Notes: a model not told the origin generated them from the letters alone. A stretch of 64,000 bases of DNA from Hamiltosporidium tvaerminnensis FI-OER-3-3 (GCA_022605425.2 JAKIMF020000005.1:310001-374000), one strand, 5' to 3'. Numbered from the stretch's first letter, positions 1-64,000 are shown. Numbers and translations are program-made.

Positions 1-377
1 ATAGATATAAATAAGAGAAATGAATTAGAAATATTTTTATTATTTCTCAATTTGGGTTGTTTATATCTATAATTTTTTTTTCGTTTCATGAATTCTAAAT
101 TCTAAATTTTAAATTTAGTGTTTTTTTTTATTGCTGTTTCTTAAAATTTGGAAATTATTATTTAATTGAATTTAGAATTTAGTCCAAGGTTTAAGTATTT
201 CATTTTTATTTCTTGTATTTATTTGATTTGAATAGGCGAAGGTTTTACTTTTATATTTTCTTTAAATATTCATTCGAATTTTTTTTTGTAAATCTATTAT
301 TTTTTTAAAAAATGTGTTATTTTAAATATTTATACGAAGCTAAAACCAAATACTTTTGGATTTTTTTTAAATTTCAA

Positions 378-512
378 CGAGGTGGAAGAAAATATATAAA
401 AAGGTAAAAAATTTTTAACCTTGAATCTTATAAACGATTTTTAAAGTTAAAAGAGGTAGAAATAAATATATAAAAATGGTAAAAATATTTTAACCCAGAA
501 GTTTATTAAATA
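378..512 (+). repeat. Two tandem copies of the RLE retrotransposon 3'-terminal ~70 bp
   Basis: GAGGTAGAA...ATATAAAAATGGTAAAAATATTTTAACCCAGAAGTTTATTAAATAA matches the retroelement 3' ends at 4778-4838 and 15575-15636. Confidence 0.8.
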
Positions 513-1989
513 AAAAATTATACTTAGATATATACTATTAGATAAGTAAAACAATTTATTGTACTACACTTTCTTCTTTAAATGTATTTTTATCTAATTT
601 TATTTCCCTAACAATTAAAATCTTATATTCCATCCTAATATAATTTCACATTAATTTAATTCATTCTAATAAATTTCTTATAAATTCAATCTTAATTTTA
701 TTCGATGATTTAATTTAAATCTTATCTAATAAAATGATGCCTGTATGATCGTTTTGGCATTTAATTCGTATACTTTTGTCCCTAATTTTTATTTAGAACT
801 TCTAAATACTAAACAAGTAACTTAAAGATCAAAACAATAGAATTAAGTTTCTGTATTAAGAAGATTTTTTTAAATAAATATGATAACAGGTCTAATCTTG
901 AATTATATTCTTAGTTTAAACTATATAAGAATAAATCTTATACAAAAAATTCATAATTTCATTTATATTAAATTAAAATAATACTTTAGGTGTATAGAAT
1001 GCTAGTATGGGATATATCCTCGATATAATATTATTCTTAGCATCTAATTATGTTTTATTTCCCGTGTGTTACCCAAAAAATTCTGTTGCAAACATACAGT
1101 GGATTACTAGTATTTTACAATGTATTATGCTATTAATTTACTAAGTATTTCTCTGTTGCCTGATAGACATCAAACGATTGTATTTACATGTGTTTTTAAT
1201 CTATCAAAGATTTTGGCACGTATTGGAGTATAAATATAGCAGATTAAAGCAAAATTTTCGGTTTATAAATTATACTATGATTGCGACTTGATATAACAGA
1301 TGTGTTATAGTGAGTAATCCGAAGAAAATTACTTTTTAAATAAAATATTGAAAATTTAATTATAAAAGTCGGACTTATAATCTCATTCAGTAGCTAAAAA
1401 TTTTTAAAATATATAAATTCAAATAAAATGTAGGACTTAAATACTCTCATTTGCTTGCTGATAAGGGTAAAAAAATATCTACATACTAAAATAGAATGTA
1501 AAATTCTTTTTTAATTCTATTCTATCAGATATAAAGTACTATTAAGTCGATATTTTTATTAAATTACGTCTAATTCGAGAAAATATATAATTTTAGCTAT
1601 TTACAATCACTCTGCTCGAATACACTTTTTAATTTAAAAAAATAATAGATAAAAGAATAAAAGATTTTAAAATAATTCGGCTTAAAATAATCTCTTTTCT
1701 TACAAAACCAAAGAACATCTTCAATTGATGATTTAAAATAGTCAATTGTTTAGTATTTTATCTAAAGTTAACAATATAAGATATGATAATAAATGGTAGA
1801 TGAATTTTATTAAAAATTAATTTAATATCTGATGTAATATCATTAAGGAAATTAAAATAAGATTAAAAGATATATTAATAACCTTTTTTCATTTTGATAC
1901 ACTTTGTTTAAGATAAAGAAAATCAATGCAGATTTATAAATAAACACTCGATTTCAAATCTATATAATAAAAAAAACAATAATAAACAA

Positions 1990-3195
1990 ATGATTGGCAA
2001 AATAAAGAACAGCGGAAATATTAAAAAAATTAATATTTCAGAAGTAACAAAAAATCAGGGACTTGAATCGAGTGAACTGATTGGAATCTTAAATAAAATC
2101 GATGAATGCAAGCAAGATATTAATGATATGGGAAATATACATAAAAGTATATTTAAACTCATTAAAAATTTGAAATTAAAGGAGAAAGAAGAAGAGAGTA
2201 TAAAAACTAAAGAAGATTTGGAAAAAGCAGATATATCCTTTCTTGAAAACCCAGCAGTTAAAATACATGAAATCAATATTTGGAATCATGAAGATAAGAG
2301 ATTCCCGATGTTAAAATATCATATGGAATATAAATTTCCTATAATGATATACAAAAAAAATGAAATTTCTTTTCAATCAAAGCTGGTAAATGAACCATCT
2401 CGAGATAGAAAACAAGAAATTCCATTTAACAAATTAGAAAACAAGAGAAAAAAAGCTAATGATACTATAAAATATGATTTACTTAGTGATAAAGAAAAGA
2501 TCAAATTGGCTTGTTTTTGCTTTAAGAAGCTTCGTAAATATAGATCCAGTTTTAAAGATAGTATTTTAGAAAGAATTTCAGATATATTCAGATCTTCGTT
2601 TAAGAAAGATTCTTATCATATAAAAAAAGCAAATACATTTGTTTATACCGTTGGTGACCATATTTTAGATGAAGGGATCAAAAAAGAGGGATTGTTTAGA
2701 ATTTCCGGTAAATATGCTTATTATAAATTTATGCCGGGTGTTTTAGCTGCAGGAAAGAGATATGATTATACTGAGTTATCAGTTCATGACAACGCTTCAA
2801 TTTTCAAAGCATATATTCGGGAGATAATGAATGGGATAATTTCAGTTCAGATTGCAGAAAGGGTGATGAAAATAATAAAAAACCAGACGGATCCTTCAAT
2901 AATAGAATATATTGTACCTTTAATTATATTTTCGATTACAAATGAGAACCGAAAGATGCTTATGTATTTACAGAAAATCTTTCGAAAAGTTGATGAGTAT
3001 TCAAAAGATAATAAAATGGGGTCAGATAATCTATATAAAATTTTTACTCCCACTATTTTTCCAAATATTGAATGTTATGATTTGAATTCCATAAATTTGC
3101 AAATTGAGATTGTAAAAAGAATTTTTGAGTCAAATTTAACAGAAATCCCTTGTTTTTTGTATGAAGAAGCACTTTCGGTAGCTAAAAATCAATAA
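1990..3195 (+). CDS. RhoGAP domain protein (copy 1)
   Basis: Intact 401 aa ORF with EGLFRISG (arginine finger), HDNASIFKAYIREI and NKMGSDNLYKIFTPTIF RhoGAP boxes. AATAAA overlaps the stop codon. Confidence 0.9.
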   Translation: MIGKIKNSGNIKKINISEVTKNQGLESSELIGILNKIDECKQDINDMGNIHKSIFKLIKNLKLKEKEEESIKTKEDLEKADISFLENPAVKIHEINIWNHEDKRFPMLKYHMEYKFPIMIYKKNEISFQSKLVNEPSRDRKQEIPFNKLENKRKKANDTIKYDLLSDKEKIKLACFCFKKLRKYRSSFKDSILERISDIFRSSFKKDSYHIKKANTFVYTVGDHILDEGIKKEGLFRISGKYAYYKFMPGVLAAGKRYDYTELSVHDNASIFKAYIREIMNGIISVQIAERVMKIIKNQTDPSIIEYIVPLIIFSITNENRKMLMYLQKIFRKVDEYSKDNKMGSDNLYKIFTPTIFPNIECYDLNSINLQIEIVKRIFESNLTEIPCFLYEEALSVAKNQ

Positions 3196-3270
3196 ATCCT
3201 TTAATTTTCCACTTTAAATGTTTTCATTTTATTTTTTAAATATTTTGAATATATTTTTAGAATTATTCAA

Positions 3271-4838
3271 AATAGAAGATAGCAGAGGAATCCAAACACG
3301 TAACTCATTTGAAGAAGTACAGAGCAAACTTTAATCAGGAGTTGAAAGACTTTTTCACACTAGATTAAATGCAAAAAAATTATTTTCTGCAATCAATCAA
3401 CATGCGATATCGTTAATCAACTATCAGATAGGAGTACTTCGACTTGAACCGGCTGACTTCTCTAAGTTAGATAAGGCAGTTCGTACGGTGTTAGTGAAGA
3501 ATAAGATACATCTTCGCCCAGGATGTAAAAAGCTTTTGTATCTTTCTAGAACAGAACTTGGAAGAGGCCTACATAGTGTTGAGTTGCGAAGCGAACATAT
3601 GCTTCTGCAACTCTTGGATTGTCTGGAAAAAAGTAAAGAAATATCAACTAGACGAGCAGCAATCCTCAAGGTGGAGAATAATAATAAAACTCATCTTGCA
3701 CTAATAAAAGGCTTCTTAAAAGTAAAGTACAGGTTGGTAGAAAAAGTCATTAAGAAAAGTTTAAAAGAAGCTCAACTTGCAAAACTATATAACGAAATAG
3801 AAAAACGAAAACTCAATTCAAAGTTATATAATGCAAGGAAAAATGAACTTGTGAGTGTTAGTGACTCTTCAAGATGGCTAAAGAGAGGAAATATTAGGCC
3901 ACGAAATGAAGCTGTGTTCTGTTATATCCAGGATAGAAATGTATTCTGGGGAGCAGATGGTGTGTGTCAACATTGCGGGAAGTCTGGTAAGACTGTAGAT
4001 CATCTAGCAACTCGATGTGAAAAAATGCTAGGCCATGACTACACCAGACGGCATAATGAAGTGGTTAGATGCCTACACTTACTTCTCCTAAATAGATATA
4101 AGTTTAAGTCTTCAAAACGAATTAGGAGTAACGCAGTTCAAGAAATTCTTGATAATGAGTACGCAGAGATAAGAGTGGACCCAGAATTAAAACTGATGTT
4201 AAAATTCAGAATAACAGACCGGACAGATTTATTTTAGAAGAAGAAGAATAAGATAACACTCATTGAAGTAGGAATCACTTCCCAAGATTCACTTCAAATA
4301 GTTGAAACTGAAAAACTTAGGAAGTATGACCTGCTAGCCAATGAGTTGGGTCTCTTTTATAGGTGTAGTGTTGAGATAATCCCTTATGTGATGACCTGGG
4401 ACGGTATTGTGACAAAATACCATAAATCTCATCTTAAAAGACTAGAAATACTCATGAATGTAGAGGCACAAATTCAATCTATTGTACCTAAGAAGACAGT
4501 CGAAACGATTTCCTTTGTTCGACGAAGAGGACTTGAGTCAGGACTAAATGCCGAAGAGAGCTGGGAGAGAGCGTCAATGGGTGTTATTATGAGATCAGAG
4601 ATGCATGAGGAACCAAAACCCTCTTTAAAAGGAGAGAAGAGAGAGGAAGATGATGCAAAAAATTTTAAACCAAAAAATAAAGCACCCCTTATTTCACAAG
4701 GAGGAACCACTTTAGAGGAACCGACCAATAACATAAATGAAGAGTCGGATTTGGAAGAAGAGACAATAGTGGTTAAAGAGATAGAAGAAAACATATAAAA
4801 ATGTTAAAAATATTTTAACCCAGAATTTTATTAAATAA
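3271..4838 (+). mobile_element. 5'-truncated non-LTR retrotransposon, RLE type (R4/Dong-like), pseudogenised
   Basis: Post-RT thumb region, CCHC knuckle CQHC...DHLATRC, RHN motif and PD..IEVG..K..KY restriction-like endonuclease, with stops and frameshifts. Ends in ACCCAGAATTTTATTAAATAA. Confidence 0.88.
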
Positions 4839-6949
4839 TTAAATAATTAATGAAATTTTTTAATTACCTCATTTTATTCTCCGATATCCAAAGATTCATT
4901 TACGTTTATTTTTGCCTTCTTCAACCTAGCTGTGATATTTAATATATGAAGTACAGTATTCTTGGTACTTATTTTTGAACACAACCTTTCTCATTTTCAC
5001 TCTTTAAAGCAGGTTTTGGGTTTCTATGTGTCGCTTTTCAATGCGACTTAAAAACTATGAAATTAATAAACTATCACAGAAACAAGTATTCATTTTCGGA
5101 GTTTTTATAAACAGTGATAAAGTTGTATTTTACTGTTTCAAAAAGATCATTGAATTATAAAATTAAATTTTTGCAAGCGAATAAACACTCAAAAATAGCA
5201 AGGTATTTGTGTGTCTCACCAATAATTATGGATATAAAAAAAACTCAGATGTGTAAAGGTAGATTTGATAAAAAGAACGAAAAGGCGCTAATTAGGGAAC
5301 AAAAGGTGTGATAAAAGAGCTTTAAATCAACATTAAATATAAATAGCTTCTCTTCTCGCAACTAAAATAATCTTAATTTATGCAAATCATTTACAGTATC
5401 TGTTTGGATGCTTAACACTGCATCACTGTAGAATATATCTTCATTTTATATGAAGATTTTGCATATAAACTGGTGCAAATTTTTTAACTTACTAAAAAAG
5501 CTTGGATATGATCAGGCTTTTGGTATTTATAATTTACTTATGCAGAAACAATTAATAAACAAAACATCTTCGATTTTTTTAGAATTACAGACTAATATTG
5601 AAGAATATATAATAAAGACTAGACATATATTTCTTGTGTACTACAAACAAAATATTAATGGTCTATTTCATTTAATAATATTTTATATATTGAAGGTAAC
5701 GGACAAATGTGATTATAACAGTAAAAAAGCACAGTAAACGAGGGGTGATCAAAGGATAAACATATTCTACTTTTAGACTGACCTACACAGTATAATCAAA
5801 ATAAAATCTTATTCCGATTAGAATAAACGAAACATACTCCTAAAGACACCAAGGTGGTTGTTTTAAACAAAAAAATCATTAAATTAAATTAGCTGGCAAA
5901 TAATTATTGAATTCCATAGAACAAATAGCCTTTAATAATAGTATTGAAATGCCACAAACAATCCTGATTTAGAAGGGAATATAATTAGAATTACTTGGAA
6001 TTTCGGACGGATAAAACTGAAACGAAAAGCCAAATTTCATGTGTGAATTGAAATATACGTAAAACTTGAAATTGAATTTTAAAACACCTTTAATAAAAGC
6101 AAATAACCGAAAACATGTGGTTTTGGAATGAAAATTATTATTTATAAACACTCAATTTGAAGTTATAAAAATCACTTCCTTTGTTACAGTTATAGTCAAA
6201 AACCATCCTTTAAATTTTATGAAAAAGCTCTGAAAAACGAAATTAAGAAGCAATAGAAAAAATACGATTTGTTTTTGGCTTATTACCTTTCAATATTCAT
6301 GGGTTTTATTTGTGAAATTCCAATCCGCAACCTTCTTTAATCACAAAGAAATTATTAGTCTACATCCATAATTCTAGACATAAAAATGACATAATTTATC
6401 CAAAAATCCTCTTCCGTTTCTTACGAATATACTTTAACTCATATTTTTTTTCAATTTGAAGATTTGATATAATTAGCATAGGTTAGCGCCTGATCCGAAA
6501 GTTACTCGGATATATGGGGATCTAAATACCTATAAAAGTTGCGACGGGGCGCAATTCTAAAGGATGTTTTTATAAATATATGATCTAGGAGCCCGAAAGT
6601 CGATTATATTTACCAATTATTCTATTCAATAAGCAAATAAACGAGTTTCTGACTAAAAAAATATTGATAAAATGTGGATCTATAAAAATTTACGAATGCT
6701 TTTCAGATATAATTATCTTTAGTTGGGCTAAAAAGCCATAAAATACTTACTAATACTTGAGAGAGAGCAAAAAGAAGTTAAATATACAAAATAAAAGGAC
6801 TAATGAAGCCTCAGGCAATTCAGCTTTATACTTTGAATTATATTTTGAACCATATTTAGATAGAAAACCAGATGATCTATTGACATTTATCTTAAATATA
6901 ATTTTCTTGTTTAAATTAACTTTTAAGCATAAGCCTAAAAATCAACAAA

Positions 6950-7900
6950 CAATCTATCTCTAGACTTGAAACAACTAGTCGACTAACAATAGAAAGAAAA
7001 TTTGTGAGATTTAATTTAACAATTTTATTGTAGATTTAAGAAGTTCTTAGCCCAGAAGTAATTGGTAATAAGAAGTTACCAATAAATAACAGTACGCCTT
7101 TCCCAGATAATTAAATTTTCTTCGCGAGATTAGCTTTGTATTTTAATAGTGGAAAGTCGGCTATAACGAAAAAAATAGACTCTTATTCAACCAGAAATTT
7201 AAGGTTATGAAATAAAAATTATATACGGAGATCTTATAAAGAGCTTCCATAGAATAGCGTAAATTCCGGTTTTTTAGTCATTGCGAAAGAGCAAAAACAT
7301 ATAACTATATCAGATGGTTTATCTCAGCAGGAGAAAGGAAAGCCACTAATAAAAATAGTAAAAACCATAGTCAAATGGGCTAAACACGAAGAAATTATTA
7401 TAACAAGTGACAAACATCTAATGCAATATATTAAAAACTTTCAAACAGACGATTTCCTTAATCATTGTTCATATTATATGTAGACAAATAAAAATAGCGA
7501 ATATAGAAGGAAAGAAAATACGTGGCACTGAACTTATTTTCAGATTAAAGAAGTTATTTACTGATTTTGGGGGCAAAATCAATGTTTTATTTATTCATTT
7601 CTTATCTGGAATTTAATAAAACTGATTCGGATCGTTCAGAGGCTTCATCTCAATTCAATACAGAAAAATAAAATAAGTAAGAGAAAAAATATCCCAAAAA
7701 GTTATAAACTTTGAGAATTTGTACATTAAAAAATGAATCTAGGAAATATATTAGAGGTTACATTAGCTAGAACTAGTAATCACGTCATATATTCCTCTAA
7801 AAGGCATGTAAAAGATGCAAAAATCTACAATGATCGGAAGGTGCCGTACATCAGAATGGAAACGTAAGTTATATCAAAATAATGGCTCGAATATCAAAAC
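6950..7900 (+). pseudogene. Possible highly decayed Ty3/Gypsy pol (RNase H/integrase) remnant
   Basis: Fragmentary translations only: SDGLSQ, IITSDKHL, IEGK.. and a GPY-like segment near 7840. No ORF. Confidence 0.25.
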
Positions 7901-8776
7901 TAAGAAATCGGCAGAGAATTAGTAGACTAATTGTGAAAACCGTCTTAAAAATAATTTTATTATTTATTACAAAAGAGGCTTTTTTCTAGTTACATATTCC
8001 AGTTTCTTTTAACTTTAGCTATTAAGAAGATAACACATTAAAATATTATAAAATTCAAGTCTATAAAAGAGATAAACTGTCATATTTTTCATGAATCCTT
8101 GTAAACAAATATGTAATAGAAAAGAAACTCAAGATAAAGAGTTATATAAAAATCCGTAGTAATAATTTATGAGAAATATTTATTTTAAACACGAAAATAG
8201 AATTTTTTACACTCATTTTGTAATTACTGCCCAAAATTCTATCAGAAACTTTAAATAGAAAAATTGATGAAAAGCGATAAGTTAACCAATAATTTGATTC
8301 TTCGTTTACTTTTGCTTTATAATTTTTTTCGAACATGTTGCATTATTTTCGTAGAAAGTATAATATTTACTCTTGAAGGCACCAAGTATCACGCATTAAA
8401 GGTATTTAAAAACTCATAGTAATTAAAAAGAAAGTCGGAAAATTTTTTGTACGACACGTAAATTGAATTTAAATCCAAACTATGACATAAGCTAAAAAGG
8501 GCTTATGAAAAAGTACAACAAATGCTCAAACAACGATTCTCAAATTCGCATACTGATCAAGTATAAACACGGTGAGAAGAAACAAAAAAGTGAAGAATGT
8601 ACTTAAATCGAGATATGAAAAATTGTAACTATTGCATAATAAGCATATAAAATGTAAAACTTGAATGTATAAAATAAACAAAATAAGAGGATCAATCGAA
8701 GAAAAACGGGTTATAAACTACCCTTAATTCAATCTTTTGTTATAAATGAGTGCGATTTAATAAACACCTTCCATGT

Positions 8777-10024
8777 TTAGCTATTAGTTCTTTCGATATT
8801 TTCAATTCTTTCAAACAAAGTAGGATGGCTCATAAAAAACATGCTAAATATCTTAGAATTATATAAAGGCCAATTTGATGAATTAATCATGCACAATACC
8901 CTGATAAGGCTGATCCCGAATCCCTCAGAATGTGCAAACGAATCTGCTTTGAATTCTTCTAACTGTTGTATTAAAACAGATAAGAAAACAAATGAATATT
9001 TAAAAAAATTATTATATATCATTACTAATATGACAAATATAATCATTTTGGATGTTTTTTCCGATTTTATTTTTGTTGTTAGATGGAAGTATATAAAAAG
9101 GTACATGATGCCTTTTAATAATCGACTGCAAAACCAATCTAAAAATCTATATTTTAATCCAATCTTTATATGTCCCAATTCGTGAGCTATTGTACCTGAA
9201 ATATATTTATTTTCCAATATACGCCTGCCCAACAAATATATTTTACAGGGTGTAAATCCAAGTATCGTAAATGCATTTGAAGTTTCCCCAGGATTTACTT
9301 CTTTATAAATATTTGTTTCCATTCCCATCGAAACTATCAAATTTTGAATTTTCTTATCCAGTAAATGGATATCAATATTTCTAAATTCAAAAATTTGAGT
9401 ATTCTCAAAAAAATTTATATGTATCGGTGAAATTAATAATACCAGAATAATAAGGGCAAAAATAAAAACCTTCTTACCGAATTTTACTATAATTGCATTT
9501 AATGTTATCAGGAGAACATATTGCCCTAATATATTGAAAATAATGTGGAGTACCAAGAGCAAAAAATTGATTTTGTCGTTTCGGTTCATATTAAATAGTA
9601 TTTCTAAAAATATATTAAAAAATGTATTGACAATACTGTATTTAAGGATTATATCCAAGTCTTCTGATGTAAAACTTTGAAATGAACATCTAAAAAGTTT
9701 ATATTTTTCATTAAAATTTTCAACTTTTTTTCGTAAGCTTTTATTAAGAAACGATAGAACAAATAAAAATTTCATTAAAAAAATGCAAATCGCCATTTGA
9801 ATGAAATTTATTTTCTTAAGAGATGCTTTCTTTTGAGACTTAAAAAAATCTTCAGTATCCTCTTCAATATGCGATATTAAATATTTATTATTCTCAAATA
9901 AATTTTTATATTCGTGCAATTGATTTGAATATTTATATGTTTGAATCCATTCATAACTCATTAAACTGATAAATATTATTATAATAGGATATAATAAATA
10001 ATTAAATCGCCATTTTTTAACCAT
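8777..10024 (-). CDS. Peptidase M48 (Ste24/CAAX-like) membrane zinc metalloprotease
   Basis: Multiple TM segments, NAF motif, AHELGH zinc motif, EFKAD and SHP..ERI. CCCCTAAAATG start context. Confidence 0.9.
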   Translation of the reverse strand: MVKKWRFNYLLYPIIIIFISLMSYEWIQTYKYSNQLHEYKNLFENNKYLISHIEEDTEDFFKSQKKASLKKINFIQMAICIFLMKFLFVLSFLNKSLRKKVENFNEKYKLFRCSFQSFTSEDLDIILKYSIVNTFFNIFLEILFNMNRNDKINFLLLVLHIIFNILGQYVLLITLNAIIVKFGKKVFIFALIILVLLISPIHINFFENTQIFEFRNIDIHLLDKKIQNLIVSMGMETNIYKEVNPGETSNAFTILGFTPCKIYLLGRRILENKYISGTIAHELGHIKIGLKYRFLDWFCSRLLKGIMYLFIYFHLTTKIKSEKTSKMIIFVILVMIYNNFFKYSFVFLSVLIQQLEEFKADSFAHSEGFGISLIRVLCMINSSNWPLYNSKIFSMFFMSHPTLFERIENIERTNS

Positions 10025-11150
10025 TTTAGGGGTAGATGGTTTATTAGTTTTATTTATAATGAAAAAATCAAATTATTAATTAATCTTGCTATTAATCTAA
10101 AGATAAAAATAAAAAAAATCTGTAATAAATCGGATTAAAAAGAATGATTGAAATGAATTTTGTATATAGTTGTAATATTATATAATGAATTTAAATGTAC
10201 AAGCTTAAATTTATGATTGCTATAAATTGCATTAATTAATTTATTACAAAAAGGTTGAATGAAAATATATTTTCTTAAAATAATTGGTTTATGTAAAAGA
10301 GAATTCCATTAGATTTTGATGACTTTGCATTGCTATAAAATTAAAAAGACGGATTTTTAAGGCTTCTCGAAATATTTAATTGTAAAGATTGTAACATATG
10401 CTAAGATATTACGAAGCTGATACTTGTATTACTAGAGCTTGCGTATTTTTTTTTCTATTAAATATTTGAATTCTTTTTAAGTAAATATAAGCAAAATTAA
10501 TGGTTTAAAAATTTGCAATATATCTTTGTTGGGATAAAGAAACCAAAAAAGCCTATTTCATATATAGAAATCACGATTGTTCTTTTTTCGTTAGTCTCTA
10601 AATTTTTAATTTTACGGAATATAAAATTTAACATTGATATCTAAACAATGTATTTTTACCGGAATGTATTTTACAAGTATAGCGAATAAGATATAACCAA
10701 AGCTACCTTTTTTGGTTAAAAAATATAATAAATAAACTCTAGAGCTTGGGAATTTGGCATGTATTGGTAGAATTTATTTGTCGTAAAACAACTAGAAATG
10801 ATTCAACATAAAATATCAACGATAATAAGAAAAAAAGGTATAATTATGAACTCGTAAATAATAAATGGATATATTTAAATGTTTTAAAGTAAAAATTTGT
10901 ATATTTCTGCAGAAATATTTTTTAATTTAACACTAAAATTTCGAAGACAATGATATTTTGGCATAATCACTATCAAATAATAACTTCTACTGGTTATAAG
11001 ACATTATACTGAATGTTATTACTACTTATAATAATATAGGCCACCAAAGGTCTCAAAAAGCTCGAGCCTCTTTAACGATTTTTCTAATTTATATTATATC
11101 GTTTCGGTTGGTAGCAATATAGTTTTTTGAGATAAGAGTGTTAGTCCCAT

Positions 11151-11224
11151 GTTCAACACTCCTCTTTTATCCGAGCTTGGAGCCAGCAAAGCAGACTCAT
11201 TTGTACTCCGACGAAGTTACTGGT
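11151..11224 (-). ncRNA. Twister ribozyme-like sequence (decayed, RTE 5' UTR type)
   Basis: Minus strand CAG-UAA-CUUC-GUC-[GGAGUA..UGCUUU]-G-CUGG-CUCCAAGC-UCGG-AUAAA-AGAG-GAGUG-UUG aligns element by element to the twister consensus UAACUCCGCC..GCCGGUCCCAAGCCCGGAUAAAGGAGGAGGGUUG. Confidence 0.7.
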
Positions 11225-14200
11225 TGTAATTACACTATAAAAATTACAGATTGACCTTGACTTATTAGAAATTTTGCAATAAAATACTTTTTTGAAATGA
11301 AGTCTAATCATATCAAATCTTAATTTGAGACTTCTTTAGGTTTATTTTTTCTAGTGTGATAGCTTTATAAACCGTTATAACATTATTTGTAACTTTCTAG
11401 TGGCTTTATCAGTGAATCGAATTTGATGCCGAGTAAAAAGACTGGCGTGGTTATATATCACGAAAGGCCAGTAAAACAAGAAAAAAGCATATTTTTTTAT
11501 CGCATGTAATTTATCTCATAAATATTTTGCGGTTTGAAACGCCTATTTGATCGCCTTATCAATCGTCATATTTTAATTTAATATTAAATACCTTTTCTTG
11601 TCTAATAGAATCTCGGATATTGCATATATACGATTTTAATTGTAAAAATAATAGATCATCATCAATTCTTGTTTTACCAGATTTGAATTAATCCGAATAA
11701 AATAATTTTAACTAGATACAATAAAAAGAAAAAAAATGCAAAAATAGAAAACAATGAATGTGAAAAATGAAAGTAATAAATAACATAAAATAGTTTTGAA
11801 AGCCCTTTTGGTTTGTTTTTACTGCCAATTTCAAAATACCGGCTTTTTCTTTGTAAATGTTCTAACTATGCCAGAAATTTTACTATCTTTGCCACGCAAC
11901 TTCCTATTTATAACTGTATTCATTCATTGCTTTATGTCATAATATCTTCATCAAAAAAATCTTCAAACAAGTATTATGTCTTTTGGATTAAATACGACAG
12001 TCTGGTGTCTCCAGAATCTTCTATTATTCCTATAAAAGTCATCCTGCAACCAAGAGTAATTCTTTCAGTACTAAAATAAAACCAGTTTCTGAAGTTTCTA
12101 TCTATTGGCATAGTGTTATTTTTTTTAGTGAATTCTGGATTATATTGAATACCCGATTTTTCATCTAGAATTTCTAATATTTCTTTATTTTCAGTTTGAT
12201 TAACTTCCAAAAAAATTTAAAATACCCATTTTCTTTAGATGCTTGTATTGGTTTGCACGCCAACAGACGACTTTCGATGCTTAGATGGAAATAGATTTTT
12301 TTTCATGAAGTAAACCTTGGTTTATTTAAAGTTGAATAATACCTTGACAATTTTCTTTACATTTGCTTAATTTACTTCTTTGAACCGCCCTTGGTGTTAG
12401 TATGCCTTGATATTCTATTTACCGACCTAAAATCTTACCAATATAGAAATTCCGTAACAAAAGAACAGAGGCACTCCAGATTGTCATCGGTTTATAATTT
12501 TTAAGCAAATCTTGTAGTTTCAAATAAATACTCGTTAAAAAACAGAGGAATATTTTCAGGCTTTTAATTTTTACATAAATTCAAAAGAATTGAATAAAAT
12601 TCGTAACGTTGAGATCTTATCGATTTCTATTTTAATTTGCATCATTTCTTAAAAAGATAGGGTATTTCCACGATATGCCATAAATATCACGAAATAATTG
12701 GTATGTTTAAAGAGTTGGCGGAATAATTAAAAAACACTGGTCAAACGATTCAAGACATACTTGTTCGTATTTTTTCTTACGAATCTGATATGGTGTCTAT
12801 TCCAGTGCTTATAATTCCCTAAACAATTTTGAAATCAGGTATTTTTAAAAAGCTAGTTTGTTTTTGAGAAATTTTTTCGGCGTTTGCCTCTTTATGTATG
12901 TTTTTGCCTTGTATATTCCATAATCTTTGGTTTATTTTAGCTTAGCTCCTTGTTTATTTTAGTATTTTTCTTATTTGCAAAAATAACCCAAAAGACACAC
13001 GATTTTTATCTGCTGGGCTATGTTTTATTCTATTTATTCATCTGATAGATAAATTAACTTCAGTTGATAGAATTATCTCCCTGGTATCCTGCTATAAATC
13101 TTGTAGACAAAAAAATATACCCAATTTTTCAGAGTTGCTAGTGTAAGACAAAAGTACAAAATTTATTAAAAATATTTGAATAAAATTTTTCAATTTTTCA
13201 ATAAAAAGTTTAAATAAAATCTTATTTTGTTACTTATATGGCTAAGTTCCTCATATGGGTTAAAATATCATTTATCTTATTTTCATAATGTATAATGACT
13301 GATCTTTTATTAAAATCGAACTGCGAAATTAAAACCAATAAGATGTAAAACTTGGAGTTTTTTGTGACTAAAAAATTACCTTTTAGCTATAGCTATATAA
13401 ATTCTTAATAGTATTGTTATTTAGCCTCTTTTCATATATAAATAAAGATCAGAAGAAGCAAAAACCTTGAGCTAGGCCACTAAATGCAATTTTATCACGA
13501 TCTACTTGCATTTTTGCATCAATTTTATATCTGTTTGTTTGGAAGGTAAATTTGGATAGCTTTAAGGATCATTTGTTTTAATTCTTGATTTTATCATATA
13601 TGTCTAGCCGTTTAGACATCTATAAGTTTTCTACTTAAATGTTCTCAAGTTAAATTATTCTAGAAAAAGCCTGTTCTTAAAAAATAAGTTTTTAACAAGA
13701 AAATCTAAAAAAATTGTTCGAAGGAAAGAGAGCAATTAAATTTAATCTAAATCTCTGATTCATATTTCTGTGAATGTGGGATGTATTTGAAATATGTATC
13801 TAGATAAGAAGATTTATGACTTCTTTGTTTAATATTTGAAAATATTTTTTTTGCTTGTTTGGTTTTTTAATACAAAGCAAAGAATAAATGCATATTCATA
13901 ACTTTGCTCGTATGCATTACAAATTTTCAAAAATAATTATTTTTAAATGTCAATTTTGGGTCCACACGGCCTACACTTAAGCTTTTTGAAAAGAATTTCG
14001 TGATGGAATAAATAATCTCATATACAGCTTTAATTAAGATGTTGGAGAACAGATATTTTTATATTTTATCAACACAGTGTTTCTTTACCATTTAAATGAC
14101 CCGCTTGTGTTTCGATCTGAAAATAGTTTTCTGCAACTCAATGAAAAAGTGCTTTAAATTTTCAAGGTTTAAAACAAAAACTGATTTTTTTGCAAATTTG

Positions 14201-14832
14201 TTGTAAATTCAAAAAATTGTATACATTTTAGATTTCAAATGCGTAGAAATATCTTTTTTAACAATCAGAAGATCGTTTATGTTTGTTTATTATAATTTTG
14301 TAAAATGAGGCTATTTTTAAAGGAGATTCGCCAAAACATCACTTGCATTCACACGATTTCTGCATGAATTAAAATGTATTAAAGTAAGGGTAACCTTATT
14401 TCAATACATGTATGTAGCAGCAAATTGTAAAGTGACTCGAATGCTTCTTTGCTAGCTGTGAACAATGTTCTACGGGGTAAACCTGAATTGTTTTAGTTCT
14501 ACTTGTTGAATTTCATTTCACTGTCTACTTTCTTGGTTTACAAGAATATTTTTTTTGAAATCACTTCATTCCTCGAATTTAGATTATGAAAATTATATTT
14601 TGTATATATCCTTGGGTTTTTGTAATATTTTATTAGGAATATCTATTAAGAATTCGCTCAGTAATTTCAAATGGATTGTATTTCGAGTATTATTTTATTT
14701 TTATTATTTTAAAACAATTTAATTAAGCAAGTTTAGGTTTACAAAATTTCTAATTATAATTTTAAGTCCCAAATTTCTAATCATCCGATATATGAAAATT
14801 ATTTTTCACTAGGTATTATTTTATTTGTACCG

Positions 14833-15636
14833 TTACACTAGACGGCATAATGAAGTGGTTAGATGCCCACACCTACTTCTTCTAAATAGATATAAGTTTA
14901 AGTCTTCAAAACGAATAAGGAGTCACTCAGTTCAAGAAATTCTTGATAATGAGTATGCAGAGATAAGAGTGGACACCAGAATAAAAACTGATGTTAAAAT
15001 TCGGAATAACAGACCGGACATATTTATTTTAGATAAGAAGAAGAATAAGATAATACTCATTGAAGTAGGAATCACTTCCCAAGATTCACTTCAAATAGTT
15101 GAAACTGAAAAACTTAGGAAGTATGACCTGCTAACCAATGAGTTGGGCCTTATTTATAAGTGTAGTGTTGAGATAATCCCTTATGTGATGACCTGGGACG
15201 GTATTGTGACAAAATACCATAAATCTCATCTTAAAAGACTAGAAATACTCATGAATGTAGAGGCACAAATTCAATCTATTGTACTTAAGAAGACAGTCGA
15301 AACTATTTCCTTTGATCGACGAAGAGGACTTGAGTCAGGACTAAATGCCGAAGAGAGCTGGGAGAGAGCGTCAATGGGTGTTATTATGAGATCAGAGATG
15401 CATGAGGAACCAACACCCCCTTTAAAAGAAGAGAAGAGGGAGGAAGATGATGCAAAAAATTTTAAACCAAAAAATAAAGCACCCCTTATTTCACAAGGAG
15501 GAACCACTTTAGAGGAACCGACCAATAACATAAATGAAGAGTCGGATTTGAAAGAAGAGACAATAGTGGTTAAAGAGGTAGAAGAAAACATATAAAAATG
15601 TTAAAAATATTTTAACCCAGAATTTTATTAAATAAA
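14833..15636 (+). mobile_element. 5'-truncated RLE non-LTR retrotransposon with 15-bp target-site duplication
   Basis: Open RHN...RPDIFILD..IEVG..KY frame to the stop. Flanked by ATTTTATTTGTACCG at 14818-14832 and 15637-15651. Confidence 0.93.
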
Positions 15637-15789
15637 ATTTTATTTGTACCGAAATCTTAAAATTATATGTAAAAGTCATTAAAATGGCTCTATATCTCCT
15701 GTGTAGGCTAGTTTCAGAATATTGTTCTTACCATAAAAATATTTTTTAATTACAGTTTCGACTTGTAATAACAGAATAGTTTTTTCCTT

Positions 15790-16750
15790 AATGCATAAAC
15801 CCGGCTAAGTATTCGGCTTTTAGATACCTAGCGTATTTGGGTGGGATATAGAGGCAGGAGACGAGCAGCATTGATTTCTTTAGAAAGTAAACGAAAGATT
15901 CGATGATATGAGGTCGTCTACGGATAGCTTTTACCCCATTTTTCGCGGTAATTAGGCGAGGTTTTAAAGTTTGAAAAGGTTCTCCAAGCAAGTGCATGTA
16001 GGTGTAACATGCAATGCTTTGTTGTAACTTGCGGAAGTTCTCTTTCCCTGTGAAAAAAACCCAGCATTTTTGCCGAACATGCTGTAGCTCTTTAGTGCCT
16101 CTTAAACCAATCAATTTAATGGCAATTTATACAAAAAAAATTTTATGCCGTAGGAAAGATAAATCATTTTGAAATAAACTCTGTTAGCCCCAAAAATAGA
16201 ATTTTCTCTATTATTTCTATTTCCTTTACATATCACACAAATACCAGCAGCTGAATCATATTATCAATATAATTTTCCTCATTATATTGTTTACTTATTT
16301 TAGTGAACCTTTTTTTATGTCTTCTATTATTTGCAGTAAAATTTTTCTGATGAGATTTGTAATTGGTGGTCGAATTAAATCGTTTGATGACGGAATTTGT
16401 TGAATTAATCTTGTCTTGAATATTTAATACTACTTTAGCTATTATTTGCGCAACAGGTTTTTATCAATTCCTCTGCAATGGTGTGATGTTTTTTTTACGC
16501 TCAAGTATGTTTTTTGATAGAATTCCTCGAGCAAGGGCTTCTGAATTGCAGATTCGCATATATTTAAGAATTAATTCGGATCCAAAGAGTTTTTTAATCC
16601 AATTTGTTCATCTTATGCAACCTTCTGCATTCTCTAGATGATTAAAATCCTCTAATATCTCGAATTGGTTAAATTGCAATTTGAGTATATCATGTAACAT
16701 AAGATACATTGAGAAAGTTCCGTCCCATCTTTTTAAGATATAAAGTTAAT
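15790..16750 (-). pseudogene. Possible decayed MULE (Mutator-like) transposase remnant
   Basis: WDGTF near 16720 and YMHLLG...CLYIPP in the 15788-16114 ORF resemble the MULE DGTF, FHLGQ and LAFxP motifs. Heavily disrupted. Confidence 0.3.
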
Positions 16751-17635
16751 CCAATTATATAATACATATTTTTACATTTGATTTTTTGAGATTACTAGGT
16801 TCCTATTATCAATCAAAATATTTAATATTAATATAAAATATTTAACCAAGTTTATTTAAAATTAATAAGGTAAGTACTCACATTTAAATTATTGATATAT
16901 ATCTTGCTTTGTGACCAGTAAAGTAAGTATTTTCCAATAAAGTAAAAGGTTTTACAATCTCTTGTTTAAAAATTGTAACTTATTCTCATGATCTCTTGTT
17001 TAAATGCGCACTCGCATTCTTACAAAAGAGATTTCATGAATAACCGGTAAAGACGCACAAAAGCAAACCCGGATCGAGGGATAGAAAGAAAATATTCTTG
17101 ATATATAACGGTCAGCTTAGTCTGCCGATACGCACCCGAGTAAAAATTTACATGACTGCCCATTTCTGTGCTACTTATCTTGAGCATAGCAACAAAATAT
17201 TCTAGTCACATATTTTTTTTATTTTCTTCTTAGTTTCTGAATATTTGTAAAATTTTGGAAAAACCAATCGCCATAATTTCCGTATCGGCTTGAACTTTTA
17301 TAATTGGCTTTTCTGCATCCTATAAATATATCTTCCCACGCATCTGGGTGTGCAGAAACTCCCCGTAAAGAACTTTTAATTCACAATGATTGATTTATAG
17401 AATTTAAAATGAACTAAAAATTCTTTTTAAATTATAAATGTAATTATGTTTTATTGAGTCAAAAGAGAGATCACCTAGGTGATTATTTAAAAAATCTCAT
17501 TATGAAAGACATTAATTTATATGAAAAATTCGGTTAAATACTTATTTAACCTATGCCTTATTATCTATGATTAGAATTTATATTACTTACTTTGAAAAAA
17601 TATACGAACCATTAGATGAATTGAATTTTTTTATT

Positions 17636-18883
17636 TTATCTACAAATTCTTTTTATTCTCGTGATAGTGCTAGGATGTACAAATTTTATAAAATTATAAA
17701 TGCTAGACTCTTGTAAACAAGAAAATTTGTATGTAATTTTAAACAAACTATGAGCTAATTCCTCTCCATATCCCAGAGTTACAGAATATTTATCTGCATA
17801 GATTTCTTCGTTTCTCTTCAAAATTAAACTGAAAACAAAAGTATAATCTCTTAAAATCAAGAAATATACCAAGCAAAAAATAAAAAAATTTGTAAATCTA
17901 CTAAGTTTAGAAGATTTTCTACTTCTAAAACTAAAAAAATCAATGAGAAAAATGATTAGAATATCTAATAACCATTCACAAACAGATATAAAAATCATAT
18001 CTTTATAGCCACGTGATACGTGACCTAATTCATGTGAAAACATGCTGTTTAACATCTTGGGATTATTTTCATATTCCCTTTTACTTCCGTCAATCAAAAC
18101 TAATATTCGTGTAAAATATTTAAAAACACCCATGTTTTTTACAGAATCGGGAATCTTTGATATATAAACATTGTCTTCAATATTGAATTCAATTAATTTT
18201 CTTTTAATCCTATCATCAAATAAATTTATATCAAATTTTTCATAACCTTTTAATAGTCTGTTCATATTTAATACCAATGGTATGAGAATTTTTGGCTGTA
18301 GAAATAAAAGTAAAAATCCAATTAAACTATACAATGCTAGCCTTCCAAATTTGTTAAATATTTTATATGAAATAATATACAGCAAAGGACTTATTAAATA
18401 TTTTACGTAAAAAGCCTGATCTATGAAACTATCGGGAATTCCATATTTATTTAGTAAATGTATATAATCTATTAAAAATACACAAAATGATATCAGCGTA
18501 ATACAGTTTAGATCAAGACTTCGTATAAAAAACCTATTCTCTTCAAAAATCTTATTTTGTTCAACAAATGCAATAATTTTATTTCGAAACTTATCATTTA
18601 TAAACAAAGTTAAAATGAGACACATAATAATCTCTGTTAAAATAAATCTATTAAGATAAAAAATTTTATATCTAGATAGTTCATTTTGTACATTATAAAA
18701 ATCACTTTCATCTTCTTTTATACACTCAGTAACCATTCTATGTTCCTTAAACGGATTTATTCTACTTTTAATTTTTCGTGTATATATAATTGTCTCGGAT
18801 ATTTCATAAAGATAGATCGAAATCCAAACAATAAAAATCGAATATAATAAATATATTTTTTTAAATTTCTTTTCAAAATACAT
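17636..18883 (-). CDS. Peptidase M48 membrane zinc metalloprotease
   Basis: SHELGH, EIYAD and VHP..TRI motifs with TM helices. TTACCCTTTTATAAATG start context. Confidence 0.9.
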   Translation of the reverse strand: MYFEKKFKKIYLLYSIFIVWISIYLYEISETIIYTRKIKSRINPFKEHRMVTECIKEDESDFYNVQNELSRYKIFYLNRFILTEIIMCLILTLFINDKFRNKIIAFVEQNKIFEENRFFIRSLDLNCITLISFCVFLIDYIHLLNKYGIPDSFIDQAFYVKYLISPLLYIISYKIFNKFGRLALYSLIGFLLLFLQPKILIPLVLNMNRLLKGYEKFDINLFDDRIKRKLIEFNIEDNVYISKIPDSVKNMGVFKYFTRILVLIDGSKREYENNPKMLNSMFSHELGHVSRGYKDMIFISVCEWLLDILIIFLIDFFSFRSRKSSKLSRFTNFFIFCLVYFLILRDYTFVFSLILKRNEEIYADKYSVTLGYGEELAHSLFKITYKFSCLQESSIYNFIKFVHPSTITRIKRICR

Positions 18884-19433
18884 TTATAAAAGGGTAATTA
18901 ATAAATTATATTAAAGGTTTTATAATATCAAGTTTTTTTCCGATTCTTAAATCATAAAATGTATAAATCAGCAAAAAAAATACATTAATCATATAATTTA
19001 AATGTTTATACATCTATCAATTGAATATTTTTATATTTTATTGCCAAAAAACAGATTAATAATCATTTTTTTGATGTTTGTTTATATTTTTTAATTTACC
19101 CAAAAAGGTATATGTAAATAAAATATTAATAAGGAAAAAGATCTTTATTGTATATAATTATATATTAAAATTGTTGGTTTGACTTAAGAAGCCTATATAA
19201 CATTATAATATAAATAATTTAATCTTTCGTTCTATTTTGGGTCAAAGTTAGGTTTCTATTTTTTTTATAACATAAGGTTCAATAATTTATTTGTTCGTAT
19301 GTTCGATAAATTATTTTAATAGTTTTCGATTCGTAATGAATTTCAGGGTTAATACGTTACTTCGCTCCTTGCATTATATGTATTTTTGAATTTTTAAGCA
19401 ATTCAATTCCATCATATGTTCTTATGTTCAATA

Positions 19434-19620
19434 TTATTTGTTAAGTAAGAAAGGCTTTAGCTGCCTTAAAAAATACTATTCAATGTAACTTTTCAATCTT
19501 ATTTGTTAACTAAGAAAGGCTTCGAGTGTCTTTAAAAATACTATTCAATGTAACTTTTCAATCTTATTTGTTAACTAAGAAAGGCTTCGAGTGTCTTTAA
19601 AAATACTATTCAATGTAACT
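19434..19620. repeat. ~65-bp tandem repeat, about 3 copies
   Basis: TTATTTGTTAACTAAGAAAGGCTTCGAGTGTCTTTAAAAATACTATTCAATGTAACT repeated; AAAGGC recurs at ~19450, 19515 and 19580. Confidence 0.9.
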
Positions 19621-20255
19621 GTGTTCCTTTTATTACTTACATCGAGACTTTTTGAGACATATTTTATATTCATTTAACAATACACCACCTCTGATTTTAA
19701 TATAGTATATAATTTCAATGCTAAAGATATTATATATAACTCACAATTATTTATCGAATTCTCTTACGTTTAGTTTTTTTTGTTTAAACAATTTATAAAG
19801 ATTCATATAAAAAATGCCTGAGCTTATTATAGGTGTCTTATTTGCTTTTATGTTCAAAATCAATATTTTAGAATTTTTGAATCATTAAGTAATGCAGTGC
19901 TTGGTTTTAATACCGAATATACTTTTCCATAAATTTTTCGAACAGAAATATTTCCATTTTTTAGTATGACTTGACCTATATATTTGTTTCGGAAAATCAA
20001 ATTTACATACCGAACCACATTATTGCGATTTCTAGTGTACTCCGAACCTGCTTTTATCACACATTCACCGAATTCTATATAAAAATCCGGGAATTTGAAT
20101 AACGTTTTTGTTTAATTATGTACATAAATCATATTTATACTATAGATAGCTATGTGATTGCTTTGATAGTGGCTCGATTTCTCTTTCTTATGCTGAATTA
20201 AGAAATTTTCGAAAAGAATGCCCAGTATTTTTTGCTTTGCATAAGTTAAAGCATT

Positions 20256-20488
20256 CCCTCTATGCCAGGAGCAGATCTGGCTTAGTCTATTCCCTGGTTG
20301 TCATGGTAAGCGACTTAAAGAGACTGGTCTTCTAGGTCAAGTGGTTGGGCGTAGAACTAAATACTCCCCTTTTATACATGTTTTTACGAAACCCAAAAAA
20401 TTAAACAGACCTACTGAAAAAGAAAACAGGTAGGCGGTATTACTGAAAGCAGCCAAGGCTCGTGCTAAGCTGTAGTGCCTATGATGAT
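20256..20488 (+). mobile_element. Short non-autonomous RTE derivative (5' UTR-like part fused to RTE-like 3' tail)
   Basis: GC-rich island with hairpins GCCAG..CTGGC and GTC..GAC plus GGTTGGGCGT. Ends in GCCAAGGCTCG..GCTGTAGTGCC-(ATG)n, resembling RTE 3' tails. Confidence 0.5.
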
Positions 20489-22816
20489 AAAGGGTTTATA
20501 ATTTTTTATTAAAAATGCTGAATGGCTCTATTCAGACCTTCTCAGTAGTTTCTAGAGCATATTGCAATAGAAAGGTGAATCTAGATATTGAGTAAGAAAC
20601 TATATTATATCCTCGTCTAAAAATAATATTTTGTTAAAGTCAAATTCAAAATTTTGGGTTTTTATATTTCAAAAAAAGTAAAAATTTTGTAAGATAGATA
20701 TTTCTTTTAGTGTAAATTTACATTACGGCTGTACTGTATAAAAAATAATTTTTGACAAATAAACGTTTTGTCATATACATAAAAATAGTAACGTAATAAT
20801 CATTCGTGATTTTTTTACTTCAGTTCTTTTTGTTTTATTTTGAAACGTCTTTAACCGCCAAAATAGTTTTAAAACAATTCATAATTCAAGTTTATAATGT
20901 ATACTTATAGATTGTTGATATCGCCTAATTTTCTTTTAACAAGATATTCTAGTATATTTTATTTATCGGAATGGCTTTATAAATTTTCAGAATAAATTTA
21001 TCACTAATACATTAATTAGAGATTTTGCAGTAAACAAGAAAGATAAAATACAAACCAAAGACCTTATTATTTTTTTAAACAACGTTTTGTCTATTATTAT
21101 TACCTTTACTTCTATCATTTTGTTAATTAACTATAAATGTTTTTATACTAGAAAAATCATTTATTTTACCAAAACATATCCAATTTTGGTGTTATATTTA
21201 TATATATTCTTTTTTATTAGGTATAATGGTGTAAAACCACTTCATGAAATTCTATTTACATTTTGTAGTTTTAGATTTTTACTCGTAATTTTAAAAATCA
21301 TGACTTTAATAATGTTATGCTGACCATTTTTAAATCATATTAAATCTTGATTTTAATATTGGTTTTCAGATCACTTTATATCACACCTGATGCATTAGAG
21401 GATTGAATTGGAGTTCCCCTGAATACTTTGATTCAAAACATCAAAATATATTTAAAAAAAAACTTAGTCGGTTTCGTTTTGTAAATATGTTTTTTTAAAG
21501 TAAATTAATAAAATCAAATTTTCCCCAAAAAGATTAAACTATGAGTTATTTGTTGTACAATATGTTGTTTTACTATGTATAAAAACAACCTTAGAATCTT
21601 TTTATCGATATTTAAAACATTGAATGTATCGTTTCTCGAAATAAACTTTTATGATATGGTTTATGTATTTTTTTAGTTCTAAGTTTAAATTGTGTCTTTT
21701 CCTACGTATAATTCAACCATTAATATTTGAAAAAACAAAATAAAATTCGGTCTTTTGTGTTTACATTCGGTTATATATCATAAATCATAGAATAACTTAA
21801 ATAGAAATACCGATTTTTCTCTGTTCTGCAGTTTCCAAAAAAACAGAATGATTGTATATTTTTTCTATTCTTGAAAAACCAGAATATCGAAAATATCACC
21901 AAAGAGATTCCTTTTCTGTATAAATCATGCATAGAAGCAAATATAGCATCGATATTGTATAATAGATCTATTTGGCTTCTATTTACTGATTAAAACCATA
22001 CTAAATATAACTTAGATGTTCTTGTACCGTTATTTTTTTCAGATACAGTAGATCCTTGCCAATACACGCTTTAAATTTCGAGAATTCGCTCTATCAGTGT
22101 TTGTTGTCTGAAAACTTGTGTTTTGTTGTTCTTGCTAGTCATTAGCTCTGTATATAGTTAGTTTTTCTATTACGCTGCGTTTTTGTTTGCAAGGTAAATA
22201 ATTCCTTCTTGCTCTTCTAAATTTTAGATGATTTCGAAGATATTATATCAAAGCCCTATAATTATATTATACAAACTTCTTCTAGGCCATCAAATATAAA
22301 AGGCTGATTGAACTAGCTAATAATAAAAGAAAATGGAATATCTTCATAGTCTACCAGTTCGTGATGATGGGTTTAATTTCAAAATGAGTATTTTCCCCGT
22401 TTGAAAATAATACAAACGAACTTTCAGAAAGATGCAAGAATTATATGAAAAAAATATCTGTGAAATACCGTTTATCACACTATCAACGTGTTATAAAACC
22501 AAAAAAACGGGTATTAAATCAAAAAGATTATACTGGCCACCAGCAATCCTTTTCCAACGGGTATCTAAAAATGTTTCTCTCTATTCAGCTTCTTCAGATC
22601 GGAATAGACTTCAAACTAGCACACAAGACATGCTTTAATCTACTTTTTAGATCAATAAATTTCTACAGCTTATAATATAATATCTAAAAAATTTTATTAT
22701 ACTATGTCAGGTAATATAATAAATGATAATTATAATGTATCAATGCCTTATCTTTCCTTATAATGTCTATCGATTATGTATTTCAGGTTTATACATGGCT
22801 GAATTATGTTTTAATG

Positions 22817-25787
22817 CAAGGATCTCCAAACTTTTTAGCTCAAAGGTAATATTCAAGCCATAAAAAATATCGAGGTCCAAATGTTTTTTTAGCTTTTTAT
22901 GCCAACACATACGGAACTATATTTTTCCGATTTGTTTTATAATATTTGATTATGAAATGTTAAAATATTCTACAAAGGTTAGCTAAATCAAAATGTACCT
23001 TAAAATATTTTTAAAAATAGGATTTTAAAAGATTAATTAATATTCTAAAATATAAAGTAAGAAAGAATTAAACAGAGGTGTATAACTTCAAAAGAAACGG
23101 TGCATTACAAAGGGTTGTTTATAATCTTTTCATGAACCTCAAAAATACATAGAAATTTTTTGATCATTATTTTTATTTGTTTATACTGCTGCTATTTACG
23201 CTTTCTTATATACTTCAATGTAGTCACTCTTTATTTTACTCTTATATTATGAATTTTAAAGGTAGCAGCGGTCCATAACATCAGAATAGACAGCCCATCT
23301 TTGCATTCTTAACCAGGAAACCACCATATAATTTTATCTGCACGGATTCAAGTATGACAAGAGACTTCGCTAAAAAACTAGTGTATGACAGAAATACAGG
23401 CAATCATCTTTAATACGGCTTTAAATTCCTGACTTTTAGTACGAGAGTTTGTGATATTAATTACTACGCCAGTCCGTTGGTTGAGTTCAATGATAATAAA
23501 ATAACATATAATTATGTATTTGATATTTTTTACCTCATTTTTATCAATACATTGCAATCAATATAATTATGTTGTGTTAAAATCCTTAAAATACCTGTCC
23601 ATGCCTATTGTCCAATGAAAAACAAAGTATCTTATTTTAAAACTTTTAGGTTTTTTGTTAGTTGCTTTCTAATTGCTGTTAAGAAACTTATAAGTTCCCT
23701 ATTTCAATTAAAAATCTCTCAACAAATATATTTTATTCATTTTTGTTCTTCGTTTATTTTTTTTTATACTTTATATTTTTTAATTTGAATATCTATGAAT
23801 ACTGGTAAAAAAAGAAAGTTAGATAGTAAATGCAGAACACTTGAAGAGAAATGAGGGTGTAAGTATTCTGTTATTGAGTCAGGTAATGGGTAATATGAGT
23901 TATTTGCGATGAAACTATAACAAGAATTAAGGATTACAATATAAAACTTCATTATGGAACAAAACATTTCCATAATTACTTGAAATATACTGGAAGTTTA
24001 CGAGTAGAAAATATTAAAATTTAAAACACAGCTTTAAATCTAAGTATTCGATGTTCATGAAAGTAAATTCTGGACAAGCAGCAGTAGTTTGAGCCAGTTT
24101 TCATGTAGCCATTTGTCAGCGAACGTAGTAGACCGGTTACAGATAACTAATTGATAAAAGATTGTATAATTGCTGCAGCATTTTAAATGTGTTCAGAAAA
24201 GGCTATCAGGTTAAAAAAACATCAGTTGTCTGTAAATTTAGTATCGAGAAGAGTAGAAGAAATTGCAGTAAATATACAAGTGTCGGACAAGAACGAAGAC
24301 TTGGAATGGTTTTATCTTGCCTTAGATGAATCAACTGCAGTTTCAGATATATCTTAAGTGTTGCTTTTTATTCGAGAGATATATCGAAATTATGAAATAT
24401 ATCAAGAGCTTTTAGACGTTCCTAGCATTTACGCACGACTATTGGAAATGATATTTTTGGAGATTTCGAAAAATCTACTAAGAAAAACAAATTTCGATAC
24501 AAAAAATTAAAATTTATAGCACTGATGGCGGAAGAAATATAATCTAAAAGAATAAAAAGGTGTCGTTGCTCTTATATCAAAGGCTATATATAATGACCGT
24601 AGCTCATAACATCAATAATATATTGTGTTGTCCATCGACAATCGTTGTGTAGAATACTTGGACATATCGGACGTTTTAAATACAGTAAAATCGGTTTTTA
24701 ACTATTTAAACCCGCATGCACTCAATAATCTTTAATTTCGGGTGTTCCATAAAGAAATTAGAAAAAATGATTTGCCATATTATACTGCACTTCGCTGGCT
24801 CAGTTATAGAAAGTTTTGACGCAGTAATAAACTAAGAACAATCATCAAAATATTTTTAAATGAAAGAAATCAACCTCTTGATGAGTTACAAAGCAATGAA
24901 TAGCTATGAAAATAACATTTTATACGGATTAAACAGAAGATATGAATGATACCAATGTAAAATTGCAAAGAAAAAATATGATTCGGCCAGAATTTTATAC
25001 TCATTTTAAATCATTTAGTCATGACATGGTTTTTTTAATCCCAAATATTGAAAAATGTTCACTCATTTTAATACATACCGAAAATTTAGCGAACGAACAG
25101 AAAAACGATTTCCAATAGAATTTTCAATAGAAACTTTATCCTTTAGAAACTAAATTTTGATTTTCTTTTTTTCTAATTTCGAGGTAGTAGCAAAAGAAAT
25201 TAAAATTTTCAAAAATCTTTTTACTGCTGATATCAACTCTCTAGCCCGGAAACTTCAATTGGAAGTAATAGCTTTGCATGTTGCGATATTTATAAAAAAA
25301 ATACTCGAATTCATCATTTCTAGAATTTTATAACAGTCTTCTAGCCAAGCGATTTAATAACTTTCATCAATTTGCTCGAGGTTTTATTTTCGCTTTCGGC
25401 TCTACCTATTTGTGTAAAGAAACATTCTCCAAAATGAAATATACAAAAAAATTACAGATTTAAATTAACAGATGAGCACTTGATGTTGTTACTGGTAATT
25501 TCTACTGGTAAATTTAACCCATAATTTCGATAAATTATCACTGAAAAATCTTATCTGAATTAATCTCATACATAATAAATTATGGAATATATTTTTCGTG
25601 ATTTCATTTTGATTTTTTAGTATAAAATAATGAAAACCGTATGAATCTTCTTTAATTTACAAATTTATGCCTAAATTATCATCAATTGCAACTCTTTTTG
25701 TATGATTTATCTATATTTTTTCCATATTAAAATAAATCTTGGCGGGCTTGAAAAATTCTAGCCGCGGGCCGTAATTAAAGACCCTTG
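22817..25787 (+). mobile_element. hAT DNA transposon (Buster/SPIN/Charlie, GTF2IRD2-like transposase), pseudogenised
   Basis: Imperfect TIRs CAAGGATCTCCAAACT / AATTAAAGACCCTTG. Disrupted transposase motifs LALDEST, TDGG, CVVHRQSLC, RWLS and FGSTYLC.ETFSKMK at ~23990-25500. Confidence 0.85.
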
Positions 25788-26719
25788 TATAAATACATAA
25801 GAAGGTCTAAAACTCTAAAAAAAATGTTTTTACAAGCTGGTAAATGAATATATATTTATAATTAAAATATATTTAATAAAAAATAATTAATTTTACTTCG
25901 AAGATTTTTGGCGCCTTTAAGCCACAAACCGATCAAGCGATAAACCAGAGTTCACTACAGTGATATTTTTATCCAAAAAAAGACATTCTGTTATATCCGA
26001 ATATTTGAAACTGTAATCTTAACCTTAATAACGATTCAAAATCAAGCAAATACATACTTAATCTCAATCTTTATTAACAATTTCGTTTCAATGAAGAAAT
26101 TAAACCAGAAAAAAGTAAAATACTTACACCTCTAAATTTCCCATTTTTTCAGATTTCAAAATGAATCCTTTGAATTTTTAAATATGTTGTAAGAATTTCC
26201 TTTTCTTCTCTGTTTTAATCACTAAAAAAACTTTAAAAAAAAATTTTTTACATATAAAATAAAAAAAGGCTAAAGAGTAAATTATATTATAAAAGAATCT
26301 ACATCATAATTATATCTCTTTACCAAATATGACATTAAACAGTTATTTTAAAGTTATAAACATAGATATTAAAGAATTTTTCTTTTTATAACCTTATAAA
26401 TTCTCTATTCTAATATATAGATTCTAAACAATCTATAAAAAATCTTAAAAAATATATAAAAACCACCTTTGATATATTAAACTTAAAAATGTATAAGAAG
26501 TATAATATTTATATTATACTTATCAATCTATAATCTGTAAAGAATTGTTTAGAATACAACTTATATATATAAAAGATAAATTATACATTAAATTTTAAAA
26601 AATATATATGAAGTCTATTATTCTGAATATATTCTATATCTGCTTAATCAGGATAAGAAGATTTAAAAATAAAAAAATTTAAGTTAAAAATAAATAAACC
26701 TCTTTTAATACTAAATTGT

Positions 26720-27229
26720 AAACTCTATCACTAACACCCTCTTATTATCTAGTCTGTTCATTAACACACTCTTATTATCTACTCTTATTAGTAACACCCT
26801 CTTATTAAATGTCTCTATAATTAACACCCTCTTATCACACACTCTATACTTAACACAATCTTATCATATAGTCTTATCACTAACACCCTATTATTTACTG
26901 TCTATATAATTAACACCCTCTTATTATCTAGTCTGTTCATTAACACACTCTTATTATCTTTCTTATCACTAACACCCTATAATTTACTGTCTATATAATT
27001 AACACCCTCTTATCACACACTCTATACTTAAAACCCTTTACTTCACAATCCTGCTAATAACACAATATAACACCCTATTATTTACTGTCTATATAATTAA
27101 CCGCCTCCAACATACCTTTATTACTAACACCCTTTACTCCATAATCCTGCTAATAACACAAAATAACACCCTCTTATCACAAACTCTATAATATAACACC
27201 CTCCAACATACCTTTATCACTAACACCCT
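26720..27229. repeat. Non-coding imperfect tandem array built on TAACACCC
   Basis: About 16 occurrences of TAACACCC(T/C)-like cores at ~25-35 bp spacing immediately 3' of the UTP18-like stop. Confidence 0.85.
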
Positions 27230-29380
27230 TTACTCTATACTTCTACTAATAACACTAATATAACACCCATGTCCTATATAACATTTATCACCCTTTAAAC
27301 AACAACACTTAACCTTCTTATCTCTTATATCACTAACACCCTTTAGAACAAAGCCATCCATCATTTCCACCACCCTAACACCATTTTCCCCATCCATACA
27401 AATAACACCCCACTCTTTATTACCATCAACACACTTAACACCCTTTAATCCTTTATTCTCATAAAATACCTCTTTCTCCATATGAATAACACCCTTTAAA
27501 TTACTATATACCCAATACCCTTTATCACCCCCTATAATAACATACTCTTCTAAATTAAAAATATTCCTAAATAACACCCCTATTTCAGTATTTAACACAT
27601 TTTTTAAAATACAACTTTTTAAACAGTAAATGTTTATATTAACACCCATTAATACTACAATATAATCTCTTGTTAAACAATAGTCTGTTATTTTACCTTC
27701 TATTTCTCCTAACACGTCATAAGTATTACCAGTTGAGTTATTACTAAGACCCCTATAATCATACTCTTTATCACTAACACCCTCTTCACTACTCCTATTA
27801 CTAACACCCCCTTTATTTTTAGTAATTAAGTTCTTATTACTAACACCCTCTTCACTACTCCTATTACTAACACCCCCTTTATTTTTAGTAATTAAGTTCT
27901 TATTACTAACACCCTCTTCACTACTCCTATTACTAACACCCCCTTTATTTTTAGTAATAGATTCTCTATTACTAACACCCTCATAATCATACTCATTATT
28001 ATTAACACCCCCTTTATTAATACTCAGTTTTATTATAATATCAGTGTTATTTCTAATACCTAACACCCATACACTATCACTGTTACACAATATTTTCTTA
28101 TGCATCCAACACCCTGTCTTACGTATATCTCTAACATCAAAGATAATACCATTAAAGGTAGTATTATCTGTAGTATTGTTAAAGGGGTGTTGTTTATATG
28201 ATGTGTAATTATGAGGGTGTAAATTATCAGTACTATCGATAACCGGGTTATAATTACTATTACTATTATTAACACCCTGTTGTTTATTAGATAGCTTGTT
28301 AACTGGGTTATAATTACTATCACTCTTATTAACACCCTGTTGTTCATTAGATAGCTTGTTAACAGGGGTATAATTACTATTACTGTTATTAACACCCTGT
28401 TGTTCATTAGATAGCTTGTTAACACCCTTTATATCTGATCCCTTATTACTAACACCCTTTATATCTGATCCCTTATTACTAACACCCTTTATATCACTAC
28501 CCTTATTAATACCACCCTCCAACATAATATCACTACCCTCCAATCCACTAACACCCTTTGTTATATATCGTATCTCCTTAATAACACTATTATTAGACAC
28601 CAATAAAATAACACCCTTTAACATACACATATCAACTACCTTATAATTACTTATATTAACACCTTTTAACTCACCTTTTATATTACCTAAATATACGTTA
28701 TTTAAAACATCCACTACACAAATAACACCCCCCTCTACACTAACACACTTTACCCTGTTATTTACCTTATATTTTCTTACACATGAATATATAACCTTAT
28801 TTTCTTTATAAATAAGACCCTCTAACGAACCTCTTATACAAGACGTATTAACAGGGTGTTGTATATTATTGTTATTAACAGGGTGTAAACTATTAGATGC
28901 ATTATTAATAGGGTGTAAACTACTAGTATTATCAATAATAGTGTTTAAACTACTAGTATTATCAATAACACCCCTATAACCCCCACAACCAACATCACCC
29001 CTATAACCCCCATAACCCCCATAATCACTATCATCACTATCTACCCATACACACCCTTTACTCTCCTTCTTATTTAACACCTCTTCCTTACTAAACACCA
29101 TTTCTTCTAACAAAGAAGAATCAGTAAGAAAATCCGAGTCATCCACATTATTTGTATTTGTATTTGTATTAGTATTTATATTTATATTTGTATTTGTATT
29201 AGTACTATCAGTATTTGTATTACCACTATCACTATCACCCATACTATCACTATCACCCATACTATCACTATCACCCATACTATCACTATCACCCATACTA
29301 CCACTATCACCCATACTATCCCCACCCATACCACTATAACTTATTTTTCTCTTTTTTTCTTCTTTTATATTCTTTTTCAT
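27230..29380 (-). CDS. UTP18-like WD40 U3 snoRNA-associated protein with low-complexity insertions
   Basis: LEEMVF and VWVDSDDSD match the UTP18 N-terminal motifs, followed by beta-strand-rich WD-like segments interrupted by GVSN/GVNN repeats. Confidence 0.6.
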   Translation of the reverse strand: MKKNIKEEKKRKISYSGMGGDSMGDSGSMGDSDSMGDSDSMGDSDSMGDSDSGNTNTDSTNTNTNININTNTNTNTNNVDDSDFLTDSSLLEEMVFSKEEVLNKKESKGCVWVDSDDSDYGGYGGYRGDVGCGGYRGVIDNTSSLNTIIDNTSSLHPINNASNSLHPVNNNNIQHPVNTSCIRGSLEGLIYKENKVIYSCVRKYKVNNRVKCVSVEGGVICVVDVLNNVYLGNIKGELKGVNISNYKVVDMCMLKGVILLVSNNSVIKEIRYITKGVSGLEGSDIMLEGGINKGSDIKGVSNKGSDIKGVSNKGSDIKGVNKLSNEQQGVNNSNSNYTPVNKLSNEQQGVNKSDSNYNPVNKLSNKQQGVNNSNSNYNPVIDSTDNLHPHNYTSYKQHPFNNTTDNTTFNGIIFDVRDIRKTGCWMHKKILCNSDSVWVLGIRNNTDIIIKLSINKGGVNNNEYDYEGVSNRESITKNKGGVSNRSSEEGVSNKNLITKNKGGVSNRSSEEGVSNKNLITKNKGGVSNRSSEEGVSDKEYDYRGLSNNSTGNTYDVLGEIEGKITDYCLTRDYIVVLMGVNINIYCLKSCILKNVLNTEIGVLFRNIFNLEEYVIIGGDKGYWVYSNLKGVIHMEKEVFYENKGLKGVKCVDGNKEWGVICMDGENGVRVVEMMDGFVLKGVSDIRDKKVKCCCLKGDKCYIGHGCYISVISRSIE

Positions 29381-29400
29381 ATCAATGGGTAATAAACCCT
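29381..29400. promoter_or_regulatory. 20-bp bidirectional intergenic region with CCC motifs on both strands
   Basis: cat|ATCAATGGGTAATAAACCCT|atg. CCC lies 2-4 nt before the + strand ATG, and TTACCC lies ~6 nt before the - strand ATG. Confidence 0.65.
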
Positions 29401-32400
29401 ATGAACAATAATATAAAAGAAATACTTTACAAGCTATGTGGTATAGATAGTACTAATGATAGTACTAATGATAATATGTATGATACTGGTAGAGATATAG
29501 ATAGTAAGGACATAGATAGTAAGGATATAGATAATAGGGATATAGATAGTAAGGATATAGATAGTAAGGATATAGATAGTAAGGATATAGATAATAGGGA
29601 CATAGATAGTAAGGACATAGACAGTAAGGATATAGATAATACCATTAATACACTTATTTCTAATTTACATTATATAATGTTAAAGGTATCTACTAATAGA
29701 TTTATAACTAACCCTTTAACAAGTATATTATATAGTGTTATAGAAGAAGTAATAGATATATATTTAAAGGGTATTAGTAGTATAATAAAGGGGGAGTATG
29801 GATTAGGGGGTGTTACTTATTGTAGGGATATGTTAGAGGGTGTTAGTAATAATGAGTATAGATTAGAGGGTGTTACTTATTGTAGGGATATGTTAGAGGG
29901 TGTTAATAATAAGGAGTATGGAGTAGAGGGTGTTAATGATAATGAGTATAGATTAGAGGGTGTTAATGATAATGACTTAAGAGGTGTTAATAAGGAGTAT
30001 AGATTAGGAGGTGTTAATGATAAGGAGTATAGATTAGAGGGTGTTAGTAATAAGGAGTATGGAGGTGTTAATAAGGAGTATAGATTAGAGGGTGTTAATA
30101 ATAAGGAGTATAATTATAGGGGTGTTAACACTACTGACTTAAGAGGTGTTAATAATGTAATAAAAGAAGATATTTTTGAAGAAGATGTTATTAGTATTAT
30201 AGGGTGTTATTATAGTGTTATGTATGAGATAAGGGTGTTAATAGATAGTGAATTAGATATAAAGGGTATTAGAGATAGAGGAGAGTATTACTTAGAGGGG
30301 TATGAGAGTAATAAATATTCTATGGGTATGGGTATGTGTAATAGTAGTAATAACCCATATAACTATAGTAGTAACTATAACTATAGTAGTAATAACTATA
30401 CTAGTCATAACTATAACAACATTAACCCATATAACTATAACAACTATAACAACATTAACCCATATAACAACTATAACACATACACCCCTATTACCTCCCC
30501 TCTTAATACTATATCCCCTTTTACTCTTTGTTCTGCTTTCTATTCTACACTGTTATCTCGTATATCTTTAAATATAAAAGAAGAAATAAAAGAATGGTTA
30601 TTATATGGTAAGTGTTATACTTTAATAAGAGAAAGGAATAGTGAATATGGATATGAAGAGTGTTGGTATAATGGTAAGTATAAGGTTATAAGTATACCTT
30701 ATTTCTTAGAAGATAAATGGAGTGATATTTATATTTGTGGTGTATTAGTTAATATGATAAGAGAGATATGTAGTTATGATTATAGGGATTATAAGGATTA
30801 TGGTATGTGGGGATATAGGGATTATAGTAGTAGTGTTAGTAATAGTGTTAGTAGTAGTGTTAGTAGTGGTGTTAGTAATAGTGTTGGTAGTACTGTTAGT
30901 AATACTGTTAATAGTGACCCTTATACGTCTTATAACCCTTATACTAACCCTAACCCTAATACCTGCATAAACAATACTAACCCTAACCCTAACCCTAATA
31001 CCTGCATAAACAATACTAACCCTAACCCTAATACATGCATAAACAATACTAACCCTAACCCTAACCCTAATACATACATAAACAATACTAACCCTAACCC
31101 TAACCCTAATACATGCATAAACAATACTACTACACTCTCTGGTGTTAAGTATAGAATCTATAATAATTACTTAGATACTTATACTTTATCTACTTATAAT
31201 ATATTATTAAAACAAGAAATAAATAATTTAATATTAAAAGAAGTATTATATGATTTAAATATAATAAGAAGTATTATATTACTTATGGATACTTCTTATC
31301 TTACAGATACATTTGAAGGAGTAAATGTTAAGGAGTTATTTTGTAATGGTAATGGTAATGGATATGAGGGTGTTAGTATAGTAGAAAGAATTAACAGTAA
31401 TATTAATAAGAGATATAGTAGTAGGATTGATAGGAGGGATGTAGGGGGTGTTAGTAACAGTAGTAGTAATTATAAGGGTATTAGTGATAAGGATATGTTA
31501 GAGGGTGTTAATAACAGTAGTAGTAATTATAAGGGTGTTAATAACAGTAGTAGTAATTATAGGGGTGTTAGTGATAGTAGTAGTAATTATAGGGGTGTTA
31601 ATAACAGTAGTAGTAATTATAAGGGTGTTAGTAACAGTAGTAGTAATTATAGGGGTGTTAATAACAGTAGTAGTAATTATAAGGGTGTTAATAACAGTAG
31701 TAGTAATTATAAGGGTATTAATAACAGTAGTAGTAATTATAAGGGTGTTAGTGATAGTAGTAGTAATTATAAGGGTGTTAATAACAGTAGTAGTAATTAT
31801 AAGGGTATTAATAATAGTAGTAGTAATTATAAGGGTGTTAGTAACAGTATAGATGATTATAGGGGTATTAGTAATAATACTAACAACCCTTATACCACTT
31901 ATACTAACAACCCTTATAACAATATATCTAACCCTAACCCTTATACTACCCACTATACTAACCCTTATACTACCCTACCTAACCCTAACCTATCTAACAA
32001 CAACCCTTATACCACCCCTTATACTACTATTACTGTTACTTTGAGTGATATAGGGGTGTTAGAAAGAGTAGGTAAAATATTAGGAATAAAGAGAGATTGG
32101 TTAGATATAGGACACTTAAATAAAATAATAATAAAATATGAGTGTAAAGGAGTGTTAGGTATGTTTATAAGTAAAAAGATAAAAAGTGAATTTGAATTGA
32201 TATATGGGTTTATGGTATTAGTATATGGTGTTATGTATAGTTTAAGAAGAATTGATAATTGTTTGGTTGGAAGTGTGTTAGGAGATGTTGTAGAGTATAT
32301 GTGGTGTTGGATGTGTTACTGTGTAATGGAGAAGTATGGAAGGGTAGTTAGTGGTGGTGGTATTGGTAGTAGTGGTGGGGGTAGTAGTGGTGGGGGTAGT

Positions 32401-32889
32401 AGTGGTATTGGTGGGGGTAGTAGTGGTAGTGATGGTATTGGTAGTGGTGAGGGTAATAGTAGTAAGGATAATAAGGATAATAGTAGTAATAATGAAGGTA
32501 GTAATATAAATACTAAGGGTAATAAGGATAATACTAAGGGTAACAGTAGTAATACTAATAATACTAATGACATAAGGGATAATACTAAGGATAACATAAG
32601 AGATAACATAAGAGATAATATAAGAGATACTAATGATGGTGTTCTTGGCTTGGAGGAGAGACTTAATGGGTTTTGTAGAGGGTGTTTACAAGGGTTTTTT
32701 ATGTTGGATAGTTGTATATTTGTAGAAGTATGTTGTTTATTAGAAATGTGTTGTATTTATATAAAGAGTGGGGGTGTTATTTGTATGGAGGAGGTTATTA
32801 GGGTTTTAAAGAGGATGAAGGTGTTATTTGATAGTAGGTGTGGGTTTGATTTTATGTGTTATGTGTTAGAGAAGATTGTAGTGGGGTAA
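29401..32889 (+). CDS. Gamma-tubulin complex component (Spc97/GCP2-like) with large low-complexity insertions
   Basis: IKEWLLYG, IPYFL..IYICGVLVNMIRE, LNIIRSIILLMD and IKYECKGVLGMFIS..FELIYGF resemble GRIP1/GRIP2 motifs. First ATG with CCC context is at 29401. Confidence 0.65.
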   Translation: MNNNIKEILYKLCGIDSTNDSTNDNMYDTGRDIDSKDIDSKDIDNRDIDSKDIDSKDIDSKDIDNRDIDSKDIDSKDIDNTINTLISNLHYIMLKVSTNRFITNPLTSILYSVIEEVIDIYLKGISSIIKGEYGLGGVTYCRDMLEGVSNNEYRLEGVTYCRDMLEGVNNKEYGVEGVNDNEYRLEGVNDNDLRGVNKEYRLGGVNDKEYRLEGVSNKEYGGVNKEYRLEGVNNKEYNYRGVNTTDLRGVNNVIKEDIFEEDVISIIGCYYSVMYEIRVLIDSELDIKGIRDRGEYYLEGYESNKYSMGMGMCNSSNNPYNYSSNYNYSSNNYTSHNYNNINPYNYNNYNNINPYNNYNTYTPITSPLNTISPFTLCSAFYSTLLSRISLNIKEEIKEWLLYGKCYTLIRERNSEYGYEECWYNGKYKVISIPYFLEDKWSDIYICGVLVNMIREICSYDYRDYKDYGMWGYRDYSSSVSNSVSSSVSSGVSNSVGSTVSNTVNSDPYTSYNPYTNPNPNTCINNTNPNPNPNTCINNTNPNPNTCINNTNPNPNPNTYINNTNPNPNPNTCINNTTTLSGVKYRIYNNYLDTYTLSTYNILLKQEINNLILKEVLYDLNIIRSIILLMDTSYLTDTFEGVNVKELFCNGNGNGYEGVSIVERINSNINKRYSSRIDRRDVGGVSNSSSNYKGISDKDMLEGVNNSSSNYKGVNNSSSNYRGVSDSSSNYRGVNNSSSNYKGVSNSSSNYRGVNNSSSNYKGVNNSSSNYKGINNSSSNYKGVSDSSSNYKGVNNSSSNYKGINNSSSNYKGVSNSIDDYRGISNNTNNPYTTYTNNPYNNISNPNPYTTHYTNPYTTLPNPNLSNNNPYTTPYTTITVTLSDIGVLERVGKILGIKRDWLDIGHLNKIIIKYECKGVLGMFISKKIKSEFELIYGFMVLVYGVMYSLRRIDNCLVGSVLGDVVEYMWCWMCYCVMEKYGRVVSGGGIGSSGGGSSGGGSSGIGGGSSGSDGIGSGEGNSSKDNKDNSSNNEGSNINTKGNKDNTKGNSSNTNNTNDIRDNTKDNIRDNIRDNIRDTNDGVLGLEERLNGFCRGCLQGFFMLDSCIFVEVCCLLEMCCIYIKSGGVICMEEVIRVLKRMKVLFDSRCGFDFMCYVLEKIVVG

Positions 32890-33050
32890 AGGGGGGTGTT
32901 ATTTGTATGGAGAGTATGATTTTATGTGTTATGTGTTAGAGAATATTGTAGTGGGGTAAAGGGGGGTGTTATTTGATAGTAGTATTGTAGTGAGGTAAAG
33001 GGGGTGTTATTTGATAGTAGTATTGTAATGGGGTAAAGGGGTGTTCATTA
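32885..33050. repeat. Imperfect tandem duplications of the GCP gene 3' end (GTAAAGGGGGGTGTTATTTG)
   Basis: Four copies of TGTAGTGGGGTAAAGGGGGGTGTT directly after the stop. Confidence 0.85.
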
Positions 33051-33375
33051 GTAGTATTATGCTGTGATAAAAGACCTTCTTTTATGGAAAATAAAACTGT
33101 AATAAAAGTTGGTATTTTACTTTATTTTTAACTGTTGTTAAGTACGTGGAAAGTATCTTAATTTAAATAAAATGTAAAATTATACGAAGATGTGTTATAT
33201 GAAATATAAGTTATTTGTTAGAAACTGTTTACTTTCCTTTCTAATGATGACTTTTTTAAATATTAAAACCGTCTATTAATTATTAATAAAGAAGTAAAAA
33301 GTAATTTACTTATTGATATATTCAGAGATTAAAAAAAAGGTTTTAATATTTAAAATATATGTGGTTCTTAATTTG

Positions 33376-33540
33376 GGGTAATTTGTAGTAAATAACTTTA
33401 TTTATTAAAGGTAATTTATAAGTAAATAACATTATTTATTAAAGGTAATTTGTAAGTAAATAACTTTATTTATTAAAGGTAATTTATAAGTAAATAACAT
33501 TATTTATTAAAGGTAATTTGTAAGTAAATAACATTATTTA
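33376..33540. repeat. 34-bp tandem repeat, about 5 copies
   Basis: AAGGTAATTT recurs at 33408, 33442, 33476 and 33510. Confidence 0.9.
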
Positions 33541-35549
33541 TCCCCTTGTTTTTACTCTTTACGACAAATGTTTTTAAGAAGAAGTAATTTTATTATTTTT
33601 TTTATTTTTTTATTTTTTTGATTAGAGTATGGGTATGAGATTTTATAAGTAAAGTAAAAGAAAAAGAAGAGAAAAATATGATTTATGAGGTGGATATAAC
33701 AATTGAGAGTATAATCAATACAGTTATAGGTATTTTACTTTCTTAATATGAAAATTCATATCTTTTTATTTCTAAAGCTTTTGAGTTTATATAGGTGTCA
33801 GTAGATCAAGCTTTTATAATTTAATTATTTCGGAAACGTTTATAGTATCTTAATTCATATTCAAATATGTAGAGGCTTAGTGTCAGTAATTAATTCTATT
33901 TGTTTTTTTTTTTGCAGCATTCATATTCAAATATGTAGAGGCTTAGTGTCAGTAATTAATTCTATTTGTTTTTTTTGCAGTACAAACAATATTTGATTGA
34001 ATGAATAAAAATGGGCGGAAAGATATATTATAATGAGAAGTTTTCTTGTGCTGAAACTATTGATGTGTTTAAAAAAATTGACTTGAAAAAAGATGATGGA
34101 GAGATTATGCCAGAAGAGAATGGAGAGCGACGTTTAATTGACACTTGTCTCAGAGATATATTCTTGACTAATACTATCAATAGAAAACACATAGAAAAGT
34201 ATTTGCATCGAATCAAAGTAATTTAGAGGAATAAATCGTGAAAATAGAGGTACGAACTCGAAAGCTTTCAAATTATTTGGTTTACAGGTGAGTTCTGGAC
34301 CACATTAATCGAATAGTCGGTAGATATGCTGACTCTCATCTACTGATAATGAAAATCGGGTTTCTGCAATTACCCAAGTAGCCCAGGTATGTTTTAACAA
34401 GGAAACACAAAAATTCAGGCATTATAAGCGCGGAATGAATCCGTAAAAACTAAAATTTCAGTGTTAAACCTCAAAGAATATCTTTGAGAAAGCACATAGA
34501 GAGGGAATGCTCTTTTTTTTATATGACAAATAGTTGAAAGAAAACTATGCGAGAGTTTTATTAAAATTTAAGGAAGACACATGATGTTACGTAAATATAG
34601 TTAAGAAGAATGGACTACTGGATTTCTATGAACGGAATTAATTTTGTAAGAAAGTAGGAAGCAATTCCGAAAAAAAAACTATTTTTGTATGTTATTTCGA
34701 AATCGATATTATCGAGGCCTATCCCAAATGTGGAATAAAAGCATATTTTAGATCATTAAAAAAATGGGAAGTTTCCGGTTTAAAATATTGGACAAAAACA
34801 AATATTGGTACCATATGTTTTGTATTCTTACTATTTGTGTCATATACTCATCAAGCCAAGTTTCTTTTACTTTATGAATTTTTTGGAATCATAAATTGGC
34901 TTCTTAACTGGAAATCTGCTGCAATTAATGGTATATTTAATTATTATAACAAAAAACTTGTAAATCATAATAAATATCTTTATGATATTCAAAATTTATT
35001 TGTTTTGAAAAAACACCGTGCTCGTGGATCTGTTTTATTATTGGGTAACTTACCTTATTCCTTAAGAAGAAGTCTTACATAAAAGGCCGACTACAAGCCA
35101 AAAACTTTTAATTCAAACTTTTACAAGCTGACCACTAAGTGTGTTAAAGCAGTCAACATCTTAAATTAGAAGCAGTGGAAATTACGCTTAATAATTTCTT
35201 TGAAGTGGCTCAAGCAGCAAAAGAACGGGGCCTGTTTAATGTTGCACTATATAATGAGTATAAGAGGAATGTGAGACAACGTTTATATCTGTAAAAGCCG
35301 CAAACGATTCTTTAGATCAATCGTATTTAGCAACGATATCGTAAAGCTACATTCTTGTGACTTAATTCTAAAATTTAATACGGTAAAAAATATCAAAATA
35401 GAAAAATGCTATTGCAGGGCGCCTGGAAATATCATGGACAAAAAGATGAAAAGTATAATCATATAAGGGTACTGTTTGTTACGTTTATTATTTGTTTTGT
35501 ATATGGATCCATTGAGCGGAAATCTCAATAAGAAATAAAAAGGTGATAA

Positions 35550-36000
35550 TTTAAACAGAGGCTGCATCCCATTCTTACTTACTTATTTCGGTTTCGTTTT
35601 ATCTCTCGGTCTTGCGGATGAACAAACGAAAAGATCCCGTTTGTTTCTTTTAATCCGTATAACACGGGATTATGGGGGATTTTTCTATAGATTCAGCGTC
35701 GTTTATATTCCACCAAAATCTTAAAAATGTTTTTCAAACAATTCTAGACATTTATTGCTAAGGAGATAGCTTTTAATGGGGTGATCTTCTCTCTACCAAT
35801 CGTTGATTATATCTATTCTAAAATCGTTTTAAGCTGAAACTGAGTTTTCATTCTTCTTTTTGATTCATCTCCTCTCCAGAAAATATTTTTCACTAAGTTC
35901 CTTCTTAATTTTCATAATTTATCATAACATCTCGATCTGCATTGTATCAAACCAAGAAAAGGTGCAGTGGTTTGTAGGCTTTTCTCTTTTTTTTATTAAT
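35550..36000 (-). pseudogene. Decayed Ty3/Gypsy reverse transcriptase fragment
   Basis: IEKSP...KETNGSFRLF resembles the start of a Gypsy RT domain. Frameshifted. Confidence 0.4.
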
Positions 36001-36554
36001 TAGTAGATATTTAAACGGGTAGAAATGTTTATGTCTTTAGGCGCCTAATATAACATAAAGTGGTGATTTACTGATCATTACGACATTTTGTATTTAATCT
36101 AATTGTTTTCGTCAATATAAAGAAATTAATTAGTCCTTTTCTGTACTAATAATACTATATATGATGCCACTTTACACTGCAAGAAAAATATATTGTGGTA
36201 TAATTGTCATAAAAAAGTAATTTACATTTATTAAAAATCTTTTATAATTATTTGTATTCATATGAATTTATTTTTTACTTATAAAATCTTTTGTAAAAAA
36301 ATTAATTTGTGAATATATTCTAACTGATATAAGAATAATAATAGATTTATTTTTTATTCGATCAATTATATCAAAAATGATCAAAAAAAATTATTTTACA
36401 AAAATCATTAAAACCAAAATGGACTAATTATTTTTTCTTTCGAATTATTTTTTTTTTAATTTAAGTAATAATATTGACACTATTTTAACCAACGACTATA
36501 ACTAATTAATACTTTTATAAACTAAAAAAATTAGTTAAGTTACCCTTTATATAT

Positions 36555-37805
36555 ATGATGTATTTTCAAAAAGAATTCAAAAAAGAATATTTGCTTTATT
36601 CTATTTTCCTTGTTTGGATTCTGATCCACATTTATGAAATGATAGGTACAGTTATGTATAAACAAAAAATTCAAAGTGGAAAAAATCCGTTTTCTGAACT
36701 TAAAATGGTCACTAATTGGATAGAAAATGATAGAGATGTTTTTTTTAAAATACAAAGCGAACATTCAAATAAGAAAATATTGTATCTGAATTCTCACATT
36801 TTAATCGTGATTCTTCAATTGTTTATCTTTTCTTTCTTTATCAATGATAAATATAGAAATAAAATTATTGGATTTATCGAAAGAAAGCGTATATTTGAAA
36901 AAAATATGTTTTTTATACGAAGTCTTGATTTGTGTTGTATTGTAATGATATCTTTTTGTGCTTTTATAGTAGATCTGATTTATTTAACACGTATATATGG
37001 AATCCCTAATGATATTTCGCAGGCGGTTAGTTATGCAAGGTATTTAATTATTCCATTTTTCTATATTATTTTATATTTCTTTTTTTACAAATATGGAAGA
37101 TTACCAATGTATTTAATAATTGGGGTTTTGCTTTTGATTCAACAGTCTTTTATAAAATCTTTGTTGTTTCGTAATATTGACAAACTTTTACAGAATTATG
37201 AAAATTTTGATATAAATTTATTTGATGATAAGATTAAAAGAAAATTAAACGAATTCAATATTGAAGACAATGTTTACATATCAAAGAACCCCAATGTTAT
37301 AAAAAACATGGGTGTTGTAAAATATTTTACACGGATATTGGTTTTGATCCAAGGAAATAAAATTGAATATGAAAATAATCCCAAGATGTTAAACAGCATG
37401 TTTTCACATGAATTAGGTCACGTATCACGTGGCTATAAAGATATGATTTTTATATCTCTTTGTGAATGGTTATTAGATATTCTAATCATTTTTCTCATTG
37501 ATTTTTTTAGTTTTAGAAGTAGAAAATCTTCTAAACTTAGTAGATTTACAAATTTTTTTATTTTTTGCTTGGTATATTTCTTGATTTTAAGAGATTATAT
37601 TTTTGTTTTCAGTTTAATTTTGAAGAGAAACGAAGAGGTCTATGCCGATAAATATGCTGTAAGTTTGGGATATAGAGAGGAATTAGCTCATAGTTTGTTT
37701 AAAATTACATACAAATTTTCTTGTTTACAAGAGTCTAGCATTTATAATTTTATAAAATTTGTACATCCTAGCACTATCACGAGAATAAAAAGAATTTGTA
37801 GATAA
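36555..37805 (+). CDS. Peptidase M48 membrane zinc metalloprotease
   Basis: SHELGH, EVYAD and VHP..TRI motifs. TTACCCTTTATATATATG start context. Paralogue of 17636-18883. Confidence 0.9.
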   Translation: MMYFQKEFKKEYLLYSIFLVWILIHIYEMIGTVMYKQKIQSGKNPFSELKMVTNWIENDRDVFFKIQSEHSNKKILYLNSHILIVILQLFIFSFFINDKYRNKIIGFIERKRIFEKNMFFIRSLDLCCIVMISFCAFIVDLIYLTRIYGIPNDISQAVSYARYLIIPFFYIILYFFFYKYGRLPMYLIIGVLLLIQQSFIKSLLFRNIDKLLQNYENFDINLFDDKIKRKLNEFNIEDNVYISKNPNVIKNMGVVKYFTRILVLIQGNKIEYENNPKMLNSMFSHELGHVSRGYKDMIFISLCEWLLDILIIFLIDFFSFRSRKSSKLSRFTNFFIFCLVYFLILRDYIFVFSLILKRNEEVYADKYAVSLGYREELAHSLFKITYKFSCLQESSIYNFIKFVHPSTITRIKRICR

Positions 37806-37949
37806 AATAAAATTTTATTTGTGATATTTTAATTTATTGTTTTAAATTAAATAAAAATATATTGTCTACGAGATTTATTCCATCGAATTATTTTTAAATT
37901 GTTTTTGGACACTTTTATAAATTTCTGCTACCTCTTTTATTAATTCTTC

Positions 37950-39050
37950 TTCATCTAAATCTTTTTTATATATTTCTGTTAGATTCTCCTTTGTACTTAC
38001 CTCCAAAATATGTAGAAAGGTATTTTTTTGTTTTTATTTGTTTAATACCATCTTAGGGTTACTAGCTTGTCTAAAAGGAGGTATTGCTGCTTCGGGAATA
38101 TCGTTTTTATACATGCACTAATTTATGCACTATCCTAACCTTTTTCGACATCGGTTATGGTTAAAATCCTCTTTTTTAATAAAAAAAGATCACCTAGAAC
38201 GCCATTTTGAGTACAATCGAATAGATATATGTTCTTAGATTCGTTATATTTAAACTTTTTAAAATATGTCTTATTGTATTTTATCAAAATAACATCCCGG
38301 GTTATCAAGAAAGACATTTTTAGCGATACAGTTATTTATGAGGCGCACAACACATTGATAAATAGGTCATAATTTTTAACTTTTTTCTCTTAAACTAGGT
38401 GAAGTGAGTCTTTGGGGATTTTTTCTATCTACCCGAGAGTTATCATATTTTTCTTTTGTCTAAAATAAAAATAACATATCTTGTGTTACATATTTGACAT
38501 TGGTTTTAATTCTATGGTTAAGCTTATATCTGCATACACTCTTCAAGAATTTCTTGAATTGAGTGACGACTTATTCGCCTTTTAGACCAAACTTAAAATA
38601 TTTAGATGACTAGATGAGGCATCTAATCCTTTATTAACGTCTTCTAGTATAGTCTTTCCCGAGTCTTTTTTTCGCATCGTGTCACCGAATCCTTTACCGG
38701 TTTACCGGATTTTTACAAAATTGAAACATAACTTCTGCACGCCAAAATAAATTTATATCCTGTATATAGCAAAACACTGCTCCATCACATGGCTTTCTAT
38801 TCCATTTCTTTCCCAATCTAAAAGAGGCAAAACACTCATAATCTCGTTCATTTTTTCATTATTTAACCTTACTAGGGTTTTTGTTTTTATATTTCGTAAT
38901 ATAATGTTGCAATCTGAGTCTTTTCTACTTTCCTCTAATGAATTCCTCACCTTCCAACCTAATTTTACTTTTAAGGAGTTTTTTTTATCGTGCAATGTGT
39001 GGTTTATTATTATTCACAGGCTGTTGATTGTTTCTCTTCGATTTGATATT
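37950..39050 (-). pseudogene. Possible decayed LTR retrotransposon RNase H/integrase remnant
   Basis: Weak similarity of VLPLLDWE..CDGAVF to the RT/RNase H connection. No ORF continuity. Confidence 0.25.
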
Positions 39051-39443
39051 TACTTGCATTTTTCAAGAAAATCCGAGATCTAATGATAAACTAATATTAA
39101 TGAATATTTCTATAATTTTAAATATATTCTACGATATTTATTTATTTTGTCTTTTTAAAAAATGATTTCACAAAATCTTTTTTATTCATCATTTCTGTAA
39201 AACAATTTATAACCTATAATTCACATTCGATATTTAAATTTTAAAAGAAACATGCTGTTACGCTCGCAAAACGAACTTAATTTTGTATTCAACAAAAATA
39301 TAAAGATACACAGGATTATTTCCACAACATATTATCCTTAGCTATAGATGTTTGCTATATTTTTCGGGCTTAAAAACCCATGAACCGTTTGCTCGTATAT
39401 TTTCCAGATCTTTACATCCGCATTTTTAGCCGTTCCTATGCAG

Positions 39444-42400
39444 TTACTTACTTATTCCGGTCCTCTTATACCTCTCTGTATTAAAGAGGAACAAATGGAA
39501 CGCCAATATATTATGTCGCTGATAAAAGCCCCGGCATTTTCTAGGTCTATTTCTCTTTCCTGGAAAGTCGGTTTCAATGAGTCAAACCATTTCAGTCTTG
39601 TCTTCCTCTTAGTTGTTTGCCCATGCATCTTGCTCCATATGTTCGTTTAGGGATTCTTTCATTTCCATTCTGCTTATATGTCCAAACCATCGCGAATTTC
39701 CTTATCTATTTTCTCAAATAATGATTCCGTCAATGACACTCTCTGAACATCTGGTTTCTGATTCAGTCTCTTCTATTTTCCCTAAATATGTGTAAAAGAA
39801 ATCTTATTTCAGTGAATTGTATTCTGCTAGATCTGCTTATTGGAGTGCCCAGGATTCACAACCATATGTCAAGTTAGGAACATAAAGTGATGATTATTTA
39901 GCTATCTGAGTTTTGTTAGATATTTTTTTCTTGCCTAAAAATGCTTTGTTAATGCTTATACAGTCCTCCAGGACCCCTATTCTAGCGTTAAGATCTTTAT
40001 CAGGTCTTCCATCTGCTCTTAGAGTTTTTCCAAAGTATTCAAACCCTTCTACTTGTTTTAAAAGGACTTCGTCTAATCATATTGAGTGCTCTGTGTACTT
40101 CTTAGATATTACCATTGTTTCGGTTTTGCTTTTATTTATCCTTTATCCTCTGATCTTTTGGCCTATATTCTAAATTTTTAGATTTTCGTTTAAATATTGT
40201 TCTAATTTTGAGAACAAGACTAAGTCGTCGGCGTATGTCAATACTGTAAACTCGGCTTCTATCATAGACTATTTTTCTAGCTTAAACTGTCTGTTCTTCT
40301 TTTGCATTCCTTCATTGTTTCTCCTTTAAAATTATAAATAAAATAAGTGCAAGGTATATCTCTTTGTCTTACTCCAGAGGATGTAATAAGTTCATCTGAA
40401 GGTGTATTTCCGTTCTAACCATGTTTCGGTAAATCTTATAGAAGATTTGTATTCGTTTGCTAAGAATATTCTGTACACCTCTTTTATGTAAAACCTACCA
40501 AAGCCTAGACAACTGCACACTATCAAATGATTTCTCTGAATTAATGAAGCAAGTGTGAATATCATTACCATATTCGCTAATTTTCATAGTTGCGTTTTGG
40601 ACTTTAGAATTTATATTCATGATGCTTCGATTGTTTCGGAACTCAAATTGCTTTTTAGTAAAAGATGTTCTACTTGTATCTATTGTCTTTCTTACGATAT
40701 CCTTGTGTATATTTTTATTGAGACACTTAGTAAGGCTATTCTCTAGTGATTTTGGCGGTTTCTGTTATCTTCCTTCTTGTGTATTGGCGTTATTATAGCT
40801 ACTTCTCGATCTCGCAGTATAGCGGCTTGCCTCCAAGCTATTCTTATTACATTTAAAAGAAGGTTTTCCCCCTATTTACCCAGAAAGCTAGGAAACTAGA
40901 AACCATGGCATCATTTTTTTTGAGCTTTAACAATCTTCATTTTCTTAAAGGTTTCCTAAAATCAGTCTTGGTCTTTTCCCCTCGTTTTCATAATTTTACG
41001 GCTTATTATCATTAGGGTCAATCACTGATTTACGATCTTTTGAGCTGGCATTAGACAATTCGTGAAAGTATTCTCTTTTCTTTGCTATAACCTGTTTTCA
41101 TCCCATAAAAGCTCTCATTCTTTGCTTAGGACAAATTTTAGAGGACAGTCTTTGGTATTTCTCATTTTCATAAGACCCAGTAGAATAGTTTTTGATTTTC
41201 AGAAAAAATTTCCGTGCAAAAACTGTCCAAACTTTCCACAGCCTGTTTTTTCCGCTTCTCTGACTGCGTTTGTAACTTTTCTTTGTTGGTTTTTGCAATC
41301 CAGATAATTTTCATTCGAACTGAATCCTTTATATTCTTTCCATCTACTCCTCTTTTCTTTAATTCCTGTTTTTATAGGTTCAGATCACCATCTTGTCATC
41401 TTTATGTTTTTCCCACCCTGGTTCATATTTCCACAGATTTCTTCTGCTATAGTCAGTATTTTTGTTCTGAATATATCCCATGCTTCTTCTTGGTCTTCTA
41501 ATTTAGCATTTATCCCCATGACTTTTACTTTTTCACTAATCAGTTTTTTGAAACGGGTTTGTTTTATTGTAATTTTGGTTCAGCAATCTTTATTTATTCT
41601 CAGAGATTCTTCTTGTTATTGCAATACTTTTTCTTGCTCTTTTTTTGTGCATTAACTACTCTTTTCAGAACTAGTAAATTATTGTCGCTTCCTATTTTCG
41701 AGCTTCTCATTACCCCAGAGTCTCTGCGGCTTGTATGGCCACTTCTTTTTATCAAAATGTAATCGATTAAGACTTTTGATTTTTTGAAAGTTCAGCTGTG
41801 GTAAATTTATGAATCTCTTTGTATGAGAAGGTTGTGTTGGTGGTAATCATTACGTTGGCTATAAAGATTGTAGTAATCAAGTTAGGTGATTATTGCTGAA
41901 TTCTCACTTGAATACGCCGTTTACTCTTTCTGCCTTTTCAAGTTTGTTATTTACTCTGCTATTTAGGTCTCCAAGTTCATAAAATTTGTTATGATTGAAT
42001 CAATTGTAGAATAAAACTGTTCATAAAACCCCTCCTTGCTCTCCTTCAATTCTTTCTTATTCGGTGCATAGACTACCACCAGGGTTATAGTCATTATCCT
42101 TATTTTATTTTTAAACTCATTATTTTTTCATTGATGAAATTCCACTCACATATGTTATTCAATACGTCTCTGTTAAATCGGAAATCGACACCAGCTTTTT
42201 CCCTTTGATTTATTGGGACACCAAAATATAAAATAAGGAAGCCATCTTTCTTGGTTTCGCAACACTGTTTTTTCTATTTGGTTTCAGTCATTGCGAGACA
42301 TTTTACTTTTGTTTCGCTCATTACATCAACAAGTTCTTTTGTTTTCTCCGGTAAGCCTCTTGCATTCTATGTTCTATAGGTTAAAGTTTTATTGTGATGC

Positions 42401-42680
42401 CATTTCATTGGTTTTTGTTTTATTCCGTATTGTCCGCATTTGTTTCTTTTAATCTGTTGAATTTCGGGTGTACAGGGAATGGGCTTGCTCATTCCTAGCT
42501 TGGTGAATGGTGCGCCTACTAAGCCTCCGAGCCTGCAATTTCCTTATAGTACGCTGCCGCACTAAGTGGGTGCCCATCTCCAGCGGTGAGGACGCGACTA
42601 TCAAGAATTACCCATGTAAGTAAGAGTAGATATCTCTGGATCCTCCTGAGCTGAGAGGTCCTTGATCAGTGGCATAATGA
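39444..42680 (-). mobile_element. Near full-length RTE-clade non-LTR retrotransposon (APE + RT), pseudogenised
   Basis: APE motifs (NARGL, LAMTETK, VVVYAPN, GDLNSRV), RT LTYADDLVL at ~40230, LTYGCESW, WFGHISRM, a (TAAG)n 3' tail at 39444-39454 and a GC-rich 5' UTR. Confidence 0.88.
42546..42633 (-). ncRNA. Possible HDV-like ribozyme (decayed) in the RTE 5' UTR
   Basis: P2 AUAGU/ACUAU, P3-L3 GCG-UCCUCAC-CGC, P1 AUAUCUA/UGGAGAU (6/7 pairs), GG for P1.1, P4 GCAC/GUGC. J4/2 GGCAGCGU is non-canonical. Confidence 0.5.
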
Positions 42681-43199
42681 AATTTCAGAATATATTTACC
42701 TATCATATTTTTTCTATTCTGTTTTATTAGGATTTAAATTTATAGTAGTTTTAACCATCGCTTTTTTCACTCAATCAAGATCTCCATCTAATTTCCCCAA
42801 TTTTTGTGTTGTAATTCATTTATATAAATAATTTTCTTTATCCAAACAAAAATTTCGTCGTAACATGCCCAAATCGATTATCTATTTATAGTATAACTTC
42901 CTAATTATTTTTATTAAAAATCTTTAAATTTAATCAGGTGTTAAATTTCATGAAGCTATTCTTGCAATAATTGTTTTATAATATTATCATGAATAATATA
43001 GATAAATGGCACACAGGAAAGGTATGAAAGCATCAATATTATTATAAAATTGTTTATTTACAGTAAACTTCTCGGAAAAAGAAATTTTAACCAACTGATT
43101 TGTACTATTTTTAAAAAGAAATCTTTAGAAAATTAAAAAAAATATATTCTTCATGATTTTCTTGCTACATACTAAAATCTAGAAAATAATTTTACAATA

Positions 43200-43450
43200 T
43201 TTCTTAAAATATTTTTTTGATGAAATAGAATCTTTCACGTGTTTCATGTTCTACTTCTGCCCACAATTATTGGTTGTCTAAGATTATTGAACAAATAGAA
43301 AGAGATATATCTTAATCGAAGTACTCTTGTTGGTATCTTGTAATATTTTAAGCAATTAAACATTTTGAGAGGAGTCTCGTCGTCGGCATATGAATGATTA
43401 TCTAAATGATAAATTTATAGAATTAAATTAACATTTTACCATCTTAAGAT
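43200..43450 (-). pseudogene. Separate non-LTR RT fragment
   Basis: Minus strand CAT TCA TAT GCC GAC GAC GAG ACT = HSYADDET at ~43375-43398. Confidence 0.35.
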
Positions 43451-43532
43451 AAAGAAACATTGTAATATAATTGATTGTCTGTAATCTTAAATATCAACTT
43501 TGAAAAAAATAAAAGAAATTTTTTTTTCCATT

Positions 43533-43878
43533 TTTAAGATTGTATGAACAATACATAGTAATAGAGTAAATTAAATGAAATATTTTCTTTAAGATTGTAT
43601 GAACAATACATAGTAATAGAGTAAATTAAATGAAATATTTTCTTTAAGATTGTATGAACAATACATAGTAATAGAGTAAATTAAATGAAATATTTTCTTT
43701 AAGATTGTATGAACAATACATAGTAGTAATACAGTAAATTAAAGAAAATATTTTCTTTAAGATTGTATAAACAATACATAGTAATACAGTAAATTAAATG
43801 AAATATTTTCTTTAAGATTGTATGAACAATACATAGTAATACAGTAAATTAAATGAAATATTTTCTTTAAGATTGTAT
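43533..43878. repeat. 55-bp tandem repeat, about 6 copies
   Basis: TTTAAGATTGTATGAACAATACATAGTAATAGAGTAAATTAAATGAAATATTTTC repeated. Confidence 0.95.
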
Positions 43879-43965
43879 AAGCAAATATAAGATTAGAGAA
43901 AATTAAAGAAAATATATTTTATTAGTTTACATTTGTTTTTGTGGTTTAAAAGTATTAAAAAATAC

Positions 43966-45742
43966 TTATTTGAATGTATTGTTTTTCCAATCAAAAAAGA
44001 AACCGTCGATTGTTCTTGGATTAGAATTGGGAGGATTTGGATTTTGATTTCTATTTAATTTTTGTTTTTTATCATCTAAGTTTTCATCTTTGAGTGGCTG
44101 TGTTTGATTTTTAAAGATTTGTTGAGGAATAGTTTGATCTTTCATAATTAATTGTTTCCAAACTTTTAAAGTTTTGATTTGCTGGAATTTGTCGATTTTG
44201 TGACATATTCGGTTGAGGAATGGTTGGTCTTTCATAATTAATTGTTTCCAAACTTTTAAAGTTTTGATTTGCTGGAATTTGTCGATTTAAGGGCACATTT
44301 GATTGAGGAATGATTGGTCTTTCGGGAATATTTGTGTCCAAGGCTTTGAAGTGTTGATTTGTAGAAATTTGTCGAGTTGGTGGCATATTCGGTTGAGGAA
44401 TGGTTAATCTTTCATAATTAATTGTTTCCATATTTTTAAAGTTTGAATTTGCTGAAATTTGTCGAGTTTGTGGCATATTTGGTTGAGGAATGGTTGGTCC
44501 CTCTGAATTATTTGTCGCTGAACTTTTTAAGTTTTGATTTGCAGATAGTTGTCGTACTGATTGCATATTTGTAAACGTTTGGTGACCTTTTTGAACATAT
44601 GGACTAGTATAATATCTAGACTCTCTAAGATCTTGTAAGCCATAATTTATATGTCCTTTAGGGCTTTGAAAATCATTATTCCGTAAAATCGGTGTAGTAT
44701 GATTCGACATAATCTTAGGTGTTTGTTGTGGTGAAAATCTTACATTTGGAGGTGAAATTAATTCTTTGGCCATTTGAATGTCAGTAAATTCAACAATAAT
44801 TTCAAAATCAGTTATATTTTTTTTATAATTTATTTTTGTCTGTTCAAACAAATCATTGACTTGCTTAATCGTTGCAAACTTACTTTTGATCATTGTTCCA
44901 TTTTTATGTGTATCAATTTCTCTTCCCTTTCTAAAAATTACTTCAAAATATTTCGAAAATAAAAAAGCATTCATTGAAAAGAACCAACCATGTCCTTTAA
45001 ACTTAAGAGTTCTATAAAGTTTAGAATCCTTAATAACCAAATCTTTTCGATTCCCTCCAAAAACTTCGTTAGGAAAATTTTTATAAACTCTTCTCAATTC
45101 ATTTATACCACAAATAAGTTTAAATAAATCTTTATTTTTATTTTCTTTAAATTTGATGAAATCATATTTTTTTAAATTATATTCTTTTAATTTATACTCT
45201 TGAAATATTTTAGTAGAAGGATTCAGATCAAGATGTACACTTTCATTACTTATAAGTGTTGGATCGGGTTTCAATATAACTTTGAAGTTTCTACCATCTC
45301 TCATATCATATATATCCACAATACAATGATCACTACCAGGTTTTAGAAGATCAAACAGATCAGGATGTAACTTATTAAGATTAATACAATTAATTAATTT
45401 TTTTGTATATTCGTTATACGTATGTCTTGTCTCTGTATTTAATATTGTTATTGTTAAATAGTTTTTAAATAATTTTATTGTTAGTACATCTGTATCTGTG
45501 GTATAAATCTTTTTTGAAATGTGTGTGTTGTTTTGCATGTTTATATTCTTTGTGTCTGTATCTGTGGTATAAATCTTTTTTGAAATGTGTGTGTTGTTTT
45601 GCATGTTTATATTCTTTGTGTCTGTATCTGTGGTATAAATCTTTTTTGAAATGTGTGTGTTGTTTTGCATGTTTATATTCTTTGTGTCTGTATCTGTGTT
45701 GCTAATCTTTTTTGAAATGTGTGTGTTGTTTTGCATACCCAT
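43966..45742 (-). CDS. Spt20-like SAGA complex subunit, with an apparent 1-nt frameshift near 44134
   Basis: LTIKLF..YNEYTKKLINCINLNKLHPDLFDLL..CIVDIYDMR..VILKP matches the Spt20 domain. N-terminal 66-bp repeats and C-terminal 90-bp repeats; the last unit is 91 bp and shifts into the 43966-44235 frame. Confidence 0.65.
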
Positions 45743-47255
45743 ATTTAAAATTTCTATTACTTAATAATTTCTATTGCTTTATTATTTGAAACAGAAAGAG
45801 GGCTTTGTGTTTTGAAAATGTAATTTATAAATTATAAAAGGTAAGACAACTGTATGAAGGGTGGTATAAATAGTAAGAGATGTTTATTTGATAAATATGT
45901 GTGAAAGCAAAATGTAGATATAAGATTATAGGAATAAATATTAATTTATTATAGGTAGTATTTTATTATAGATTTTAAAATAAAGTTATAAATTTAAAGA
46001 AAATTTTGATTTTTTTGATTATCTTTGTATATTTCTATTTTATTAATTAAATTAAAAATCTTATTTTTGTATTTTGATAATATTTAGGCAGAAGAGAGAA
46101 AACCACATTAAAAACTATCTAATTGGTAGTGAATATGTGAGGTTGATGTGAAGCAGTCATTGTTTGGATTTTTAGTAAAATGAAAATAATATTATATTTT
46201 TAGTTCTTGCAGTGAAATATAGGTAAAAAGAAAAAGCTTCTATAAAGCTAAAACTTTAATACAAGCTATTTTGACTTTTAAGTATATAGATAAAAAAACC
46301 ACGAACAATTATGGCATTGATTGCTATGTAAAAGAATTTAAATCTAGCTTTGCTGACTCGTATCGGAAGGTTTAGCGCCTGTGAGAGGGAAAAGTAAAAG
46401 ACTAATAAAGAAAATAGGAAGAATAGAGTATAAACCGAGCCTACTGGCATGGAATTTTAACTCATATGTGAAACTCATACAGTTTGCCAATATATATCCT
46501 GACCGGATGTCTTTCCGATCTGATTATGAAGTATAAGTCGGAATGCTGCTAACCCTGGGGGTGTCTAATGTGAATTTCGACCTACTATCATACTCCGTAC
46601 AACGGAAATAAACGAAGACCAGGCAAGTGCTTCGTCTATTAATTTGGTTTTATCTACTCTTTAGATGATAGATTTTGAGATTTGGGTAGAGAATGGTACC
46701 GATTGAGTTTAAGGATGCCTTAATTGATGTTAAATCCAGAACTACGTAATATTTAATGAACAAACATAATACATGTCACTATTTCAAAAAGATGTGATAT
46801 TTTTTGAAAATAAATTGTGTAAAAGAAAAATGACTACGAAGATCTTGTACCCTATATAATTGGATGGAAAAACAGAATATAAAATGATTTGAAGCAAAAA
46901 TTCCCTGAAAAAAAATAAGGTGATTAAATGTTTTTTGTACAAAGACTGGTAAGAACAAATACCTATTATAAATTTTTTAGGAAATAACAAATAATATTGT
47001 ATGAATTTTTGAATCTCATTTTAAAATAAATGATTGATGAAGAAAAGAAAGTGATAGCCAATTGAAACGATTAAAAACCTTTTTTTTGAGCAAAATCCTT
47101 AAATTTTTTTTATTTATGGAAAAAAGGCACAAATATACTGCTTACAAAAGGTAAATTTTGTTTATGAGCAAATAAAATGTTCGGAAATGTGATAATTTTT
47201 TTGGCACATTAAGGAGGCAAAAGTATATAAATTTTACAAGAATACTTCGAAAATA

Positions 47256-48352
47256 ATGTTTGACGTCAACAAAGGCTTTATGATTTTATCTTGTATGTTT
47301 CTAGGTTTTTATTTGGATTATGTGAATACTTCATGGGGTGGCGGAAGGAGCAGTGGTTGGGGTGGCGGATGGGGTGGTATGGGACAAGGTCAAATGCAGA
47401 GCCAAAGCCAAATGCAAGGCCAGGGGCAGATGCAAGGGCAGGGCAAAGACAAGGGCAGATGCAAGGCCAAAGACAGGGGCAGATGCAAGGACAGAGACAA
47501 GGACAAATGCAAGGCCAGGGGCAGATGCAAGGACAAAGACAAGGGCAGATGCAAGGACAGGGGCAGATGCAAGGACAGGGGCAAATGCAAGGACAGGGGC
47601 AAATGCAAGGACAAAGACAAGGGCAGATGCAAGGACAAGGGCAGATGCAAGGACAAGGGCAGATGCAAGGACAAGGGCAAATGCAAGGACAAAGACAAGG
47701 GCAGATGCAAGGACAAAGACAAGGGCAAATGCAAGGACAGGGGCAAATGCAAGGACAGGGACAAATGCAAGGACAGAAACAAATGCAAGGACAAAGACAG
47801 GGACAGATGCAAGGACAGGAGCAAGGGCAAGGTTCGGCTGAAAACCCCGAAAAAATGCAAGGCATAGGTTCACATAAACCCGATAGGCAAGATCCTGGTA
47901 AGCCGGAAACTCAAAACGGAACGAAGAAAGAGGCTAATCCTATGAATAAAAAGGAAGAGAATCTACAGGGAAATGAAAATCCACAAGAAGCTGCTAACTC
48001 TAGGCAGCCAAAAACAGGACTAGAGTCAGGTGCCGATCGACAAATGCAGGGACAACAACAAGGTCAGCAGCAAGGCCAATTTCAAGGGCAGAATCAACGC
48101 CAAATGCAAGCACAACAACAAGGTCAACATCAGTCACAATTTCAGGCGCAACACCAATCTCAGTTCCAGGCACAGCATCAAAGTCAGTATCAAGCACAGC
48201 ATCAAGCACAGCATCAAGGTCAGTTTCAAGGACAACATCAAGGTCAGTTTCAAGGACAACATCAAGGTCAGTTTCAAGGACAGCATCAAGGACAGGGACA
48301 AAATATGTATGGCGGAGGCGGTGGTTGGGGCGGTGGTTGGGGCGGGTGGTAA
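47256..48352 (+). CDS. Secreted Gln/Gly-rich repeat protein with GWGG caps (frameshift at ~47436-47446)
   Basis: Hydrophobic signal peptide, then WGGG..GWGGGWGG and QGQMQG repeats continuing in the 47291-48352 frame, then QGQFQGQH repeats and C-terminal GGGWGGGWGGW. Confidence 0.75.
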
Positions 48353-49536
48353 ACACTTCTTACAAAAATAAAGCTTAATCAAAAATTTAATATGTTTTTA
48401 CATTTAAATGATAAATATTTTTACATTAATAAAATATTTGGTTTAAATATTTTGTAACTGATCTTTAAAATTGGGCATAATTTTTTTTCAACAAAAAAAT
48501 TAAATTTTATCATTGATTTTTTCAATACTTTTAAATTATTAATATCTAATGGAATGTGGTTTATTATGAAATACTTGGTTTTTTAATTTTCTATATAGAA
48601 GAATGTATTTCTTTCGCGCTTCATATCTATTAAAATACATGTATTGTTCATTTATACATATTAATATGATCATCAGATATTCTTTAATTTAAAGTAAACA
48701 GATTTCAAAAAAATCCTTAACGGAATCTCTTATATTTATCTTAGAAAACAATATACTTTAGAGTATATATCACATGCTATTTTGAACTCTAAATTATAAT
48801 TTCAAGAATTTAAATTAAACTATATCTCAACTCTTATCATAATTTTATAAAAAAATATATCCGAAATATTCTTTCTATCAGAAATATTGCTACAATAAAT
48901 AGAAGAATCTGTTTCGTAAAATATTCTTTGCAAGTTATTAAATACTTTAATAAAGCTCAATCTCTAGTCAAATACCATTAAAATAACCATTTTAAAGGTA
49001 TTAAACATTCACAACGTTTTCCGTTTCATTGTTTCTTAAACCCGCTTGGAAATAAACTGTACATCTTGAAAAAATAAACACAAAAAATTTTAATACGTTT
49101 AATTTAAATCGCATTTAGAATAAATAAATTGGATTATAAAATTAACTGCCTTTAAATAAAATCAATCTGATCAAATTAAAACTTAAAAAAAGTTCGTTTT
49201 TTTTAGATTCATATGTTATATTCAAATAGTTTTTGGATAAGACTTTTATTTGTTTAAAATTCTTATTTTTTCACAAGAATTTTAGATATATTTTTATTTA
49301 ATAGATCTATTTAAAGTTATGATATACCGAATTATAATATATTTATTCCATATTTCCACATTTCTATATTTCCACATTTCTATAATATTATATATTTTTT
49401 ACTTATTTCTTTGTTTAGAATAATATTTAAAATAATCTTACTTTTGAAAATATAATACCTTTAGTTTAATAGACAAATACTTATTTCATTACTACGTAAA
49501 CTCATTTGATTTTTTAATGTTTTAATTTCATCATAG

Positions 49537-50316
49537 AAAATAAAAAAAATACATTGGTAGTTCATTTGAAATACATCACATAGAAAAACCATTAAAAATG
49601 ATTTTATCAGAGAAAATGAAATACATTAGTAGTTTATTTGAAATACATCACATAGAAAAACCATTAAAAATGATTTTATCAGAGAAAATGAAATACATTA
49701 GTAGTTTATTTGAAATACATCACATAGAAAAACCATTAAAAATGATTTTATCAGAGAAAATGAAATACATTAGTAGTTTATTTGAAATACATCACATAGA
49801 AAAACCATTAAAAATGATTTTATCAGAGAAAAAAAAATACATTAGTAGTTCATTTGAAATACATCACATAGAAAAACCATTAAAAATGATTTTATCAGAG
49901 AAAATGAAATACATTAGTAGTTTATTTGAAATACATCACATAGAAAAACCATTAAAAATGATTTTATCAGAGAAAATGAAATACATTAGTAGTTTATTTG
50001 AAATACATCACATAGAAAAACCATTAAAAATGATTTTATCAGGAAAAAAATACATTAGTAGTTCATTTGAATACATCACATGAAAACCATTAAAAATGAT
50101 TTTATCAGAGAAAAAAAAATACATTAGTAGTTCATTTGAAATACATCACATAGAAAAACCATTAAAAATGATTTTATCAGAGAAAAAAAATACATTGGTA
50201 GTTTATTTGAAATACATCACATAGAAAAACCATTAAAAATGATTTTATCAGAGAAAAAAAAATACATTGGTAGTTCATTTGAAATACATCACATAGAAAA
50301 ACCATTAAAAATGATT
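49537..50316. repeat. 72-bp tandem repeat, about 11 copies
   Basis: GAAATACATCACATAGAAAAACCATTAAAAATGATTTTATCAGAGAAAATGAAATACATTAGTAGTTTATTT with period 72. Confidence 0.95.
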
Positions 50317-51645
50317 TCATCGCCTTTTTTTATCGATCAAAATATAAATTATGTTGTAAAATTTACATTTTAACATTTTATTATATTTAATTCATTTTCA
50401 AACAATCTATAATAAACTCTATAAAGTCTAGATTTATTGTCTTTCATTTTAGCTTATATATCTAAAACTTATTTCAATTTAAAATTTATTCAAATTTTAA
50501 AACAAATTTGCTATAATTTTAAGAAATAGATATAAAATTGTCCATAGGATTTAAAGAATTACATTTCTGCTTCAAACATAATAAGTTTAAAATAATTTTA
50601 AACTTCTTCAATATTTTTACAAGATTTATATCTGTATTTTAAGAAAAAAAAATCATCTATTTCTCTAGTGATAGCTTTGTATTTTATATAACAATAGATA
50701 GCTTATTCTTATATAATTCTTTTTACCAATGGTGAGTAGCGTAACAACTCTTAAAGAGCCTGAGGTTTTTTTACGATTTTTCTCCAATCTTTTATATTTC
50801 TGTTCAATTGATTAATTAAGAAAATATCTGTTAAATCGAATGACATTATATCGTTACTTTTATAAAACCCGGTGTGCTGCTTTTAATTTTTACTCGTTGT
50901 ATTATTGATACTAAAAACATTTATAAATTAATGTTTCAAAGCAATGATAAAACCTTTATTTACAGGTAAAAAGTATTTATCAAAGAAATAAACCGTTTTT
51001 AATAATTTTTTATTGCCGATTTTATTGATTCTCTCTAATTTGAAGTGTTTTTATTTTCTTCTAAAAGTTTAAGAAGGTCACAAAAATATATGTTCGTTTC
51101 GTCATTTAAGACTATGTACCTCGATTTTAAACATAATATAGACTATTATCTGTATATTCTAAACTTATTACATTTATTCTGGAAGGTCTTGGTATTTTTT
51201 CTCGTTGAAATTACAATCCAAAAAAAATCTTTATTTCTAAAATAATATACTTATAGTTTATACTCAACCAAATAATATTTCAAAACTTTTAAAAACAGAT
51301 GTTTTGAAGCGTAGAAAAACAAGTAAAGGCGTATAAATAACGGAAAATTTTATGGGAAAAAAGCCTTAAGGTTTATTTTTGGGAAATTTGCACACAAACC
51401 ATCAATTTTTTGTGAGAATTAAATATTGGAAAAAACATTACTGAATCTCATACAAAGAGCTGAGCGACGCATGCAGCCTCTATTCCTTTTATATATTGGT
51501 AGCAAAGGGGAATATTTTAATAAATAGAGATTTCGCGGCTAGATCTTAACTTAAACAATACAACACGACATAAATCAACTCAAAAATCTGAAAATTGAAT
51601 GAAATAGGAAAGATGATAAAGCGAGTATAAAAAGTTATAACAACA

Positions 51646-52038
51646 CAACGACTTGAAGAACAAATTTTCAATAAATTAAATAAATTAAATGATAAATAGA
51701 AAACTTCATATATTTATAACAAAACAACGACTTGAAGAACAAATTTTCAATAAATTAAATAAATTAAATGATAAATAGAAAACTTCATATATTTATAACA
51801 AAACAACGACTTGAAGAACAAATTTTCAATAAATTAAATAAATTAAATGATAAATAGAAAACTTCATATATTTATAACAAAACAACGACTTGAAGAACAA
51901 ATTTTCAATAAATTAAATAAATTAAATGATAAATAGAAAACTTCATATATTTATAACAAAACAACGACTTGAAGAACAAATTTTCAATAAATTAAATAAA
52001 TTAAATGATAAATAGAAAACTTCATATATTTATAACAA
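51646..52038. repeat. 79-bp tandem repeat, 5 near-perfect copies
   Basis: CAACGACTTGAAGAACAAATTTTC recurs at 51646, 51725, 51804, 51883 and 51962. Confidence 0.95.
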
Positions 52039-52069
52039 ACCATTAAATTTAGTTTTAAAATAATTTTTT

Positions 52070-52729
52070 TTAATTTTTCATTTGCTTTCTTTTAGGAATT
52101 TTATTTGTGAGTGTTTCCTTCCAATCATTGGTTACTAAGAAATCTGCAAATATTTCAAAAACATGATTTGTTGCAAGGGTGGTTGATGAAAATATTTTAA
52201 TATTTTCCTTTATAGGTAATTTATAACAAGGTATATTTAAATTGGTAAAAATATTGTACGAATATCCTTTGTGTCTGTTTTTATCAACCAATCCACCAAT
52301 AACATACAATGTATGTTCTTCAATACATTCTAGAGATGTAGGTGCATCAGAAGATAGAAATACAACATTTTCAACACCGAAAAGTGACAAGCACTTTTCT
52401 TTATAAGAAAAATCTAAAAATAACGATTCGTTGATTTTTAAAATATTCCATTTTTCTGAATCTACAGGCATATATTCTCTTATCTGTTCATAATTAGAAA
52501 AAACAAGATTTACAGGATATATTGTTCGTTTATTAACAGAATAAATGGTTTTTAATTGGTTAGATAAACTTTTTAGTTCTTTTTCTTTCATTAAATTATT
52601 ATTGTTCAATATTTCTATACAAAATGTTATTTTTTTCTGATATTGAACTATCGGTATAAATTTTTTAGTTTTGGATTGTTTTTTCTTTTGAACAATTGAA
52701 GATTCTTTAAATAATTTTTTTATGTCCAT
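52070..52729 (-). CDS. TRM10: tRNA (guanine-9-N1)-methyltransferase
   Basis: LSSDA, YVIGGLVDKNRHKG, LPI, LATNHVFEI and IPKRK motifs. Likely start MDIKK at 52729. Confidence 0.9.
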   Translation of the reverse strand: MDIKKLFKESSIVQKKKQSKTKKFIPIVQYQKKITFCIEILNNNNLMKEKELKSLSNQLKTIYSVNKRTIYPVNLVFSNYEQIREYMPVDSEKWNILKINESLFLDFSYKEKCLSLFGVENVVFLSSDAPTSLECIEEHTLYVIGGLVDKNRHKGYSYNIFTNLNIPCYKLPIKENIKIFSSTTLATNHVFEIFADFLVTNDWKETLTNKIPKRKQMKN

Positions 52730-53167
52730 TTTTTTTCCTGTTTTTTTAGATGAGAAAAAAATGATATTTTTTATTATAAAAAATTTAGTAAATCTATGAG
52801 TCATTGAAAAAAATAAAAAAAAGTGTAAAATATTTTGATTTGGGTAAAAACTGAAAGATATAACTTTTTTTTTAGTTGGAAATAACAAAACTAAACACTT
52901 AAATTATTTTAAGTTCTACTAAAGACAAATAATGTCTTTTACTTTGAAATTGTAAATTTCTAAAAAATATTTCAAATATTTCAAATATTAAAAAATTATA
53001 ACAAATAATTCTTTGAAATTGTAAGTTTATAAAAAATATTTCAAATATTAAAAAATATAACAAATAATACTTCAAAATTTATTTTTTTACTTTATAAAAC
53101 TCTTCAAATCTTCTTCGTACAAAAGAAATACAGTTCGCGATTTCTAATATTTCAAAATTTTATTTTT

Positions 53168-53971
53168 TCACAAAATTTTTCCGATTTTTTTCAAAACGAA
53201 AAGTACATCCAGAGCTGTCATTCTTTGATCAACATCTACTTCTAAACACCCAAGTATAATTCTTAATAAAAATTCTGGAATATTTCCGGTTTTAGAAATA
53301 ATAAAATTTAAAAACTCTTTTTTAGATCTTTGTGTTTCTCTTAAAATTATAGATAATTGATCTACTTTATCTTTACCTGGAAACAAAGGTGTACCTGTAA
53401 TACTTTCTGCTATAATACAACCAATACTCCACATATCGATATAAAAACTGTATGTAGTACAACCTACCAACAATTCTGGTGATCTGTACCATAAAGTTAT
53501 AACCTCACTGGAATATGATGGCATATCTATATTAAGATTTCTTGCTAAACCAAAATCTGCAATTTTTAAAATTCCATTGGAAGTCACAAGTATATTTTGT
53601 GGTTTCAAATCTCTATGAATTATCATATTCTCATGGATATAAGCCACACCTTCCAACAATTGTTTAATAATTTCAAATAAATTTACTCTCCCATAAATAG
53701 TAAAATAATCTTTTAAATCATAATCGATATATTCAAACACAAGTGTTAATATCTTTTCTCCATGAACAACTGTGTATAGTTTTAATACATTTTCATGTTC
53801 TAAAGATTTTAATATACTTATTTCTCTCATTGCTGTGCTGGGCATTCCTTCATTTGAACAGAGTGTTATTCTTTTAAGTGCTACTCTTTTGTTTGTAATT
53901 GTGTCGTGTCCTTCAAATACTTGTGAATATGTTCCGGAACCAAGAAATCTTTTTTGGATGTAACGTGACAT
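53168..53971 (-). CDS. Cyclin-dependent kinase, Pho85-like (PSTAMRE)
   Basis: [47 protein letters not shown] and [11 protein letters not shown] motifs. Confidence 0.92.
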
Positions 53972-54204
53972 TTATTTGTAATTTGTTTTTTTTTGATTTT
54001 TATTTACATTATTTTTTTTTAAAAAAGAAAAAATTAGTTTTTAATTGGATTTTTTTTACTAAAAGGATTTATGCGCATAAATTATATTATGAAATTGTTT
54101 TATGCGCATGATATAGCAATCTAAATTATTAGTTGTTCAAAAAATATTTTAATTATAAAAAAATGTATATTTAAAGAAAAAAATATGATTATTTTAAAAA
54201 AATC

Positions 54205-54420
54205 AGTAAGTTGAAGAAAGTATAGAAATATAAATTAGTAAGTTGAAGAATGTATAGAAACATAGAATTCAATAAACATGAGAAAGTGTAAATATAGAAT
54301 TCAATAAACATGAGAAAGTGTAAATATAGAATTCAATAAACATAAGAAAGTGTAAACATAGAATTCAATAGGAATGAGAAAGTCTAAAATATAGAATTCA
54401 ATAGGAATGAGAAAGTGCAG
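54205..54420. repeat. ~32-bp imperfect tandem repeat
   Basis: ATAGAATTCAATAAACATGAGAAAGTGTAA repeated about 5 times. Confidence 0.85.
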
Positions 54421-54749
54421 AAACATATTTCGATTAAAAAAAATGCAAATGAAAATATAGAATCATTAAGAATATAAAAATATATAAATTAAAATATAAA
54501 TTAATTGAAATACATGTAAGTATAATTACATTTACAAATAACCTTTGAATAAATAAATGTGAATAAGAATACAAAAATAATTTTATTTTTTTACATTCGT
54601 TCGATTAAAAATATTTTTTTTTAAACAGTAAAAACTACTACAAATTTAAATGAAAATTTATTTTTAAATTTTTACTTCCTAATTTATACATTATTTTTAA
54701 ATATTTATAAAATTAAATAAAATATGAAATAACTGTAACTGATTTGAAT

Positions 54750-56299
54750 TTATTTAATAAAATTCTGGGTTAAAATATTTTTACCATTTTTATATGTTTT
54801 CTTCTACCTCTTTAACTACTTTTGTCTCTTCTTCCAAATCCGACTCTTTATTTATGTTGTTGGTCGGTTCCTCTAAAGTGGTTCCTCCTTGTAAAATAAA
54901 GGGTGCTTTATTTTTCGGTTTAAAATTTTTTGCACCATCTTCCTCTCTCTTCTCTTCTTTTAAAGAGAGTTTTAATTCCACATGCATCTCTGATCTCATA
55001 ATAACACTTATTGACGCTCTCTTCGGCATTTAGTCCTGACTCAAGTCCTCTTCGTCGATCAAAGGAAATTGTTTCGACTGTTTTCTTAGTACTATAGACT
55101 AAATATATGCCTCTACATTCATGGGTATTTCTAGTCTTTTAAGATGATATTTATGGTATTTTGTCACAATACCGTCCCAGGTCATCACATAAGGGATTAT
55201 CTCAACAATACACTTATAAATAAGACCTAACTCATTGGCTAGCAGGTCATACTTCCTAAATTTTTCAGTTTCAACTATTTGAAGTGAATCTTGGGAAGTG
55301 ATTCCTACTTCAATGTGTGTTATCTTATTCTTCTTCTTATCTAAAATAAATATGTCCGGTCTGTTATTCCGAATTTTAACATCAGTTTTAATTCTGGTGT
55401 CCACTCTTATCTCTGCATACTCATTATTAAGAATTTCTTGAACTGAGTGACTCATATTCGTTTTGAAGACTTAAACTTATATCTATTTAAGAGATGTAAG
55501 TGTAGGCATCTAATTACTTTCTTATGCCGTCTAGTGTAGTCATGCCCTAGCATTTTTTCACATCTAGTTGCTAGATGATCTACAGTCTTCCCAGACTTCC
55601 CGCAATGTTGAAACATACCATCTGTTTCCCAGAATACTTTTCTATCCTGGATATAGCAGAACACAGCTTCATTGCGTGGCCTAATATTCCCTTTCTTAAG
55701 CCATCTTGAAGAGTCACTAACACTTACAAGCTCATTTTTCCTTGCATTATATAACTTTGAATGGAGTTTTCGTTTTTCTATTTCGTTATATAGTTTTGTA
55801 AGTTGAGATTTTTCTAAACTTTTCTTAGTAACTTCTTCTACTTACCTATACTTTACTTTTAAGAAGCCTTTTATCAGTGCAAGATGGGTTTTATTATTAT
55901 TTTCCACTTTTGAGATTGCTGCTCTTCTAGTTGATATTTCTTTACTTTTTTCAAGACAATCCAAGAGTTGCAGAAGCCTATGTTCGCTTCGCAACTCAAC
56001 ACTATTTAGGTCTCTTCCAAGTTCTGTTCTAGTAAGATACAAACGCTCTTTACAAGACGATGTATCTTATTCTTCACCAACACCGCATTACCTGCATCAT
56101 CTAACTTAGAGAAGTCAGCCGGTTCAAGTCGAAGTACTCCATGTGATAGTTGATTAACGATATCGCATGTTGATTGATTGCAGAAAATAAATTTTTTGAG
56201 TTTAATCTAGTGTGAAAAAGTCTTTCAAGTCCTGATAAAAGTTTGCTCTGTACTTCTTCAAATGAGCTACGTCTTGGGATTCCTCTGCTATCTTCTATT
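54750..56299 (-). mobile_element. 5'-truncated RLE non-LTR retrotransposon attached to RhoGAP copy 2
   Basis: Same sequence and same 5' junction (..KIEDSRG) as 3271-4838, with multiple stops and indels. Confidence 0.88.
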
Positions 56300-56375
56300 T
56301 TAAATAATTTTAAAAATATATTCAAATATAGTTAAAAAATAAAATGAAAACATTAAAAGTGGAAAATTAAAGGAT

Positions 56376-57581
56376 TTATTGATTTTTAGCTACCGAAAAT
56401 GCTTCTTCATACAAAAAACAAGGGATTTCTGTTAAATTTGACTCAAAAATTCTTTTTACAATCTTAATTTGCAAATTTATGGATTGCAAATCATAATATT
56501 CAATATTTGGAAAAATAGTGGGAGTAAAAATTTTATATAGATTATCTGACCCCATTTTATTATCTTTTGAATACCGATCAACTTTTCGAAAGATTTTCTG
56601 TAAATAGATAAGCATCTTTCTATTTTCATTTGTAATCGAAAATATTATTAAAGGCACAATATATTCTATTATTGAAGGATCCGTCTGGTTTTTTATTATT
56701 TTCATCACCCTTTCTGCAATCTGAACTGAAATTATCCCATTCATTATCTCCCGAATATATGCTTTAAAAATTGAAGCGTTGTCATGAACAGATAACTCCG
56801 TATAATCATATCTCTTTCCTGCAGCTAAAACACCCGGCATAAATTTATAATAGGTATATTTACCGGAAATTCTAAACAATCCCTCTTTTTTGATTCCTTC
56901 ATCCATAATATGGTCACCAACGGTATAAACAAATGCATTTGCTTTTTTTATATGATAAGAATCTTTCTTAAACGAAGATCTGAATATATCTGAAATTTTT
57001 TCTAAAATATTATCTTTAAAGCTGGATCTATATTTACGAAGCTTCTTAAAGCAAAAACAAGCCAATGTGATCTTTTCTATATCCCTAAGTGAATCATATT
57101 TTATAGAATCTTTAGATTTTGTTTCCTTGTTTTCTAATTTATTAAAAGAAATTTCTTGTTTTTTATCTCGAGATGGTTTATTTACCAGCTTTGATTGAAA
57201 ATAAATTTCATTTTTTTTGTATATCATTATAGGAAATTTATATTCCATATGATATTTTAACATCGGGAATCTCTTATCTTCATGATTCCAAATATTAGTT
57301 TCATGTATTTTTACTGCTACATTTTCAAGAAAGGATAAATTTGCTTTTTTTAAATCTTCTTTAGATTTTATACTCTCTTCTTCTTTCTCCTTTAATTTCA
57401 AATTTTTAATAATCCTAAATATACTTTTATGTATATTTCCCATATCATTAATATCTTGCTTGCATTCATCGATTTTATTTAAGATTCCAATCAGTTCACT
57501 CGATTCAAGTCCCTGATTTTTTGTTACTTCTGAAATATTAATTTTTTTAATATTTCCGCTGTTCTTTATTTTGCCAATCAT
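56376..57581 (-). CDS. RhoGAP domain protein (copy 2)
   Basis: Intact 401 aa ORF, highly similar to 1990-3195, with EGLFRISG retained. Confidence 0.9.
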   Translation of the reverse strand: MIGKIKNSGNIKKINISEVTKNQGLESSELIGILNKIDECKQDINDMGNIHKSIFRIIKNLKLKEKEEESIKSKEDLKKANLSFLENVAVKIHETNIWNHEDKRFPMLKYHMEYKFPIMIYKKNEIYFQSKLVNKPSRDKKQEISFNKLENKETKSKDSIKYDSLRDIEKITLACFCFKKLRKYRSSFKDNILEKISDIFRSSFKKDSYHIKKANAFVYTVGDHIMDEGIKKEGLFRISGKYTYYKFMPGVLAAGKRYDYTELSVHDNASIFKAYIREIMNGIISVQIAERVMKIIKNQTDPSIIEYIVPLIIFSITNENRKMLIYLQKIFRKVDRYSKDNKMGSDNLYKIFTPTIFPNIEYYDLQSINLQIKIVKRIFESNLTEIPCFLYEEAFSVAKNQ

Positions 57582-59057
57582 TTGTTTATTATTGTTTTTT
57601 TTATTATATAGATTTCAAATCGAGTGTTTGTTTATAAATCTGCATTGATTTTCTTTATCTTAAACAAGGTGTATCAAAATGAAAAAAGGTTATTAATATA
57701 TCTTTTAATCTTATTTTAATTTCCTTAATGATATTACATCAGATATTAAATTAATTTTTAATAAAATTCATCTACCATTTATTATCATATCTTATATTGT
57801 TAACTTTAGATAAAATACTAAACAATTGACTATTTTAAATCATCAATTGAAGCTTTTCTTATGTTTTGTAAGAAAAGAGATTTGTTTAAGCTGAATTATT
57901 TTAAAATCTTTTATTCTTTTATCTATTATTTTTTAAATTAAAAAGTGTATTCGAGCAGAGTGATTGTAAATAGCTAAAATATATATTTTCTCGAATTAGA
58001 CGTAATTTAATAAAAATATCGACTTAATAGTACTTTATATCTGATAGAATAGAATTAAAAAAGAATTTTACATTTTATTTTAGTATGTAGATATTTTTTA
58101 CCCTTATCAGCAAGCAAATGGGATTATTTAAGTCCTACATTTTATTTGAATTTATATATTTTAAAAATTATTAGCTACTGAATGAGATTATAAGTCCGAC
58201 TTTTATAATTAAATTTTAAATATTTTATCAAAAAATACTTTTCTTCGGATTACTCACTATAAAACATCTTTTATATCAAGTCGCAATCATAGTATAATTT
58301 ATAAACCGAAAATTTTGTTTTAATCTTTTTTATTTATACTCCAATACGTGCCAAAATCTTTGATAGATTAAAAACACAAGTAAATGCAATCGTTCGATGT
58401 CTATCAGGCAACAAAGATAACATAGTAAATTAATAGCATAATATATTGTAAAATACTAGTAATCCACTGTATGTTTGCAACAGAATTTTTTGGGTAACAC
58501 ACGGGAAATAAAACATAATTAGATGCTAAGCATAATATTATATCGAGGATATATCTCATACTAGCATTCTATACACTTAAAGTATTATTTTAATTTAATA
58601 TAAATGAAATTAAGAAATTTTTTTGTTTAAGATTTATTCTTATATAGTTTAAACTCGGAATAAAATTCAAGATTGGACCTGTTATCATATTTATTTAAAA
58701 AAATCTTCTTAATACAAAAACTTAATTCTATTGTTTTGATCTTTAAGTTACTTGGTTAGTATTTAGAACTTGTAAATAAAAATTAGGAACCCAAAGTATA
58801 CGAATTAAATGCCAAAACGATCATACAGGCATCATTTTATTTAAAAAGATTAAAACTAAATCATCGAATAAAATTAAGATTGAATTTATAAGAAATTTAT
58901 TAGAATGAATTAAATTAATGTGAAATTATATTAGGATGGAATATAAGATTTTAATTTTTAAAGAATTAAAATTAAATTAAAAATACATTTAAAGAAGAAG
59001 GTGTAGTAGAATAAATTGTTTTACTTATTTAATAGTATATATCTAAGTATATTTTTA

Positions 59058-60626
59058 TTATTTAATAAAATTCTAGGTTAAAATGGTTTTACGATTTTTA
59101 TATGTTTTCTTCTACCTCTTTAACCACTTTTGTCTCTTCTTCCAAATCCGACTCTTTATTTATGTTACTGATCGGTTCCTCTATAGTGGTTCCTCCTTGT
59201 GAAATAAAGGGTGCTTTATTTCGGTTTAAAATTTTTTGCACCATCTTCCTCTCTCGTCTCTTCTTTTAAAGGGGGTGTTAATTCCTCATGCATCTCTGCT
59301 CTTATAATAACACCCATTGACGCTCTCTCCCAGCTCTCTTCGGCATTTAGTCCTGACTTAAGTCCTCTTCGTCGAACAAAGGAAATTGTTTCGAAGTTTT
59401 CTTAAGTACTATAGACTGAATGTTTGCCTCTACATTCATGGGTATTTCCAGTCTTTTAAGATGAGATTTATGGTATTTTGTCACAATACCGTCCTAGGTC
59501 ATTACATAAGGGATTATCTCAACACTACACTTATAAATAAGACCCAAATCATTGGCTAGCAGGTCATACTTCCTAAGTTTTTCAGTTTCAACTATTTGAA
59601 GTGAATCTTGGGAAGTAATTCCTACTTCAATTAGTGTTATCTTATTCTTCTTCTTATCTAAAATAAATATGTCGGGTATGTTATTCCGAATTTTAACATC
59701 AGTTTTTATTCTGGTGTCCACTCTTATCTCTGCATACTCATTATCAAGAATTTCTTGAACTGAGTGGCTCCTTATTCGTTTTGAAGACTTAAACTTATAT
59801 CTATTTAGAAGAAGAAGGTGTAGGCATCTAACCACTTCATTATGCCGTCTAGTGTAATCATGGCCTAGCATTTTTTTTCACATCTAGTTGCTAGATGATC
59901 CACAGTCTTACCAGACTTCCCGCAATGTTGACACACACCATCTGCTCCCCAGAATACATTTCTATCCTGGATATAGCAGAACACAGCTTCATTTCGTGGC
60001 CTAATATTTCCTCTATTTAGCCACCTTGAAGAGTCAATAACACTTACAAGCTCATTTTTCCTTGCATTATATAACTTTGAATGGAGTTTTCGTTTTTCTA
60101 TTTCGTTATATAGTTTTGCAAGTTGAGCTTCTTCTAAACTTTTCTTAGTGACTTCTTCTACCAACCTGTACTTTACTTTTAAGAAGCCTTTTATTAGTGC
60201 AAGATGGGTTTTATTATTATTCTCCACCTTGAGGATTGCTGCTAGTCTAGTTGATATTTCTTTACTTTTTTCCAGACAATCCAAGAGTTGCAGAAGCATA
60301 TGTTCGCTTCGCAACTCAACACTATGTAGGCCTCTTTCAAGTTCTGTTTTAGGGAGGTATAAACGCTCTTTACATCCTGGGCGAAGATGTATCTTATTAT
60401 TCACCAACACCGCACGAACTGCCTTACCTAACTTAGAGAAGTCAGCCGGTTCAAAGTCGAAGTACTCCATGTGATAGTCGATTAACAGATCGCATGTTGA
60501 TTGATTGCAGAAAATAATTTTTTTGCATTTAATCTAGTGTGAAAAAGTCTTTCAACTCTTGATATAAGTTTGCTCTGTACTTCTTCAAATAGACTACGTG
60601 TTGGAATTCCTCTGCTATCTTCTATT
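59058..60626 (-). mobile_element. 5'-truncated RLE non-LTR retrotransposon attached to RhoGAP copy 3
   Basis: Same junction and motifs (CQHC..H..C, RHN, PD..IEVG). Confidence 0.88.
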
Positions 60627-60702
60627 TTAAATAATTTAAAAAATATATTAAAATATAGTTAAAAAATAAAATGAAAATATTAAAAGTGGAAAATTAAAGG
60701 AT

Positions 60703-61830
60703 TTATTGATTTTTAGCTACCGAAAGTGCTTCTTCATACAAAAAACAAGGGATGTCTGTTAAATTTGACTCAAAAATTCTTTTTACAATCTTAATTTGCA
60801 AATTTATGGATTGCAAATCATAATATTCAATATTTGGAAAAATAGTGGGAGTAAAAATTTTATATAGATTATCTGACCCCATTTTATTATCTTTTGAATA
60901 CCGATCAACTTTTCGAAAGATTTTCTGTAAATAGATAAGCATCTTTCTATTTTCATTTGTAATCGAAAATATTATTAAAGGCACAATATATTCTATTATT
61001 GAAGGATCCGTCTGGTTTTTTATTATTTTCATCACCTTTTCTGCAATCTGAACTGAAATTATCCCATTCATTATCTCCCGAATATATGCTTTAAAAATTG
61101 AAGCGTTGTCATGAACAGATAACTCCGTATAATCATATCTCTTTCCTGCAGCTAAAACACCCGGCATAAATTTATAATAGGTATATTTACCGGAAATTCT
61201 AAACAATCCCTCTTTTTTGATTCCTTCATCTATAATATGGTCACCAACGGTATAAACAAATGCATTTGCTTTTTTTATATGATAAGAATCTTTCTTAAAC
61301 GAAGATCTGAATATATCTGAAATTTTTTCTAAAATATTATCTTTAAAGCTGGATCTATATTTACGAAGCTTCTTAAAGCAAAAACAAGCCAATGTGATCT
61401 TTTCTATATCCCTAAGTGAATCATATTTTATAGAATCTTTAGATTTTGTTTCCTTGTTTTCTAATTTATTAAAAGAAATTTCTTGTTTTTTATCTCGAGA
61501 TGGTTTATTTACCAGCTTTGATTGAAAATAAATTTCATTTTTTTTGTATATCATTATAGGAAATTTATATTCCATATGATATTTTAACATCGGGAATCTC
61601 TTATCTTCATGATTCCAAATATTAGTTTCATGTTTTTACTGTACTTTTCGGGATATTGTTTTTTAATCCTTTGTTTTATACTTTTTCTCCTCATTTCTTT
61701 TATGATTCTATATCTTTTGTTTTTTATTTATATTTCTTGCATTCATATTTTTTTAGATTCATCGTCCTTCGTCTTTTTTACTTTGAAATATTATTTTTAA
61801 TATCCCTTTCTTTATTTGATTTTGTTTATT
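60703..61830 (-). CDS. RhoGAP domain protein (copy 3); 5' third riddled with small deletions (pseudogene or poor consensus)
   Basis: 60703-61620 is nearly identical to copy 2, while 61620-61830 aligns only with many 1-5 nt deletions. Confidence 0.7.
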
Positions 61831-62964
61831 ATTGTTTTTTATTATATAGATTTGAATGTGTTTTTATAAATCGCTTTTTTTTATCTTACGTGTATCATGG
61901 TTATTAATATATCTTTATCTTTTTTAATTTCCTTATGATATTACATCTATTAATTAATTTTTAATAATTCATCTCCATTTATTATATTCTTTATTGTTAC
62001 TTTATAATACTACATTCTTTTTAATATATTTGTTTTTGTTTTTAATTTTTTAGATTATTTTAAATTTTTTTTTTATTATTATTTTTAATTAAGTGTTTCG
62101 GTATTTATGTATTATATTTTATTAATTTAATAAAATATTCTTATGTCTTTTATCTTATATTATTTTACATTTTATTTTGTTGTATATTTACCTTGGTATT
62201 TTTAGTCCTATTTTATTTAATTTATATATTTTAAAATTATTGTCTATGATTATAGTCCGACTTTTGTAATTAAATTTTAAATATTTTATCTAAAATATTT
62301 TTCATTCTCACTTAACATCTGTTTCTGTCGCAATCATGTTATTTATAAACAAATTTTGTTTTAATTTTTTATTTATACTCATACGTGCCAATCTTTGATA
62401 GATTAAAACAGTATGAATCGTTCTGTCTTGCGATACATGTATTATAGCTTATATATTGTAAAATACTGTATCCACTGTTGTTTGACATTTTTGTACACCG
62501 AAATAAACATATTGATGCTAAGATATATTTATCGGATATATCTTACTAGCATTCTTACATTAATTATTCTTTTAATTTAATATAATGAAATTAAAATTTT
62601 GTTTAAGATTTATTCTTATATAGTTTAAACTCAATAATTGATTGACCTGTTATCATATTTATTTAAAAATCTTCTTATACGAACTTAATTCTATTATTTT
62701 GATCTTTAGTTACTTGGTTGTATTTAGAACTTCTAATAAAATTGAGTATCGAATAATGCCACATCTACGGCATCATTTTATTTAAAAGATTAAATTTAAT
62801 CATCAATAATTGATTGAATTTATAAGAAATTTATTAGATGAATTAAATAAATGTGAAATTATATTAGGATGGAATATAAGATTTTAATTTTAGAATAAAT
62901 TGTAAATACTTTTAAGGGTGTGTATAATATTGTTTTACTCATTTAATAGTATATATCTGTATAT

Positions 62965-63360
62965 TTTTGTTAATAATTTGGTTATATTTTTACCTTTTTA
63001 TTTTTTTCCGCTCTTTAATTTAAAATCTTTAAAATTCTGGTTAATATTTTACCACTTTTTATATTTTTTCACCTTTTTAACTTTAAAATCGTTTAAAATT
63101 CTGGTTAAATATTTTTACCTTTTTTATATTTTCTTCTACCTCTTTTATTTAAAATCGTTTATAAATTCTGGTTAAATATTCTTACCTTTTTATATATTTT
63201 CTTCTACCTCTTTTAACTTTAAAAATCGTTTATAAAATTCTGGGTTAAAATATTCTTACCATTTTTATATATTTTCTTCTACCTCTTTTAACTTTAAAAA
63301 TCGTTTATAAAATTCTGGGTTAAAATATTCTTACCATTTTTATATATTTTCTTCCACCGC
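62965..63360 (-). repeat. Tandem array (about 6 x ~70 bp) of the RLE retrotransposon 3' terminus
   Basis: Repeated AAAATTCTGGGTTAAAATATTCTTACCATTTTTATATATTTTCTTCTACCTC plus a constant linker. Confidence 0.85.
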
Positions 63361-63946
63361 TTTTAAATTTAAAAAAAATAAAAAAATAATTGGTTTTAGC
63401 TTCGTATAAATATTTAAAATAACACATTTTTTAAAAAAATAATAGATTTACAAAAAAAAATTCGAATGAATATTTAAAGAAAATATAAAACTAAAACCTT
63501 TGCCTATTCAAATCAAATAAAAACAAGAAATAAAAATGAAATACTTAAACCTTGGACTAAATTCTAAATTCAATTAAATAATAATTTCCAAATTTTAAGA
63601 AACAGCAATAAAAAAAAACACTAAATTTAAAATTTAGAATTCATGAAACGAAAAAAAAATTCTAGATATAAACAACCCAAATTAAGAAATAATAAAAATA
63701 TTTCTAATTCATTTCTCTTATTTATATCTATAATTTTTTTAAAAAAACCAATTAATTCTATTCATAGACTGATTATTATTCTTAAATTTCCTAAACTTTT
63801 ATTTTCTTAAAATTTGAATTTTTTATATTTTTTAGACAATTAATTCTATTAATACACCAAACGTTATTCGTAAGTTTCCTAAACTTTTATTTTCTTATAA
63901 TTTGAGTTGTTTATATTTTTTCCTTCTACCCATAAGTTTATTTTAA

Positions 63947-64000
63947 TTATTTAATAAAATTCTAGGTTAAAATGGTTTTACGATTTTTATATGTTTTCTT
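63947..64000 (-). mobile_element. 3' end of a further RLE retrotransposon copy (runs off the window)
   Basis: TTATTTAATAAAATTCTAGGTTAAAATGGTTTTACGATTTTTATATG matches 59058-59105, including diagnostic variants. Confidence 0.85.

Follow-up and report, generated by a model that had tools for sequence, protein, structure and literature searches.

A RhoGAP gene bracketed by pieces of a non-LTR retrotransposon is amplified in the microsporidium Hamiltosporidium tvaerminnensis, probably by homologous recombination

Introduction

The 64-kb stretch of DNA analysed here (the window), from the large and repeat-rich genome of Hamiltosporidium tvaerminnensis, a microsporidian parasite of Daphnia, contains a RhoGAP gene in several copies, each joined to the 3' part of a non-LTR retrotransposon, which raises the question of how a cellular gene came to be multiplied together with pieces of a mobile element. 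The first-pass annotation had proposed that this arrangement is a non-autonomous, gene-carrying retroelement, with ectopic recombination between dispersed copies of the retrotransposon as the alternative. We use the following designations: C4, C5, C6, C12, C14 and C15 are contigs, the window being part of C14 (contig 14); the retrotransposon is the abundant element of this species that we class as RLE-type; G is the 1.5-kb upstream region together with the RhoGAP gene (2,757 bp); the unit is G with the downstream 3' part of the retrotransposon (DOWN), 4,325 bp in total; and a composite is a G bracketed by retrotransposon pieces.

Results

Anatomy of the unit

Comparison of the window with itself bore out the three unit copies described earlier, designated A, B and C (Table 1), and the amplification was found to extend genome-wide, to 22 copies of G. 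In the unit, the 1.5-kb upstream region is followed by the RhoGAP ORF of 401 aa and, after a linker of 75 nt, by the 3'-terminal 1,568 bp of the retrotransposon, which is cut directly after the reverse transcriptase (RT) domain at residues IEDSRG. The common RhoGAP/retrotransposon junction that had been placed at these residues was thus correct, and window position 3271 corresponds to position 2233 of the full-length element. In the DOWN part of copy A, in-frame stops interrupt the region of the CCHC motif and the restriction-like endonuclease, which precedes the 3' tail. The upstream region has no ORF of at least 60 aa, and the GC content was 20% over positions 1-2000 of the window, which contain it. 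Copy A is preceded by a further sequence, block X, which occurs at 10 places, each directly upstream of a unit, and is confined to what we call long-form units. Block X was considered as an independent repeat family and rejected; its first bases look like a 5' end of the retrotransposon, and the block X of copy A comes after a full-length copy of the element at C14:306082-309880.

Table 1. Features of the window belonging to the three unit copies and their surroundings, with one ordinary retrotransposon copy
Feature	Position	Strand	Remarks
Copy A, whole unit	514-4838	+	Preceded by 64-nt retrotransposon tail at 450-513
Block X, 3' part	1-363	+	Block X is 483 bp and begins 119 bp outside the window
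Two tandem retrotransposon 3'-tail repeats	364-513	+	364-434 diverged; 450-513 is the 64-nt tail abutting the unit
RhoGAP upstream region (spacer), non-coding, AT-rich	514-1989	+	Unit positions 1-1476
RhoGAP gene, 401 aa, intact, arginine-finger motif	1990-3195	+	PF00620 match
75-nt 3' linker of RhoGAP gene	3196-3270	+	End is a retrotransposon-insertion hot spot
DOWN, 5'-truncated retrotransposon 3' part	3271-4838	+	Positions 2233-3804 of the full-length element
Copy B, retrotransposon 3' part with frameshifts	54750-56299	-	Self-comparison
Copy B, upstream region and RhoGAP	56300-59056	-	ORF 56376-57581 intact
Copy C, retrotransposon 3' part	59058-60626	-	Head to tail against copy B
Copy C, degenerate upstream region and broken RhoGAP	60627-62968	-	Mosaic
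Upstream of copy C, three retrotransposon tail repeats	63078-63300	-	Self-comparison
Upstream of copy C, block X	63289-63947	-	Self-comparison
Upstream of copy C, tail of a further retrotransposon piece	to 64000, running off the window	-	Self-comparison
Ordinary solitary 5'-truncated retrotransposon copy, 804 bp	14833-15635	+	Clean 15-bp target-site duplication; served as control

The RhoGAP gene is under purifying selection

A Pfam profile search matched the ORF of copy A to the RhoGAP family above the cut-off (E 1.6e-21), and its arginine-finger motif GLFRISG and conserved Asn motif NKMGSDNL aligned with GLFRKSG and NKMDSSNL of ARHGAP11A, respectively. Of the 22 genome copies, 14 have an intact ORF; within the window it is intact, arginine finger included, in A and B, as had been annotated, and broken in C. 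The dN/dS was about 0.44 with a dS of 9.0%, and the mean pairwise divergence was 4.7% for the ORF compared with 7.4% for the upstream region, the latter being close to dS. The gene is thus kept intact in most copies by purifying selection while the retrotransposon ORF decays, by lesions that differ among A, B and C, so that both the selection and the distinct lesions claimed in the first-pass annotation are upheld. Its further suggestion was a cytoskeleton-modulating factor, and nothing supported a secreted factor of this kind; as judged by eye, the N-terminus is hydrophilic.

The retrotransposon

The full-length retrotransposon is 3,804 bp long, with one ORF of about 1,260 aa that contains the RT domain followed by CCHC, RHN and PD...E...K endonuclease motifs, which were read directly in intact copies and not by profile. 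No AP-endonuclease Pfam match was found in the 1,031 residues scanned, which follow the first ~230. Judged from these sequence features, the element is an RLE-type (R2-like) non-LTR retrotransposon: it resembles R2-like elements in its single ORF, in the order of RT, CCHC and PD...E...K endonuclease and in giving no AP-endonuclease match, but, in contrast to many RLE clades, it does not insert at specific sites, its flanks being diverse and AT-rich, with target-site duplications of 12-15 bp. Hundreds of copies are present in the genome, the family is still active, and head-to-tail junctions between copies are common. Candidate matches numbered ~943 for the last 304 nt and ~203 for the first 304 nt; these first-look counts, which are unscored and possibly include related families, suggest that many copies are 5'-truncated. 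In one young full-length copy, 18 extra nt and an A-run lie between the 3' end and the target-site duplication, indicating that read-through RNAs of this family can be retrotransposed. Sequences that had been taken as stand-alone 1.57-kb elements proved to be 3' parts of full-length copies with the RT immediately upstream.

Genome-wide copies and their junctions

The genome contains 22 copies of G, 92-95% identical and distributed over about 13 sites on eight contigs; this is far beyond chance. All 27 candidate matches of this search were scored, and the 22 copies of G were without exception complete, from positions 1 or 4 to 2728-2757. No 3'-anchored copy truncated within G was found among the 27 candidates, and thus none of the 5'-truncated units ending in RhoGAP or spacer that the first-pass annotation had proposed to look for. 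Matches on C4 over unit positions 2700-4325 were considered as such units and rejected, as they are the right halves of units into which a young full-length retrotransposon has inserted, with a duplication of ~30 bp in a short repeat.

The remaining copy apart, G is bracketed in the same way everywhere: the junctions between the tail and G and between G and retrotransposon position 2233 are identical in 21 of 21 composites, and therefore both arose once. On the right lies the 1,568-bp 3' part, and on the left a retrotransposon tail ranging from 57 nt to a full-length element, the upstream pieces varying among 621, 951, 1488 and 3432 and full length. Composites terminate precisely at the 3' end of the retrotransposon (...TTATTAAATAA), directly after which about 12 distinct, unrelated flanks begin. 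The earlier description of homology ending at this point accordingly stands for every copy, whereas the third of the flanks quoted for it is not independent, since it consists of the first bases of copy B, which stands in tandem with C.

The one G copy free of the retrotransposon, at C12:2134522, looks like the progenitor. An older RhoGAP paralogue at 78% identity is also present, and the two share 480 nt of upstream homology beyond the unit boundary, indicating that this boundary is a retrotransposon insertion point and not a transcript end. Near the 3' end of the gene, independent retrotransposon insertions were found at unit positions 2728, 2741 and 2758, within 30 bp. Of the unit, the H. 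magnivora contig found contains just an old partial fragment (unit positions 1133-2202), which also occurs at C12:2451697. A founder locus, in which the flanks of the retrotransposon-free copy would adjoin a composite, was not found in the genome.

Conversion tracts, mosaics and local duplication

We observed directly that the upstream and downstream retrotransposon pieces of one locus share tracts that are 98-100% identical (~780 nt at 100% on C15), in contrast to the G copies, which differ by 4-9%; these shared tracts reflect local gene conversion. The last 300 nt of the downstream piece of the C6 composite switch to a second retrotransposon family at 94-97% identity, that of C5 has an internal tract of the second family, and another foreign 3' end was present at C12:1375k. 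G itself is mosaic between copies, as exemplified by copy C, in which identity to B is 98-99% over the 3' half but 68-86% over the 5' half. The four long upstream elements form no clade and are intermingled with ordinary old copies, as expected of residents. A tree of the retrotransposon parts was tried as a guide to a master lineage and rejected, the signal being dominated by local conversion.

The youngest copies of the unit are all local, being tandem or segmental duplicates. B and C constitute a tandem pair; on C4, an 8.17-kb tandem duplicates the unit together with the nested young full-length insertion; and the eight copies in C12:372-475 kb fall into two groups by shared flanks. In tandem arrays the period equals the unit, and the cargo is always complete. 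No young dispersed composites were found in the genome, although the retrotransposon family is still active. The tree of the dispersed copies was star-like, its branches being of similar length, and was blurred by mosaicism.

Target-site duplications were present in one of eight testable composites, in all eight young ordinary copies and in four of 11 old ordinary copies of the retrotransposon. The exception among the composites is that on C6, which lies within a clean duplication of the usual size (12 bp). A contrast between composites (1/8) and ordinary copies (7/7) that seemed to speak against reverse transcription vanished when age-matched old copies (4/11) were used.

Discussion

The best reading, which we hold to be probable, is that the gene was spread by homologous recombination, the retrotransposon flanks acting as portable homology. 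The composite would have been built once, from a G derived from a locus like the retrotransposon-free copy at C12:2134522 and bracketed on the left by a 3' tail and on the right by the 1,568-bp 5'-truncated 3' part. Most likely each of the two brackets is an ordinary insertion, given that a hot spot for such insertions lies just 3' of RhoGAP. As direct repeats, the two pieces would give the block homology to hundreds of copies in the genome, and we infer that it spread at the DNA level by homologous recombination into resident copies, possibly through pop-out and re-integration of a 4,325-bp circle or through ectopic gene conversion, followed by unequal crossing-over, which would give the tandem pairs, and by larger segmental duplications. 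Such a route would leave G whole and the inner junctions constant, would place the outer ends at retrotransposon ends and would make the upstream piece whatever the resident was, namely a full-length element, a truncated one or a short tail.

Against the recombination route, it should be noted that no intermediate was seen, neither a circle nor, with contigs of 150-400 nt from other isolates, an orthologous site occupied by a solitary retrotransposon, that the long-form copies have just 64 nt of homology in the left tail, which is short for recombination, and that the star-like tree looks like the outcome of a burst from one master copy. For C6, recombination needs a chimeric resident copy or later conversion to account for the second-family tail, and this composite would be explained equally well by one round of reverse transcription that included a template switch.

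The principal rival is mobilisation through RNA, in which a chimeric RhoGAP RNA ending in the retrotransposon 3' part, produced either by read-through from an upstream element or by starting at the unit 5' end with a jump of the enzyme onto a second retrotransposon RNA, would be inserted by target-primed reverse transcription. Composites ending exactly at the retrotransposon 3' end before unrelated flanks at about 12 sites on eight contigs, the variable lengths of the upstream pieces and the star-like tree are consistent with it, as are the activity of the family, its ability to carry extra 3' sequence and its frequent head-to-tail junctions. The 12-bp duplication on C6 encloses the whole block, the second-family tail of which could be a template switch, and double template jumps give tripartite chimeras in Magnaporthe (PMC2104539). 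However, the 2,757-bp cargo is never truncated, although the retrotransposon itself often is at its 5' end. From the truncation gradient, reverse transcription was roughly estimated to traverse 2,757 nt uninterrupted with a chance of ~0.3, and with ~11 independent dispersals and no truncation, reverse transcription becomes very unlikely (~1e-6, a rough figure). Furthermore, the upstream elements show no master-specific branch, the retrotransposon parts are mosaics with conversion tracts and breakpoints inside them, recent duplicates are all tandem or segmental, and no reads matching the locus were present in the one RNA run examined; the rarity of target-site duplications in composites is a weak argument, since equally old ordinary copies are often devoid of them too. 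We therefore consider this mechanism unlikely as the means of spread, and it is similarly doubtful that the cassette is or was a non-autonomous gene-carrying retroelement in the form of a tripartite chimera, mobilised in trans by two RLE-type families to ~11 dispersed copies and later blurred by recombination. The alternative that the first-pass annotation had named, ectopic recombination, fits better than the retroelement that it favoured.

A combination of the two, with reverse transcription and template switches behind the founder or behind a few copies, C6 among them, and later recombination and tandem and segmental duplication behind the bulk, would accommodate the clean duplication and second-family tail that set C6 apart from other composites, and duplication at the DNA level is beyond doubt on C4, in the C12 cluster and for the pair of B and C. 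It is nevertheless distinctly improbable in our judgement, because it requires two mechanisms where one may do, and because the homology past the unit boundary and the three independent insertions at most 30 bp apart allow the founder to be explained by two plain insertions. That the gene family was dispersed as plain DNA and the retrotransposon inserted later, independently, beside each copy might be suggested by the recurrent insertions near the gene 3' end, but the shared truncation point (2233), insertion position (2757/2758) and left junction of the 21 composites refute it, as independent insertions would differ in the way the three at the hot spot do, and its probability is very small. 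Duplicates of assembly or haplotype deserve mention in a repeat-rich genome, and the authors of the H. tvaerminnensis assembly state that large multicopy repeats limited it (PMC10542269). They are refuted for the dispersed copies, which differ by 4-9%, carry different lesions and lie in unrelated flanks; the gene is also multi-copy in contigs from independent runs, in one of which its unitigs have ~10x the depth of unique flank, leaving this reading a negligible chance.

Amplification mediated by repeats is familiar from non-allelic recombination between Alu or L1 copies, from Ty/LTR-flanked circles in yeast and from amplification between SIDER retroposon-derived repeats in Leishmania. The RhoGAP units resemble such systems in having cargo between direct repeats of one family, conversion tracts, recombinant breakpoints, a tandem period equal to the unit and a cargo that is always complete, but differ from them in that the copies are fixed at about 12 dispersed sites and are old (4-9%), are neither extrachromosomal nor stress-induced, and have a microsporidium as host. 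Our literature search found no description of repeat-mediated gene amplification of this kind in microsporidia. Chimeras made by LINEs provide the other comparison and include L1 3' or 5' transduction. In Magnaporthe, bipartite and tripartite chimeras of WEIRD, Mg-SINE and MGL were generated by LINE template switching, with a 14-bp direct repeat (PMC2104539). The likeness lies in the order of retrotransposon tail, cellular sequence and 5'-truncated 3' part of the LINE, the last of which runs to the LINE 3' end, and in the 12-bp direct repeat of C6. The RhoGAP cargo differs in that it measures 2.76 kb, includes 1.5 kb of upstream DNA that is non-coding and carries an intact, selected gene, without truncation and with identical junctions in all copies; moreover, its homology boundary with the retrotransposon-free copy is an insertion point and not a demonstrated transcript end.

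The mechanism is an ordinary one unless mobilisation at the RNA level is shown. Gene conversion between retrotransposon copies is common in this genome, even across families that are 80-88% identical, and an abundant retrotransposon can drive the expansion of a gene family simply through the homology that it supplies. Microsporidia are known for gene loss, and RhoGAP is a clear opposite case, in which one regulator of Rho GTPases has reached about 22 copies, of which 14 are intact and under purifying selection. This lineage-specific RhoGAP family is thereby flagged for the study of parasite biology.

Structure of the unit and selection on its gene

The window corresponds to C14:310001-374000. 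The unit was defined as window 514-4838 (4,325 bp) and consists of a gene-bearing part (G, unit 1-2757) followed by the right-hand retrotransposon part (DOWN), with the retrotransposon piece to the left of G termed UP. Self-comparison bore out the three window copies reported in the first-pass annotation, of which B and C form a tandem pair. Its placement of the RhoGAP/retrotransposon junction at IEDSRG was likewise correct, since DOWN starts at retrotransposon position 2233, the codon after the RT match. The RhoGAP protein was 91-92% identical to annotated Hamiltosporidium tvaerminnensis proteins, and its arginine finger, as had been claimed, and its Asn motif could be aligned to those of solved RhoGAPs. 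The N-terminus was hydrophilic as judged by eye. A role as an exported effector found no support.

Components of the RhoGAP unit, related sequences and other features of the window
Feature	Location	Description
Copy A	window 514-4838 (+)	
Copy B	window 54750-59056 (-)	
Copy C	window 59058-62968 (-)	
Upstream region	unit 1-1476	non-coding, AT-rich
RhoGAP ORF	unit 1477-2682	401 aa; PF00620, E 1.6e-21
Linker	unit 2683-2757	
DOWN	unit 2758-4325	3' part of retrotransposon
Complete G copies	C3, C5, C6, C15 (1 each); C1 (2); C4 (2); C14 (3); C12 (11)	92-95% identity
Older paralogue	C12:2413415	complete; 78% identity
Internal fragment (unit 1133-2202)	C12:2451697-2452764; H. magnivora PITI01001120.1	~90% identity
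UP, full-length	C15, C12:1468k, C12:409k	
UP, 5' shortened	C4, C3, C6, C1	3,432, 1,488, 951 and 621 bp, respectively
UP, long-form	ten copies including A and C	block X, tail repeats, then 64-nt tail
Distant retrotransposon relatives	window 33970-35575, 38205-39078	pieces, 66-70% identical to main family
Tandem tail repeats	window 364-513, 63078-63300; loci L008, L016	last 60-75 nt of retrotransposon, 2-3 copies
Satellite arrays	window 26700-31900	TAACACCC-type units at 26.7-28.5 kb, complement at 29.8-31.9 kb
Telomere-like repeat	window 30941-31129	interstitial (CCCTAA)n interleaved with other sequence

Of the 22 complete copies, 14 retain an intact ORF of 401 aa. For nine independent intact copies, the dN/dS that the annotation had proposed to determine was 0.44 overall, with 0.33 for the GAP domain, and divergence was 4.7% in the ORF, compared with 7.4% in the upstream region and 11.8% in DOWN. 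The retrotransposon ORF was confirmed to be broken by different lesions in copies A, B and C.

Elsewhere in the window, two satellite arrays in opposite orientation generate an extreme GC skew (-0.69, then +0.65); together with the telomere-like repeat, they could represent an old head-to-head chromosome-end fusion or an internal, subtelomere-like block of the contig.

The retrotransposon family

The full-length element is 3,804 bp with a single ORF of ~1,260 aa that contains an RT domain. In intact copies, a C-terminal CCHC precedes RHN, PD, E and K motifs characteristic of restriction-like endonucleases, and no AP endonuclease was recognised in the 1,031 residues scanned. Long open frames are retained in more than 100 copies, and young copies are mutually 97-99.5% identical. 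Around ordinary young copies, clean target-site duplications of 12-15 bp were seen at varied AT-rich sites, indicating that the element is not site-specific. Such duplications were present in 8 of 8 young copies versus 1 of 6 old full-length ones (C1, C2, C3, C5, C10, C12; loci L061-L072). This reflects either recombinational exchange of the flanks of the old copies or a different mode of insertion in the past. Head-to-tail copies are frequent, with 0-14 nt between them. A young full-length copy on C16 (locus L025, C16:908238-912810) carries, after its 3' end at C16:911310, 18 extra nt and a run of ~12 A before a 13-bp target-site duplication, an arrangement that resembles a small 3' transduction from read-through, polyadenylated RNA.

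A second family, 80-88% identical to the first throughout, is also abundant: at least 40 of its copies match the tail of the C6 block (locus L011, 5480-5809) at 94-96% identity. Its tracts sit inside first-family pieces on C6 and C5 (L011 and L016), indicating conversion or template switching between the families.

Genome-wide copies and origin of the composite

When the 21.6-Mb genome (17 contigs) was searched with G alone and all 27 candidates were scored, the amplification anticipated in the annotation was evident, with 22 complete copies. The internal fragment is common to H. tvaerminnensis and H. magnivora and predates their split, and the remaining tiny matches are pieces of the C4 duplication, in which a unit holding a nested young full-length retrotransposon is duplicated in tandem as an 8.17-kb block. 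Flank comparison distinguished ~13 sites; the eight copies of C12:372-475 kb form two sets, each with common flanks, and are thus segmental duplicates.

G begins right after a retrotransposon 3' tail, with nearly constant junction length, and passes at 2757/2758 into DOWN, which has the same truncation point, in 21 of 21 composites, indicating that the composite was built once. Block X (483 bp) was found only upstream of long-form units. At C12:2134522, G occurs without any retrotransposon piece, homology to the units ending exactly at both junctions, and a further 480 nt upstream are shared with the 78% paralogue and nowhere else. This copy appears progenitor-like, and because the upstream homology continues past the junction, the left boundary of the unit is a point at which a retrotransposon inserted into an older gene locus. 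A hot spot occupies the 30 bp that follow the gene, with independent insertions at 2728 (C4), 2741 (old paralogue) and 2758 (unit). Two ordinary insertions suffice to explain the founder locus, of which no survivor was found in the genome.

Mode of spread

The cassette is a retrotransposon-flanked gene block that was assembled once and then amplified, probably by homologous recombination through its retrotransposon flanks, which we regard as the best explanation and which the annotation had offered as its alternative. UP and DOWN of one locus share long tracts at 98-100% identity (on C15, 100% over ~780 nt), whereas G copies differ from each other by 4-9%. On C6, DOWN changes to the second family for its final 300 nt (94-97%), an internal tract of that family occurs in DOWN on C5, and the copy at C12:1375k has another foreign end; recombinant breakpoints inside the retrotransposon parts, named beforehand as counting against retro-mobilisation, are thus present. 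Derived sites common to G copies are limited to segments, and identity of copy C to B falls from 98-99% in the 3' half of C to 68-86% in the 5' half. In the RT region, which lies beyond the reach of conversion by DOWN, the four long upstream elements did not group and were intermixed with ordinary old copies; they look like residents rather than copies of one master.

The annotation had favored a retro-mobilised element, and RNA-level mobilisation by reverse transcription would accord with the precise coincidence with the retrotransposon 3' end at ~12 sites, the star-like branching of the copies, the C6 block with its chimeric tail and target-site duplication, the extra nucleotides and A-run of the young C16 element and the frequent head-to-tail junctions, with tripartite template-switch chimeras in Magnaporthe as a precedent (PMC2104539). 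Frequent 5' truncation of the family is likely, because first-look candidates were more numerous for the last 304 nt (~943) than for the first 304 nt (~203), unscored counts to which related families may contribute, and because incidental copies in the examined loci were mostly short. A chimeric RNA of at least 4.3 kb should therefore have left many copies cut inside G, whereas recombination between the flanking repeats should always transfer the cargo whole. No unit truncated within RhoGAP or the spacer, as the annotation had envisaged, was found among ~11 independent dispersals (27 candidates scored); taking the chance of traversing G as roughly 0.3, the probability of this outcome is near 1e-6. 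Moreover, the dispersed copies are old (mean upstream divergence, 7.4%) though the retrotransposon is still active, and every young duplicate of the unit is tandem or segmental. A search for RNA runs containing the sequence returned none, and no reads matched the locus in the one RNA run examined. Target-site duplications around whole units, also anticipated, were found only on C6 (12 bp, exact, adjoining both ends of the block) and not in seven other composite blocks; their absence at first looked like strong evidence against reverse transcription, but 7 of 11 old ordinary copies have no duplication either, so that it does not discriminate between the two modes. With truncated cargo absent, the retrotransposon parts mosaic and the upstream elements apparently not from one master, we consider RNA-level mobilisation unlikely, and a mixed history at the RNA and DNA levels more doubtful still.

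Spread by recombination would place the cassette within the known kind of repeat-mediated gene amplification. In the literature searched, no paper was found that connects Hamiltosporidium with RhoGAP and none that describes the retrotransposon-flanked block. The findings are of value mainly as a recorded case of gene-family expansion in a microsporidium.
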